From Phycisphaerae bacterium (GTDB lineage: Bacteria > Planctomycetota > Phycisphaerae > WQYP01), in contig JBBRWV010000005.1 in assembly GCA_038248985.1 (NCBI GenBank), positions 1 to 54,565 on the forward strand: DNA of 54,565 bases, given 5' to 3'. Shown one piece after another: positions 1 through 54,565 of the stretch. Each line of letters opens with the position of its first letter. Within the stretch, counting starts at the first letter, position 1. The notes beneath the pieces are model-generated. The model did no database searches. It saw only the letters and a program-made list of their open reading frames with translations, and had not been told where the DNA came from. Position numbers and translations under genes: made by a program.

Positions 1-629
1 AAGGCGAAGGCGGCGACGTCGGGGGAATAGTCGGAGAGGGGAGCGACCATACCGGAGAGGAAGACGTAGGGGAGGTAGGAGAGGGAATCGATGGCGGAGG
101 CGCGTTCCATCCAGAAGTTGGCCATGGCGAAGCAGTACTGGAGGGCGAAACGGAGGGCAAATGCGGCGTAGATGGCGACGATGCCAAAGATGACGCTGGC
201 GGGGGTGGGCCACCAGAAGGCGGTGGGATAGAGGAGGAAGAAGAGGATGACGCAGCCGACGAAGAAGGGGAAGCGTGCGGCTTGTTCGGCGAAGTGACCG
301 GAGACGTAATGCCAGAGGGCGTTCATGGGGCGCAGGAGAAAATTGGAGAGGCGGCCCTCGACGATGTGCCATTCAAACTCGTAGATCATCCAGACGACAG
401 AGAATTGTCGAACGATGAAGATGGCGACAAAGTAGCGTCCATAATCGGCGGGGGTGAGGGAGAACTTGGTGGGATCACCGCCCTGGGCGGCGGTCGTCCA
501 GACACCCATCATGACGAAGGGGAAGATGTGGGCGATCACCCAGAGGTAGATTTCCGAGCGGTAGGCCAGCATGAGAGCGTGATGGGCGGAAATGAGGACG
601 CTCATTTTTCGGATCATGTTTCCGATCAT
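1..629 (-). CDS. ABC-2 family (DUF990-like) transporter permease, runs off the window edge
   Basis: Not in the ORF track. Manual translation from ATG 629 (ATGA overlap with the ATPase stop): MIGNMIRKMSVLISAHHALMLAYRSEIYLWVIAHIFPFVMMGVW...VVWMIYEFEWHIVEGRLSNFLLRPM...; hydrophobic and open to position 1. Confidence 0.85.
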   Translation of the reverse strand, partial: MIGNMIRKMSVLISAHHALMLAYRSEIYLWVIAHIFPFVMMGVWTTAAQGGDPTKFSLTPADYGRYFVAIFIVRQFSVVWMIYEFEWHIVEGRLSNFLLRPMNALWHYVSGHFAEQAARFPFFVGCVILFFLLYPTAFWWPTPASVIFGIVAIYAAFALRFALQYCFAMANFWMERASAIDSLSYLPYVFLSGMVAPLSDYSPDVAAFA

Positions 630-1642
630 GGGGGACCTCCGGCAGGGATGTCGGAGGGCTTGTTGACGGAACCGGCGGTGAAGAGTCGGCCGATGATGCT
701 TTCAATAGGGGGATCGGAGATGGAAAGATCGGCGATGGGCAACTCTGTCATCATTTTCTGGATGATGGCCATGAGGTCTTCGCGTTTGACGATGACGCGG
801 GCGGAGCGTCCCTGAGCTTCTTCGACCTCACCGTAGGGCTTTAGGTGCTCACTGGAAATGTCTTCGGTAAAATCGAGTTTGACTTCGCGGGTGGGGGAGA
901 ATTTGTCAACGATGCCGGAGAGATCGCCATCGTAAAACAATTTTCCCTGATGGATCAAAAGAACGCGTTTGCAGAGGGCGGTGATGTCGGCCATGTAGTG
1001 GGAGGTCAGGAGGATGGTGGCGTTGTATTTGCGGTTGTATTCACGGAGGAAGGTGCGGACGGCGGTTTGGGCGTTGACGTCGAGGCCGAGGGTGGGTTCA
1101 TCGAGGAAGAGGACGGTTGGTCGGTGGAGGAGGGAGGCGAGGAGTTCGCATTTCATGCGTTCGCCGAGGGAGAGTTTGCGGACGGGTTGGGACAGTTCTT
1201 TGGTGAGGGTGAGCATTTCGGAGAGTTCACGGATGCGGCGTTGGAGTTCGTCGTGGGGGATATCGTAGACGGCACCGTTGATGCGGAAGCTTTCGTTGGC
1301 GGGGAGATCCCACATGAGTTGCTGCTTGTTGCCCATGACGAGGGTGATCATGCGGAGGAAGGAATTGTGGCGGCGGAAGGGGATGTAGTCGCCGACAGTG
1401 ATTTTTCCGGCGGAGGGGTGGATGAGGCCGGTGAGCATTTTGAGAGTGGTGGTTTTTCCGGCACCGTTGGGGCCGAGGAAGCCGACGATTTCTCCGGGTT
1501 CGATGCGAAAGGAGAGGGGTTTTACGGCGTCGACGGTGCGGTAGGTGCGGTGCCAGAAATGTTTGATGGCGTTGAGGAAACCGGGTTCGCTGTGGGCGAC
1601 CTGGAAGGATTTGGCGAGATCTGTGACGGAGATGGCGGACAT
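626..1642 (-). CDS. ABC transporter ATP-binding protein
   Basis: Walker A GPNGAGKTT, signature LSLGE, Walker B VLFLDEPT, H-loop TSH. Confidence 0.95.
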   Translation of the reverse strand: MSAISVTDLAKSFQVAHSEPGFLNAIKHFWHRTYRTVDAVKPLSFRIEPGEIVGFLGPNGAGKTTTLKMLTGLIHPSAGKITVGDYIPFRRHNSFLRMITLVMGNKQQLMWDLPANESFRINGAVYDIPHDELQRRIRELSEMLTLTKELSQPVRKLSLGERMKCELLASLLHRPTVLFLDEPTLGLDVNAQTAVRTFLREYNRKYNATILLTSHYMADITALCKRVLLIHQGKLFYDGDLSGIVDKFSPTREVKLDFTEDISSEHLKPYGEVEEAQGRSARVIVKREDLMAIIQKMMTELPIADLSISDPPIESIIGRLFTAGSVNKPSDIPAGGPP

Positions 1643-1903
1643 AGGGACCTTTCAAAACGGTCTGGCATGATAATGCTTGAAACGGGGGTGTCGAGGGGTG
1701 AATTATCTGAAGGCGGGGTGGAGGCATCCGGGGGGGGGCGGGGGACGTAATGATTGATGTTACTTCTTCGAGGAGGAGGCGCGGTGGGTATTTTTTTGCC
1801 GATGCGGGGGCGTTGGGGAAAGGGAGGGAGGTCTGGGCGGGGCGCGGGGGAGGGTGGCATTGCAAACATGATTGAGGGGAAGGATCATACGCAGCGTAAC
1901 GTG

Positions 1904-2575
1904 ATGACGGTCGCGGCGAGTGAGACTGGGGGGCTTGCGGCGACGAGGACGCGCGGGAGAGTCATGGCCGGCAAGCGATCACCTGAATCGAAAGAGTTGC
2001 TCCTGGTGTTGGAGCGGATGGGACGGGGGGATCATGCGGCGCTGGCGAAGGCGTACGATTTGATTGGGGGGGCGGTGTTTTCACTGGCGGTGCGGATGAT
2101 GCGGGACCGGCAAGCGGCGGAGGATGTGACGCAGGATATTTTTGTGCAGGTATGGCGGCAATCGGCGGGGTTTGATACATCGCGTGGGAGCGGGGAGGCG
2201 TGGATCATGATGATTGCGCGGAGCCGAATTTTGGATCGGTTGCGCAGTCGGAGTGCGGGGATCCGGATGAAGAGCGTGGGGGATGCGTTGCCGGATGCGC
2301 CGGCGGCGGAGGACTGGCCGGAGGACATGGCAATTGCGCGGGAGGAGGCGGTGGCGGTGCGGGAGGCGTTGCGGGAGTTGGGAGAGGATCAGCGGGTGGC
2401 GGTGGAACTGGCCTTTTTTGAGGGGCTGACGCATACACAGGTGGCGGAGCGACTGGGGGTGCCGCTGGGGACGATCAAGACGCGGATACGGCTGGGACTC
2501 TTGCGAATCCGTGATCGGCTGGCGAGCGTAACAGATATGGATGGAGGCGCGGAGCCACTTGAGGAGAATCGCTAA
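1904..2575 (+). CDS. ECF RNA polymerase sigma factor (SigK-like)
   Basis: Region 2 AAEDVTQDIFVQVW...WIMMIARSRILDRLR; region 4 LAFFEGLTHTQVAERLGVPLGTIKTRIRLGL. Start uncertain (1904 or 1964; track start 1754 probably too long). Confidence 0.9.
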   Translation: MTVAASETGGLAATRTRGRVMAGKRSPESKELLLVLERMGRGDHAALAKAYDLIGGAVFSLAVRMMRDRQAAEDVTQDIFVQVWRQSAGFDTSRGSGEAWIMMIARSRILDRLRSRSAGIRMKSVGDALPDAPAAEDWPEDMAIAREEAVAVREALRELGEDQRVAVELAFFEGLTHTQVAERLGVPLGTIKTRIRLGLLRIRDRLASVTDMDGGAEPLEENR

Positions 2576-3306
2576 TGGATGCGGCAAAGAAAATGATGCG
2601 GGAAGAAGAACTCGATGCAGCGATTGAGGCGAGCTTGAATGAGTCGGCGGAGACGGAAGTGCGCGGCCTGAGGGAAGCGATGGCGCGGCTGGCGGCGGCG
2701 AGCCCGTACATGGAACCGCCGGCGGATTTGCGGGTGAAGATTTTGCAGGCGTCGGCACCGCAGATTTTTCGGATGGAGGATTATAAGAAGGCGACGCGGG
2801 ACAACGTGCGATTTTATCGCTGGGGGATGGTGGCGGCGGGGTTGTTTCTGGCGGCGGCGGCGTGGTTCAATATGAATATGCAGTCGAACATGAAGGTTGT
2901 TCGAAGCGAAGCGATGAATGCGTTGAAGGAGCAGCAAGGGCAACTTCAGGCGATGCAGGCGGCGGTGGCGCAGAAGGATGATGCATTGAAGGCGTTGGTG
3001 GATCCGAATGTGCGGCAAGTGAATTTGATGGATCGTGATCAGAAGGTGATCGGCAAGTTGCTGGTGCTGGATGCGGAGAACAAGAACGTCATGGTGGTGT
3101 TGCCGCAGGAGATGATTCCGCCGGGACGGTCGGTCACACTGACGCTGTCGAACGGGGGCAAGCAGCACCAGGTGGAGGCGATTGCGGTGGGGGGAAAGAC
3201 GCCGGGGGGTTATGCGCGTCAGCAGTTGCCTGAGCCGGTGAACAAGAATGGAGGGCTGCAGATTCGGACGGGTGACGGGAAGGTGCTGACGGCGGGGCCG
3301 TTCTGA
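2575..3306 (+). CDS. Putative anti-sigma factor (RskA-like)
   Basis: TAATG overlap with the sigma gene; PPADLRVKIL motif, single TM (WGMVAAGLFLAAAAWF), then coiled coil and C-terminal domain. Confidence 0.8.
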   Translation: MDAAKKMMREEELDAAIEASLNESAETEVRGLREAMARLAAASPYMEPPADLRVKILQASAPQIFRMEDYKKATRDNVRFYRWGMVAAGLFLAAAAWFNMNMQSNMKVVRSEAMNALKEQQGQLQAMQAAVAQKDDALKALVDPNVRQVNLMDRDQKVIGKLLVLDAENKNVMVVLPQEMIPPGRSVTLTLSNGGKQHQVEAIAVGGKTPGGYARQQLPEPVNKNGGLQIRTGDGKVLTAGPF

Positions 3307-3426
3307 GGAGGCGGAGGGGGGCTGGGGCAAGACAGTTGTCGGTTGCCGGGGCATTGCTGTTTTTTTGTTTTGTTTTTCAGAATCTCATCTATGATGCGGC
3401 GGTGACTGCGATAGATGGGAGTCGTT

Positions 3427-3798
3427 ATGAGCAATCCTGAACCCAACGTTTATTCAGATTTGGCTTATGAGTCGGTTGAGCCGCGAAAGAAGCTGAACTG
3501 GCTGGGGATCACATCGTTGGGGATGGGGCTTTTAGTGGGATTGCTGGAGTTGGTGTTGATCGTACTGGCGGGTGTGCGAACAAATGCCGCCGGGGGCACG
3601 ATGAGCGAGACAGAAGCGATGATGATTGGTTTTGGAATACTGGGCGGGCTGATTATGGCGCTGGTGGGAGGCGCGGTGGGGTTTGGCTCGTTGTTTATCA
3701 GGGGGCGGGAGAAAATAAGCGGTTGGATTGGGGTGACGATTAACGCGGTGATTGTGCTGGGGGTTCTGGCGCTGTTGGTTATTGGATTACTGGCGTAA
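3427..3798 (+). CDS. Small membrane protein with about 3 TM segments, unknown function
   Basis: GGGAG RBS before ATG 3427; three hydrophobic segments. Confidence 0.7.
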   Translation: MSNPEPNVYSDLAYESVEPRKKLNWLGITSLGMGLLVGLLELVLIVLAGVRTNAAGGTMSETEAMMIGFGILGGLIMALVGGAVGFGSLFIRGREKISGWIGVTINAVIVLGVLALLVIGLLA

Positions 3799-3806
3799 GG
3801 GCAGGG

Positions 3807-4547
3807 TCAAGGGGTGGCGTGCGATTTTGCGGCCGCAATTTGGGCGAGCCGGCGTTGGAAGGCGTCGGTGAGGGTTTGTTTGACGAGGGGCATGGGCGGG
3901 GTTTTGTCCGCGAGGAGATTGCGCATCGAGGTGACTGGGCGGGAGAGTCCGCAGGGGTTGATGAGTTGAAAATAGGATAGATCGGTGGTGACGTTGAGTG
4001 CGAGGCCGTGGAAGGTGACCCAGCGGCGGAGCTTGACGCCCATGGCGCAGATTTTTTCAGCGCCGGGGCGGATGCAGCAGAGGGGAGGTTGGGCGGGCGG
4101 CGGGGCGGAATTTTGTGGGATTGGGGGTTCGATCCAGACGCCGGTGGCGCCGGGGGCGCGGGTGCCGGTGATGCCGAAGGCAGCGAGGGTGTCGATGACG
4201 ACGTCTTCGAGGAGGCGCATGTAGTTGTGGAGGTTGAGGTTGTAAGTGTTGAGAGGAATGATGGGGTAGGCGACGAGTTGGCCGGGGCCGTGGAAGGTGA
4301 TGTCGCCGCCGCGATCGGTTTCGGTGAGTTCGACGCCGCGGAGCTGCAGGAGGGCGGGGGAGGCGAGGAGGTGTTTACTGGAGCCGGGGTGGCGGCCAAT
4401 GGTTATGACGGGAGGGTGTTCGACGAGGATGAGTGCGCCGGCGGGGTAGGGGCCAGCGTCGCCGATGGAGACTTGGGAGTGGACATCGAGTTGTTTATCC
4501 CAGGCCGCCTGGTAGGAGAGGGTGGCAAGGTCGATAATTTGTAGCAT
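3807..4547 (-). CDS. lipB: Lipoyl(octanoyl) transferase
   Basis: VEHPPVITIG, TDRGGDITFHGPGQLVAYPI, KICAMG, HGLALNV, INPCG motifs; start MLQIIDL at 4547. Confidence 0.95.
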   Translation of the reverse strand: MLQIIDLATLSYQAAWDKQLDVHSQVSIGDAGPYPAGALILVEHPPVITIGRHPGSSKHLLASPALLQLRGVELTETDRGGDITFHGPGQLVAYPIIPLNTYNLNLHNYMRLLEDVVIDTLAAFGITGTRAPGATGVWIEPPIPQNSAPPPAQPPLCCIRPGAEKICAMGVKLRRWVTFHGLALNVTTDLSYFQLINPCGLSRPVTSMRNLLADKTPPMPLVKQTLTDAFQRRLAQIAAAKSHATP

Positions 4548-4628
4548 GATAGAAGGGTATAGGGATCGGGGTTCAGGGTCCAGCGGTGGAGAGCGTAGAG
4601 TGTTGCACCGAAGGAGAATTGTCACCCC

Positions 4629-4754
4629 TTAGGGCCGGCGCAGGTTGGGATGGCGCAGAATGATATGGCTGCCAGTCTGATGGTCGACCTGGTATCCGAG
4701 TTTGCCGAAGGCTGTGACGGCATCCCTGCCGGAGCAAACTGGTAGGCGATTCAC
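4629..4754 (-). pseudogene. hicA: Truncated HicA-family toxin (41 aa)
   Basis: GTG 2 nt after the hicB stop: MNRLPVCSGRDAVTAFGKLGYQVDHQTGSHIILRHPNLRRP*. Has the HicA GSH motif but stops before the usual VP-H and final helix. Confidence 0.75.
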
Positions 4755-4756
4755 TA

Positions 4757-4963
4757 TCAAACCTCGACGATTTCTTCAGTGATCGGAAGCGGAATTGGGT
4801 CCCCATGTTTTTGGAGGCTTTCGACGTAACCAGCGATGGCGTCTTTGACATTGGTGACGGCTTCGGCGCGCGTTCTGCCTTGGGAGATACAGCCGGGGAG
4901 GGTCGGGCATTCCGCGACGAACGCTCCGTCTTCATCTTGTTCAATTACGACGCGGTATCTCAT
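4757..4963 (-). CDS. hicB: HicB-family antitoxin (short form)
   Basis: MRYRVVIEQDEDGAFVAECPTLPGCISQGRTRAEAVTNVKDAI, typical HicB; GGAG RBS. Confidence 0.9.
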   Translation of the reverse strand: MRYRVVIEQDEDGAFVAECPTLPGCISQGRTRAEAVTNVKDAIAGYVESLQKHGDPIPLPITEEIVEV

Positions 4964-5108
4964 AGGCTCTCCATACAAGTGCTGCCGTCATCATCGAATG
5001 ATAGGCGAGTAAAATCAAGCATAATAGGGCGATTGGGGGACGCGGACTGTGGGCCTGATGAACGCGGGACGATAAAGACAAACGTGTGAAGGGTGGCGGT
5101 GGACGGGG

Positions 5109-7781
5109 CTATTTTGATGGACGTTTTTTGGGGGATGCTGGTGGTGATTTATGGGGAGGTCGGCCGAGGGCGATTTTGAGGACGTCTTCGACGCGGGAGG
5201 CGAATTCGAATTTGAGGAGTTTGCGGATTTCGGGGCGGATTTCGGTGAGGTCTTTGCGGTTGCGTTCGGGGAGGATGACGGTTTTGATGCCGGCGCGCTG
5301 GGCGGCGATGGTTTTTTCCTTGATTCCGCCGATGGGGAGGACGAGTCCGCGGAGGGTGATTTCGCCGGTCATGGCGACGTCGGGGCGGGCGGCGCGGTTG
5401 GTGAAGAGGGAGGCGAGTGCGGTGTACATGGCGACGCCGGCGGAGGGGCCGTCTTTGGGGACGGCACCGGCGGGGACGTGGACGTGGATGTCGGTTTTGG
5501 CAAAGAGGTCTTCGGGGATGCCGAGAGAGAGGGCGTTGTGTTTGAGAAGGGAGAGAGCGGCCTGGGCGGATTCTTTCATGACGTCGCCGATTTGGCCGGT
5601 GAGCAGGAGGTTGCCTTTGCCGGGCATTTGGGTGGCTTCGATGAAGAGGATTTCTCCGCCGACGGGGGTGTAGGCGAGGCCGGTGACGACGCCGGGGGTG
5701 GCGGTGCGTTGGGCGAGTTCGGATTCGAACTTGGTGGGGCCGAGATAGGAGGCGAGGTCGTCGGGGGAGACGGTGATGGGTTTGGCGATTACTGATTTGG
5801 GGTTGCGACTTTTTGCGGTGGGGATGGTTTTGGGAGACGGCGCGGGAGCGGTGGGTTCGGCCTCGACGATTTTGGCGGCGACGCCACGGATGACGGAGGC
5901 GATGGTGCGATCGAGGCTGCGGACGCCGGCTTCGCGGGTGTAGTGATCGATGATGGCTTCAAGGGTTTTATTGGGGAGTGTGACCTGGGAGGCGGTAACG
6001 CCGTGCTCGCGTAGTTGGCGCGGCACGAGGAATTTGCGGGCGATTTTGAGTTTGTCGTGTTGGGTGTAGCCGGGGATTTCGATAATTTCCATGCGGTCTT
6101 TGAGGGCGGGGGGAACGGGCTCCATGTAGTTGGCGGTGCAGATGAAAATAATTTTGCTGAGGTCGAAGGCGACGCCGAGGTAGTGATCGGTGAAGGAGTT
6201 GTTTTGTTCGGGGTCGAGGACTTCGAGGAGGGCGGCGGAGGGATCGCCACGGAAATCGGCACCGAGCTTGTCGATTTCATCGAGCATGATGAGCGGGTTG
6301 TTGGTGCCGGTTTTGCGGAGCTCCTGGATGATGCGGCCGGGCATGGAGCCGATGTAGGTGCGGCGGTGACCGCGGATGTCGGCTTCGTCGCGCACGCCGC
6401 CGAGGGAGACGCGGACGAAATTTCTTCCGAGGGATTCGGCGATGGATTTACCGAGGGAGGTTTTGCCGACGCCGGGGGGGCCGACGAAGCAGAGGATGGG
6501 GCCGCGGCCATTAGGATTGAGTTTGCGTACGGCGAGGTATTCGATGATGCGCTGCTTGATTTTTTCGAGGTCGTAGTGGTCGCGTTCGAGGATTTTGCGG
6601 GCGGAGGGGATGTCGTATTTGTCGGTGGTGGATTTGGACCAGGGGAGTTCGGCGACGGTTTCGAGGAAGGTGCGGATGACGGAGTATTCGGGCGAGGCTT
6701 GGGGGATGACGGTGAGGCGGTTGAGCTCGCGGTCGGTTTCTTTCTGGACGGCGGGCGGGAGCTGGGCTTCTTCGAGGCGTTTGCGGAGTTCGGCGACGTC
6801 GGCTTCGGGGCCGCTGTCGTTGCCGAGTTCCTTTTGGATGGCTTTCATTTGTTCCTGCAGGAAGTAAGTGCGTTGGGTTTTGTCGATGGTGGTGCGGACT
6901 TGGTTCTGGATGCGTTCCTGCAGTTCGAGGAGTTCGATGCGCGCGGCGATGCGTTCGCGGACGCGTTCGAGGCGGAGGGTGACGTCAATTTCTTCAAGGA
7001 GGGATTGTTTTTCGGCGTATTCGCCGCTGAGGTTGGCGGCGAGGAAATCGGCGAGGACGCCGGGCTGGTCGATGTTGGTGATGATCTGTCCGGCTTCGTC
7101 GGGGATGTTGGGGGAGAGTTGGATCATGCGTTCGGCGGTTTCGCGGACGGACTTCACGAGGAGGTCGAAAGGCGGGGTGGAGTCAGGCGTTTTGTCCTGG
7201 AGGATTTCGACCTTGGCGCGGATGAAGGGTTCGGTTTCGAGGATTTCGACGATGCGGAAACGGACGAGGCCGTGGGTGAGGATGTTGAGGTGGCCTTCGG
7301 GGGCTTTGACCATTTTGAGGACGAGGGAAGCGGTGCCGATCTCGAAGAGGTCCTGGGGGTTGGGATCTTCAACGGCGTCATTGCGTTGGGTGATGACGCC
7401 GATGATTTTTTCGCGAGTGAGGGCGTCGTCGAGCATTTTGCGACTTTTGGGGCGTCCGACGGTGAGGGGGAGGACGGCACCGGGGAAGGCGACGGAGCCG
7501 CGGACGGGGAGAAGTGCGAGGGTGTCGGGGACTTGGATGGCTTGGATGAGGGGAGATTGGACGGGGGTTATTTTTACCCCCCCACTGCTGCTGGGGTTGG
7601 GGGTGGCGGCGCTGCGATTAGTTTTGGGGCGCGGGCTTTTTGGGGCGGGGGCGGGGGGATCGATGGGCGCAGAGGAAGGGGATTCGGGGGGAGTCAGCGG
7701 AGGTGTGTCGGACTCGGCGGGGGTCTTGGCAGCGGGTTGGGGCTGGGGAGATTTATCGTCGGGTTTATTGGTGTCGCTCAC
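5109..7781 (-). CDS. lon: ATP-dependent Lon protease
   Basis: LON N-domain, GPPGVGKT, RRTYIGSMPGRIIQ, catalytic PKDGPSAG and PIGGIKEK; about 80-aa Pro-rich N-terminal extension. Confidence 0.98.
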   Translation of the reverse strand: MSDTNKPDDKSPQPQPAAKTPAESDTPPLTPPESPSSAPIDPPAPAPKSPRPKTNRSAATPNPSSSGGVKITPVQSPLIQAIQVPDTLALLPVRGSVAFPGAVLPLTVGRPKSRKMLDDALTREKIIGVITQRNDAVEDPNPQDLFEIGTASLVLKMVKAPEGHLNILTHGLVRFRIVEILETEPFIRAKVEILQDKTPDSTPPFDLLVKSVRETAERMIQLSPNIPDEAGQIITNIDQPGVLADFLAANLSGEYAEKQSLLEEIDVTLRLERVRERIAARIELLELQERIQNQVRTTIDKTQRTYFLQEQMKAIQKELGNDSGPEADVAELRKRLEEAQLPPAVQKETDRELNRLTVIPQASPEYSVIRTFLETVAELPWSKSTTDKYDIPSARKILERDHYDLEKIKQRIIEYLAVRKLNPNGRGPILCFVGPPGVGKTSLGKSIAESLGRNFVRVSLGGVRDEADIRGHRRTYIGSMPGRIIQELRKTGTNNPLIMLDEIDKLGADFRGDPSAALLEVLDPEQNNSFTDHYLGVAFDLSKIIFICTANYMEPVPPALKDRMEIIEIPGYTQHDKLKIARKFLVPRQLREHGVTASQVTLPNKTLEAIIDHYTREAGVRSLDRTIASVIRGVAAKIVEAEPTAPAPSPKTIPTAKSRNPKSVIAKPITVSPDDLASYLGPTKFESELAQRTATPGVVTGLAYTPVGGEILFIEATQMPGKGNLLLTGQIGDVMKESAQAALSLLKHNALSLGIPEDLFAKTDIHVHVPAGAVPKDGPSAGVAMYTALASLFTNRAARPDVAMTGEITLRGLVLPIGGIKEKTIAAQRAGIKTVILPERNRKDLTEIRPEIRKLLKFEFASRVEDVLKIALGRPPHKSPPASPKKRPSK

Positions 7782-7834
7782 TTTGGTATTTCCTGCTTTA
7801 TTGTAGATTTGAAATTATCACGCGTGAAAGGGGA

Positions 7835-8266
7835 TTATTCGCGGGCGTCGGGCAATAGTTTGGGGAGAGTGACCCAGAGGAGGCCGTCGTGATAGTTGGC
7901 GGCGATGCCTTCGTGGCGGACAGTGGCGGGGATTTCGATGCTGCGACAGAAGGTGCCGTGGTCGATTTCCATGAGGTGTACGGCGACGGCGGGTGAACCG
8001 TCGGGGGGGATGGGGGATTGGCGGCGGCCGCGGATGATGACGAATTCTTTTTCGAGGGAGACTTCGATGTCATGGGCATCCATGCCGGAGAGGTCGGCGC
8101 AGAGGACGAAGGCGGTGAGGGTTTCGTAGAGGTTGACGGGAGGGCGGAAGGCGTCTGTGGGAGAGAAGCCGTGGTATTGGCGGCGCATTTCGCGATCGAC
8201 GACGTGGTTCATCTGGCGGACGAGGCTGGAGAATTCGTCGGCGAGTTCAATAGGGATAGCGACCAT
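7835..8266 (-). CDS. Hsp20/alpha-crystallin small heat-shock protein
   Basis: FRPPVNLYET, ADLSG, EIDHGTFCRSIEIP, ANYHDGLLWVTLPK; AGGAG RBS before ATG 8266; upstream of lon. Confidence 0.92.
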   Translation of the reverse strand: MVAIPIELADEFSSLVRQMNHVVDREMRRQYHGFSPTDAFRPPVNLYETLTAFVLCADLSGMDAHDIEVSLEKEFVIIRGRRQSPIPPDGSPAVAVHLMEIDHGTFCRSIEIPATVRHEGIAANYHDGLLWVTLPKLLPDARE

Positions 8267-8479
8267 GGGCAACTCCTGAATTTGCAGACGGAGGATTGTA
8301 TACAAGTTTTGGCGGATCGTCTTGTGGCGGAACTTTCTCAAAAAGGCAAATCAATTTTGGATTGCGGATTGGGGAGGCACGAGCCGCCTCTGAGATAGGC
8401 GGTTTGTACCCTTTAGATAATAATATGGCCTATGCTTAGCAATAAGAAGGTAATGAATTGGTTAGCTAAATGAGGATTC

Positions 8480-11400
8480 ATGCAGAAGTTAGCAGAGATT
8501 TGTATAAGGCGGCCGGTATTTGCCAGCATGATCATTTTAGCACTGGTGGTGGTGGGATCGGCGGCATTTTTTAGGTTGGGAGTGGATCGATTTCCAGCGG
8601 TGGATGTGCCGCGAGTGACGATACGGACATCTTTGCCGGGTGCGCCGCCAGAGCTGGTGGAGACGGAGGTGACGGAGCGGATCGAGGAGGCGGTGAACAC
8701 GGTGGAGGGGATTACGGAATTGCGATCGATCACGGGTCAGGGGACGTCGGCGGTCATTGTGTCGTTTGATCTGAAGCGGGATATCGATGCAGCGGCGCAG
8801 GATGTACGGGACCGGGTGGCGACGGTGCAACGGGATTTGACGCGGGCGGGGGCGGATCCACCGACGATCAGCAAGTTCAGCAATGATGATGCGCCGGTGA
8901 TGACGATTGCGATATCGGGGCCGCGGTCGTTGCGGGAATTGACGGAGGTGGCGGACAAGCAGATCAAGGAGGTGCTGGAGCGATCGAGCGGAGTGGGTGA
9001 GGTGCGGGTTGTGGGGGGTGCGCAACGGGCTATGAATGTGTGGGTGGATGCGGATCGATTGGCGGCGTATGAGTTGCCGATCACGGCGGTGCGGGATGCG
9101 CTGGTGCGGCAGAATGCGGATATTCCTGGGGGGAACCTGACGAATGCGCAACGGGAGGCGGCGGTGCGGATACCGGGGCGTCTGCAATCGGCGGCGGAGT
9201 TTGACGAAATTGTGATCGCCAAGCTGAATGGCGAAGTGGTGCGATTGAAGGACATCGGGCGGGCGAGTGACGACACGAAGGAGCAGCGGTCGGCGTCGTG
9301 GTTGAACGGGGTACCGACGGTGGTGGTGGAGGTGAGGCGGCAGAGCGGGGCGAACACGGTGGCAGTGATCAACGATGTGAAGGCGGCGCTGGGAAAGGCG
9401 AAGTGGGGGCTGGCAAGCGATATACGGGTGGAGGTGATACGGGATCAGTCGAATTATATCGAGGCGGCGCTGAACGAGATCAATTTGCACCTGGTGCTGG
9501 GGTCGGGGCTGGCGTGCCTGGTGGTGCTGGCGTTCATGCGTAACTGGCGCAGCACGTTTATTGCGGGGATCGCGATACCGACGTCGGTGATTGCGACATT
9601 TGGGATGATGTACGCGTTGGGATTCACGCTGAACAGCGTGACGATGCTGGCGCTGGTGCTGATGGTCGGGGTGGTGATCGATGATGCGATCGTGGTGCTG
9701 GAGAATATTTTTCATTTCATCGAAGAGAAGAAGATGAACCCGTTCGATGCGGCGCGGGAGGCGACGCGGGAGATCGGGCTGGCGGTGCTGGCGACGACGC
9801 TGAGCCTGGTGGTGATCTTTGTGCCGGTGTCGTTTATGAGCAGCGTCTCGGGGCGGTTTTTGTTTCAGTTCGGGATCACGGCGGCGGTGGCGGTGCTGGT
9901 GTCGCTGCTGGTGAGTTTCACGTTGACGCCGATGATGAGCTCGCGGTTGATCAAGGTGAAGGCGGGCGGAGCGAACGAGGCGGCGAAATCTCGGCGAGGA
10001 TTTTACGGATTGATTGATGGTGCCTACACCTGGATGTTGAAGTTGTCGATGCGCTTTCGGCTGGTGGTGGCATTGTTTGCGGTGGGGGTGATGCTGCTGT
10101 CGATACCGTTGTACCGGGCGGTGAAGCAGGAGTATGTGCCGAGTGATGTGGACGAGGCGGAGTTTCAGGTGAACATCACGGCGCCGGAAGGTGCGAGTTT
10201 TGAATCGATGCGCGACGCAATGAAGCAGGTGGACGAGGAGGTGCGCAAAGTGCCGGGGGTGACGCTGACATTGACGAGTGCGGGAGGCGGGTGGATCGGG
10301 CAGGTGAACTCCGGGGGGCTCTATGTGCGTATTGAGCCACATAAAAAACGGGTATTTTCACTAGGCAGGTTGTTTTCTGAGACGCTGCGTGGGACTCCGC
10401 AGAAGGCATTTGCGGGGAACTATTCACAGCGCGATGTCATGATGAACGTGCGGAAGGCTCTCGCGAAATTTAAGCAGTTGCGTGCAGGGGTGCAGAATTA
10501 TCCGTCATTCAACGTGGGCGGGTCGTCAGCGGATGTTGATTTTGTTTTGCGCGGGCCGGAGCTGGAGAACTTGCTGCAGTATGCGGAGGAGTTGCGTGAT
10601 AAGACGCAGCCGGGGGAGAACGGGGAAGCGGCGGAGATTCCCGGGATATTGGATGCGAATACGTCGCTGCGCCTCGACAAGCCGGAATTGCAGATCGTGA
10701 TCAACCGGAAACGGGCGGATGATTTGGGAGTAAGCCCGCAGGATCTGGGGGCTGCGATACGGCTGCTGGTGGGCGGGGATGAACGGGTGAGCCGATTCAG
10801 GGATGAGGTGATAGGCGAAGTTTATGACGTGCAGTTGCGACTGGAAGTGAAAGACCGATTGAAGGACGACCAATTGCAGTCGTTGTTTTTACCCCGGCAG
10901 GATACGGGCGGCCAACTAGTGGAACTCTCCAACATTGCGGACATCAAGACGGTGAATTCGGCATCACGGATTGACCGACTGGACAGGCAAAGGACGGTGG
11001 CAATACGGGCGTCGGTGGCACCGGGCTTTGCGCAAGCGGATCGCATCGCGGCGTTGCGCCAAACGGTAGCGAAGATGAATTTGCCGGCGACGTATACGAA
11101 CACGATCAGCGGGCGTGCGAAGGAACTGGAGACGACGTTTGTCGAGTTCCTGTGGGCTTTTCTGCTATCGGTGATTTTCATGTACATCATCCTGGCATCG
11201 CAATATGAGTCGCTGGTGCATCCGTTGACCATTTTGTTGAGCCTTCCGCTGAGCGTTCCGTTTGCGTTATTTTCACTATGGGCGAGCGGCGGGACGCTGA
11301 ATCTTTATTCGGCGCTGGGGATACTGGTGCTGTTCGGCGTGGTGAAGAAGAATGCCATTTTGCAGATCGACCACATGAATCAGCTACGGCAAAAAGGTTT

Positions 11401-11713
11401 GTCACGTTTTGATGCGATTATCCAGGGGAATCGGGATCGGTTGCGGCCGATCCTGATGACGACACTGGCGCTGGTGGCGGGGATGCTGCCACTGTGGCTG
11501 GGATCGGGGCCGGGATCGGAGGAGCGTCGCGCGGTGGCGGTGGTGGTGATTGGGGGGCAGACGTTGTCGCTATTGTTGACGCTGCTGGTGACACCGGTGG
11601 TGTATTCGCTGCTGGAGGATGTGGCGTCGGTTGTGCGGGGGCAGAAGCGGCCGGCGAATACGGCGGTGAAGAAGACGGTGACGGCGGTGGTGGAACACGC
11701 TGGCAGCGCGTGA
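8480..11713 (+). CDS. RND efflux transporter permease (AcrB/MdtB-like)
   Basis: 1077 aa; IRRPVFA N-terminus, IDDAIVVLEN, KKNAIL, RLRPILMTT motifs. Confidence 0.96.
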   Translation: MQKLAEICIRRPVFASMIILALVVVGSAAFFRLGVDRFPAVDVPRVTIRTSLPGAPPELVETEVTERIEEAVNTVEGITELRSITGQGTSAVIVSFDLKRDIDAAAQDVRDRVATVQRDLTRAGADPPTISKFSNDDAPVMTIAISGPRSLRELTEVADKQIKEVLERSSGVGEVRVVGGAQRAMNVWVDADRLAAYELPITAVRDALVRQNADIPGGNLTNAQREAAVRIPGRLQSAAEFDEIVIAKLNGEVVRLKDIGRASDDTKEQRSASWLNGVPTVVVEVRRQSGANTVAVINDVKAALGKAKWGLASDIRVEVIRDQSNYIEAALNEINLHLVLGSGLACLVVLAFMRNWRSTFIAGIAIPTSVIATFGMMYALGFTLNSVTMLALVLMVGVVIDDAIVVLENIFHFIEEKKMNPFDAAREATREIGLAVLATTLSLVVIFVPVSFMSSVSGRFLFQFGITAAVAVLVSLLVSFTLTPMMSSRLIKVKAGGANEAAKSRRGFYGLIDGAYTWMLKLSMRFRLVVALFAVGVMLLSIPLYRAVKQEYVPSDVDEAEFQVNITAPEGASFESMRDAMKQVDEEVRKVPGVTLTLTSAGGGWIGQVNSGGLYVRIEPHKKRVFSLGRLFSETLRGTPQKAFAGNYSQRDVMMNVRKALAKFKQLRAGVQNYPSFNVGGSSADVDFVLRGPELENLLQYAEELRDKTQPGENGEAAEIPGILDANTSLRLDKPELQIVINRKRADDLGVSPQDLGAAIRLLVGGDERVSRFRDEVIGEVYDVQLRLEVKDRLKDDQLQSLFLPRQDTGGQLVELSNIADIKTVNSASRIDRLDRQRTVAIRASVAPGFAQADRIAALRQTVAKMNLPATYTNTISGRAKELETTFVEFLWAFLLSVIFMYIILASQYESLVHPLTILLSLPLSVPFALFSLWASGGTLNLYSALGILVLFGVVKKNAILQIDHMNQLRQKGLSRFDAIIQGNRDRLRPILMTTLALVAGMLPLWLGSGPGSEERRAVAVVVIGGQTLSLLLTLLVTPVVYSLLEDVASVVRGQKRPANTAVKKTVTAVVEHAGSA

Positions 11714-11858
11714 TTATCTGTCAGAAGATTGCGATGCAGGTTGGGACGTGGTGTGGTGTGGGTTGTGGTGGCGAGGCGTTCCTGCCGAGTGAGGGCGGGA
11801 ACGATCTTGATGGGACCGCGGATGACGATGCGCTGGTAATGATCCCAAGTGTGCCGGT

Positions 11859-12038
11859 TTACTTCATTTTTTCTACCCTCCCTGCATCGATCAGTTGCTG
11901 GTCAATCTCCACCGGTTCTGGAACATCCAGCCATTGGGAATAGGTAGAATCGATGCGTGAGTGCATTACGATGCTTCGGTCACAGGCGGTGAGTGACACG
12001 AAGCCAAGCGTCAGAGCAATCATCGGCAGTGTTCGCAT
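11859..12038 (-). CDS. Putative small lipoprotein (59 aa), absent from ORF track
   Basis: AAGGA RBS and ATG 2 nt after the VIT gene stop; MRTLPMIALTLGFVSLTAC DRSIVMHSRIDSTYSQWLDVPEPVEIDQQLIDAGRVEKMK*; lipobox LTAC. Confidence 0.55.
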   Translation of the reverse strand: MRTLPMIALTLGFVSLTACDRSIVMHSRIDSTYSQWLDVPEPVEIDQQLIDAGRVEKMK

Positions 12039-12040
12039 GA

Positions 12041-14206
12041 TTATTCCTTTACGGTGGTTTCATATTTGACACCATCGGGCATGGGAACGGGAACGGCGAT
12101 GGTGGTGCCGTGGTCGCCGGCGGTCTTAGTGAGGGAATCGACAGCGACGAAGGCGGTGAAGGGGGACATAAGGCCGTATTCGAGGGCGGGGGCTTTTACA
12201 TCTTTGGTGATATCGGTATCGGTGCGAATGGCGGTGTCGGTGAGATCGGCGATTTTCATGCGAGCCCAGATGGTGCGAATGCCGGGGTTTTGATCGGTGT
12301 TGTCGTCGCCCATGGTGAGGCTGAACGAGCGTTGTTCCTTACCGGCCTGGCCGCAGATTTGCGCGGTGCCGGAAGAGGTGCCCTGGAAGCGGCCGGTGAT
12401 GATGACGGGCTTTCCAACGAAGAGGTCGGGGACTTTTTTGGGGTAGACGTCGGTGACTTTGAGGCCGTCGAACTGAAGGGCAATGTTGGTGAGGGCGGGG
12501 TGACTGATGCGTTCGAAATAGGCGTTCATGATGGGCTCGGCCTGGTCGTTGAGCGAGAGGTAGGCGGCGGTGCCGTTGCCGATTTGGGCCATGGAGTTGA
12601 GGAGGTAGCGATTGGGGGAGGAGCCGACGCCGAAGGAGAAGACGCGGGAGGCGGAGAGTTTGGCATAGAGGGAGCGGAGGATTTCGGTTTCGTTGCCGAT
12701 GAAGCCGTCGGTGAGGAAGGCGACAACGCGGGTGCGATTTTCATCGTGGTGGAAGTCGAGGGCCTTGTTGATGCCGAGGAGCATTTCCGTGCCGCCGCCT
12801 TCGTTTAGATCATGGACGTAGGTTTCGGCCTTGCGGCGATTTTCTGCGGAGGCAGAGAGAGGGGAGGCGGCCATTTGCGAGGCACTGCCGGCGAACTGCA
12901 CGATTTGGAAAGTGTCGGTGGCATCCATTTTTCCGAGGGCGACAGCGACGGCATTTTTGCATTGTGCGAGGGGCTCGCCACTCATGGAGCCGGAGGTGTC
13001 GACGACGAAAACCATTTCGACGGAGCGGCGCGGGAGGCTTTTGAGTTCTTCAGGGGGGACGAGCATGAGGGTGAAGAAGCCGCCGTTGCCTTTGGCGTCT
13101 TTTTGGACAAACATGGCGGATTTGACGGTTTTTCCGGCGACTTTGTAGCGGAGGACGAAGTCTTTATTGGGGATGGAGTCGGCTTGGTCCAATTTAATGG
13201 AGGTGCGGCCGGCGGCTTGTTCCTGCTGCTGGATTTTGTGATTGACGGAATTGAGTTTTTCGATGGTGACACCGGCGTGGAGATCGACGGCGAGGGAAAT
13301 ATCGTGGCCGCTGCGGTCGGTGGGTTTGAGGTATGGGACTTCGGAGGATTGGCCGGAGGTGCCGTGGCGGCCGCGGGAGATGGCGCCGATGCCATCGGTG
13401 GTGCCTTCGGGGTTGTAACGGGGGCCGACGACCATGGGGAAGGCCCATTCATACCAGCCATCCTGATAGGAGAGGGTGTGAAAGTAGCGGATTTGGATGT
13501 CGATTTTTTTACCGGGTTCGATGTTGGCGACGCGCTGGGTGAAGATGTTGGGGCGTTCTTGCGTCATGAGGGAGGCGACGTAGCCTTGCGTTTTGGCGGC
13601 ATTGTATATCTTGGTGGCTTCTTCGCGCTCGCGGATGATGCCGCGGATTTTGCGGTCGCCGACGGTCATTACGAATTCGTTGATGCCGGCGTTGTCGGGA
13701 AGGGGGAAGACGTAGACGGCTTCGATTTTTTCGGGGAAGTTGTTTTCGAATTGTTGCGTGACGAGGACGGAGGAGATGTAGCCGGAGATGGTGGCTTTGA
13801 CGTCGGTATGTTTGAGGGGGACGGGGATGAATTTTTGGTCTTTTTCGATGGCGAGTGTGCCGGAGGTTGGGGTTTGGTCATCGGGAATGGCTGTGGTGCG
13901 GGATTGATCGGCGGTGGGTTTTTGAATGATCCAGAGTTCATCCTGGCCTGCCGAGGCTGTTGATTTGGAGGGGAATGCAGCACCCGATGCTCGACCCATC
14001 ATGAACTTCTGCTTTCCCGTGGCCCGTGACTCGTTCGACCCGTCCTGGTATCTACGATCAAATCCCACGTTCTGCTCATCGTATAAGCTTGATAGATGAT
14101 TGAATTTGGACTCACTGGACCGTGGCCCATTGCACGCAACAAAAAGAATCGCCGTCGTGATCATCATGAACAGCGCCACCAGCGAACATATCCACTTGCT
14201 TTTCAT
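12041..14206 (-). CDS. VIT (vault inter-alpha-trypsin) plus vWA domain protein, probable lipoprotein
   Basis: Signal peptide ending LFVAC; VIT PLKHTDVKATISG...EAVYVFPLP; vWA MIDAS FVVDTSGSMSG, GGGTE, FLTDG. Confidence 0.92.
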   Translation of the reverse strand: MKSKWICSLVALFMMITTAILFVACNGPRSSESKFNHLSSLYDEQNVGFDRRYQDGSNESRATGKQKFMMGRASGAAFPSKSTASAGQDELWIIQKPTADQSRTTAIPDDQTPTSGTLAIEKDQKFIPVPLKHTDVKATISGYISSVLVTQQFENNFPEKIEAVYVFPLPDNAGINEFVMTVGDRKIRGIIREREEATKIYNAAKTQGYVASLMTQERPNIFTQRVANIEPGKKIDIQIRYFHTLSYQDGWYEWAFPMVVGPRYNPEGTTDGIGAISRGRHGTSGQSSEVPYLKPTDRSGHDISLAVDLHAGVTIEKLNSVNHKIQQQEQAAGRTSIKLDQADSIPNKDFVLRYKVAGKTVKSAMFVQKDAKGNGGFFTLMLVPPEELKSLPRRSVEMVFVVDTSGSMSGEPLAQCKNAVAVALGKMDATDTFQIVQFAGSASQMAASPLSASAENRRKAETYVHDLNEGGGTEMLLGINKALDFHHDENRTRVVAFLTDGFIGNETEILRSLYAKLSASRVFSFGVGSSPNRYLLNSMAQIGNGTAAYLSLNDQAEPIMNAYFERISHPALTNIALQFDGLKVTDVYPKKVPDLFVGKPVIITGRFQGTSSGTAQICGQAGKEQRSFSLTMGDDNTDQNPGIRTIWARMKIADLTDTAIRTDTDITKDVKAPALEYGLMSPFTAFVAVDSLTKTAGDHGTTIAVPVPMPDGVKYETTVKE

Positions 14207-14227
14207 CACGGTCTCTTCAAGGAACAA

Positions 14228-14695
14228 TCAGTTTACGCCAGCGGTGGCAGGAATTTTTTCGCCGCTGGGGCCGCAGGACTCCATCAGTTTGACCACGTAG
14301 TGTGGCTTGTCGATTCCGGTGATTTGCATGTGCACGCGGGCGACGCGGGTTTTGCCTTTGGGAAGGCCAACGCCGGTGTTGAAGGCGGCCACGATGATGC
14401 GTTTTCCGTGTAACGCGGCGGGATCATAGTATGGGGGTTCGGCGAAGGCACGATGGTCTCCGCCTTCGAGGCCGACGATTTCGGCGGTGCCATTTTCGAG
14501 GGCGAGTTCGAATTGATAGGCGGCGAGTTTTTGCGTGGCGGAGTCGACCCAGACGTCGACGGATTCAAAGCGGATTTCGGCATTGTCAATGAGAGGAGCT
14601 TCGATGCCGGATTTTGCTTGGTGCCAGACGATCAGCGTGACCAGACTGAGCAAGAGAGCGGCCAAAACAACTTCAAACAAACGCGGGCGTTTCAT
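14228..14695 (-). CDS. Membrane-anchored protein with cohesin-like beta-sandwich domain
   Basis: N-terminal TM, then alternating beta-strand pattern VDVWVDS...LAAYQFEL...IIVAAF...LPKGKTRVARVHMQI resembling cohesin consensus by eye; start overlaps the upstream stop. Confidence 0.65.
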   Translation of the reverse strand: MKRPRLFEVVLAALLLSLVTLIVWHQAKSGIEAPLIDNAEIRFESVDVWVDSATQKLAAYQFELALENGTAEIVGLEGGDHRAFAEPPYYDPAALHGKRIIVAAFNTGVGLPKGKTRVARVHMQITGIDKPHYVVKLMESCGPSGEKIPATAGVN

Positions 14696-15084
14696 CGTGC
14701 AGCCCCCCCACTGTTATCGAGCCGGACGGAGGCGAGGGTAAGTTGATCGATGCGTTGCTGGGTGATGGTGGCATCACCGGCGGCTTGCTTGCGGGCGAGG
14801 GTGAAAGCGTCGGCTATGGAAATGCGGCCATCGTGGTTGATATCGTCGGGATCGTAGGACTGGGCGGAAAACCAGAGGGTGCCGAAGATCGTGAGACAGG
14901 CAGCGGCGCTCAGGCTGGCGGCAGCGAGGATCATTTTGCGGAGGCGACGGCGGCGGGAGATGGAGCTAGAGGCATCGTGAAGAATGACGGCGTCCAGTTC
15001 AACGGGGATGCTGGAGGGGGTTTGAGCGGATTGCCGGAGTTGGTTGATCAGATCGGCTGGAAGTTGGTCGAAATCATTTGCCAT
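14692..15084 (-). CDS. Putative anti-sigma factor with extracytoplasmic dockerin-like/EF-hand loop
   Basis: Directly after ECF sigma; cytoplasmic N-terminus (IPVELDAVIL), RRRR, TM (AAASLSAAACLTIFGTLWF), then DINHDGRISIADAFTLAR (DxNxDGxIxxxD). Confidence 0.75.
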   Translation of the reverse strand: MANDFDQLPADLINQLRQSAQTPSSIPVELDAVILHDASSSISRRRRLRKMILAAASLSAAACLTIFGTLWFSAQSYDPDDINHDGRISIADAFTLARKQAAGDATITQQRIDQLTLASVRLDNSGGAAR

Positions 15085-15118
15085 ACAGGCCCTTTAGTGC
15101 GTAGGGACGGGGTTGGGT

Positions 15119-15664
15119 TCAAATATTTTCATAATATTTCTGGATGCGGGGATTTTGGCGCAATTCGGCGAGCGCGTGGTGCAGACGGCTTTTGACGGTG
15201 CCGAGGGGGATCTTCAGGAGGGTGGCGATTTCTTCGAGCGAAAGGTCATCCACAAAACGCAGGTTCACTACTTCTTGATGTTCATCCGACAGGTTACGCA
15301 GGAGGATTTGCAGATCGTGTGTGGGGTGGGCGGCCTCGGGGAAGGGGCGGTCGGGGAGGGTGTCGGGGCTCAGGGTGGGCTCGCGACGTTTGCGTTTGCG
15401 GACGACGATGGCGGTATTTTTGACGACGGGGTAGAGGAAGGTCGTCATGCTGGCGGTGAGGGTCAGGCCGGGGAACTTTCGCGCGAGGTAAGCGAAGGTT
15501 TCCTGCAGGACGTCGAGGGTGTCTTCCTGGTTTTGGGTGAAGCGCCAGGCGAGACGATGGACCCACTCCCGATGGCGGTGATAGAGTACGGCGAAGGCGT
15601 CATCGTCGCCGCGATTGATTGCGTCGATGATTTCCAAATCAGAACGTGAGTCGGTCGCTGTCAC
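15119..15664 (-). CDS. ECF RNA polymerase sigma factor
   Basis: GDDDAFAVLYHRH, DVLQETF, LRFVDDLSLEEIATLLKIPLGTVKSRLHHA; likely GTG start at 15664. Confidence 0.92.
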   Translation of the reverse strand: MTATDSRSDLEIIDAINRGDDDAFAVLYHRHREWVHRLAWRFTQNQEDTLDVLQETFAYLARKFPGLTLTASMTTFLYPVVKNTAIVVRKRKRREPTLSPDTLPDRPFPEAAHPTHDLQILLRNLSDEHQEVVNLRFVDDLSLEEIATLLKIPLGTVKSRLHHALAELRQNPRIQKYYENI

Positions 15665-15776
15665 GGGGAGATTCTCCGCGAGGGATGGCGTTACTGCCAG
15701 TCGGAGGCAAAACTGGACGGCAGTTGCCTGGGTGGTCGATAACTGAAGAAGCACGCAAACTCACAGGAATTTCCGC

Positions 15777-16808
15777 ATGGATTCATCCGCCAAGCCCACT
15801 TTCATCTGTGTGACCCCGGTCAAAGACGAAGCATGGATCCTGGAGCGATTTCTGCGATGCGCGAGCGTGTGGGCCGATCATATTGTTATCGCGGACCAGC
15901 AATCGCGCGATGCGACACGGGAAATCGCAAGGCAGTTTGAGCGGGTGCGGTTGATCGACAATCCCATTCCTCGGTACGATGAAGCTGGGCGTCAAAAGCT
16001 TTTGCTGGAGGCGGCGAGGAAGTTGCCGCTGGTGGCGGAGACGAACAAGCGGCTGATTATGGCATTGGATGCAGATGAGGCGTTGACGGGGAATTTTCTT
16101 AGGAGCCCCGAATGGATGACTGTGCAAAACGCCGGACCGGGTAGTGTGATCTGCTTCAATTGGGTGAATATTCGGCCGAATTTTCGGTCGGGGTGGATAC
16201 CCGAGGTCGATTTGCCATTGGGGTATATGGATGACGGGGCGGAACATCAGGGGACGGTCCTGCACAACTGGCGGGTACCGACACCGGCGGGAGCGCCGCG
16301 AATTGTTTGTCATGACATCAAGATTTTGCATTATCAGTACTCAGATTGGCAGCGAATGAAGAGCAAGCATCGGTGGTACCAGTGTTTTGAGCGTATCACT
16401 AACCAACAGAAATCGGCGATTGACATATTTCGACAATATCACCATATGTACGCGGTGCCCGACAAACAAGTTGCCAACATTGATCCAAAATGGTTTCAGA
16501 TCTATAGCGATATGGGAATCGATATGACCTCGGTCACGAAACAAACAAGCTACTATTGGGATGTGCAGATTGCTGACTGGCTGAACGAGCACGGTGCGGA
16601 GAAGTTTGCACAATTGGATATTTGGCAGGTGGATTACGAAGCCGTTTTTATGGCGGCGCATGATGTTGGGCCGGCACAGAGCCTTCAGGATCCGCGGACA
16701 CCGGAGCAGCGTGAGACGATCGCGTGGCTGCGCAAAACACAGGCTGTTGCGGCGGTCGACACTGCGGTACAGGCACATGAAGTTAAATTGAAAGAGGCGG
16801 GATGGTGA
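15777..16808 (+). CDS. Glycosyltransferase family 2-like protein
   Basis: VTPVKDEAWILERFL, IADQQSRDAT, ALDADE (DxD), ILHY. Confidence 0.85.
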   Translation: MDSSAKPTFICVTPVKDEAWILERFLRCASVWADHIVIADQQSRDATREIARQFERVRLIDNPIPRYDEAGRQKLLLEAARKLPLVAETNKRLIMALDADEALTGNFLRSPEWMTVQNAGPGSVICFNWVNIRPNFRSGWIPEVDLPLGYMDDGAEHQGTVLHNWRVPTPAGAPRIVCHDIKILHYQYSDWQRMKSKHRWYQCFERITNQQKSAIDIFRQYHHMYAVPDKQVANIDPKWFQIYSDMGIDMTSVTKQTSYYWDVQIADWLNEHGAEKFAQLDIWQVDYEAVFMAAHDVGPAQSLQDPRTPEQRETIAWLRKTQAVAAVDTAVQAHEVKLKEAGW

Positions 16809-17608
16809 GCGGTTCCACATCGTGTCCGCTGTGCGGCGGAACTATGCTGCTGACCGCGGTGGAAACGCCGACGTGGCGGGTGCGTGCTTGCGAGAGTTGC
16901 ACCAATGCGTGGACGGAGCCGGCCCCGGGTAGCATCGACTATGCAGCGGCGAATTTTCACGAGAAGACGGCGTCACGGCGAGGTGAGGGGAAGACCTTTG
17001 GTAACTTGCCGCCGCAATGGCAGAAAAGTCGCGATATGCAAGTCGGGTTGCTGCAACGCTATCTACCGAGCGGTGCCAAAGTGCTGGAAATAGGCTGTGG
17101 CGAGGGCATATTGCTGGAACGGTTGGCCGGGTCGGGGTTTGCCGTAACGGGGATCGAGCCGAGTCAGACGGCCTCGGGAAATGCGCGGGCGGCGGGGTTG
17201 AATGTGGTTACGGGATACTTCCCACATGCGCATATCACAGGGAAGTTTGACTGCGTGATTTTGTCGCATGTGTTGGAACATCTAGAAAATCCGCGAGAGA
17301 TTCTGGAGCGTGCGTGTGCAATTGCACCGCGGATTTTGCTGGTTCAGACGCACTGGCTGGGAGTCATGCCGCAGCGCTATCGGGACAAGTGGTACGCGTG
17401 GCTGCCGGAGCAGCATTTCTGGCATTTCACACCGCGCGGGCTGGAGACGCTTCTGACACCGATGAACTATCGCACCGAGGCCGTCGAGTATTCGTCGCTG
17501 GTGCATACCCGACCCGATGGGACGCTCAATCAGTTTTCCACCGTTGCGCTGTCAACGCCTAGTGGCGGAGATCAATTCCACCACCTGTTCCAGCGCGCGG
17601 AGAGATGA
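16802..17608 (+). CDS. Class I SAM-dependent methyltransferase with N-terminal zinc ribbon
   Basis: CPLCGG...CESC; VLEIGCGEG; GIEPS; SHVLEHLENP. Confidence 0.9.
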   Translation: MVSGSTSCPLCGGTMLLTAVETPTWRVRACESCTNAWTEPAPGSIDYAAANFHEKTASRRGEGKTFGNLPPQWQKSRDMQVGLLQRYLPSGAKVLEIGCGEGILLERLAGSGFAVTGIEPSQTASGNARAAGLNVVTGYFPHAHITGKFDCVILSHVLEHLENPREILERACAIAPRILLVQTHWLGVMPQRYRDKWYAWLPEQHFWHFTPRGLETLLTPMNYRTEAVEYSSLVHTRPDGTLNQFSTVALSTPSGGDQFHHLFQRAER

Positions 17609-17609
17609 C

Positions 17610-18632
17610 ATGAAACGTGTGCTGGCGCTTTCATGCGATGCCAAGTTTTTTAGACATGCACAAGAACTGATTTCCAGCGTGCACAAGACCAGCAGGCGGT
17701 TAGTAGATGAGATTCTATTTTTTGACCTGGGGCTGACGGGGGAGCAGCGAGATACGCTGACTGGATCAAATTTTCATGTTATGGGCTACCCGACGTGGCT
17801 GACGGAGCGTCTTTATCCTGATTTTCTCAGCCCGCGGATGTTTGCATGGAAGACGTTTGTGTTGGTGGAAGCAGCCAAACATGGGGACTTGGTATTGTAT
17901 GCAGATAGCGCGTGCGTTCTGCTGAACTCGCTGGCTCCGATTTACGAGATTATTGAGCACGATGAAGTCTTTATGATCCGAGATGTGCAACGCAACGATG
18001 AGCGCACCCATGAGGCGTGTTTTGGGATCATGAACGCCACGCTGGCGGAACGTGGTGCCAGCCAGATTGATGCGGGAGTACTGGGGTATAGTTCGGGGGG
18101 ACGTTTTGCGGGGATCTTCGCCGAGGCTTTTGAGTTTGCAAAATATCGCAACTGCATTTTTGGTGATGCGACGACCCACCGCCATGACCAATCCATCTAT
18201 TCGATCTTGGCGGCTCGTTATGCTGTGCCATCCCTGCATGCTTACGGTGATTTTGTGCACTGGAAGGGAATTGAGTCGCGCGAACAGATTGTGTGGCAGC
18301 ATCGAGGGAAATGGCCATTTTTCAAGCGATTTGCCGAGCGAGCGGCGATCCTGAGCCCTGCGCGTATCGCAATATATGGCGCGGGCAAACATACGGAGCG
18401 CTTTCTGGCAACCTTCCGCAACTTGGCGGAGCCGCGGCACCGCGTGGTGGGGATCCTGGATGATTCGCCAAGAGCAGAAAGCTTCGCAGGGGTGCCGATC
18501 TTGCAAACGATGGCGTGGCAGCAACTACAAGCCGATGTCATCGTGCTTTCGAGCGATGCCCATGAAGAAGCGATGTATTTGAAATTTGGGGAGATTGCGC
18601 CACAAATGGCTATTTGGCGTATATATAGCTAG
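17610..18632 (+). CDS. GT-A-like (DUF1647-like) protein with C-terminal Rossmann-like domain
   Basis: FDLGLT, FAWK, LYADS, HRHDQSIYSIL; C-terminal IAIYGAGKHT domain; start MKRVL at 17610. Confidence 0.75.
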   Translation: MKRVLALSCDAKFFRHAQELISSVHKTSRRLVDEILFFDLGLTGEQRDTLTGSNFHVMGYPTWLTERLYPDFLSPRMFAWKTFVLVEAAKHGDLVLYADSACVLLNSLAPIYEIIEHDEVFMIRDVQRNDERTHEACFGIMNATLAERGASQIDAGVLGYSSGGRFAGIFAEAFEFAKYRNCIFGDATTHRHDQSIYSILAARYAVPSLHAYGDFVHWKGIESREQIVWQHRGKWPFFKRFAERAAILSPARIAIYGAGKHTERFLATFRNLAEPRHRVVGILDDSPRAESFAGVPILQTMAWQQLQADVIVLSSDAHEEAMYLKFGEIAPQMAIWRIYS

Positions 18633-18653
18633 CGCGTTGGGGGATTCTTTGTG

Positions 18654-19400
18654 TTACCGAGGTTTGCGGACCCACCAGACGTAGCCATAGTCGAGCGTCG
18701 GTACCAAGCCGCGTTTGCCGAGGCATTCTTCGACCGCTTGTTTGACGCCGGGCCATTCTGGTTGGTCGAAATCATGGCCCGAAACTATCCCGCCCGGGCG
18801 CACGCGATCCCACCAGGCCTCAATGTCGTCGCGAACCCCCTCGTAGCCGTGATCGGCATCCACGAACACAAAATCCACTACGCGACTGAAGGAATGTGCA
18901 GCGTCGGTGGTCGTGGCGCGAAGCAGTTCCCAACGGCCCGTGCTTTCGAGATGGCCACGGGTTTTTGCGCAAAGGGCGTCGAACCATTCCTGGGTCACTT
19001 CGTCGTAGCCGTTGCCGGGCCGTAGTTTATGGAAGGCATCGACGCCGTAGAGAAAAAGATTGGGGCAGGCTTCGACAAGATGCTGGGCGTGATAACCATA
19101 GAGCACGCCGAGTTCCACGCCGACGCGAAGGCCGTACTTGCGGATCAAATTTTCCAGGACGACGAATTGGTCGTTAAAGCCCATGTTTTTTGAGAGAAGG
19201 AAGTCGACAACGCGCGTGTAGGTGAAGGGCGTTTGCGGCCAATCGAACAGCAGGTTGCGCATGCGTTGGGCGGGGGCATGGGAAGGATCGATCGCGAGCA
19301 ACTGATCCAGAAAGGTCATTGCCTGATCGTGCTGGCCGGCGGCCTTGGCGACCTTGGCAGCACAGAAAAGGGAGGAGGTGTCGACAGCAAGCATGGTCAT
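18654..19400 (-). CDS. TPR plus SAM methyltransferase (Methyltransf_24-like)
   Basis: N-terminal TPR-like helix pair; VELGVLYG, DFVFVDADHGYEGVRDD, PGGIVSGHDF. Confidence 0.88.
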   Translation of the reverse strand: MTMLAVDTSSLFCAAKVAKAAGQHDQAMTFLDQLLAIDPSHAPAQRMRNLLFDWPQTPFTYTRVVDFLLSKNMGFNDQFVVLENLIRKYGLRVGVELGVLYGYHAQHLVEACPNLFLYGVDAFHKLRPGNGYDEVTQEWFDALCAKTRGHLESTGRWELLRATTTDAAHSFSRVVDFVFVDADHGYEGVRDDIEAWWDRVRPGGIVSGHDFDQPEWPGVKQAVEECLGKRGLVPTLDYGYVWWVRKPR

Positions 19401-19434
19401 AACAGCACCAATTCAAGTCCAATTCAGGTCGTCT

Positions 19435-20424
19435 TCAGGCTTTGATGCGGCCAATAAAGTAGTGACAAATATCCCGGTGCTGCAAATGGGTGACATCGCG
19501 GAAGCTGTTGTGAAACAGCGATTCGTAGTGCTGCGCGAGGGTGGAGGTGAGGTAGCTGTCGATCATGCGAATGGGATGTCCGGCATCATAAGTCTTGGTG
19601 GCACGCAGCGCTTCGAGAGTCGTGGTTACATCAGCGAAAACAAAAACTCCCTCTGGCTTCAGCAGAGCGCGGATGTTGGCGAAAATCCGGGGAATGTCGA
19701 AACAATGCTCGAGCACGTTCACCATAACCACCATGTCATACTTAACAGCGGGAGTAAAGCATTCAATTGGCGAAGCTAAGGTGCGGACGGATTGGCTCAC
19801 TAATTGATGTTTTGGATAGGTGCAGTGCGGATGGGTCAGATAGCTGTCAATCAGGGGGTCCAGCAAGTCGATCTGGCCGGTCACTTTCACCAGCGGCAGA
19901 ATCAGGCGCAGGTTGGTGAACGGGCCGCAGCCCAGTTCGATCACATTGTCGAACTGTCGACGGGCGATGGTGCTGTAATTGCCAAATTGTTGTTTATGGA
20001 ACTCGTTGCGGTCATCGAGGGCACCGAGGTTTTGTTCCATCCAGGTTTTGCGTTCATAGCGTTGGGCCTCCTGCCAGCGCGAGGAGTCAACCTGGAGGAT
20101 GCCATCGGTGGTGAGGAAGCGGGAATCATTTTTCTCCGCCAGTTTTTGGGCGGCGGCGGGGCCGTGGTATTCGCGAATGGAATCATCTACAAAATAGTGA
20201 TACTGATCCTGCTCCTGCCATTCGCGGAGTTTCCAGGACGGAGCCAGTTTGTGCTCAACGAGAAGGGCCTTGGCCCGCGCATGATGGGGATCGGCCAGAA
20301 GAATCTGTTCGAGCAAACGGCGGGCCTCCCCTGTTTGGGCTGCCGCAAGTCGCGTTTCGGCCTGCGCGAGGAGAGCGGCGATATCGGGAGGAGTGGAGAC
20401 AGCCGGTGATTGCAACGTAGACAT
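19435..20424 (-). CDS. TPR plus class I SAM methyltransferase
   Basis: N-terminal TPR-like segment; VIELGCGP, NVLEHC, LLKPEGVFVF. Confidence 0.85.
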   Translation of the reverse strand: MSTLQSPAVSTPPDIAALLAQAETRLAAAQTGEARRLLEQILLADPHHARAKALLVEHKLAPSWKLREWQEQDQYHYFVDDSIREYHGPAAAQKLAEKNDSRFLTTDGILQVDSSRWQEAQRYERKTWMEQNLGALDDRNEFHKQQFGNYSTIARRQFDNVIELGCGPFTNLRLILPLVKVTGQIDLLDPLIDSYLTHPHCTYPKHQLVSQSVRTLASPIECFTPAVKYDMVVMVNVLEHCFDIPRIFANIRALLKPEGVFVFADVTTTLEALRATKTYDAGHPIRMIDSYLTSTLAQHYESLFHNSFRDVTHLQHRDICHYFIGRIKA

Positions 20425-20511
20425 TTCGGATCCATCCGTAAGTACGCCTTCCGTGGAGTGTCGATAGGTTTATCGACCGCGATGCGTCTGGTACAACAGC
20501 GAAAAGTGACG

Positions 20512-22863
20512 TCAACTGCCGGCAAGTCCGGCCGCAATTCCCGCAAGAAATTGCTTCCAGCGGGTATCAAAGCTGAATTTTTCCACAACTGCCTGGCGCA
20601 GGGCCGCGGCAATTTCCTGGCGTAAAGGCTCATCTTTGAGAAAGCGATCGGCCATGGCCGCGAAGGAGGGGCGATCGGAGAAGGCGATGTCAGCGAAGTG
20701 CGGCAGAGAACTTGCCGCGGGCAGATCGGGAAAGGCGATCAGGCCGCGGAGGAATTCTTCGGGCCGAGAAATATTACCGTTGGCATCCCTATGAAGTTGT
20801 TCGCGAACGAGGCACCAGGCGTTGATGGTCACCTCGTCAGTTGATTGTTCAAGCATACGGAGGCTATCGAGTTTGCCATTGCGCGCGAGATGGGCCAGGT
20901 GAAGGCGGGCTGAGACCCCTTTAGGGGTACCGTCATAGGCGGTGCGATGGGTAAGGAAAAAGCCTCCGGCGGCGAGGCCGTCGAGCGCGCGGGAATGGAG
21001 AAAGCCGGTTTCGATAATCTGCAGATTGATGCGGGAGGCCTGATAGATGGCCGACAGTTCATCGCCCTGTTGGGCAGACCCCGCGGCGTAAGGAGAGAAA
21101 CGCGGATGCGTCTCCCAGCCTTGACCGAAGAGGCGGAGTTTCAGAGAGTGTGAATCTACATACTCGGCAACCCAACTGAGAATTGCATGTCGAAAGGCGC
21201 GATCGGCCACGGTGAGGGCGTTCATGACAATTTCATCGCGTGCTTGCGCGGGGAAGGTGATGTGCCGATCATGTTCAAACTCGATCACCAAGGTATAGGC
21301 GCGGGAGCTGGTCCAGCCTTGGGGATCTGCCAGGATGATGTCGGTCAAGGTGATAAACGCATCGAGGGAATTGTGTTCCGCAAACCGCGCAGCAAGGGAG
21401 TGTCGAAGCGATTCGGGTGTTCCGCTGGCATTGGAAACGTACGAAAAATCGCAGCCAAATTTTGCCAGATCGGCGGATGAAAGAGGCCGGGGCGTGTAGC
21501 GATGCGTGGCCGAGGCGAGGTGGCAGAAGATGCAGTTTGGCCGCGGCCAGCCGAGATAAACGAACCCGTGAAAAGCGGCATGACCGGCGACATACGTTAG
21601 TGCGTCAAGGGATGCCCGGGCCTCCGGCGTGCGCATGCAAGGAAGGTTGTCCTGATCCCAGGAGAGGTAGGGAATGGCCTTCGGAATCCGAGGATTCTCG
21701 TGGCGCAGGCGGGAAATCTGCAGGATCAAATCCGGATGGTGCTGATCGATCAATCGTTGAAAGGGGTTTTCCAACGATTGATCGTCGGACTCGATTGCGA
21801 GGAGGAAGTCATGCCCGGCGGCGGTTATGGCGGTCTGCAATTCGCGCATCGAATGCTGGAGGACGCTGGAATAGCGAGTCGTGATGCCGAGGACTTTCAA
21901 GCGGGATTTGCCGGTGAGCGCCTGGGAGAAGCGCTCGCGCCAAGCGGCATGAGGGATACGGGCGTAGTAAACGTCAATGGCGGATTTGCGAGCCTTCATC
22001 TGGGCTTCGCGCTCCGCATGGATGCGTTCACAGTGGGCCTGGAGGTGGAGGGGCGCGCGGGGACGCAGAACGTCGGTGATGTAGCGTTGTGGCGGCGACC
22101 AATCGGGATTTTCCTGCAAGGCGGAATGAAAATCGGCGAGCACCTGATCGGGGGAGGCACCAAGGAATAGCCGAAAGCGCGGCGAACGCAGGAGCGGTTG
22201 AAAATCGTGCAGATGAAAGAGCATCGCCAGGGCCAGCGGATCGGGTTCGAGCAGGTAGAGGGCGCAGCTATAGGTGAGAAAGGAGAAGGCCGTGGTATCG
22301 GCGATGCGCTGCATGAGCCAGCCATAGCCTGCGCCATCAAAGGCGATGGGGGCGGGAACGGGGGTTTGCGATCGGTCGAAATTCCAGACGGACTCAATGG
22401 CGCGATGGTTGGACAGTCCCTGCAACCAGCCGTTGTGAATGAGTGGCTCGGCGACGGTACGAACATGCAAATTACCGTCCAGTGAGGCGTGCAATTCATA
22501 GTTGGGCAATTCGGCGGCGGCGGTCTTGATCAGGGATACGGCCGCAGGAAAACGGGACTCAAGGGCGGTCAGGTTGGCTTGGAATCTGCGGGCGCGGGAC
22601 GTCCAGGGAATCTGTCCACTGGTGGACGGAGCATCGGTCAACGAACCGATAGCGGGCACCTGACTTGCGAGCACGGGGTGCGTGAGACGTTTGGCGGCGG
22701 CAGAAAGCCCCAACGTGGTCAGGGCGCGAAAATAGTGGAGCACGGCGGCTCCGTCCTCGGCGTTGGCTGCCAGTAGTGAAGATGAGGCATCCGTCACGGC
22801 GTAGGGATCGCGTTGGACATCCGCGATGGCGAGAAGTTTGCGCAGTGTGTCAGTCGATAGCAT
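20512..22863 (-). CDS. Large glycosyltransferase-like protein (Maf-like N-terminus, CgeB/GT-B-like C-terminus)
   Basis: RFQANLTAL...FDGAGYGW...LYLLEPD resembles Maf N-region; LRLFGQGW, IYQASRINL, RALDGLAAGGFFL resemble CgeB-type GT. Confidence 0.75.
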   Translation of the reverse strand: MLSTDTLRKLLAIADVQRDPYAVTDASSSLLAANAEDGAAVLHYFRALTTLGLSAAAKRLTHPVLASQVPAIGSLTDAPSTSGQIPWTSRARRFQANLTALESRFPAAVSLIKTAAAELPNYELHASLDGNLHVRTVAEPLIHNGWLQGLSNHRAIESVWNFDRSQTPVPAPIAFDGAGYGWLMQRIADTTAFSFLTYSCALYLLEPDPLALAMLFHLHDFQPLLRSPRFRLFLGASPDQVLADFHSALQENPDWSPPQRYITDVLRPRAPLHLQAHCERIHAEREAQMKARKSAIDVYYARIPHAAWRERFSQALTGKSRLKVLGITTRYSSVLQHSMRELQTAITAAGHDFLLAIESDDQSLENPFQRLIDQHHPDLILQISRLRHENPRIPKAIPYLSWDQDNLPCMRTPEARASLDALTYVAGHAAFHGFVYLGWPRPNCIFCHLASATHRYTPRPLSSADLAKFGCDFSYVSNASGTPESLRHSLAARFAEHNSLDAFITLTDIILADPQGWTSSRAYTLVIEFEHDRHITFPAQARDEIVMNALTVADRAFRHAILSWVAEYVDSHSLKLRLFGQGWETHPRFSPYAAGSAQQGDELSAIYQASRINLQIIETGFLHSRALDGLAAGGFFLTHRTAYDGTPKGVSARLHLAHLARNGKLDSLRMLEQSTDEVTINAWCLVREQLHRDANGNISRPEEFLRGLIAFPDLPAASSLPHFADIAFSDRPSFAAMADRFLKDEPLRQEIAAALRQAVVEKFSFDTRWKQFLAGIAAGLAGS

Positions 22864-22940
22864 GGCGGAAGTATAAGGAGATTCAGGGTTTTTGCCTGTG
22901 ATTTATCGACGAAGATTTCCAATCGGTCGATAAGAAGGCG

Positions 22941-24035
22941 ATGATGCGTGATTCCTCCATACTTGTTTCGGCCATTGTAAGCACCTACAAAGGAGAGCGG
23001 TTCCTGCGGGGGTGTATGGACGACTTGATCGGCCAAACGCTCTTTGTGTCCGGCCAGTTGGAGGTCCTCATCGTTGATTCGGCCTCACCGGAAAAGGAAG
23101 CCGAGATTGCCGGCGAATTTGTGGGGCTTTATCCGGAGTACATCCGCTACATTCGCACCACGGAGCGGCAGACGCTTTACGGGGCATGGAATACGGGGAT
23201 TCGCTTGGCACGCGGGAAGTACCTGACTAATGCGAATGTGGACGATCGCCATGAGCCACGCTGCCTGGAGATTGTGGCGGCGGCCCTGGATGAGCATCCC
23301 CAAGCGGTGCTGGCTTATTGCGACAGCCATGTGAACCGCTCGGAAAACGCGTCATTTGCGGATGCGACAATCGTTGACACGCTCCGCTGGCCGGCTTTTT
23401 CCCGCCAAACACTCTTCGAGAAATGCACGATCGGTCCCCATCCAATGTGGAGAGCGGATGTTCATGCGAAATATGGCATGTTTGATGAAACGATGCGCTC
23501 CGCAGGGGACTATGAGTTCTGGTTGCGTCTGGCGGCGGGAGGTGAAACGTTCATTCACGTTCCCCAACCGCTGTCGATGTACCTGGAGAATCCGGGATCG
23601 ATATCGTTGAGCAATGCGGATTTGAGTTGGCGAGAATCGGAAGAAGCTCGTGACCGGCACTGGCGTGAGGAATGGGGAGTTCATCCTAAGTTCAGGGCGG
23701 CGTTGCCGACATTCAAGCGACTGGCGGAAAAAATCCCCGCGGATGCCCGGGTCGCGTTGTATGGCGCCGGCAAGCATACGCAGAAGTATCTTCCGCTTTT
23801 TCGTAAAATTCTAAACGCCCGCGATGCGAGGTTGGTGGCAATTTTCGATGATGCGTCGACACGCACGGACATGGACGGTATACCGGTTTTCCCCTTATCG
23901 AGGTGGTCTTTGGAAGCGATTACCGCGGTAATTCCCTCGTCGGACCAGCACGAGCCGGCATTACTGCAAAAGTTACATGGAGCCATGGGGCCCACGGTGA
24001 CGATAATTCCGTTGTACGGCAAGGAGATTCGATGA
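22941..24035 (+). CDS. GT2 glycosyltransferase with C-terminal Rossmann-like domain
   Basis: VSAIVSTY, IVDSASPE, NANVDD, GDYEFWLRL; C-terminal VALYGAGKHT. Confidence 0.92.
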   Translation: MMRDSSILVSAIVSTYKGERFLRGCMDDLIGQTLFVSGQLEVLIVDSASPEKEAEIAGEFVGLYPEYIRYIRTTERQTLYGAWNTGIRLARGKYLTNANVDDRHEPRCLEIVAAALDEHPQAVLAYCDSHVNRSENASFADATIVDTLRWPAFSRQTLFEKCTIGPHPMWRADVHAKYGMFDETMRSAGDYEFWLRLAAGGETFIHVPQPLSMYLENPGSISLSNADLSWRESEEARDRHWREEWGVHPKFRAALPTFKRLAEKIPADARVALYGAGKHTQKYLPLFRKILNARDARLVAIFDDASTRTDMDGIPVFPLSRWSLEAITAVIPSSDQHEPALLQKLHGAMGPTVTIIPLYGKEIR

Positions 24036-24694
24036 CGGCGGTCATGCTGAAAAAAGTAAAACGCACGGTGCATTCGCTCGTGTCGATACCGGATTCGCTG
24101 GTGATTCGCAATTACCGTGATATTCAGGGTTTTCTTTCCGCGCGCGAAGCCCTGGGGCTTTTCCAGACGGCGCGGAAGCTGCCGCCCTCGGCGACAATCG
24201 TGGAAATCGGAAGCTGGAAAGGCAAGAGTACCTACTGCCTGGCCAAGGGACTCAGCGCGGGCCGGCTCATTGCGATCGACCCGTTCAACTGCTTTGGCGA
24301 TGCCGCAAGCGAGGTGCTTTACAAGAACACCCAGGGGGAGTTGCCGCTGGTCGAGCAGTTCCGGCAAAATATGTTTCGGCGAGGCGTGCTGGACAAGATC
24401 GAGATATGGAAGGGTCTATCGCCACAATTTGTGGATTGCCTGCCGGCGCTGGGTGAAATCGATCTGCTCTTTATTGATGGGGACCATTCCGTAGAAGGGG
24501 CCACGTATGATTTCGACAACTACGGCCCGCACGTCAAAACCGGCGGATACGTGCTATTTCATGATTTTGACAAAACGCGGGAAGACCTCGGGCCGACGTG
24601 GGTGATCAACAATCGCGTGCGGCCGTCGAAAAAATGGGCGTGGGTGGCGTGTTATGATTCGCTGTGGATCGGGCGGCGAACCGAGTGCTCTTAA
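24032..24694 (+). CDS. SAM methyltransferase (Methyltransf_24-like)
   Basis: IVEIGSWKGKST, LLFIDGDHS, GGYVLFHD; AAGGAG RBS, ATGA overlap at 24032. Confidence 0.9.
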   Translation: MTAVMLKKVKRTVHSLVSIPDSLVIRNYRDIQGFLSAREALGLFQTARKLPPSATIVEIGSWKGKSTYCLAKGLSAGRLIAIDPFNCFGDAASEVLYKNTQGELPLVEQFRQNMFRRGVLDKIEIWKGLSPQFVDCLPALGEIDLLFIDGDHSVEGATYDFDNYGPHVKTGGYVLFHDFDKTREDLGPTWVINNRVRPSKKWAWVACYDSLWIGRRTECS

Positions 24695-24707
24695 GCCGGG
24701 CTATTTA

Positions 24708-26240
24708 TCACTGGGCATTCAGCAAGCGTTGCAGCATGGCTTCGGACTGGCCGGTGAGAGTGGCATATTGCCAACCTGCCAACGCGCGAAAACCTATATT
24801 CTGCACTTTGCCGCCTTGCACCATTCCGCTCAACCAGGCTAGCGGTTCCTTGCGGCCTTCGCGGGCCAGGATGAGGGCGGCGTAATTGGCGGCGGATTCC
24901 GTTGCGGCGGATTTCGATACAGAGTCCCAGATCGGCGCCACCAACTCCGCAGGTTTTGGGGTAGTGGAACGCACAATGCCAGCGAGCACGGCTTCGACCA
25001 CGGAACGATTTTCCGACTTGAGCAGGCCTTCGATGGTCTTGCGGGCGGTAGGAGCGGTGTCTTCGATCATCTTCTGGGCAGCGAGCGCGGCGCGCTCATA
25101 ATCCCGGCCGCGATTGTCATCCACGATGGTGGCCATGCCGATGATGGCATAGCGAATCGCCATGCGCCGCTCGGCATCACAGCGATCCGAATAGGCCAGG
25201 GCCCAATCCATAACGATGGGATGTCCTTCGCGGACCAGTCGGACCACGTCTTGCGTCACATCGTTGCCGGCCGCCGATTTCTTGGCCGCAGCGGCAATTG
25301 ATTTGCACAAGGGGGACCTGGAACGTTCCAGTGGGTCGAGATGTCCGGGCTTTAAGCGATCGGCATTTTCCAGGGCGATCAGGCCGAGTTTGATCTGCTG
25401 GCCGATTTCTTTCTGCTGGGCCGCCATTTCTGAAAAAAGTTTGGGACCCTCGGGAGCGTTGAGGGTTAACAGGGTGCTCAACGCCGTCTGGCGAAGTCCT
25501 TCATCGTTGGCCTCGTCCGTGGCAAGCGTCAACACCCAGGGAGCGGCAAGGGTGATGTTTTCTTTCTGTGTTTTCACCATCATCAGCGCCTGAACAGGGG
25601 CAGTGCGCAAGTCATGTTTGCTTGCCATGTCGTTGAGCGTCTTAAGGGCCTCGGCATTTTCGGCATCGCTTTTCTGGGAGAGCATGGTAATGGCCGCATA
25701 ATGCCGCACCATTTCTTTGCTATTGACGAGCAGTTCCAGAAGCGGTTTTCGGTCTTTGAGGGCTTTGCGTTGGTTCAACTCTCCGGCAGCCATCACTTTG
25801 TGCGCGGGGTCCGGTGCAGCGGTGAGAATTTTCAGGAGTTGCTCATCGGAGATTAACTTGGAATCGATCAGGGAGGCAATTGCGGAGCCCACCATCGCGG
25901 GGTCGTTGGTGGTGAGCAGCATGTCGATATCCACATATTTGGCATCGTTGGCCAGGATGGTTTGCGAGATCATGCCATAGAGTTTGTTTTCCGGCAGCTT
26001 GCTTTCCCGAAGTTTGCCGAAAAGTTTCACCAACGCGGGATCGCGCGCCATGCGCAAGGCGGAAAAGATCTGCGAACCGTTCCGGGCCTGTGAAATTGCA
26101 GTGTCCTTGGTCTCGGCAAGTGCAACATTGAGCAATGACTCCGCGTTCTCCAGGGTGCCATCCTTGACTTGGGCGAAGGCGGTCACCTGGGCGGTCAAAA
26201 TTGCAGAAAGAACAAGGCCGGCGGCAAAACGAATCTTCAC
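24708..26240 (-). CDS. Exported all-helical (HEAT/ARM-like) protein of unknown function
   Basis: GGAG RBS and GTG 26240; signal peptide MKIRFAAGLVLSAILTAQVTAFA; recurring helical motifs (VRHYAAITM, LRQTALSTL). Confidence 0.75.
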   Translation of the reverse strand: MKIRFAAGLVLSAILTAQVTAFAQVKDGTLENAESLLNVALAETKDTAISQARNGSQIFSALRMARDPALVKLFGKLRESKLPENKLYGMISQTILANDAKYVDIDMLLTTNDPAMVGSAIASLIDSKLISDEQLLKILTAAPDPAHKVMAAGELNQRKALKDRKPLLELLVNSKEMVRHYAAITMLSQKSDAENAEALKTLNDMASKHDLRTAPVQALMMVKTQKENITLAAPWVLTLATDEANDEGLRQTALSTLLTLNAPEGPKLFSEMAAQQKEIGQQIKLGLIALENADRLKPGHLDPLERSRSPLCKSIAAAAKKSAAGNDVTQDVVRLVREGHPIVMDWALAYSDRCDAERRMAIRYAIIGMATIVDDNRGRDYERAALAAQKMIEDTAPTARKTIEGLLKSENRSVVEAVLAGIVRSTTPKPAELVAPIWDSVSKSAATESAANYAALILAREGRKEPLAWLSGMVQGGKVQNIGFRALAGWQYATLTGQSEAMLQRLLNAQ

Positions 26241-26335
26241 AAATGGCTCCAAGGAGGAGTGCGACATTTCAGGCAAAACTGAACAGACCGTCAATTGTAA
26301 CCCACCGTGCTTCGCCTGTCAGTGGCTGCTCACTA

Positions 26336-26364
26336 TTGACCGGCGCCGACGGTTTTACGATAAT
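26336..26364 (+). promoter_or_regulatory. Sigma70-type promoter of the leader-cimA-valS unit
   Basis: TTGACC (26336-26341), 17-nt spacer, GATAAT (26359-26364). Confidence 0.7.
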
Positions 26365-26405
26365 CCTTTTCCTTGGTCGTGCCCCCTGCTCTCTTGAGGT
26401 GACTC

Positions 26406-26528
26406 GTGCGGACAGATTCAGCAGCCAGCCCCGAAGCCCTGCTTGACGCCACTGCGACAAAGTTCGCGGCGGGCACTGTCCGCGAATCGATTTGGATCGT
26501 CGTTATCCCCGTGAAAATGGAACGGTAA
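26406..26528 (+). CDS. Putative attenuator leader peptide (Ile/Val-rich)
   Basis: GAGGTG RBS, GTG start; MRTDSAASPEALLDATATKFAAGTVRESIWIVVIPVKMER*; 6 of 8 consecutive codons are Ile or Val. Confidence 0.6.
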   Translation: MRTDSAASPEALLDATATKFAAGTVRESIWIVVIPVKMER

Positions 26529-26554
26529 GGCACCCATTGGTTGAAACCTGATTG

Positions 26555-26589
26555 AACGCCCTGCCGAGAAACGCAGGGCGTTTTGTTTT
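26555..26589 (+). terminator. Intrinsic terminator (attenuator) in the cimA leader
   Basis: 10-bp stem AACGCCCTGC/GCAGGGCGTT, 8-nt loop, TTTTGTTTT tail, ending 9 nt before the cimA ATG. Confidence 0.85.
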
Positions 26590-26598
26590 GAGGACTCT

Positions 26599-28170
26599 AT
26601 GCAACGCATCGAAATATACGATACGACACTACGCGACGGCACCCAGGGCGAGGGCGTCTCGCTCTCCGTACAAGATAAACTGTTGATCTCACGCAAACTG
26701 GATGACTTGGGCATCGACTACATCGAAGGCGGTTACCCGCTTTCGAACCCGAAAGACGCGGCCTTTTTTGAAGAAGCCAAGTCGCTGAAACTGAACCATG
26801 CGAAACTCGTCGCCTTTGGCATGACACGTCGCAAGGGAATCAAGGCGGCCGACGACATTGGCTTGAATGCCCTGCGTGACGCGGAAACGGAATTTGTCAC
26901 GGTCGTAGGTAAGACCTGGGACCTCCACGTTACGGACGTGCTGAATGTTTCCCTCGAAGAAAATCTGGACATGATCGCGGATTCCATTGCCTATCTGACG
27001 GCGCTGGGACGCAAGGTTGTGTATGACGCTGAACATTTTTTTGATGGCACGGCGGCGAATCGCGACTACGGGCTCAAGACACTGGAAATCGCCGCGCAGG
27101 CCGGCGCCGTGCTGATATGCCTGTGTGACACCAACGGCGGCAGCATGCCGGAGCGCATTGCGGAGTTTGTCAGGGGGGCCCGCGGTTGCGTTAAAACGCC
27201 CATCGGCATTCACCCACATAATGATTGCGGCGTGGCTACGGCCAATGCGCTGGCTGCCGTCAAAGCCGGGGCGATTCAAGTGCAAGGCACGATGAACGGC
27301 ATCGGCGAGCGTTGCGGCAATGTGGATCTGACCACGGTGATTGCCAACCTGCAATTGAAGATGGGCTATGCCTGTCTGCACGCGGATTCGCTGCAACACC
27401 TCACGGAAGCCGCCCGGTACGTTTACGAAATTGCCAATCTCAATCTCGTGAATGGGCAGCCGTATGTGGGGCCATCCGCCTTTGCCCACAAGGGCGGCAT
27501 GCACGTCCATGCGGTCAACAAGTTAGCTTCCAGCTACGAACATGTGACGCCGGTCTGCGTCGGCAACAGTCGGCGAATTCTCGTCTCCGAACTTTCCGGC
27601 ATCAGCAACATTTCCGCCAAAGCCGGACGCAAATTCAACATTGAGAAAGACCGGGAAGCGCAAAAACGCATTCTCGATCGCGTGACGCGGCTCGAATCCG
27701 AAGGGTTCGTTTTTGAAGCGGCGGAGGCCAGCTTTGAACTGCTGGTGCGCAAGGAAATCAATCGGCACAAACAGTTTTTCACGCTCGATCACTATCGCTG
27801 TGCCGTCACCCGGGACGGCGAAGAAGCCGCCATTACGCGGGCCAACGTTTCGCTGATCGTGAAGGGTCACGCGGTGAATGCCTCCGCCGAGGGCGATGGT
27901 CCCGTCAATGCCATCGATAACGCGCTGCGGCAGGCTTTGCTGCCGCACTATCCAGCGGTCAAGTCGCTGCGCCTGGTCGACTACAAGGTGCGGGTCGTCA
28001 ACTCCGCGCAAGCGACCGCCGCGAAGGTGCGCGTCGTCATCGAATTCAAATCGCCCCATGGCGTCTTTGGAACCGTCGGCGTCAGCGAAAACGTCATAGA
28101 CGCGTCCTGGCAAGCACTCACTGACGCCCTGGAATACCATCTCGTCCATGAAGAAGAAGCAGCGACGTAA
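26599..28170 (+). CDS. cimA: Citramalate synthase
   Basis: YDTTLRDGTQGEG, VVGKTWDLHV, YDAEHFFDG, HKGGMH, LVSELSG: the CimA subgroup of the LeuA family. Confidence 0.93.
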   Translation: MQRIEIYDTTLRDGTQGEGVSLSVQDKLLISRKLDDLGIDYIEGGYPLSNPKDAAFFEEAKSLKLNHAKLVAFGMTRRKGIKAADDIGLNALRDAETEFVTVVGKTWDLHVTDVLNVSLEENLDMIADSIAYLTALGRKVVYDAEHFFDGTAANRDYGLKTLEIAAQAGAVLICLCDTNGGSMPERIAEFVRGARGCVKTPIGIHPHNDCGVATANALAAVKAGAIQVQGTMNGIGERCGNVDLTTVIANLQLKMGYACLHADSLQHLTEAARYVYEIANLNLVNGQPYVGPSAFAHKGGMHVHAVNKLASSYEHVTPVCVGNSRRILVSELSGISNISAKAGRKFNIEKDREAQKRILDRVTRLESEGFVFEAAEASFELLVRKEINRHKQFFTLDHYRCAVTRDGEEAAITRANVSLIVKGHAVNASAEGDGPVNAIDNALRQALLPHYPAVKSLRLVDYKVRVVNSAQATAAKVRVVIEFKSPHGVFGTVGVSENVIDASWQALTDALEYHLVHEEEAAT

Positions 28171-28217
28171 CCTGAAATTAGCGAAGAAAATTTACCCCTC
28201 GAAGGAACGAAGTAATC

Positions 28218-31118
28218 ATGAAAATTGAACTGCCCTCCCAGTACGACCCGAAAGCGACCGAGGCACCCATCTATGCAAAGTGGCTGGAAACCAAGGCGTT
28301 TCATGCCGTCCCCGATGAACGGACGAACAAGTTTTCGATTGTCATCCCGCCGCCGAACGTGACGGGGGCCCTGCATCTGGGCCATGCGATCAACGGCACG
28401 ATCCAGGATATTTTGACGCGTTACCACCGGATGCTGGGCGACAACACATTGTGGATGCCCGGCATCGATCATGCGGGTATCGCCACGCAGGCAGTGGTGG
28501 AAAAAACAGTTTTTGAAAAGGAAAAGAAATCGCGGCACGACCTGGGACGCGAAGAATTGGTACGCCGCATCTGGGAATGGAAAGAACAGTTTGGGGCGCG
28601 AATTTTGAATCAGCAGGCGCAACTCGGCGCCAGTTGCGATTGGGATCGAACGCGTTTCACTCTGGACGAAGGTTGCGCCAAAGCGGTGCGTGAAGCGTTC
28701 TTCCGCATGTTCAAAGACGGCTTGATTTTCCGCGGCAAGCGACTGGTCAACTGGGATACGCATCTGCAAACCGCCGTCGCCGACGATGAGATCTATCATG
28801 AAACCGTGAAAGGTCAGATGACCTCGATCAAGTACCCGGTGGATGGTTCTCCCGGCGAATATTTGATCGTGGCAACGAGCCGGCCGGAAACCATGCTCGG
28901 CGATACGGCCGTAGCCGTGCATCCCGATGACCCCCGTTACAAACATCTTCACGGCAAGTTCGTGATTCTGCCGCTCATCGGCCGCAAGATCCCCGTGATC
29001 TGCGACGGCCTCCTCGTCGATCCCGCCTTCGGCACCGGCGTCGTGAAAGTCACCCCCGCCCACGATCCCAACGACTACGCCACCGGCGTGCGGCACAATC
29101 TTGAACAAATCAACCTGCTCACCCCCGACGGCAAAGTAAACGAAAATGGTGCCGGCGAATTCCTCGGCAAAGCCTACAGCTACGTCGGCCTGAAATTCGC
29201 CACCGCCACCCGCAAGCAAGTCCTCGCCGATCTCGAAGCTCTCGACCTCATCGCCGAAAAAAAACCGCACGAGCACGAAGTCGGCCATAGCGACCGCAGC
29301 AAGACCCCCATCGAACCATACCTCTCCGACCAATGGTTCGTCCGCATGGGCGATGGCGAAGACGAAATCACCCTCGCCGACGGTACCAAATCCACCGGCC
29401 TCGCCCAAGCCGCCATGACCGCCGTCACCGACGGCCGCGTCAAAATCACCCCCGACCGCTACGCCAAAGGCTACCTCGACTGGCTTGCCAAAAAACGCGA
29501 CTGGTGCATCTCCCGCCAACTCTGGTGGGGCCACAGAATTCCCGTCTGGAGCAAGACGATACCGTCGAACGTTTTGACCGCTGATATTACTAAATATCTT
29601 ACTGGGGATTCTGCGACAGGCGGAATAAGTAAATATCTAAAGGAAGATCGACGTGTCGCGTTTCAATCACGCAAAGATGATCAAACTGGAGAGGTGTTTT
29701 TTTCTGTGTGTATCGGTCATGGTGAGGAAGATGCTGAGCAAGAGTTCGAGTCTAGTGGTTTCGTTCGCGACCCCGACGTCCTCGACACCTGGTTCTCCTC
29801 CGCACTCTGGCCAATCTCCACCATGGGCTGGCCCGCCGCTGGCACCACCTCCGCGCCCGAAGACCAGCTCCTCCCCTACTTCTACCCCACCTCCGTCCTC
29901 TCCACCGCCCGCGACATCCTCACCCTCTGGGTCGCCCGCATGGTCATGTTCGGCCTCTATTGCCAGGGCGATGTGCCCTTCAAAAACGTCTATGTGCATC
30001 CCGTCATCCAGGATGGCGAAGGCAAAATCATGTCCAAGTCCAAAGGCAACGGCGTCGATCCGGTCGACATCGTCAACTCCCACGGTGCCGATGCCATGCG
30101 CTTTACCCTCGCGTCGATGGCCACCGAAACGCAGGACATCCGCATGCCCGTGGTGAAGGATCCCAAGACCGGCACCAACACCTCGCCCAAGTTCGACATC
30201 GGGCGAAATTTCTGCAACAAGATTTGGAACGCGTCACGCTTCATTCTCAGCAATATTGATGAAACTGCCGCGCCCATAGATAACGCGCAGTCCCCGGTAA
30301 GCGTGCTCGAAGACCGCTGGATCCTCTCGCGCCTTCACGCCACGATTCACTCCGTGGAAACCGCAATCGACAGTTTCCACTTCGCCGAAGTCGCTCAATC
30401 CCTGTATCAGTTTTTCTGGACGGACCTGTGCGACTGGTATCTCGAAATCGCCAAGGCTCGCATTCGCTCCAGCGACGCCGTCGTCCAATCCATTCTGCTC
30501 GAATGCCTCACCACCAGCCTCAAACTCCTCCACCCAATGATGCCCTTCATCACCGAAGAAATCTGGAGCAAGCTGCCCCAGGGTTCCTCGATGCTGGTGA
30601 AAACCGCTTGGCCACAGTTCAATGCTGGGCGCAAAGACCCCGCCGCGGATAAGCAGATCGCCATCGTGCAGCAAATCACCTCCGCCATCCGCGAAATCCA
30701 GAATCGCTATCCCGCCGCCAAAGGCAAGGATGTGGTGATCAAGCCGCGCACGCAGGAACTGCAACAGATCATTGAGCAAAATCGTGCGACCATCGAGGTG
30801 CTGGCGTTGGGCACCGAAGCCCACATTTCTGAAAACTCTCTCACCGCCGCGAAACCGGCGGATGCCGCCACCAGCGTTCTCCCCGATGCGGAGCTCTACA
30901 TCGGCGGCGTGATCGATAAAAACGCCGAGGGCATCAAGCTGAAAAAGCGTGCCGAAGAACTACACAAATTCATCGCCGGCAACAACGCGAAGCTGGGCAA
31001 CGAGGCTTTTGTAGCCAAGGCACCGGAGAAGGTGGTCACGGGCCTTCGCGAACAGCTCGCCAAGCAGCAGAATGAACTCTTCGCGATCGAAAAGACTCTC
31101 GCGGAACTCAGCCTATAA
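28218..31118 (+). CDS. valS: Valine--tRNA ligase
   Basis: PPPNVTGALHLGHA (HIGH), DWCISRQLWWGHRIP, DVLDTWFSS, IMSKSKGN (KMSKS), C-terminal coiled coil. Confidence 0.99.
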   Translation: MKIELPSQYDPKATEAPIYAKWLETKAFHAVPDERTNKFSIVIPPPNVTGALHLGHAINGTIQDILTRYHRMLGDNTLWMPGIDHAGIATQAVVEKTVFEKEKKSRHDLGREELVRRIWEWKEQFGARILNQQAQLGASCDWDRTRFTLDEGCAKAVREAFFRMFKDGLIFRGKRLVNWDTHLQTAVADDEIYHETVKGQMTSIKYPVDGSPGEYLIVATSRPETMLGDTAVAVHPDDPRYKHLHGKFVILPLIGRKIPVICDGLLVDPAFGTGVVKVTPAHDPNDYATGVRHNLEQINLLTPDGKVNENGAGEFLGKAYSYVGLKFATATRKQVLADLEALDLIAEKKPHEHEVGHSDRSKTPIEPYLSDQWFVRMGDGEDEITLADGTKSTGLAQAAMTAVTDGRVKITPDRYAKGYLDWLAKKRDWCISRQLWWGHRIPVWSKTIPSNVLTADITKYLTGDSATGGISKYLKEDRRVAFQSRKDDQTGEVFFSVCIGHGEEDAEQEFESSGFVRDPDVLDTWFSSALWPISTMGWPAAGTTSAPEDQLLPYFYPTSVLSTARDILTLWVARMVMFGLYCQGDVPFKNVYVHPVIQDGEGKIMSKSKGNGVDPVDIVNSHGADAMRFTLASMATETQDIRMPVVKDPKTGTNTSPKFDIGRNFCNKIWNASRFILSNIDETAAPIDNAQSPVSVLEDRWILSRLHATIHSVETAIDSFHFAEVAQSLYQFFWTDLCDWYLEIAKARIRSSDAVVQSILLECLTTSLKLLHPMMPFITEEIWSKLPQGSSMLVKTAWPQFNAGRKDPAADKQIAIVQQITSAIREIQNRYPAAKGKDVVIKPRTQELQQIIEQNRATIEVLALGTEAHISENSLTAAKPADAATSVLPDAELYIGGVIDKNAEGIKLKKRAEELHKFIAGNNAKLGNEAFVAKAPEKVVTGLREQLAKQQNELFAIEKTLAELSL

Positions 31119-31146
31119 TCAACCGCCAGCAATATAGAAGGAAACG

Positions 31147-31608
31147 ATGAGCGATACCCAAAAACACCATCCTCTCCCCCAAATCGGCGATGCTGCCCAC
31201 GTTCAGAAAATCATGAACGAAAAAATCGGCCCGATTTCCGAACTCGTCAATCTCGGCGGGCCGGAAATCCCCATGGAAGTCGAGGGTGCCCGCACGGCTG
31301 ACCAAAAGGCGCTGGTGCAGAAAATCATCCAGCAGTTGCTATCCATTTTTGATCCGGAAATCCCGCTGAATATCTATGATCTGGGGCTTATTTATAAGCT
31401 CATTCTCTACCCCACGCACGCCGTCAAAATCCAAATGACGCTCACCGCCCCCGGCTGTCCCGTCGCCGGCGACATCGTGGCGGAGGTCAAAAAACGTGTG
31501 GAATCGATACCGGAAATTCCCGCAGCGGAAATTGAGCTGGTGTGGGAGCCTACCTGGGATCGCTCGCGCCTTTCTGAAGCGGCGCGACTCACTTTGGGCA
31601 TGATGTAG
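31147..31608 (+). CDS. DUF59/SufT-PaaD family Fe-S assembly protein
   Basis: DPEIPLNIYDLGLIY, MTLTAPGCPVA, VWEPTW. Confidence 0.9.
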   Translation: MSDTQKHHPLPQIGDAAHVQKIMNEKIGPISELVNLGGPEIPMEVEGARTADQKALVQKIIQQLLSIFDPEIPLNIYDLGLIYKLILYPTHAVKIQMTLTAPGCPVAGDIVAEVKKRVESIPEIPAAEIELVWEPTWDRSRLSEAARLTLGMM

Positions 31609-31647
31609 GGAAGGGCCTTCACCAGAATTAGAAAATGGCCGCACCAT

Positions 31648-31857
31648 TCAGGCGGCGGTCATCGTTTTCATCCGGCAACGCCAAATTGCCGCCACCAGCC
31701 AATGGCGGAGGCGATCAGTATCACAGGTTTGTAGATATTCTTCCGAAAAATCCAGGCGAATTTCCCCCTGAAAATGGGTCAAATGCGCAATCACGGAAGA
31801 GCGATCCATTTCGCACACTTCGCCGATCACGGATTCATATAATTCGCGTGAACTCAT
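31648..31857 (-). CDS. Small hypothetical protein (69 aa)
   Basis: GAGGA RBS; plausible helical sequence (LDFSEEYLQTCDTDRLRHWLVAA); fills an otherwise empty gap. Confidence 0.65.
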   Translation of the reverse strand: MSSRELYESVIGEVCEMDRSSVIAHLTHFQGEIRLDFSEEYLQTCDTDRLRHWLVAAIWRCRMKTMTAA

Positions 31858-32010
31858 TTCCGATCCTCATTTGCGCAACGACTGGAAATGCCTGCGGCCG
31901 TCTGCGCGCACGATCGCACTCTCTCTATGTCGTCGCGCGACGCGAGTCTGATTAGGAGAATTTTTCAGAATTCATCTTCGCCTGAAAAAATAGAAGGCCC
32001 GGCCCGCCCG

Positions 32011-32814
32011 TCACACCACTACAGCCATCTGCGTGTGTACATACTGCACCGCATTCTGAAACAAAATCAGCCCGTCGGCCGTGCCTCGCCCACGCGTGAA
32101 CTGCGGATGATTCATGGCTTCGGTCACACGCTCCGGATGCGGCATCAACCCCAAAACCCGCCCGGTCACATCGCAAATCCCCGCAATGGCTTCCAGCGAT
32201 CCATTCGGATTTGCCGGATACTCCGTGGCATCCACGTTGGCCTCATCGACATAGCGAAAAGCCACCAGGTCATTCGCCTTGAGCGCCTCAAGAACCACCG
32301 CGTCACGGGCGACAAAACGCCCTTCCCCATGCGCAATCGGCACATCCATCACCGTACCGGCCTTGATCCATTTGCAGATAGATGAAACGGCCTTGATCCG
32401 CACCCACCGGTCCTCAAACTTGCCGGAGGTGTTATATGTAAGCGTGGTTGGATGCCAATCCTCCGCAGCCAATTGCGCCATCGGCCCGGGCAGCAAACCA
32501 CACTTCACGAGAATCTGGAAGCCGTTGCACACGCCAAAAATCATCTTGCCGTCATCCACGAACTGCCGCAGCGCCGGCTTGAGGTGATGAATGATCTGAT
32601 TCGCCAATATTTTGCCGGAGGCGATGTCATCACCGTAAGAAAATCCGCCCGGAAACCCGAGTATCTGATATTCCGCGAACTGCGCAGGATTCTCCAACAG
32701 CACGTTAATGTGCAGTGTCGTCACGCTCGCCCCGGCCAAGGTAAACGCATGGTCCAATTCTTTATCACAATTCGTGCCCGCCGTGCGAACTAGCAGGACC
32801 TTCACATCACTCAT
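32011..32814 (-). CDS. purQ: Phosphoribosylformylglycinamidine synthase subunit I
   Basis: GTNCD, PGGFSYGD, GVCNGFQIL, AHGEG, NPNGS, MPHPER. Confidence 0.97.
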   Translation of the reverse strand: MSDVKVLLVRTAGTNCDKELDHAFTLAGASVTTLHINVLLENPAQFAEYQILGFPGGFSYGDDIASGKILANQIIHHLKPALRQFVDDGKMIFGVCNGFQILVKCGLLPGPMAQLAAEDWHPTTLTYNTSGKFEDRWVRIKAVSSICKWIKAGTVMDVPIAHGEGRFVARDAVVLEALKANDLVAFRYVDEANVDATEYPANPNGSLEAIAGICDVTGRVLGLMPHPERVTEAMNHPQFTRGRGTADGLILFQNAVQYVHTQMAVVV

Positions 32815-32877
32815 GAAAACCTCCGGAAAACCGCGATTGTAACCGCCCTTTCGGAATTCGTCTCGTCGTGGCGCCGC

Positions 32878-33495
32878 TCATCTTGGCACCACTTCTGACT
32901 CCCCCACCGACCGCTCTCCGATCATCAACAGTTTAGCGTAGCTGATGCGCCAATCACTGCCGGCATCGTCCTGCCATTCCAATTCCCATGTCGTTTTCAC
33001 CGGCCCGAAGGCAGTGGTGGTCAGCACCACAAATCGCGTCATCGCCACGCGGTTATTTTTCAGCAACTCCGAGCGCATCGAAGTAATCCGGTTCTCCTTG
33101 ATACCGTAAGACTCCAGGCGCTGGCGAATTTCCTGCGCGGCAATCTGCTCCGTGCCGATGCCAATCGACGGCGAACGAAAATCGCGGTGCAGATACTTGA
33201 TGACCGTTTCCATGTCTTGTTTGCCTGTTGCGGCGGCAACCTCCAGATGCGCCCAACGCAGCCTCTCCGCCGACGTATCCATCGTCAAGGCCATCAACAT
33301 CCACACCCCGGCAAGTGTTAGTATTCCCAGCCCTGCAAGTTGGATACGGCGACTCCCGCCTCCGCGTGCCGTCCACAGCAGCGCCGCCGCAATCGCGCAA
33401 AGCGTAATCCACCATGCCCATTGGCTGCCAAAGAGCCATGACTGCATCCACATTGGCCAACTGGCTGGGGCTCGCCACAGCGCCAGCAATGTCAT
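32878..33495 (-). CDS. Membrane protein with NTF2-like C-terminal domain, unknown function
   Basis: Two TM segments then a soluble domain ending WELEWQ...WRI; start uncertain (33495, 33543 or 33558). Confidence 0.65.
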   Translation of the reverse strand: MTLLALWRAPASWPMWMQSWLFGSQWAWWITLCAIAAALLWTARGGGSRRIQLAGLGILTLAGVWMLMALTMDTSAERLRWAHLEVAAATGKQDMETVIKYLHRDFRSPSIGIGTEQIAAQEIRQRLESYGIKENRITSMRSELLKNNRVAMTRFVVLTTTAFGPVKTTWELEWQDDAGSDWRISYAKLLMIGERSVGESEVVPR

Positions 33496-33580
33496 GCCGT
33501 GCGCTGTCGCGTTGGGCGGCAGTTGCGGTACACTGCTCAACATTAGATTCAGGTCCATTGAAGACTCCCAGGGACGGGAA

Positions 33581-35602
33581 ATGGTCGGCACACTGCAACA
33601 CTCTGCTCATTCTAGTACGCTGTCACATGGCGTGTATGTTCGCAACATTTGCGCGCTGTGGCGATTTGATGCCAGACTCGCCATGGCGCTCGATGCCGTT
33701 CATCCCGACGATATCCCCTCTACCGAGCCCGCAAAAGATAACGCGCCAACCATACGCGTGGCATCCTTCAAGGGGCCACTCTATCTGCATTCGCGTTATA
33801 AACCACTGCAGGAAGCTCAATCCTGGGCGGATTCCATCCCGCTCGAAAGCAAATACGTATTCATCGTCGCCGGCTTTGCCCTGGGGCATCACCTCCGCGC
33901 GCTCTGGGAGAAGCTTCCCGAAGACGCCATGGTGATTGTTTCGGAGCCGAACATCCCGCTGCTTCGTGCCGCATTTGCCGCGCTCGATTATTCCGACCTG
34001 CTCGACACGGGGCGTCTCTTGATCTTCTCTGATCTGGATCGTGGCGCTCTGGTCGAACGCCTCGAACCGCGCAGCGTCCTGCTGGTTTCGGGCACACAAT
34101 TCGCCACCCATCCCCCCAGCGTGCAACTCCAGCCCGACTTCCATGGAGCCTTCCAAAAACTCTTCACTGAGTTCGCAGCCTTCACGCGCACGGGTTTCAT
34201 GACCCTGATGCTCAACAATGTCGCCACCTGTTGCAACATCGCCAACAACATCGGGTGCTACGTCACCTCGCCTCCGATCGACACCATGCACAATGCCTTC
34301 GCTGGCATTCCGGCGGTTCTTGTCGCAGCCGGCCCCAGCCTGCAGAAAAACATGCACCTGCTGCACGAAATCAAAGGCGAAGCTCAGGGCGTCGGCCGGC
34401 GCGCGGTGATTATCGCCGTACAGACCATGCTCAAACCGCTTCTCGCTGCCGGCATCCAGCCCGATTTTGTCACCAGCCTTGACTATAACACCGTCTCCAC
34501 CCGCTTCTTTGAAAATCTCGAAGAAGCCGGAGGAACTGGCCAAACACATCTCGTCGCCGAAGCCAAAGCCAATTGGAATGTCCTGGACGTTTTCCGCGGC
34601 GGAGGGGACGGTGGCGAAATGTCCATAGCTCAAAACGATTTTGCCGATCGCCTTCTCCGGGGCGCATTCCCAAAACGCATGGGCCTCAAGGCCGGAGCGA
34701 CGGTCGCTCATCTCTCCTTCTATCTTGCCGAATTTCTGGGGTGCGAACCCCTGATTCTTATCGGGCAGGACCTGGGTTTTGTTGACGGTCTTTACTACAA
34801 ACCGGGCGTGGCCATTCACGAAACGTGGGCCCCGGAGTTGAGCCGCTTCAACACGCTCGAAACAAAAGAGTGGGAACGCATTGCCCGCAGTCGCGCCATC
34901 TTGCGACAAATACCTGATATTCACGGCCACCCCATGTACACCGAAGAACAGTTCTTTGTTTACCTGCAACAGTTCGAACGCGATTTCGCGGCCTCGCGCT
35001 GCCGCGTCATCGACGCCACCGAAGGCGGGGCCCGCAAGCAACACGTCACCCTGATGAGCTTCCGCCAGGCAATCGACCAATTCTGTTCATCGCCCTCCGC
35101 AGCTCGCAGCAGCATTTCCTTCCCGTGGCGCAACTGGTCGTGCGATACAATAGCGAATCTGCAAAGGGCCAAGGAGGCGCTCACCGCCCAGCAACAATCC
35201 GCACAAAACATGGTCGACACCTGCAACGCCACCGTGCCCTTGCTGGAAGAAATGCAAAAACATCAAAGCGATGAAACACGCATGAACAAACTCTTCATTG
35301 AAGTGGATCGGCTCCGCGGGAAGGTGGGGGACGACCCGCAAACATTTGAAATGGTTTGCCACCTCAACACCACCAGTGAACTGCGGCGCTTCCAGGACGA
35401 TCTGGCCGTGAAGACCGCAAAAAAAGATCCCCTCGAACGCCAGAAACGCCAGCTCATCCGCGATGTGGAATATGTAAAAGGCCTGCGCGTCGGGGCGAAG
35501 CGCCTTGTTGAAATTCTTGCCGAATCCCTGCGCCGGCTGGATCGACAAATCGAAGCGACGCGCACGCGTCAGCCCTGGCCGCGCGAGGTGGCAGGCTCAT
35601 GA
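33581..35602 (+). CDS. Motility-associated factor (Maf/DUF115) glycosyltransferase
   Basis: LHSRYKPLQEA, VAAGPSLQKN, GIQPDFVTSLD, GATVAHLSFYLAEFLGCEPLILIGQDL, IDATEGGA; track start 33152 overlaps the divergent gene. Confidence 0.9.
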   Translation: MVGTLQHSAHSSTLSHGVYVRNICALWRFDARLAMALDAVHPDDIPSTEPAKDNAPTIRVASFKGPLYLHSRYKPLQEAQSWADSIPLESKYVFIVAGFALGHHLRALWEKLPEDAMVIVSEPNIPLLRAAFAALDYSDLLDTGRLLIFSDLDRGALVERLEPRSVLLVSGTQFATHPPSVQLQPDFHGAFQKLFTEFAAFTRTGFMTLMLNNVATCCNIANNIGCYVTSPPIDTMHNAFAGIPAVLVAAGPSLQKNMHLLHEIKGEAQGVGRRAVIIAVQTMLKPLLAAGIQPDFVTSLDYNTVSTRFFENLEEAGGTGQTHLVAEAKANWNVLDVFRGGGDGGEMSIAQNDFADRLLRGAFPKRMGLKAGATVAHLSFYLAEFLGCEPLILIGQDLGFVDGLYYKPGVAIHETWAPELSRFNTLETKEWERIARSRAILRQIPDIHGHPMYTEEQFFVYLQQFERDFAASRCRVIDATEGGARKQHVTLMSFRQAIDQFCSSPSAARSSISFPWRNWSCDTIANLQRAKEALTAQQQSAQNMVDTCNATVPLLEEMQKHQSDETRMNKLFIEVDRLRGKVGDDPQTFEMVCHLNTTSELRRFQDDLAVKTAKKDPLERQKRQLIRDVEYVKGLRVGAKRLVEILAESLRRLDRQIEATRTRQPWPREVAGS

Positions 35603-37266
35603 GCGAAACACCGGATACGTCCATCGGCCGCGTCGCAGCCGCCCTCGTTTGCGATTTCCATCGCAGCCCCATCGGCACGCGCAGCCGCCTGTTGGAAAAA
35701 CTTCACGGTGAAACCGTTTTTCTCCGCACGCTGCAACGTCTCGCGGCCGTCGACGGCCTCGACGAGATCGTGCTGCTCGTACCTGCGGCCCAACTCGAAA
35801 TAGCCCGCTCTCTTCAACTTCCCTCACTTCGCTTGCCGCTGCAAATTCTCGAAATGCGGCAACGCGACGCCGCCCTCGACCGCCGCGTCCGCACCTGCCG
35901 CGCGTGGGATCTCGTCTCCTGGCGCGGCGGTGCCGGCCAGCTCACCGTGTTTGATGAGGACTACCACCCCGCCGCAATTTACGCCGCACTTCAAGCTGCC
36001 CACGCCGCGCACATCCTGGTCGTTCCCGCGCACGCCCCATTTCTCGACGCTCACCTGACCACCCAACTCATCCACCATCACCTCCACAAGAATCATGAAA
36101 TGCGTTTCACCTACACGCCCGCCGCCCCCGGCATCACCGGCATCATTTTGCAGGCCTCCATCGTCGCCGAAATGGCCGTACAAAACGTCCTCCCCGGCCA
36201 ACTTCTCGGCTACGACGCCAACGCCCCCACCTTTGACACCCTCATCCGCGACGCCTGCATGCAGGTTGATCCCGCGCTTTCCAAAATCCAGAACCGCTTC
36301 CTCGTCGACACCGACCGCTCCTTCCAACTCGCCCAGCGCCTGTTTACTCAAACCCAGGACTCCCCCGCCGCCCTCGCCCGCGACGCCCGCGAACTCCTTC
36401 TGTGCTCCCTGCAATCCAGCAACGAAATTTCCAATCCACGCGAATTGGAAATCGAACTCACTCCCCAGCGGATCACCGCTCCCCCCGGCTCCCTCCGCGC
36501 CGACCGCACACCCTTAACCGTGACCGCCTGGCAGCAATGGCTCGAACAACAAACTTTTCCCGATGACCTCCTCATCACCCTCGCTGGCGATGGCGATCCA
36601 CTTCTTTTCCCCCACCTGTTCGAAATCCTTCGCTTGCTGCGAGCGAAAAACCCCCTCAGCATTCACGTTCAAACCGATCTCGCCTCCGACATCACCCCCC
36701 TCCTCAACGCCCTCTCCGAAGACTTGCTCGATGTCATCTCCGTCCACTTCTACGGCCATGACGCGCCCACTTACGCCGCCGTTGCCCAGGCTGATCTGTA
36801 CCCCATCGTCATGGCTAACATGCAAACACTCGCCGACGCTACCTGCACCAACCCCCGCGGCACAGGCCTTCCCCTCGTCATCCCCCGCCTCCTGAAAGTC
36901 CGCGACACCATCCCGCAACTTGAGCCTTTTTTCGACACATGGACGCGAGCCTGCGGCTGGGCGGTCATCGACTATCCCACTGATCGCGCGGGCACCCTCC
37001 CCTTCGCCGGCGTCGTTGACATGGCCCCTTCTAAACGTCACCCCTGCCGCCGCCTCTCCGATCGCTTCATCCTCCGTGCCGACGGCACCGCCATCGCCTG
37101 CGACCAGGACACTCAAGGTCTACTTCGTTTCGGTACAATGGCGACCCTCACCCTGCAGCAGCTCTGGACTTCCCCATCGGCCTGCAGCCTCCGCACCCAA
37201 CATTCCGCTGGAAAGTGGAACAATATCGACCCCTGCAAGTCCTGTCGGGAGTGGCACCGCGCATGA
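35599..37266 (+). CDS. Fusion: cytidylyltransferase-like (SpsF/KdsB) + degenerate radical-SAM + SPASM/Twitch domain
   Basis: N-terminal LHGETVFLRTLQRL...PFLD; middle IELT without CxxxCxxC but with GDGDPLL; C-terminal PCRRL...ADGTAIACDQD...CKSC. Confidence 0.8.
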   Translation: MSETPDTSIGRVAAALVCDFHRSPIGTRSRLLEKLHGETVFLRTLQRLAAVDGLDEIVLLVPAAQLEIARSLQLPSLRLPLQILEMRQRDAALDRRVRTCRAWDLVSWRGGAGQLTVFDEDYHPAAIYAALQAAHAAHILVVPAHAPFLDAHLTTQLIHHHLHKNHEMRFTYTPAAPGITGIILQASIVAEMAVQNVLPGQLLGYDANAPTFDTLIRDACMQVDPALSKIQNRFLVDTDRSFQLAQRLFTQTQDSPAALARDARELLLCSLQSSNEISNPRELEIELTPQRITAPPGSLRADRTPLTVTAWQQWLEQQTFPDDLLITLAGDGDPLLFPHLFEILRLLRAKNPLSIHVQTDLASDITPLLNALSEDLLDVISVHFYGHDAPTYAAVAQADLYPIVMANMQTLADATCTNPRGTGLPLVIPRLLKVRDTIPQLEPFFDTWTRACGWAVIDYPTDRAGTLPFAGVVDMAPSKRHPCRRLSDRFILRADGTAIACDQDTQGLLRFGTMATLTLQQLWTSPSACSLRTQHSAGKWNNIDPCKSCREWHRA

Positions 37267-38012
37267 ATGACCCGCAAGAATTACCTGCTGAGAAGCCTCC
37301 CATCCTCGCCGTCATCATGGCTCGCAGCGGCAGCGTCGGCCTCCCGGGAAAATCCCTCCGCCCTCTCCTCGGTAAACCCGTCATCGCCTACACCTTTGAT
37401 CATGTCCGCCAAAGCCAGCTCATCACCCGCACCGTCATCAGCTCCGACGATCCCGCGATTCTTGCCCTCGCCAAACTTCATCATCTCGAAACGATCCTCC
37501 GCCCTGCGGAACTCGCTACCAGCACCTCCGCCACCGACCCTGTCCTCCGCCATGCCGTCAAAACGCTCTACCCTCACCCCTCTCCACTGACTCCATTCGC
37601 CGTCGTCATGCTCTATGGCAATATTCCCATCCGTGCCCACGACATGATCGACGGGTCAATTCAACTTCTTCTCGATACCGACTGTGACTCCGTCCAAACC
37701 ATCACCACCGTCGGTAAGTTTCACCCCTACTGGATGTTCGATCGCAACCACGAGGGCAAGATTTCCAAGCACGTTCCCAACAACGTCTTTCGCCGACAGG
37801 ATCTTCCTCCCCTCTACTCCCCCACCGGGGCCGTCTACGTTATGAAAACCCAGACCCTCATGGACGCCGAAGGCTCACCTGATCCCCACGCGTTCCTCGG
37901 CACCGATCGTCGCGGCCTTGTGGTCGCCCCCGAAGATTCCGTCGATATCGATACCGCCAAGGACTTCTTCCTCGCTGAAGCCGTCCTCCGCGCAGCCAAC
38001 GAGAAAGGATAG
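37263..38012 (+). CDS. neuA: Acylneuraminate cytidylyltransferase (NeuA family)
   Basis: AVIMARSGSVGLPGKS, RPAELA, RRQDLP, SVDID. Confidence 0.9.
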   Translation: MNDPQELPAEKPPILAVIMARSGSVGLPGKSLRPLLGKPVIAYTFDHVRQSQLITRTVISSDDPAILALAKLHHLETILRPAELATSTSATDPVLRHAVKTLYPHPSPLTPFAVVMLYGNIPIRAHDMIDGSIQLLLDTDCDSVQTITTVGKFHPYWMFDRNHEGKISKHVPNNVFRRQDLPPLYSPTGAVYVMKTQTLMDAEGSPDPHAFLGTDRRGLVVAPEDSVDIDTAKDFFLAEAVLRAANEKG

Positions 38013-38078
38013 CCGCCGCCCACCTGCCCGAAGCCTCACCAATCATCTTTGCGCCCGTGTCCCCGCAGCTAAATAAAC

Positions 38079-39110
38079 ATGCAAATCGCCAATACTCCCA
38101 TCACCCGCGACGGCCCCCCCTTCATCATCGCTGAGATCGGCGTCAACCATGACGGCTCCATCGACGTCGCCAAATCTCTGATCGATGCCGCAAACACCGC
38201 CGGCGCCGATGCCGTCAAATTCCAACTCTTCGACGCCCAGCAGCTCCTCTCCAACGAAGCCGGGCTGGTCGCCTATCAAAAAGCCTCTGCCGCCTCCGCC
38301 ACAGAACTTCTCACCGCACTGCAACTGAGCATTCCTCAACTCGGCGAGCTCGTTGCCCACGCCAAATCCCTCGGCATCGCCTCCATCGTCACGCCCTTCT
38401 CACCCGCGCTCATCAAGCCCTGTGTTGACCTCTGCGTAGACGCCCTCAAAATCGCCAGCCCCGATCTCGTCAATCGCCCCCTCATCGAAGAAGCCATGAA
38501 AACCAAGCTCCCCACCATTCTCTCCACCGGCCAAGCCACGCTCGACGAAATAAAAACCACCCTCGGCTGGGTCGGCTCCGCCGCCGCCCGCATGGCCTTC
38601 CTGCACTGCGTCAGCAGCTATCCCACGCCTCCCGAAAACGCCACCCTCGCCGCCATCGCTGTCCTGCGCAATCGCTGGCCACAAATGGCCGTCGGCTATT
38701 CTGATCACACCCTCAACCTTCACACCGGCGCCCTCGCCGTCGCCGCCGGTGCCTGTGTACTTGAAAAACACTTCACACACGATCAAACCGCCAAGGGCCC
38801 CGACCACGCCGCCAGTCTGGAACCCAAAGAGTTCGCCGAATACATCGCCCTCGCCCGCGAAGCCTTCGTCCTTCGGGGCCCCTACGAAAAAAAGCCTAGC
38901 CGCCTCGAGTTGGAAACCCGCCTGCTAACCCGTCAAAGCCTCACCACCCTGCAAGACCTCCCCGCCGGCACCGTCCTCACCGCCGACATGATCATCGTCA
39001 AACGACCCGGCACTGGCATCCCTCCCGCTGATTTTTCCAAAACCGTCGGCCGCACACTCACCTCTGCCGTTCCCGCCAACACCACCCTTCGACCGGAGCA
39101 TTTCAAATGA
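38079..39110 (+). CDS. neuB: N-acetylneuraminate/nonulosonate synthase (NeuB family)
   Basis: IIAEIGVNHDG, AVKFQ, LHCVSSYP, GYSDHT, EKHFT, GPDH, SAF domain KRPGTGI. Confidence 0.95.
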   Translation: MQIANTPITRDGPPFIIAEIGVNHDGSIDVAKSLIDAANTAGADAVKFQLFDAQQLLSNEAGLVAYQKASAASATELLTALQLSIPQLGELVAHAKSLGIASIVTPFSPALIKPCVDLCVDALKIASPDLVNRPLIEEAMKTKLPTILSTGQATLDEIKTTLGWVGSAAARMAFLHCVSSYPTPPENATLAAIAVLRNRWPQMAVGYSDHTLNLHTGALAVAAGACVLEKHFTHDQTAKGPDHAASLEPKEFAEYIALAREAFVLRGPYEKKPSRLELETRLLTRQSLTTLQDLPAGTVLTADMIIVKRPGTGIPPADFSKTVGRTLTSAVPANTTLRPEHFK

Positions 39111-40252
39111 AACGCCAACTCAACATCGCTGTCATCACTGGTACACGTTCCGAATTCGGCATATGGCGCCCCGTCCTGCAAGCCATCGCCCAATCCCAAA
39201 AACTCAACCTTCAACTCGTCGTCACCGGTATGCACCTGCTCAAGTCCTTCGGCGATACCCAGAAAATGGTCGCCGGCTACAACTTCCCCATCGCCGCCAA
39301 AGTCCCCATGTACAAGCCCAATGAGCCCATCGCCCTCTCTCTCGCCCGCGGCACCGCTGAACTCTCCAAGGCCTACGCCAGGCTCCAGCCTGATCTCATC
39401 ATGGTCCTCGGCGACCGCCTCGAAATTCTCGCGGCCTCCTCTGCCGCACTCGCCATGCAGATTCCCATCGCCCACGTCCATGGCGGTGAAACGGCACCCG
39501 GCCAGTGGGATGAACAGATCCGTCATGCCGTCACCAAAATGGCCCACCTCCACTTCTGCGCCACCGAAACTTCCGCCCGTCGCCTCCGCCAACTCGGCGA
39601 GCACCCCGAATCCATTCACACCGTCGGCGCCCCAGCCATCGATCTCGCCGCCTCCGCAGTCACCATGTTCAGCCACCTTCCCACCGCCGAGCGCTTCAGC
39701 CTTCCCGTCGTCACGCTTCACCCCACTTCACCCGATGAAACAATCGAATACCGCAACACCCGCATGCTGCTTGACGCCCTACGCCGTCATTTTCCCCGCA
39801 CCGGCCCCAAGCGTTACCACGTCGTCGGCCCCAACAACGATCCTGGCCACCAGGGCATCCTCCGCGCCTACCATGAAGCCGAGACCGACATCGACCTCGA
39901 AATGTCCGTCCCCCAGGAAATCTTCTGGGCCGCACTGGACGGCAGTCATCTGCTCGTTGGCAACTCCTCTGCCGGCATCATCGAAGCCGCCACTTTCGGC
40001 TGCGCGGTCATCAATATTGGTGATCGCCAGGCCGGTCGCCAGCGTTCAGCCAACGTCATCGATACTCCCTGGAAAAAACGCGATCTCAATAACGCCATCC
40101 TGAAAGCCACCCGCGATCGCGCCTTCCTCCGCAAAGTCGCCGCCCGCAAAAATATCTACGGCGACGGCCATGCCTCGGCGCGCATCGTCCGCGTGCTGGA
40201 ATCCCTCCACAGTCGGCCCCTCAGCACCATCAAGCGTTTTTGTGACCGATAA
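39107..40252 (+). CDS. neuC: UDP-N-acetylglucosamine 2-epimerase (hydrolysing, NeuC family)
   Basis: TGTRSEFG, VTGMHL, LGDRLE, HVHGGE, GNSSAGIIEA, YGDG. Confidence 0.93.
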   Translation: MKRQLNIAVITGTRSEFGIWRPVLQAIAQSQKLNLQLVVTGMHLLKSFGDTQKMVAGYNFPIAAKVPMYKPNEPIALSLARGTAELSKAYARLQPDLIMVLGDRLEILAASSAALAMQIPIAHVHGGETAPGQWDEQIRHAVTKMAHLHFCATETSARRLRQLGEHPESIHTVGAPAIDLAASAVTMFSHLPTAERFSLPVVTLHPTSPDETIEYRNTRMLLDALRRHFPRTGPKRYHVVGPNNDPGHQGILRAYHEAETDIDLEMSVPQEIFWAALDGSHLLVGNSSAGIIEAATFGCAVINIGDRQAGRQRSANVIDTPWKKRDLNNAILKATRDRAFLRKVAARKNIYGDGHASARIVRVLESLHSRPLSTIKRFCDR

Positions 40253-40306
40253 CGCGCGCCCCCGCCCAACCCACCTCGTGAATATTCGTTTTACACCCCG
40301 CCCATT

Positions 40307-40333
40307 TAAGTACCTGCCCCCATGGCTCGATAA
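40307..40333 (+). promoter_or_regulatory. Sigma28 (FliA)-like promoter
   Basis: TAAG-N15-CTCGATAA versus consensus TAAA-N15-GCCGATAA, 34 nt before the HDOD ATG. Confidence 0.55.
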
Positions 40334-40367
40334 CTCCTACAGCATCCGCTGTTTCGAGGAGGTCCAG

Positions 40368-41258
40368 ATGTCCACACAAACCGCCCCAGTGATTCCGGTC
40401 AAAAAAGATCCGCAAGCCATCATTAACGATGCGGTCACGTCCATCAGCCACATCGCCACTCTCCCCGAAATCACCCTCAAAATCATCGAACTGGTGGAAA
40501 ATCCGCGCTCCACCGCGCAGGACCTCCACAAAATAATCTCCAACGATCCTGCCCTTGTCGCTCGCATCCTCAAAGTCGTCAACTCCGCCTTCTACGGCCT
40601 CCCTGGCCAGATCGGCTCCATCAACCGCGCCATCGTCCTCCTCGGGCTGAATGCCGTCAAAAATATCGTCATCGCCGCCTCGCTCGCCAAGCTGTTCCGC
40701 GGCGGACGCGTCAGCCCCAACTTCGCCGCCAAAGACCTCTGGTCCCACTCCATCGCCGTCGGCGTCATGAGCAAAATGATCGTCGGAAAACTCAACAACA
40801 CCCTCCCCGACGAAGCCTTCCTCGCCGGACTCATTCATGACATTGGCATTCTCGTCGAACTTCAGGCCCATCGCGAACCCCTCATCGAAATCGCCGAACG
40901 CGCCGCCAAGGAAAACCTCCGCTACACCGACATCGAAGCCCAAGTCCTCGGCGTCGATCACCAGGCCTTGGGTGCCGGCCTTACCGCCAAATGGAAATTC
41001 CCCCGATCCTTCCAGTATGTCACTGGCCACCATCACAACCCCCTTGGCCTCGCACTGGAATGCCGTTGGCTTACCAACATCGTCCACGTGGCAGATCACC
41101 TCTGTTGCCGCGAAGGACTCGGCTACTCACTCACCTGCAAGGGCGAAACGCTGGAGCCGCAGGTGCTCGCCGAGCTAAACCTTACTACCGAAACACTCGA
41201 TGAACTGGTCAAGAGCCTGCCGGAAGCGCTGAAGGAAACCGAAGCGATGCTGTCGTAG
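40368..41258 (+). CDS. Stand-alone HDOD domain protein
   Basis: GAGGAGG RBS; DPALVARILKVVNSAFYG, LWSHS, AGLIHDIG, WKFP, HH. Confidence 0.93.
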   Translation: MSTQTAPVIPVKKDPQAIINDAVTSISHIATLPEITLKIIELVENPRSTAQDLHKIISNDPALVARILKVVNSAFYGLPGQIGSINRAIVLLGLNAVKNIVIAASLAKLFRGGRVSPNFAAKDLWSHSIAVGVMSKMIVGKLNNTLPDEAFLAGLIHDIGILVELQAHREPLIEIAERAAKENLRYTDIEAQVLGVDHQALGAGLTAKWKFPRSFQYVTGHHHNPLGLALECRWLTNIVHVADHLCCREGLGYSLTCKGETLEPQVLAELNLTTETLDELVKSLPEALKETEAMLS

Positions 41259-41305
41259 ACCCCGACACGCATGGAGAGAAAATGCGGATGAAATCATCTG
41301 CCGGC

Positions 41306-41350
41306 AAAAACAACCGAGACCCGGGGATTTCCCCGGGTCGCGGCATTTCC
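41306..41350. terminator. Probable bidirectional terminator between convergent genes
   Basis: GACCCGGGG-ATTT-CCCCGGGTC stem (41318-41339), A-tract on the left, T-rich on the right. Confidence 0.7.
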
Positions 41351-41369
41351 TGTTCACATTAAAAAAACA

Positions 41370-41738
41370 TCAGATCGACGGCGCTGCCGGATCCACCGCC
41401 GGCGGCACCGGCGTATCGACTGGCGGCGGTTCCGTCGCGGGTGGCGGTGTCGGAGGCGTCTTGCCTTCCGGTGGCGATTCCGGCGCGGTCGATGGCTCCG
41501 TCGCTGGTGCAGTGGCCGGAACCGGGGCCAGCGGTGTCGGCGCGCTGCTCGTCAGCCCACCACCGGCAATCTTGGTCTGGTCATCGAGTATCGATAAATC
41601 CGGCGGCATGAGCGCCGGCGGAGCCACCCCATCTATCCGAGCGTTCTTTTCGTAACCCGTGGAGGTCTTGCCTTCATCACACGCGGCCAGCAGCCCCGTA
41701 CTCGCGATGACCACCAACATCATTGCCGTTCGCTTCAT
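41370..41738 (-). CDS. Proline-rich lipoprotein
   Basis: GAGGAG RBS; MKRTAMMLVVIASTGLLAAC lipobox; Pro/Ala/Thr-rich tail. Confidence 0.8.
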   Translation of the reverse strand: MKRTAMMLVVIASTGLLAACDEGKTSTGYEKNARIDGVAPPALMPPDLSILDDQTKIAGGGLTSSAPTPLAPVPATAPATEPSTAPESPPEGKTPPTPPPATEPPPVDTPVPPAVDPAAPSI

Positions 41739-41799
41739 CAGTTTACTCCTCGAGAGTTGTCGATCCACCACGGAAAAATACCCTGCAATACCGCGCAGC

Positions 41800-43818
41800 T
41801 TACCCCTGTTTGGCTGATGCGCCAAGATACGCCTCGATCACCGCCGGATTTCGTCGAATCTCCTCCGGCGTTCCCGTCGCGATCGTCTTGCCATAATCCA
41901 GCACGATGATCCGCTCGCAGATCCCCATGATTACCTTCATATCATGCTCAATAATCAATATCGTCAGCCCAAAACGTGACCTAATCGTCTGAATCAAATC
42001 CATCAATTCTCGCTTCTCAGTCGGGTTCATCCCCGCCGCCGGTTCGTCCAGCAGCAGCAACTTTGGCCGTGTGGCCAGCGCCCGCGCGATCTCCAGGCGC
42101 CGCTGATCGCCATAGCTCAAACTGTTCGCCTGTTCCCGCGCCTTGTCCGCCAAACCAAAAATATCCATGTACCCCAGCGCCCGCTTTCGGCTTTCCGCTT
42201 CTTCCTCAAAAAAGCCCGGCGTCCGCAAAACCGCCGCCAGTATCCCCTGCCGATGATGGGCGTGCTGCGCAATCATGACATTGTCCAGCACGCTCAAATT
42301 CGCAAACAGCCGAATGTTCTGAAACGTCCGCGCCACACCCCGTTTGCTGATCGCGTGCGGCCGCAACTTCACAATCGACCGCTCACACACCCGAATATCC
42401 CCTCTCGTCGGCCGATAGACCCCCGTCAACACATTGAACACCGTCGTCTTCCCCGCTCCATTCGGCCCGATCAGACCCACCAATTCCCCCGCCCTCAGCG
42501 ACAGCCCAAACGAATCCACCGCGCACAACCCGCCAAAATTCATCGTCACGTTCTCCGCCACCAGCAGCGGCCCCGCCTGCGCCGCCTGCCCCGCCCGCAA
42601 GTCCTCCTTCTCCGCCACCAATGTCGATATTCCCGCCGTCACCACCTCCTGCGCCACCTTCTCCTCAGCCCTGCCCGCGCCCCACTTCCTCCGCGCCCAC
42701 CGCCATACATCCGCTACCTCGAAACGCCCCATCAACCCCTGTGGGCGAAACAACATCGCCGCAATGATCAACACCGCATAAACCACCAGACGCCACTTAT
42801 CTATCAGCGTTGCATCCAGGTTCCACGACCGCGGCAGCCCGCTCCGCAACGACTCCGGCACCAGCGTCACCGCAATCGCCGCCAGAATGCACCCCGTAAT
42901 CGACCCCTGCCCGCCCAATATCACAATCAGCAAAATCTCCACCGACCGCAAAAAAGTAAAATCCTGCGGATTCAGTTGCTTGTGATGCGACAGCATACCT
43001 CCCGCCATCCCCGCCAGCGCTGCCCCTATCACAAACGCCGTCACTTTATACCGCGTTGTTGGCACCCCCACCGCCTCGGAAGCAATCACATCCTCCCGCA
43101 CCGCCAGCAACGCCCGCCCGCTCGTCGAATACTTGATGTTCCGCACTACGTAAATCGTCACCGCCGTCCCCAGCAAAATCCAGAATGAACTCACCAGGTA
43201 GGGCGTATCAAACAAATGCTTCTGCACCACGTCGTGCAGCGGCGAAGCCTTCCCCGCTTCACTGTTCAACCACGGCGCTCGCCACGCATAAATTCCCGCA
43301 CCCGATGTCGCATCCAGATAATCGCTGTTCCCAATCACAACGGCCACGATCTCGCCAAAACCCAACGTCGCAATCGCCAGGTAATCCCCGCGCAGCCGCA
43401 GCGTCGGCAATCCCACCACCAGCCCCAACACCGCCGCCACCGCAATCGCCAGTGCCGTCCCCGTCAGCATGATAGCAACAAATCCCGCAGTCACCGATAG
43501 CTCCAACGTCCCGTGCCAAAATGCCAACTGCGGCACAAACCACTCCGGCTTCCCCGCTACCACCACCGCCGCATACGCCCCCGCCGCCAGAAATCCCGCA
43601 TGCCCGATCGAAAACTGCCCCGTCATCCCCAGCACCAGGTTCAGCCCCATCGCTAGAATAACGTTCAGCGCAATGTCATACATCAATGTGTGCGACGATG
43701 CCGACAGCCACGCCCCGCTCCCCCGCACATCCAGCCACGGCGACAGCAGCGCAATCACCACCACGATCCCCAAAAAGATGGCGCCATGCGCCGAGCTTGT
43801 CCGCGTTCCGGTATTCAA
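41800..43818 (-). CDS. Branched-chain amino acid ABC transporter, fused permease (LivM) and ATPase (LivG)
   Basis: LRLRGDYLAIATLGFGEI permease; GPNGAGKTT, ARTFQNIRLF, LLDEPAAG, IEHDM ATPase. Confidence 0.95.
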   Translation of the reverse strand: MNTGTRTSSAHGAIFLGIVVVIALLSPWLDVRGSGAWLSASSHTLMYDIALNVILAMGLNLVLGMTGQFSIGHAGFLAAGAYAAVVVAGKPEWFVPQLAFWHGTLELSVTAGFVAIMLTGTALAIAVAAVLGLVVGLPTLRLRGDYLAIATLGFGEIVAVVIGNSDYLDATSGAGIYAWRAPWLNSEAGKASPLHDVVQKHLFDTPYLVSSFWILLGTAVTIYVVRNIKYSTSGRALLAVREDVIASEAVGVPTTRYKVTAFVIGAALAGMAGGMLSHHKQLNPQDFTFLRSVEILLIVILGGQGSITGCILAAIAVTLVPESLRSGLPRSWNLDATLIDKWRLVVYAVLIIAAMLFRPQGLMGRFEVADVWRWARRKWGAGRAEEKVAQEVVTAGISTLVAEKEDLRAGQAAQAGPLLVAENVTMNFGGLCAVDSFGLSLRAGELVGLIGPNGAGKTTVFNVLTGVYRPTRGDIRVCERSIVKLRPHAISKRGVARTFQNIRLFANLSVLDNVMIAQHAHHRQGILAAVLRTPGFFEEEAESRKRALGYMDIFGLADKAREQANSLSYGDQRRLEIARALATRPKLLLLDEPAAGMNPTEKRELMDLIQTIRSRFGLTILIIEHDMKVIMGICERIIVLDYGKTIATGTPEEIRRNPAVIEAYLGASAKQG

Positions 43819-43824
43819 TCGCGT

Positions 43825-44766
43825 CTACACCTTCTCCGGCGCTGCCTTGCCGAAAATTCCCTCCGGCTTGATCAGAAGCACCATCACCAGAATCACAAAA
43901 GCAATCGCACTCTCATACCGCGAATACCCCATCGACGACACAAATGTCTCCACCAAACCAAGCAAAAGCCAGCCCGCCGCCGCGCCTGGAATATTCCCAA
44001 TCCCTCCGATCACCGCCGCCACAAACGCCTTCAATCCGAAGATCACCCCCATCGTCGGCGTCGCTGATGGGTTCTTGATGCAAAACAAACACCCCCCTAC
44101 CGCCGCCATCGCACTGCCCAGAATAAACGTGAAACTCACGATGCGATCAATATTCACCCCCATCAGCCGCGCCGAATCGTAACTCTGGCTCACCGCCCGC
44201 ATCGCCTTCCCGCTGCGCGTCCGCTGCACGATAAACCACAACACCACCAGCACCGCCCCCGTCGTCGCCAGCAGCAGCACATCTTTCCACACCACGTTCA
44301 CCCCCAGCAACCGATGAATCACCTGCACCGGCTCACCCGCCCCGATAATCGCCGGATAATTCGTCGGCGTCGATCCAAACCACCGATACCCTGCAAACTG
44401 CCACTCAATATTCGCCAGATTCTGAATCAACAGCGAAACCCCAATCGCCGTAATCAACGCCGACAACCGCGAACTGTTCCGCAAAGGCCGATACGCAAAC
44501 CGCTCAATCGCCCATCCCAATATACTGCACACCATCACCGCCACCATCACTCCCACGCACGCCTGCCAGAAGGTCTGCTCCGTCTTGTCCCCCGTCAACG
44601 CTCGCGCCGTATACGCCCCCGCAAACGCCCCCACCATGAACACCTCCCCATGTGCAAAATTAATCAGACGCAGCACCCCGTACACCATCGTGTACCCCAG
44701 CGCAATCAACGCATACAAGCTCCCCACCGCCAGTCCGTTGACCAACTGCTGTAGAAAATAGTCCAT
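43825..44766 (-). CDS. livH: Branched-chain amino acid ABC transporter permease
   Basis: NGLAVGSLYALIALGYTMVYGVLRLINFAHGE, GKAMRAVSQ. Confidence 0.95.
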   Translation of the reverse strand: MDYFLQQLVNGLAVGSLYALIALGYTMVYGVLRLINFAHGEVFMVGAFAGAYTARALTGDKTEQTFWQACVGVMVAVMVCSILGWAIERFAYRPLRNSSRLSALITAIGVSLLIQNLANIEWQFAGYRWFGSTPTNYPAIIGAGEPVQVIHRLLGVNVVWKDVLLLATTGAVLVVLWFIVQRTRSGKAMRAVSQSYDSARLMGVNIDRIVSFTFILGSAMAAVGGCLFCIKNPSATPTMGVIFGLKAFVAAVIGGIGNIPGAAAGWLLLGLVETFVSSMGYSRYESAIAFVILVMVLLIKPEGIFGKAAPEKV

Positions 44767-44835
44767 AGCGCCGAATCATCAAAAGCCCGGATTCCCAGTC
44801 CTTCGGAAATCCCCGAATGTCTCGCCCGCACGCAA

Positions 44836-46005
44836 TTACGGCTGAACGCGCGTCACCATCTTGATCGCGCCGCCTTCAAACTTCAGCACCACGCCCGGCT
44901 TCTTCGCGTTCCACTCCGCATCAATCGTGATGCTCCCCGTCACCGCCGGAAAATCCTTCGTCTTCGCCAAAGCATCCCGAATCTTCGGCGGATCCGCCGA
45001 CCCGGCATCCTCGATCGCCTTGAACAAAATATTCGCCGCGTCATACCCCAGCGCTGCCATCGCGTCCGGAGACTCCCCGTTGAATTCCTTCTTGTACTTC
45101 GCCACAAACTCTACCACTTTTGGGTCCTGGTCCCCCGCGAAATAGTGGTTCGTGTAATAGCACCCCTCCAGCGATTTTCCGCCCATTTTCAATGTCACCT
45201 CGCTGTCCCATCCATCCCCCCCGATAAACGGACACGTCATCCCCAACTCCCGCGCCTGGTTCACAATCGGTGCCACCTCCGTGTAGTACCCCGGAAGAAA
45301 AACAATATCAGGATTCAAGCTCTTCAGGTTCGTCAACTGTGTCTTGAAATTCGTTGCCCCCGCTGAATAATTCTCCCGCCCCACAATCGTCCCGCCCAGC
45401 TTCGGAAACTCCGCCTCCAGCACTTTCGCCAGCCCCGTTGAATAATCATTCCCCACATCCACCAGCAATGCCGCCTTATTGATCTTCAAATTCTCCGCTG
45501 TGAACTTCGCAATCAACACCCCCTGAAAATCATCCGTAAAACAGCTCCGAAAAACATAATCCCCAATCTGCGTCACCGTCGGATTCGTGCTCGCCGGCGA
45601 TAGCAGCGGCACTCGGTTCCGCTGCGCCTCCGGCGCCGCCGCCTTGCTCCGACTGCTCGCCACCTCCCCCAGCACCGTGCACACCTTGTCCTGCTCCAGC
45701 AACTTCAACATCGCCAGCGGCGTCTTCTGCGGGCTTGATTCCGTGTCCGCCGTCACAATCTCCACAGTCTTCCCCAGCAGCGGCCCCTTCGCATTGCGTT
45801 CCTTCGCCGCCAGCCGAATCCCCTTATCGCTCGACTGCCCAAAAGTGCTGTTGAGTCCCGTCATCGAATTCAGACTGCCAACCTTGATCGTCGTCCCCGC
45901 CACGCCCGCCCCATTCCCACCATCGCCGCAACTCCCCATCCCCGCCGCTGCAATCATGAGCCCGCATCCCGCCACCGCCCGCAGCATCATCTTCATCACG
46001 CTCAT
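44836..46005 (-). CDS. Branched-chain amino acid ABC substrate-binding protein (LivJ/K-like)
   Basis: Lipoprotein-like signal; SPASTNPTVT, FRSCFTDDFQG, GGDGWD, ALGYDA. Confidence 0.93.
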   Translation of the reverse strand: MSVMKMMLRAVAGCGLMIAAAGMGSCGDGGNGAGVAGTTIKVGSLNSMTGLNSTFGQSSDKGIRLAAKERNAKGPLLGKTVEIVTADTESSPQKTPLAMLKLLEQDKVCTVLGEVASSRSKAAAPEAQRNRVPLLSPASTNPTVTQIGDYVFRSCFTDDFQGVLIAKFTAENLKINKAALLVDVGNDYSTGLAKVLEAEFPKLGGTIVGRENYSAGATNFKTQLTNLKSLNPDIVFLPGYYTEVAPIVNQARELGMTCPFIGGDGWDSEVTLKMGGKSLEGCYYTNHYFAGDQDPKVVEFVAKYKKEFNGESPDAMAALGYDAANILFKAIEDAGSADPPKIRDALAKTKDFPAVTGSITIDAEWNAKKPGVVLKFEGGAIKMVTRVQP

Positions 46006-46033
46006 TTCGCTCTCCAAAAAAATAGACGCGCTT

Positions 46034-46672
46034 TCACTCCAGCCGAGACGTCCGCGTCGCCGGCTGCGTTCCCGGCGCCGTCTCCGCGCCTTTTTTCTCT
46101 TCCGGTTTCAAATTCTGCGACCTGTAAAAAAAGTCCCGATGCGATTGCAACATCGTCTCCATCGTCGCCGCCTCGTCGTACCGCGCCGTAAAATTACCTC
46201 GCACCCGGCACCGCCCAATATTGTCCACAAAACTCGTGCTCGCCTCCGACAACCGCAAATCCCCATCCATCAACCGCGCATCGATCTTTCCCTTTCCCGG
46301 CTTCCCGCGAATCCGTATGAACCCCGCCCCTTCGTACATCCCCACCGCCGTCGATGTCATCACCACATACCGATACGTCGCATTCAACGATGTCGGATTC
46401 ATGCTCGTCACCCCGCCCTTCGGCCGCCAGAACACCCGCGCCGTCAGCATCTGCTCCACCGTCTCATTCAGAGCCTTGTCATACGTACTCGCCCGACCCA
46501 CAAAATACAGCGTCCCGTCCTGATCTACCCGGTACGTAATGCTGCTGAACTTCGGCTGAATCACCGCCTGCTTCCGCCCCACCGGTTCAATCGTCACCGG
46601 CCGCCGCACCATGCCGCATCCACCCGCACCGATCGCCAGCCACATCGCCATCACCATGAACAATATTTTCAT
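46034..46672 (-). CDS. Hypothetical lipoprotein
   Basis: MKILFMVMAMWLAIGAGGC lipobox; beta-rich mature domain. Confidence 0.75.
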   Translation of the reverse strand: MKILFMVMAMWLAIGAGGCGMVRRPVTIEPVGRKQAVIQPKFSSITYRVDQDGTLYFVGRASTYDKALNETVEQMLTARVFWRPKGGVTSMNPTSLNATYRYVVMTSTAVGMYEGAGFIRIRGKPGKGKIDARLMDGDLRLSEASTSFVDNIGRCRVRGNFTARYDEAATMETMLQSHRDFFYRSQNLKPEEKKGAETAPGTQPATRTSRLE

Positions 46673-46747
46673 CTGCTGCTTCCTGTGAATCATGGCGGGT
46701 AGTGTATCGGCACACGCACCCAGTCGCTACCCACCACCCCGCACTTC

Positions 46748-47116
46748 TCAATCCCCAGCGGACGCATGCTTCCGAATCTCCGGCTCCTCCCCCCGCCCAA
46801 ACAGCTCCGCCAACTCCCGCAAATACTGAAACGTGTAAATCCCCGCATCGTGCCCGTCCGACCACCGGATCCGCATCGCATAATTCCCCACCAACTCCGC
46901 ACCCGTCGCCTCAATCGGCCCGTCATGTGTCGTCTTCACAATCGGCATCAGCGTTCGACCCAGCAAATCCCGCTCCCCCTGGCACCCCGCGCACGGGCAA
47001 TGCTTCCGCAAGTACCGCACCGGCAGCTCCGCCTTCACCCCATCCCCCCACGCAATGTCTAACGCCTCCGTCTTGCGCAAATGCAAATGTACCGGAGTCA
47101 CCTCGTCACTACTCAT
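46748..47116 (-). CDS. DUF971 / GBBH-like N-terminal domain protein
   Basis: YLRKHCPCAGC, VGNYAMRIRWSDGHDAGIY. Confidence 0.9.
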   Translation of the reverse strand: MSSDEVTPVHLHLRKTEALDIAWGDGVKAELPVRYLRKHCPCAGCQGERDLLGRTLMPIVKTTHDGPIEATGAELVGNYAMRIRWSDGHDAGIYTFQYLRELAELFGRGEEPEIRKHASAGD

Positions 47117-47194
47117 ACAGCGTACCTCGCATCTCAAACCTGCCGCGCCATCCTATCATTGAACCCACCCCAACACGAAGCTATCCTCTCCCCC

Positions 47195-47644
47195 ATGACC
47201 ATTGAATACGACAACCCCGAAAACTACCTCCCTCCTCTCAAGCCCCGCGATCCACCCCTCATTCCCATCGTCGAAGTCCTCGCCGTCAGCAATGTCACCC
47301 TCTACTCCTCCCACGTCCCCACCCAAAAATTTCGCGACTTCTACGAAAAGCTCCTCGGCCTCGCCTTCGTCGAAGCCACTACCGACCATCTCCACTTTCA
47401 TTACTTTCAGCACCACGTCCTGATCGAACAACGTCACGCCCCCGCTGACGAGATCTCCGCCGAGACGCCCGTCCAGGGCAAACTCATCCTCACCGTCCGC
47501 CGTTATGATTCCGCCCTCGAGCAACTCCGCCAGCACCACATCCCCTGCGAACTCCTCCACACCGAATCCGGCCTCGCCCGCATGGCCCTCTTCCAAGACC
47601 CCGGTGGCAACTGGATCCACCTCATCGAAATCCGTCCCCTCTAG
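47195..47644 (+). CDS. VOC/glyoxalase-like protein
   Basis: FYEKLLGL and FQDPGGNWIHLIE motifs. Confidence 0.75.
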   Translation: MTIEYDNPENYLPPLKPRDPPLIPIVEVLAVSNVTLYSSHVPTQKFRDFYEKLLGLAFVEATTDHLHFHYFQHHVLIEQRHAPADEISAETPVQGKLILTVRRYDSALEQLRQHHIPCELLHTESGLARMALFQDPGGNWIHLIEIRPL

Positions 47645-47708
47645 CCCCTTCGTCATTTATCATTCGTCATTGCTCCCAATCTCTGAAACCACGCTACAAT
47701 CTCGGGCT

Positions 47709-48854
47709 ATGATCTATCTCGACAACAACGCCACCACCCAACTCGACCCAGCCGTCCGCGACGCCATGCTCCCCTTCCTCACCGATCGCTACGGCAATCC
47801 CAGCAGCACCCACCGCTTCGGCCAAGAATCCCGCCAAGCCATCGAACAAGCGCGCTTTCAAGTCGCGGAGTTGCTCGGATGCGATGCCAAGGAAATCCTC
47901 TTCACCAGCGGAGGCACAGAATCGGACAACGCCGCACTCCACGGCCTCCTCGCCATGCGCGCCCCCCGCAAAACTCTCATTGTCAGTAGTGTCGAACACT
48001 CCGCCATCCGCGAACCCGTCCAAGCCCTCGCCAAACAGGGCCACCGCATCATCGAAATCCCCGTCGACCTTCACGGCCGCTTCGGCCTCGACGCCTTCAA
48101 ACTCGCCCTCCAAAATACCGATGTCGCACTCGCCAGCATCATGTGGGCCAACAACGAAACCGGCACCCTCTTTGACATTCGCACACTCGGCGAACTCTGC
48201 CGAAAACACAACGTCCCCTTCCATGTTGACGCAGTCCAGGCCGCCGGCAAAATCCCCCTCGACCTCCGTGACCTCCCCCTCGACCTCCTCTCTATCTCCG
48301 CCCACAAATTCCACGGCCCCAAAGGCACCGGCGCCCTCTACATCCGCCGCGGCACTCGCTGGCAACCCTGGCAACGCGGCGGCCCCCAGGAACACGATCG
48401 CCGCGGCGGCACCGAAAATGTCCCCGCCCTCGTCGGCATGGGCCAAGCCGCCGAACTCGCCCATCTCGATCTCCAAAAAGACTCGGCCCAAATCCAATCA
48501 CTCCGCGACCGCTTCGAAAACCAAATCCACTCCCTCATCCCCGACACCCACATCAACGGAGACCTTGAAAACCGCCTCCCCAACACCTCCAACATCGCCT
48601 TCGCCGGCCTCGAAGCTGAAGCCATCCTCCTCCTCCTCAGCGAGCAAACCCTCTGCGCCTCCGCCGGCGCCGCCTGCTCCAGCGGCAGCCTCGAACCCAG
48701 CCACGTCCTCCGCGCCATGCACCTCCCCGACCGCCTTGCCCACGGCGCCGTACGGTTCAGCCTCAGCCGCTTCACCACTCCCGCCGACATCGACGCCGCC
48801 CTCGCCATCATCCCCCCCATCATCGCCCGCTTGCGAACCACCCTCCCCGTGTAA
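47709..48854 (+). CDS. iscS: Cysteine desulfurase (IscS/NifS type)
   Basis: MIYLDNNATT, FTSGGTESDN, HVDAVQ, SAHKFHGPKG, SAGAACSSG. Confidence 0.95.
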   Translation: MIYLDNNATTQLDPAVRDAMLPFLTDRYGNPSSTHRFGQESRQAIEQARFQVAELLGCDAKEILFTSGGTESDNAALHGLLAMRAPRKTLIVSSVEHSAIREPVQALAKQGHRIIEIPVDLHGRFGLDAFKLALQNTDVALASIMWANNETGTLFDIRTLGELCRKHNVPFHVDAVQAAGKIPLDLRDLPLDLLSISAHKFHGPKGTGALYIRRGTRWQPWQRGGPQEHDRRGGTENVPALVGMGQAAELAHLDLQKDSAQIQSLRDRFENQIHSLIPDTHINGDLENRLPNTSNIAFAGLEAEAILLLLSEQTLCASAGAACSSGSLEPSHVLRAMHLPDRLAHGAVRFSLSRFTTPADIDAALAIIPPIIARLRTTLPV

Positions 48855-48887
48855 CGCCCTGACCCTTGACCCCTAAAGAGCGCCCGG

Positions 48888-49343
48888 ATGAACTTTCCCG
48901 AAACCCAATCCCTCGCCCACCAGCTCCTCGCCGACTTCCAACTCTCCGATTGGCACTTCGGCTGGAACCGCCGCAAGCGCGCCCTCGGCCTCTGCCGCTA
49001 CCGCGAGAAACGCATCGAACTCTCCCACCACTTCGTTACCCACAATGACGAACCGCAAATCCGCGAAACCCTCCTCCACGAAATCGCCCACGCCCTCGCC
49101 GGCCAGAAAGCCGGCCATGGCCCAATCTGGAAAGCCACCTGTCGCCGCATCGGCTGCCAACCCGTTGCCTGCGACAAAGGCGAAGCCATCATGCCCTCTG
49201 GCCGCTGGCGCGCCCAATGCAAAACCTGCGGCAAAGAATACCACCGCCACAAACGCCCTCCCAAACACGCCAAATACTGGTGCCGCAAATGCGGCCCCGA
49301 AAAAGGCACCGTCCAATTCTTCATCCTGCTCACCACCCCCTGA
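48888..49343 (+). CDS. SprT-like zinc metalloprotease
   Basis: LLHEIAHAL...GHG..W; C-terminal CKTC/CRKC zinc ribbon. Confidence 0.9.
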   Translation: MNFPETQSLAHQLLADFQLSDWHFGWNRRKRALGLCRYREKRIELSHHFVTHNDEPQIRETLLHEIAHALAGQKAGHGPIWKATCRRIGCQPVACDKGEAIMPSGRWRAQCKTCGKEYHRHKRPPKHAKYWCRKCGPEKGTVQFFILLTTP

Positions 49344-49365
49344 CCCCTCACCCCTGACCTCTCAG
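49338..49365. repeat. Heptamer tandem repeat between convergent sprT and prfC ends
   Basis: CCCTGAC CCCTCAC CCCTGAC CTCTCAG; related copies at 48857-48874, 37571-37591 and 4554-4578. Confidence 0.6.
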
Positions 49366-50975
49366 CCCGTCGCCACATCACTCTGAGTATCCTGAAGCCC
49401 AATCGTCGGAAACTGCGTCCCGAAATAACGCAGCGACCACGCCGTCTCAAACAGCAGGGTCGGACGCTGATGCTGATCCACCATCAACACCACTCCCGTC
49501 GGCAAAATCGCCTCGCGCAACGCCTCCGCATCCTTCGGATTCGTCAGCCATCGCAAATGCCGCCATGACGCCATCTCCAACCGTGAGTCCGCCCCGTACT
49601 CATTCAGCAACCGAAAATGTATCACATCAAACTGCAACGCCCCCACCGCCGCCAACAGCGGCAGCCGCGACGTCGCATCAATCCGATACAACAATTGCAC
49701 CACCCCCTCCTGTACCAACTGCTCCAATCCCTCCCGAAATTGCTTGGTCCGCTTTGAATTCGTGCTGTGCAGATATGCAAAACACTCCGGTGAAAATCGC
49801 GGTATCTCATCAAACGCCGCAATTGATCCCGTCGTAATCGTGTCGCCAATCCGTAAGTCCGGATGCCCCACCAACCCCAGCACATCCCCCGGATACGCCG
49901 TATCCACCGTTTCGCGCTCCCGCCCAAACAACTTGTGCGTGCTCGCCAAGCGAATCACCTTGCCCGTCCGCACAATACGCACCGTCATGTCCCGCTCAAA
50001 CGCCCCCGACACAATCCGGATAAACGCAATCCGATCCCGATGCTTCGGATCCATATTCGCCTGGATCTTGAAAATAAACCCTGAAAAATCCGGATGCTCC
50101 GGCACCACCGGCACACCACCCGCCACCCGCGGCGTCGGTGCCGGCGAATGTTCCAGAAACGCATCCAGCAAAGCCTGAATGCCAAAATTGTTGATCGCGC
50201 TTCCAAAATAAACCGGGGTCTGCTTCCCCGCCGATACCGCCGTCTGATCGAACATCGCCCCCGCACCCTCGAGCATCGCCAACTCGTCCACCGTCTGCGC
50301 ATACAGCGACGGCGACAAAGCATGACGCACCAACTCATCTCCAATCCCTGCCACAGTCTCCGGAGCCCGATAAGCACCCTGCGGCGTCCGCTCGAAAAGA
50401 TGCACCTGCTGCAACTGCCGATCAAAAACTCCCTTGAAATCCGGCCCCGTCCCCAGCGGCCAGTTCATCGCCACCGCATGAATTCCCAACACCGATTCCA
50501 ACTCGTCCAACAACCCCAACAAATCCCGCGATGGACGATCCAGTTTGTTCATGAACGTAAAGATCGGTATCCCGCGCCGGCGGCACACCTCAAACAACTT
50601 CCGCGTCTGCTCTTCAATACCCTTAGCCGCGTCGATCACCATCACCGCCGCATCCACCGCCGTCAGCACCCGGTACGTATCTTCCGAAAAATCCTTGTGC
50701 CCCGGCGTGTCCAGCAAATTGATCACGCGGTCCCGATACTCAAACTGCAGCACCGTCGACGTAACCGAAATCCCCCTCTGACGTTCCAACTCCATCCAAT
50801 CCGAAGTTACGGCCCGCTGCTGCTTCCGCGAAGTCACCGAACCCGCCAAATGAATCGCTCCCCCATACAGCAGCAGCTTTTCCGTCAATGTCGTCTTGCC
50901 GGCATCCGGATGCGAAATAATCGCAAACGTCCTCCGTCGGGCGACCTGTCGGGCAATTTCAATCGGCGCAGCCAT
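49362..50975 (-). CDS. prfC: Peptide chain release factor 3
   Basis: RRRTFAIISHPDAGKTTLTEKLL, SDWMELE, DTPGH, FKIQANMDPKHRDR. Confidence 0.97.
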   Translation of the reverse strand: MAAPIEIARQVARRRTFAIISHPDAGKTTLTEKLLLYGGAIHLAGSVTSRKQQRAVTSDWMELERQRGISVTSTVLQFEYRDRVINLLDTPGHKDFSEDTYRVLTAVDAAVMVIDAAKGIEEQTRKLFEVCRRRGIPIFTFMNKLDRPSRDLLGLLDELESVLGIHAVAMNWPLGTGPDFKGVFDRQLQQVHLFERTPQGAYRAPETVAGIGDELVRHALSPSLYAQTVDELAMLEGAGAMFDQTAVSAGKQTPVYFGSAINNFGIQALLDAFLEHSPAPTPRVAGGVPVVPEHPDFSGFIFKIQANMDPKHRDRIAFIRIVSGAFERDMTVRIVRTGKVIRLASTHKLFGRERETVDTAYPGDVLGLVGHPDLRIGDTITTGSIAAFDEIPRFSPECFAYLHSTNSKRTKQFREGLEQLVQEGVVQLLYRIDATSRLPLLAAVGALQFDVIHFRLLNEYGADSRLEMASWRHLRWLTNPKDAEALREAILPTGVVLMVDQHQRPTLLFETAWSLRYFGTQFPTIGLQDTQSDVATG

Positions 50976-51118
50976 GAAAACTCTTTCAAACGGGTAAATC
51001 ACTTGGGTCGAGAAGTTTACAGCGATTGACCACCCAGCGAAAGAACGCGCGCTCACGTTCGACCCCCTTGGCGCAATGATGCCTCGGATAACGTATCTGT
51101 TAAGAGACGTGGAAGTTA

Positions 51119-53083
51119 TTACCAGCGAACGACGGCCACGCCGTGGCGGGGCAGATCGAGGGATTTTATTTTTTGGTTCTGCAGCAGTTCCAGTTTGGAA
51201 GCCGGAAGTTCGACGGTTTGGAGTTCTTCCGTGTGGTTGATTAAGAATACAATTTTCTTTGCTCCTCGCTGGCGGACGGAAACTTCGACGCCGGCCGGTG
51301 GAACGATGAGGGGCTTGATCCGGGCGGATTCGAGCAGCAACGAGATCAGGCGATCATAGAATTCAGGCTGGCTAACAAGTGTGCCCAGGTAATAGGCGGA
51401 GCCTTTTCCAAACGCATTGCGGGTAAGTGCGGAATAATCCTTCAAGTGCCAGGCGTCATAGGTCGCAAGGGTTTCGGCAGTGGTGGGACGTATCCAGTCG
51501 GTGTAATGAACAGCGGAAAAATCGCCGGTGAATTCCTTGCCGATGAGCGGAAATTTCATATCTGTGGCGAGGCAGTCGTATTCGGGAATTTCCAGGCCGA
51601 GAGCCGGTGCGAGCAAACCGGGGAGGACGCGGTCATAACACAAGGAAGTTGCGTCTTTGACGCCGGTGCGGCAATCAGTGAAAAGCACTCCGCCATTTTT
51701 GACAAAAGCGCTAAGTTTATGTGCGATGTCATCGGGAAGGATGTGCAAATTGGGCGCGAGGACTAATTTATACTTGGACAGATCTGCGCTGGTGGGGACC
51801 ACGTCCACATTGGTGCCGGCGCGGAAGAGGGCGTTGTAGTATCGGGCGACAGTGGTGGGATAGTCGTTGCCCGGAAACAGTTTTTGTATATCGGTGGCCC
51901 ACATGGAGTCGTAGTCGTAAACGATGGCGACTGAGGGTCGGACTGTTGTGCCTTCGAGATGTTGGGCGAGTTGATGATATTCTTGGGCGACCTGAGCGGC
52001 TTCCTTGTAGCGGCGGTTGAGTTTGCCATCGTGCTGCAGGAGGCCGTGCCAATACTGTTCGCGTCCGGCGGTGCAGGTTCGCCAGCGGAACCAGATTTGC
52101 CCATCGGCACCGTGGGCCAGCTGCTGATAGGCGACGGAACGGATTTCACCGGGGTAGGGATTGCGCCCGGCTTCGCTCCATCCGCCGGATCCGGCGGTTT
52201 GCTCCATGATCCAGAAATTTTTTGATTTGAGTCCGCGCATGAGGTCGGCGGCCAGGGATGCGGAGTAGCGGATGTCGGGGCGACCCCACACGGGATAATT
52301 ATCCCAGGAGACGAAATCGAGTTCGCGGGCGAGGTCGAAGTAGTTGATTTGTTTATAGAGGCCCATGAGGTTGTGAGTGATGAAATGCCGAGGGCACAAC
52401 TCGCGAAGAATAACGACTTGTGCATGCTGGAAGCGTACGTTCATATCAGAAGCGAATCGCTGCCAGTCAAGACACGCGGACGGATTATGTGTAGAAAAAT
52501 CGACGGGGATGGGGATTTCATCCCAACGCAAATAGCGATGACCCCAAAAGTGCGTACCCCACGCGCGATTCAGTTCCTCCAGGCCGGCATATTTTTCGCG
52601 GAGGTAATCTTGAAATGCGTGCCGGCACGAATGGCAGTAACAGTAGGGACCACCAAACTCGTTATCGGTTTGCCAGCCGATGAGGGTGGGTGTTTTGGCA
52701 AAGTGGGCAGCCATTGCGCGGGTGATGCGTTCGGAGAAGAGGCAATAGGTGGCGGAGGTGAAGCAGTTGTTTTTGCGCACACCCCACACCTCACGGCGGC
52801 CATCGCGATTGGTGGCGAGACATTCGGGATACTTGCGGGCCATCCACGCGGGCATGACCGCGGTGGGCGTACCGAGGATTACCGAGATCCCCTGTTTTCC
52901 CAACAACTGAATGGCGTCGTCGAGCCAGCCAAACTCATACTGACCTTCAACGGGCTCCATGTTGACCCAGGAAAACTCCGCGAGCCGGACTACGTTGAAG
53001 CCAGCTTTGTGCATGGCCTGAGCGTCGGTTTTCCAACGTTCGCGTGGCCAATGTTCGGGGTAATAATCCACGCCGATGTACAT
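51119..53083 (-). CDS. Beta-galactosidase, glycoside hydrolase family 42
   Basis: GVDYYPEHW, acid/base WQTDNE, CYCHSC zinc motif, nucleophile WIMEQ. Confidence 0.95.
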   Translation of the reverse strand: MYIGVDYYPEHWPRERWKTDAQAMHKAGFNVVRLAEFSWVNMEPVEGQYEFGWLDDAIQLLGKQGISVILGTPTAVMPAWMARKYPECLATNRDGRREVWGVRKNNCFTSATYCLFSERITRAMAAHFAKTPTLIGWQTDNEFGGPYCYCHSCRHAFQDYLREKYAGLEELNRAWGTHFWGHRYLRWDEIPIPVDFSTHNPSACLDWQRFASDMNVRFQHAQVVILRELCPRHFITHNLMGLYKQINYFDLARELDFVSWDNYPVWGRPDIRYSASLAADLMRGLKSKNFWIMEQTAGSGGWSEAGRNPYPGEIRSVAYQQLAHGADGQIWFRWRTCTAGREQYWHGLLQHDGKLNRRYKEAAQVAQEYHQLAQHLEGTTVRPSVAIVYDYDSMWATDIQKLFPGNDYPTTVARYYNALFRAGTNVDVVPTSADLSKYKLVLAPNLHILPDDIAHKLSAFVKNGGVLFTDCRTGVKDATSLCYDRVLPGLLAPALGLEIPEYDCLATDMKFPLIGKEFTGDFSAVHYTDWIRPTTAETLATYDAWHLKDYSALTRNAFGKGSAYYLGTLVSQPEFYDRLISLLLESARIKPLIVPPAGVEVSVRQRGAKKIVFLINHTEELQTVELPASKLELLQNQKIKSLDLPRHGVAVVRW

Positions 53084-53138
53084 AAATCTTCATCCTGAAA
53101 GTAAGGGATCAGCGACCTCATGAAAAACACGGGGTTTA

Positions 53139-54266
53139 TTATTTGCCGCCTTTGGACGGACGACCTTCTTTCACTTCTTTTGGTTCCTTGCCTTCTTTGG
53201 CGTCTTTGGCATCCTTGGCGTCTTTGGCTTCTTTCTCTTTGCGTTCGGCGGGGTCGGCGGGGGATTCGATGGCGAGTTTTTTGGCCAGGACCTTTTCGCG
53301 GATTTCCTTGGCGACGTCAGGATTGTCTTTAAGGAATTGGCGGGCTTGTTCGCGACCCTGGCCCATACGGACGGGGCCGTAGTTGAACCAGGCGCCGGAT
53401 TTTTCGATGACGTTTTCATTTACACCGAGGTCGAGCATGTCGCCTTCGTAGGAGATGCCGGAGTCGAAAAGGATGTCGAATTCGGCTTCGCGGAACGGGG
53501 GGGCGATTTTATTTTTGACGACTTTGGCGCGGACGCGGTTGCCGATGGCGACGTCGGCTTCTTTGATGGCGTTGATGCGGCGGATATCGATGCGGATGGA
53601 GGAGTAGAATTTGAGGGCGTTGCCGCCGGTGGTGGTTTCGGGGTTACCGAACATGACGCCGATTTTCATGCGGATCTGGTTGATGAAGATGACGAGGGAG
53701 CGGGACTTGCTGACGGCGGCGGTGAGTTTGCGCATGGCCTGGGACATGAGCCGGGCCTGGGTGCCCATGGTGGCGTCGCCCATTTCGCCTTCGATTTCGG
53801 ACTTGGGGATGAGGGCGGCGACGGAGTCGATGACGATGACGTCGACGGCGTTGGAGCGGACGAGCATTTCGACGATTTCGAGGGCTTGTTCGCCGGTGTC
53901 GGGCTGCGAGACGAGGAGGTCTTTGAGGGAGACGCCGAGGCGTTTGGCCCAGGTGGGGTCGAGGGCGTGTTCGGCATCGACGAAGGCGGCGACGCCACCG
54001 AGTTTTTGGGCTTGTGCGATGATGTGGAGGCAGAGGGTGGTTTTGCCGGAGGATTCGGGCCCGAAGACTTCGCAGATGCGACCTTTGGGCATGCCGCGGC
54101 CGCCGAGGGCGATGTCGAGGGAGAGGGCACCGGTGGGGATACCGTCGATGGCGAGGGGGTTGACGCCGTCGAGGGACATGATGGCGCCTTTGCCATACTG
54201 TTTTTCGATTTGAGCGAGGGCGCGGTCGAGGGCGGATTCGCGTGGGGTGGGTGCTTCTTTGGACAT
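53139..54266 (-). CDS. recA: Recombinase RecA
   Basis: [37 protein letters not shown]; AAGGA RBS before ATG 54266. Confidence 0.99.
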
Positions 54267-54336
54267 TGTGGATTCCTTCTGTAAGGGTGAACAGCCACAG
54301 GTAACGGACAAGAATTGTGGCTGAAAGTAGGGACTA

Positions 54337-54364
54337 AGTATACCGAACGAATACTGAACGTCAA
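54337..54364 (-). promoter_or_regulatory. recA sigma70 promoter with overlapping GTTC-N7-GTTC direct repeat
   Basis: TTGACG (54364-54359), 16-nt spacer, TATACT (54342-54337); GAAC-GAATACT-GAAC at 54345-54359 on the + strand. Confidence 0.7.
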
Positions 54365-54428
54365 CGGAAATTTGAGGAGGATTTTTGGGGGGAAGGAGGG
54401 TGGGAGGAGGGCGGCGACGGTTTTCTAG

Positions 54429-54565
54429 CCCAACTTCCGCAGTTTGCGAGCAAAAAGGCCTTTGGCGATGGTGCCAAGGCCCTTTTTTCCTAAAAGTCTT
54501 CACTACAAATCCACCACCTCCAGGCTCCGCGGCAGCGTCAGCCCCAGCTTGTGTAACAGGATCGC
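54429..54565 (-). mobile_element. Probable right end of an IS1634-like insertion sequence (transposase C-terminus plus terminal IR)
   Basis: Minus-strand ORF end [20 protein letters not shown] (54565-54503), hairpin at 54452-54488, terminal AACTGCGGAAGTTGGG; family assignment from recalled similarity only. Confidence 0.5.

Follow-up and report, generated by a model that had tools for sequence, protein, structure and literature searches.

We identified a conserved four-gene unit (12041-15664, - strand) in a 54,565-nt stretch of DNA from a Phycisphaerae bacterium (GCA_038248985.1, contig JBBRWV010000005.1; hereafter the window, whose positions are used throughout). With a probability of roughly 60%, this unit constitutes an ECF sigma/anti-sigma system in which a cohesin-dockerin pair would provide the periplasmic coupling and a VIT-vWA lipoprotein would act as sensor or partner. 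The four products have recognizable folds or families and their genes show conserved linkage; the pair may act as a gate on the release of the anti-sigma, and the vWA protein may be the sensor. In this setting the cellulosomal "plug and socket" pair may transmit a signal through the cell envelope. We found no published description of such a system in full-text searches of the literature, and the supplementary groups of Casas-Pastor et al. 2021 may list it. As the earlier note on this DNA had described, the five ORFs of the region were co-oriented (all on the - strand) and tightly packed (Table 1): 34 nt separated the sigma gene from the 130-aa gene, the 130-aa and 155-aa genes overlapped by 4 nt, the 155-aa and 728-aa genes were 0 nt apart (21 nt with the ATG at residue 8 as start codon), and the 728-aa and 59-aa genes were 2 nt apart. 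The proposal that all five form the unit had to be reduced to four genes, since the 59-aa lipoprotein was found in 0 of 80 related loci (tblastn, E<=1e-5). This small protein, which had no Pfam family match, adjoins the module and lies outside the conserved unit.

Table 1. Features of the module and the adjoining lipoprotein gene (window positions)
Feature	Position	Strand	Basis or remark
ECF (group 4) sigma factor, 181 aa	15119-15664	-	from GTG at 15664
TM+dockerin protein (putative anti-sigma), 130 aa	14692-15084	-	
Cytoplasmic N-terminal module of putative anti-sigma, residues 1-51	14932-15084	-	alignments, AF2 model
Single transmembrane helix of putative anti-sigma, residues ~52-73	14866-14931	-	hydropathy scan
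Predicted periplasmic dockerin module, residues 79-123	14716-14850	-	Dockerin_1 at family level
Cohesin-fold protein, 155 aa	14228-14695	-	
Cohesin-fold domain, residues 40-155	14231-14578	-	AF2, Foldseek, VIA-align
VIT-vWA lipoprotein, 728 aa	12041-14227	-	Pfam VIT + VWA_3
VIT domain	13484-13816	-	Pfam, within VIT-vWA lipoprotein
vWA domain	12566-13018	-	Pfam, within VIT-vWA lipoprotein
Putative lipoprotein, 59 aa	11859-12038	-	lipobox LTAC from translation

The sigma factor, already recognized as an ECF sigma from the letters alone, matched Pfam Sigma70_r2 (2.3e-10) and Sigma70_r4 (1.1e-14) and scored 76.8 bits against TIGR02937 (cut-off 42.9). Its longest ORF reaches 15754. Orthologues near the module were 42-62% identical, and the regions upstream of the sigma genes showed no promoter motif in common. 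The 130-aa protein carries one TM helix by hydropathy scan and AF2 model, in agreement with the single-TM protein described before; the model has helices 10-20 and 28-73, and the TM segment lies within the second, which is uninterrupted. The N-terminal module consists of two helices with the conserved motif LPxxLxxDLxxL...VPxxVDxAIL (alignments A2 and A5), and an Arg-rich stop-transfer stretch comes next. Pfam detected none of its known anti-sigma domains in this module. The NCBIfam model NF052375 'anti-sigma factor' matched 22 of 46 orthologues of the 130-aa protein below its cut-off. A profile relative of the module was a FecR-domain protein following an ECF sigma gene (G124). The same profile also picked an MscS channel (G298), and because it takes in the TM helix, its reach may be partly TM-driven.

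The 130-aa protein ends in a predicted dockerin. Its loop, D81-I-N-H-D-G-R-I-S-I-A-D92 in the translation, fits the pattern DxNxDGxIxxxD; repeat 1 is intact (Ca loop and helix DAFTLAR), and in repeat 2 of the window copy the helix is kept and the Ca loop lost, so the earlier description of the second repeat as degenerate held. The AF2 helices of this part were 90-101 and 109-123. The window copy alone reached only 13.2 bits (E 0.1) against Pfam Dockerin_1, below the cut-off of 22.9. The call proved right at family level: Dockerin_1 matched 41 of 46 orthologues, and the family profile matched solved dockerins (5lxv_B, 9.8e-6; 2jnk, 2.5e-5; CelS, 2.7e-4). Two Ca loops were present in 61 of 73 evaluable loci and one in 10 of 73. 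In related loci the dockerin was likewise borne on a membrane protein, of 130-190 aa.

The earlier note had made its proposal depend on a cohesin fold for 14228-14695 and had described the product as a TM-anchored cohesin-like protein. The fold was found. The AF2 model (pLDDT 91.2) had cohesins as its top Foldseek matches (2xdh, E 4.4e-4), and in a wide VIA-align search of the PDB ranks 1-18 were all cohesins (Z 8.2-10.3, 106-115 aligned residues), ahead of the first match not named cohesin at Z 7.4. The TM anchor is less likely. The N-terminal residues 1-28 form a signal peptide or anchor, and heuristic scans found a hydrophobic N-terminal stretch in 106 of 109 evaluable cohesin homologues, followed by a small-x-small motif in 98 of 109; the protein is therefore probably secreted through a cleavable signal peptide rather than held by a TM anchor. 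No Pfam or NCBIfam model matched it, and its family profile found no solved cohesin by sequence. We considered whether the pair could be a chance resemblance between a generic EF-hand-type Ca loop and a generic Ig-like beta-sandwich that do not interact. The window copy fails the Pfam cut-offs when taken alone, and beta-sandwich adhesin and pilin domains also reach Z 6-7 against the model. These points are opposed by the family-level dockerin matches, by the 18 cohesins that outrank every other fold, and by hhalign against 13 Pfam-recognized cohesin segments of the phylum (probability 86.7%, E 4.3e-6, 99 columns), and we regard a chance resemblance as highly improbable.

The product of the fourth gene, described before as a VIT-vWA lipoprotein with an intact MIDAS, was confirmed as such by Pfam (VIT 3e-35, VWA_3 1e-15) and by the MIDAS residues DTSGS, then GGGTEM, then LTDG in the translation. 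The translations show a lipobox Cys in both this protein and the 59-aa lipoprotein. Like the marine proteobacterial sortase target protein of TIGR03788, it aligns over VIT, vWA and the C-terminal region (profile positions 3-593 of 629; 522.7 bits, E 1.2e-156). In contrast to that family, it falls below the curated cut-off of 551.65, and an N-terminal lipobox replaces the C-terminal sorting signal, which was absent. Among the window's genes that were examined near the module, none was seen to encode a sortase.

Linkage was counted in 80 related loci, with an evaluable subset that differed for each gene. In 71 of 73 loci the gene immediately upstream of the cohesin gene encoded a TM+dockerin protein, an adjacency that also argues against chance resemblance. 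A VIT-vWA gene followed the cohesin gene in 54 of 56, always immediately downstream and often with little or no gap, and its product was 48-66% identical across two phyla. Of 59 loci, 46 had an ECF sigma gene no more than 2.7 kb away (co-oriented in 35, divergent in 11), and no other neighbouring gene was widely conserved. The module occurs in many Planctomycetota and some Verrucomicrobiota, and the co-occurrence of homologues on which the earlier note had also staked its proposal took the form of adjacent genes across both phyla. Among 401 genomes sampled evenly from the phylum, the cohesin occurred in 49, the N-terminal module in 36 and both in 31; in 29 of these 31 they shared a contig and were no more than 1 kb apart. 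The window's genome is 92% complete, and in it the dockerin, cohesin and N-terminal family HMMs each matched only the module genes.

The weaker sigma linkage would also fit a different role for the TM-dockerin protein, namely that it is a membrane anchor, which only tethers the cohesin, and thereby the VIT-vWA protein, to the cytoplasmic membrane, forming a surface-assembly system in miniature. In that case the ECF sigma would be no more than a local transcriptional regulator, not bound by the TM-dockerin protein. The linkage among the three core genes is better conserved than their linkage to sigma, the 13 loci with no sigma within 2.7 kb have unrelated upstream neighbours (including alpha-2-macroglobulin, histidine kinases and a sulfatase), and the TM-dockerin protein has no Pfam anti-sigma domain. 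To our knowledge, every characterized cohesin-dockerin pair is an assembly module. For other Planctomycetes, a 'planctosome' distinct from cellulosomes has been put forward (PMC6461901). An anchor would, however, have no need of the conserved motif in its 50 cytoplasmic residues. The sigma gene stays adjacent in two different gene orders, and the sub-threshold anti-sigma matches and the FecR-type relative beside an ECF sigma also speak for regulation, so that we consider the anchor reading unlikely.

Natural fusions provided further evidence. In P0122/P0275 the N-terminal module, TM helix, dockerin and cohesin are fused into one chain that has only one hydrophobic segment, which again opposes chance resemblance. 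In P0156 the N-terminal module and TM helix are fused directly to VIT-vWA, and this gene still adjoins the orthologous sigma (54% identity), against the anchor reading, in a genome without a detected cohesin. Each fusion type was seen in one organism only, and no further N-terminal/VIT-vWA fusion was found in 151 genomes searched with P0156. Because of these two fusions and the FecR-type relative of the N-terminal module, the idea of a gating pair with a vWA sensor is strengthened, and because P0156 joins the N-terminal module and TM helix directly to VIT-vWA, the latter would be placed on the input side.

In the sigma/anti-sigma system that we favour, a minimal single-pass anti-sigma would keep the ECF sigma at the inner membrane, binding it through ~50 cytoplasmic residues that form two helices. 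The dockerin would be the only periplasmic part of the anti-sigma, and one secreted cohesin from the next gene would plug onto it, probably in a Ca2+-dependent manner. The VIT-vWA lipoprotein would be the third extracytoplasmic component, coupled non-covalently to the anti-sigma through the cohesin-dockerin pair. A change on the VIT-vWA or cohesin side (candidates are a ligand at the MIDAS, Ca2+ loss or envelope damage) would alter dockerin occupancy and, speculatively, expose the anti-sigma to regulated proteolysis, freeing sigma.

In E. coli, rpoE-rseA-rseB encode sigma, anti-sigma and periplasmic binder in that order. As in RpoE-RseA-RseB and AlgU-MucA-MucB, the module encodes an ECF sigma, a putative single-pass anti-sigma and a secreted periplasmic protein in order, and this last protein would be expected to bind the periplasmic domain of the anti-sigma and control its proteolysis. 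The two systems are unrelated in sequence and fold: in the module the putative binder is of cohesin fold and the periplasmic domain of the putative anti-sigma is a dockerin, Pfam matched neither window protein to MucB_RseB or RseA, and the VIT-vWA lipoprotein stands in place of RseC. This copied gene order would also suit a cohesin that acts as an RseB-like guard, capping the dockerin against a site-1 protease, with VIT-vWA as output only, a regulon product (adhesin or envelope-repair factor) with no part in sensing. The contact between cohesin and VIT-vWA is putative, and ECF operons often carry their own target genes (PMC7826278). Such a guard is quite improbable given that the P0156 fusion argues for an input role and that the cohesin-linked VIT-vWA is unusually conserved in sequence and position.

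Other known systems resemble parts of the favoured sigma/anti-sigma module. With cellulosomal pairs (PF00963/PF00404) it shares the cohesin fold and, in orthologues, a two-repeat Ca-loop dockerin, but here the pair is one-to-one from adjacent genes with no scaffoldin or enzymes, the cohesins go unrecognized by Pfam, the dockerin, often with one Ca loop missing, belongs to a membrane protein whose gene neighbours that of an ECF sigma, and the proposed role is signalling or coupling rather than enzyme assembly. As in FecI-FecR-FecA, the periplasmic domain of the sigma regulator would contact a separate sensing envelope protein, and the N-terminal module has its FecR-domain relative next to an ECF sigma; unlike that system, the window lacks a FecR domain, a TonB-dependent transducer and any link to iron, and the proposed contact is cohesin-dockerin. 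ECF289-type anti-sigma factors have a vWA-DUF3520 extracytoplasmic part (Casas-Pastor et al. 2021, PMC7826278). They likewise place vWA on the extracytoplasmic side, and P0156 has the same layout with VIT-vWA; in the window, by contrast, the vWA protein is a separate lipoprotein with no DUF3520 detected by Pfam, and a cohesin-dockerin pair would stand between it and the anti-sigma. RsgI of cellulolytic clostridia is reported to bear carbohydrate-binding or PA14 sensors and to regulate the genes of the cellulosome; unlike SigI-RsgI, the module has a dockerin that comes with its own cohesin and lacks linked carbohydrate-active genes, yet in both the external domain of the anti-sigma is a module of the cellulosome toolkit.

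On its - strand the window carries five closely packed ORFs that follow one another in the same orientation, as the earlier note had described. The first contains both Sigma70_r2 and Sigma70_r4 (Pfam), with neither r3 nor r1 listed, and scored 76.8 bits against TIGR02937 (NCBIfam, cut-off 42.9), which confirms it as an ECF (group 4) sigma factor. We also found that the fourth product is the VIT-vWA protein it had been taken for (VIT 3e-35, vWA 1e-15 by Pfam/NCBIfam), with the residues of the vWA metal site (MIDAS) readable in the translation. The lipoboxes of the two proposed lipoproteins could likewise be read. On the other hand, the tiny 59-aa lipoprotein, previously counted as a member of the operon, was found by tblastn in 0 of 80 related loci, and the conserved unit is one of four genes. 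None of the five proteins was matched by PADLOC. A scan for the sigma-70 promoter consensus found nothing, no - strand terminator was found, and upstream of 53 sigma genes the number of exact 5-mer and 4-mer pairs separated by 15-18 nt was not above that in shuffles. The sequencing runs with this stretch comprise three DNA entries from two studies, with no RNA run listed. The flanks encode a Lon protease, an AcrB-type RND pump and a glycosyltransferase/methyltransferase cluster (window 5109-7781 (-), 8480-11713 (+) and 15777-22863), and none of these flanking genes is conserved beside the module in other genomes.

Genes of the module and the adjoining ORF, in window coordinates
Feature	Coordinates	Strand	Remarks
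ECF sigma	15119-15664	-	GTG start; longest ORF reaches 15754
130-aa TM-dockerin protein	14692-15084	-	34 nt downstream of sigma
155-aa cohesin-like protein	14228-14695	-	4-nt overlap with 130-aa gene
728-aa VIT-vWA protein	12041-14227	-	abuts 155-aa gene, no gap
59-aa protein	11859-12038	-	2 nt after 728-aa gene

We obtained 80 related loci via the cohesin family and took each count over the loci with enough sequence. In 71 of 73 loci (all but L089 and L091), the gene immediately preceding the cohesin gene was an ORF with a transmembrane (TM) segment and dockerin loops, and in 54 of 56 (all but L073 and L076) a co-directional VIT-vWA gene came after the cohesin gene. Of 59 loci, 46 had an ECF sigma gene upstream at a distance of no more than 2.7 kb, co-directional in 35 and divergent in 11. 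The adjacency of the trio, with a sigma gene nearby, recurs across related loci. Clustering of all ORFs in the 80 loci gave no further widely conserved gene. Eight of the 80 loci belong to Verrucomicrobiota. When 401 evenly sampled genomes of the phylum Planctomycetota were analyzed, the cohesin family was found in 49 (about one in eight), with one copy each, and the N-terminal module of the TM-dockerin protein (residues 1-51) in 36. The two occurred together in 31 genomes, and in 29 of these they were at most 1 kb apart on one contig. We conclude that the four-gene module is real and conserved.

The 155-aa protein matched no Pfam family at E<=1 and no NCBIfam model, and a PF00963 search of the window's genome did not pick up its gene. 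Its family is nevertheless large and strongly conserved, with 318 relatives and 18 invariant positions in the cohesin-family alignment (A1). The nine-stranded flattened beta-sandwich (jelly-roll) fold of cohesins is supported by an AF2 model built on A1, with a pLDDT of 91.2, and by the structural matches of this model. Foldseek against the PDB returned cohesins almost exclusively, the best being the non-cellulosomal cohesin 2xdh (E 4.4e-4, TM 0.62 normalised on the target). In an independent all-against-all VIA wide search of 48,161 chains, cohesins filled ranks 1-18 with Z 8.2-10.3 and rmsd 2.6-3.1 A, 106-115 of about 116 residues being aligned, and the first match not named cohesin had a Z of 7.4. 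These matches bear out the cohesin resemblance that had been read from the sequence. The A1 profile found no solved cohesin among PDB sequences (the sole match, E 0.43, is by chance). A profile-profile comparison of A1 with 13 Pfam-recognised cohesin segments of the phylum gave a probability of 86.7% and an E-value of 4.3e-6 over 99 columns. The sequence link is remote and the profile-profile match is present, so we regard the protein as a remote cohesin relative and not as a Pfam member. The earlier note had placed it in the membrane by a TM anchor. We found an N-terminal hydrophobic stretch in 106 of 109 evaluable homologues, followed by a small-x-small motif in 98 of the 109; this pattern, although heuristic, makes secretion more likely than TM anchoring. 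In a quick cohesin tree, the window's protein groups with two from Phycisphaerae MAGs. Three longer relatives were found, one a true fusion and two (P0123 and P0124) in which a low-complexity, Pro/Thr/Asp-rich insert of ~150 residues separates the LAAYQFEF strand from the GVEGGEH loop. The window's genome has only one other Pfam Cohesin match, within a 697-aa open frame (contig C105:7688-8002 (-)), and it is weak (E 0.0088, 17.6 bits, under the cut-off).

Over the 80 loci, the gene immediately preceding the cohesin gene encodes a membrane protein with one TM pass, 116-354 aa long in the ORF calls. The window copy scored only 13.2 bits (E 0.1) against Dockerin_1 (PF00404), where the gathering cut-off is 22.9. 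Dockerin_1 matched 41 of 46 aligned orthologues at E<=0.01, with a best value of 3.2e-10, and the profile of the orthologue alignment (A2) matched solved dockerins at 9.8e-6 to 2.9e-4 (5lxv_B 9.8e-6, 2jnk 2.5e-5, CelS 2.7e-4). The window copy is marginal alone, and it is the orthologue matches that settle the dockerin identity at family level and uphold the pattern first seen by eye. The orthologues end in DIDxNGRVDILDAFxLARxIE...WDxNGDGxVDxxDVDxxAxAAVxL. The translation agrees with the description of a canonical first loop and a degenerate second repeat, since repeat 1 has its D81...D92 loop and helix 90-101, while repeat 2 keeps helix 109-123 and has lost its Ca loop. Both Ca loops are present in 61 of 73 evaluable loci and one loop in 10 of 73; the window copy and the relative closest to it have lost the second loop and other relatives the first, and the DAFxLAR helix is kept in every copy.

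In the window's genome, which is 92% complete, the dockerin, cohesin and N-terminal HMMs each match these genes alone, and Pfam Dockerin_1 found nothing besides the module. With these unique matches, and almost no other dockerin or cohesin in the genome, the pair is one-to-one and not part of a scaffold system. We also found natural fusions. In P0122 and P0275, whose contigs measure 144 kb and 62 kb, one chain runs from the N-terminal module over the TM helix and a dockerin with two loops to the cohesin domain. It has just one hydrophobic segment, which means that the signal peptide of the cohesin has been lost. The P0122 fusion, the adjacency in 71 of 73 loci and the uniqueness of the pair in the genome indirectly support a pairing of cohesin with dockerin. 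In P0156, the N-terminal module and TM helix are joined directly to a VIT-vWA part via a Pro-rich linker; across 613 residues this part shares 32% identity with the window protein, and the gene lies downstream of an orthologous sigma (54% identity) on the same strand. The genome carrying P0156 yielded no cohesin of this family. A search with P0156 of 151 genomes of another class gave no further fusion of N-terminal module to VIT-vWA, every match starting after residue 186, and each fusion type was found in a single organism. A DUF4349 lipoprotein-like gene (E 3.8e-41) lies between the sigma and P0156 genes at L125:5081-6343 (-), in genome G235, where other loci have their dockerin and cohesin genes.

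No recognised Pfam anti-sigma domain was found in the 130-aa protein or its orthologues. The protein is encoded beside the sigma, is a single-pass protein with its N-terminus in the cytoplasm and has an Arg-rich stretch before the TM helix. The AF2 model has two cytoplasmic helices, the TM helix and then two dockerin helices; Foldseek with the whole model returned nothing at E<=10, and a single-sequence search with the window protein found its own cluster only. The NCBIfam 'anti-sigma factor' model NF052375 matched 22 of 46 orthologues at E<=0.01 (best 1.8e-5, all below the family cut-off) and the window copy at E 0.012. Atlas pointed to a zf-HC2 cluster at 0.84, as a lead only. A profile of the N-terminal module, which includes the TM helix, matched 1,681 representatives at E<=1e-3, and 134 of the best 150 carried a dockerin by our own HMM. 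It also picked an MscS channel, as well as a relative in genome G124 that has a FecR domain and whose gene follows an ECF sigma gene. The main rival reading is that the TM-dockerin protein would be a membrane anchor only. The TM helix within the profile, the MscS match, the missing Pfam domain and the unrelated upstream genes in 13 of 59 loci speak against an anti-sigma; the place beside the sigma in two gene orders, the N-in single-pass topology, the conserved cytoplasmic motif, the sub-cut-off NF052375 matches, the N-terminal profile with its dockerins and the FecR relative argue for an anti-sigma. We consider a mere anchor unlikely, and the protein is treated below as a putative anti-sigma.

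TIGR03788 describes a marine proteobacterial sortase target. The VIT-vWA protein scored 522.7 bits against it, below the curated 551.65, and the match stops at profile position 593 of 629; the protein ends in ...VKYETTVKE, without a hydrophobic tail. It is thus a relative of TIGR03788 and not a member, and an N-terminal lipobox replaces the sorting signal as anchor. At one locus (L040:1678-3564 and 4186-6078), two tandem VIT-vWA genes, with 59% and 58% identity to the window's, follow a single cohesin gene. Some Planctomycetaceae loci without a nearby sigma have a bacterial alpha-2-macroglobulin gene immediately before the TM-dockerin/cohesin/VIT-vWA trio (L035:48-3419 and L050:19-5172); long ORFs also occur in loci L032 and L033. 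As VIT-vWA is similar to the heavy chains of inter-alpha-trypsin inhibitor, a protease-inhibitor theme may merit a look.

Cohesin-dockerin pairs are textbook assembly modules. Starting from the observed family assignments and gene linkage, we read the module as an ECF signalling system with the pair as extracytoplasmic coupling (probability roughly 0.6). The sigma would be held by the short cytoplasmic module of the putative anti-sigma, whose periplasmic dockerin would be occupied by the secreted cohesin; we infer both contacts. The VIT-vWA lipoprotein could then be a sensing or partner component, coupled via this joint, and loss of the joint might open the putative anti-sigma to regulated proteolysis. 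The nature of the signal and the proteolysis are speculation, modelled on RseA/RseB. More tentatively, and at a little under even odds, we propose that a cohesin-dockerin pair was recruited from structural assembly to transmembrane signalling. The dockerin 'plug' would be the only outside part of the putative anti-sigma, the secreted cohesin 'socket' would couple it reversibly and Ca2+-dependently to the VIT-vWA sensor, and the making or breaking of the joint would decide release of the ECF sigma. The single-chain forms may then be covalent ancestors or derivatives of the split sensor.

The proposed working is like that of RpoE-RseA-RseB and FecIRA, although the periplasmic parts of those systems share no fold with those of the module. 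The likeness of the 155-aa protein to RseB/MucB is functional only, since it has no Pfam match and a cohesin fold instead. If the reading is right, the module defines an ECF sigma/anti-sigma family with an unusual sensor, split over three proteins joined by a plug-and-socket module. It would also give a first functional context to two large 'hypothetical' groups, the Pfam-unseen cohesin family and the bacterial VIT-vWA (ITIH-like) lipoproteins, and might serve as a compact, orthogonal and probably Ca2+-switchable membrane-to-transcription device. The ECF re-classification paper (PMC7826278) has an ECF289 anti-sigma with vWA-DUF3520; its main text makes no mention of a dockerin or cohesin, and this sigma group and the genes around it may already appear in its supplements. 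A cohesin-dockerin peptidase assembly, the 'planctosome', has been proposed for other Planctomycetes (PMC6461901), a use that differs from the one proposed here. In the texts covered by full-text literature searches, no anti-sigma is described that carries a dockerin or has a cohesin partner, nor is a signal-transduction role for cohesin-dockerin; such a role would be new if our reading is true.

The window and its whole genome (G000) show an extreme GC skew that tracks the DNA strand rather than the gene. The + strand has 5627 G vs 2653 C at 1-14000 and 5678 C vs 2745 G at 36001-50000, and at third codon positions the skew amounts to +0.62 in a gene on the + strand and to between -0.61 and -0.67 in genes on the - strand. 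Measured per 5 kb, |skew| has a median of 0.28 over the whole genome, and the median maximum skew in the related loci is 0.05. We counted 34 sign switches in 3.09 Mb (contigs of at least 10 kb), with no link to gene orientation. This number far exceeds the expectation for one origin and one terminus, and candidate causes are numerous inversions, joins made in assembly or an unusual mutational process.
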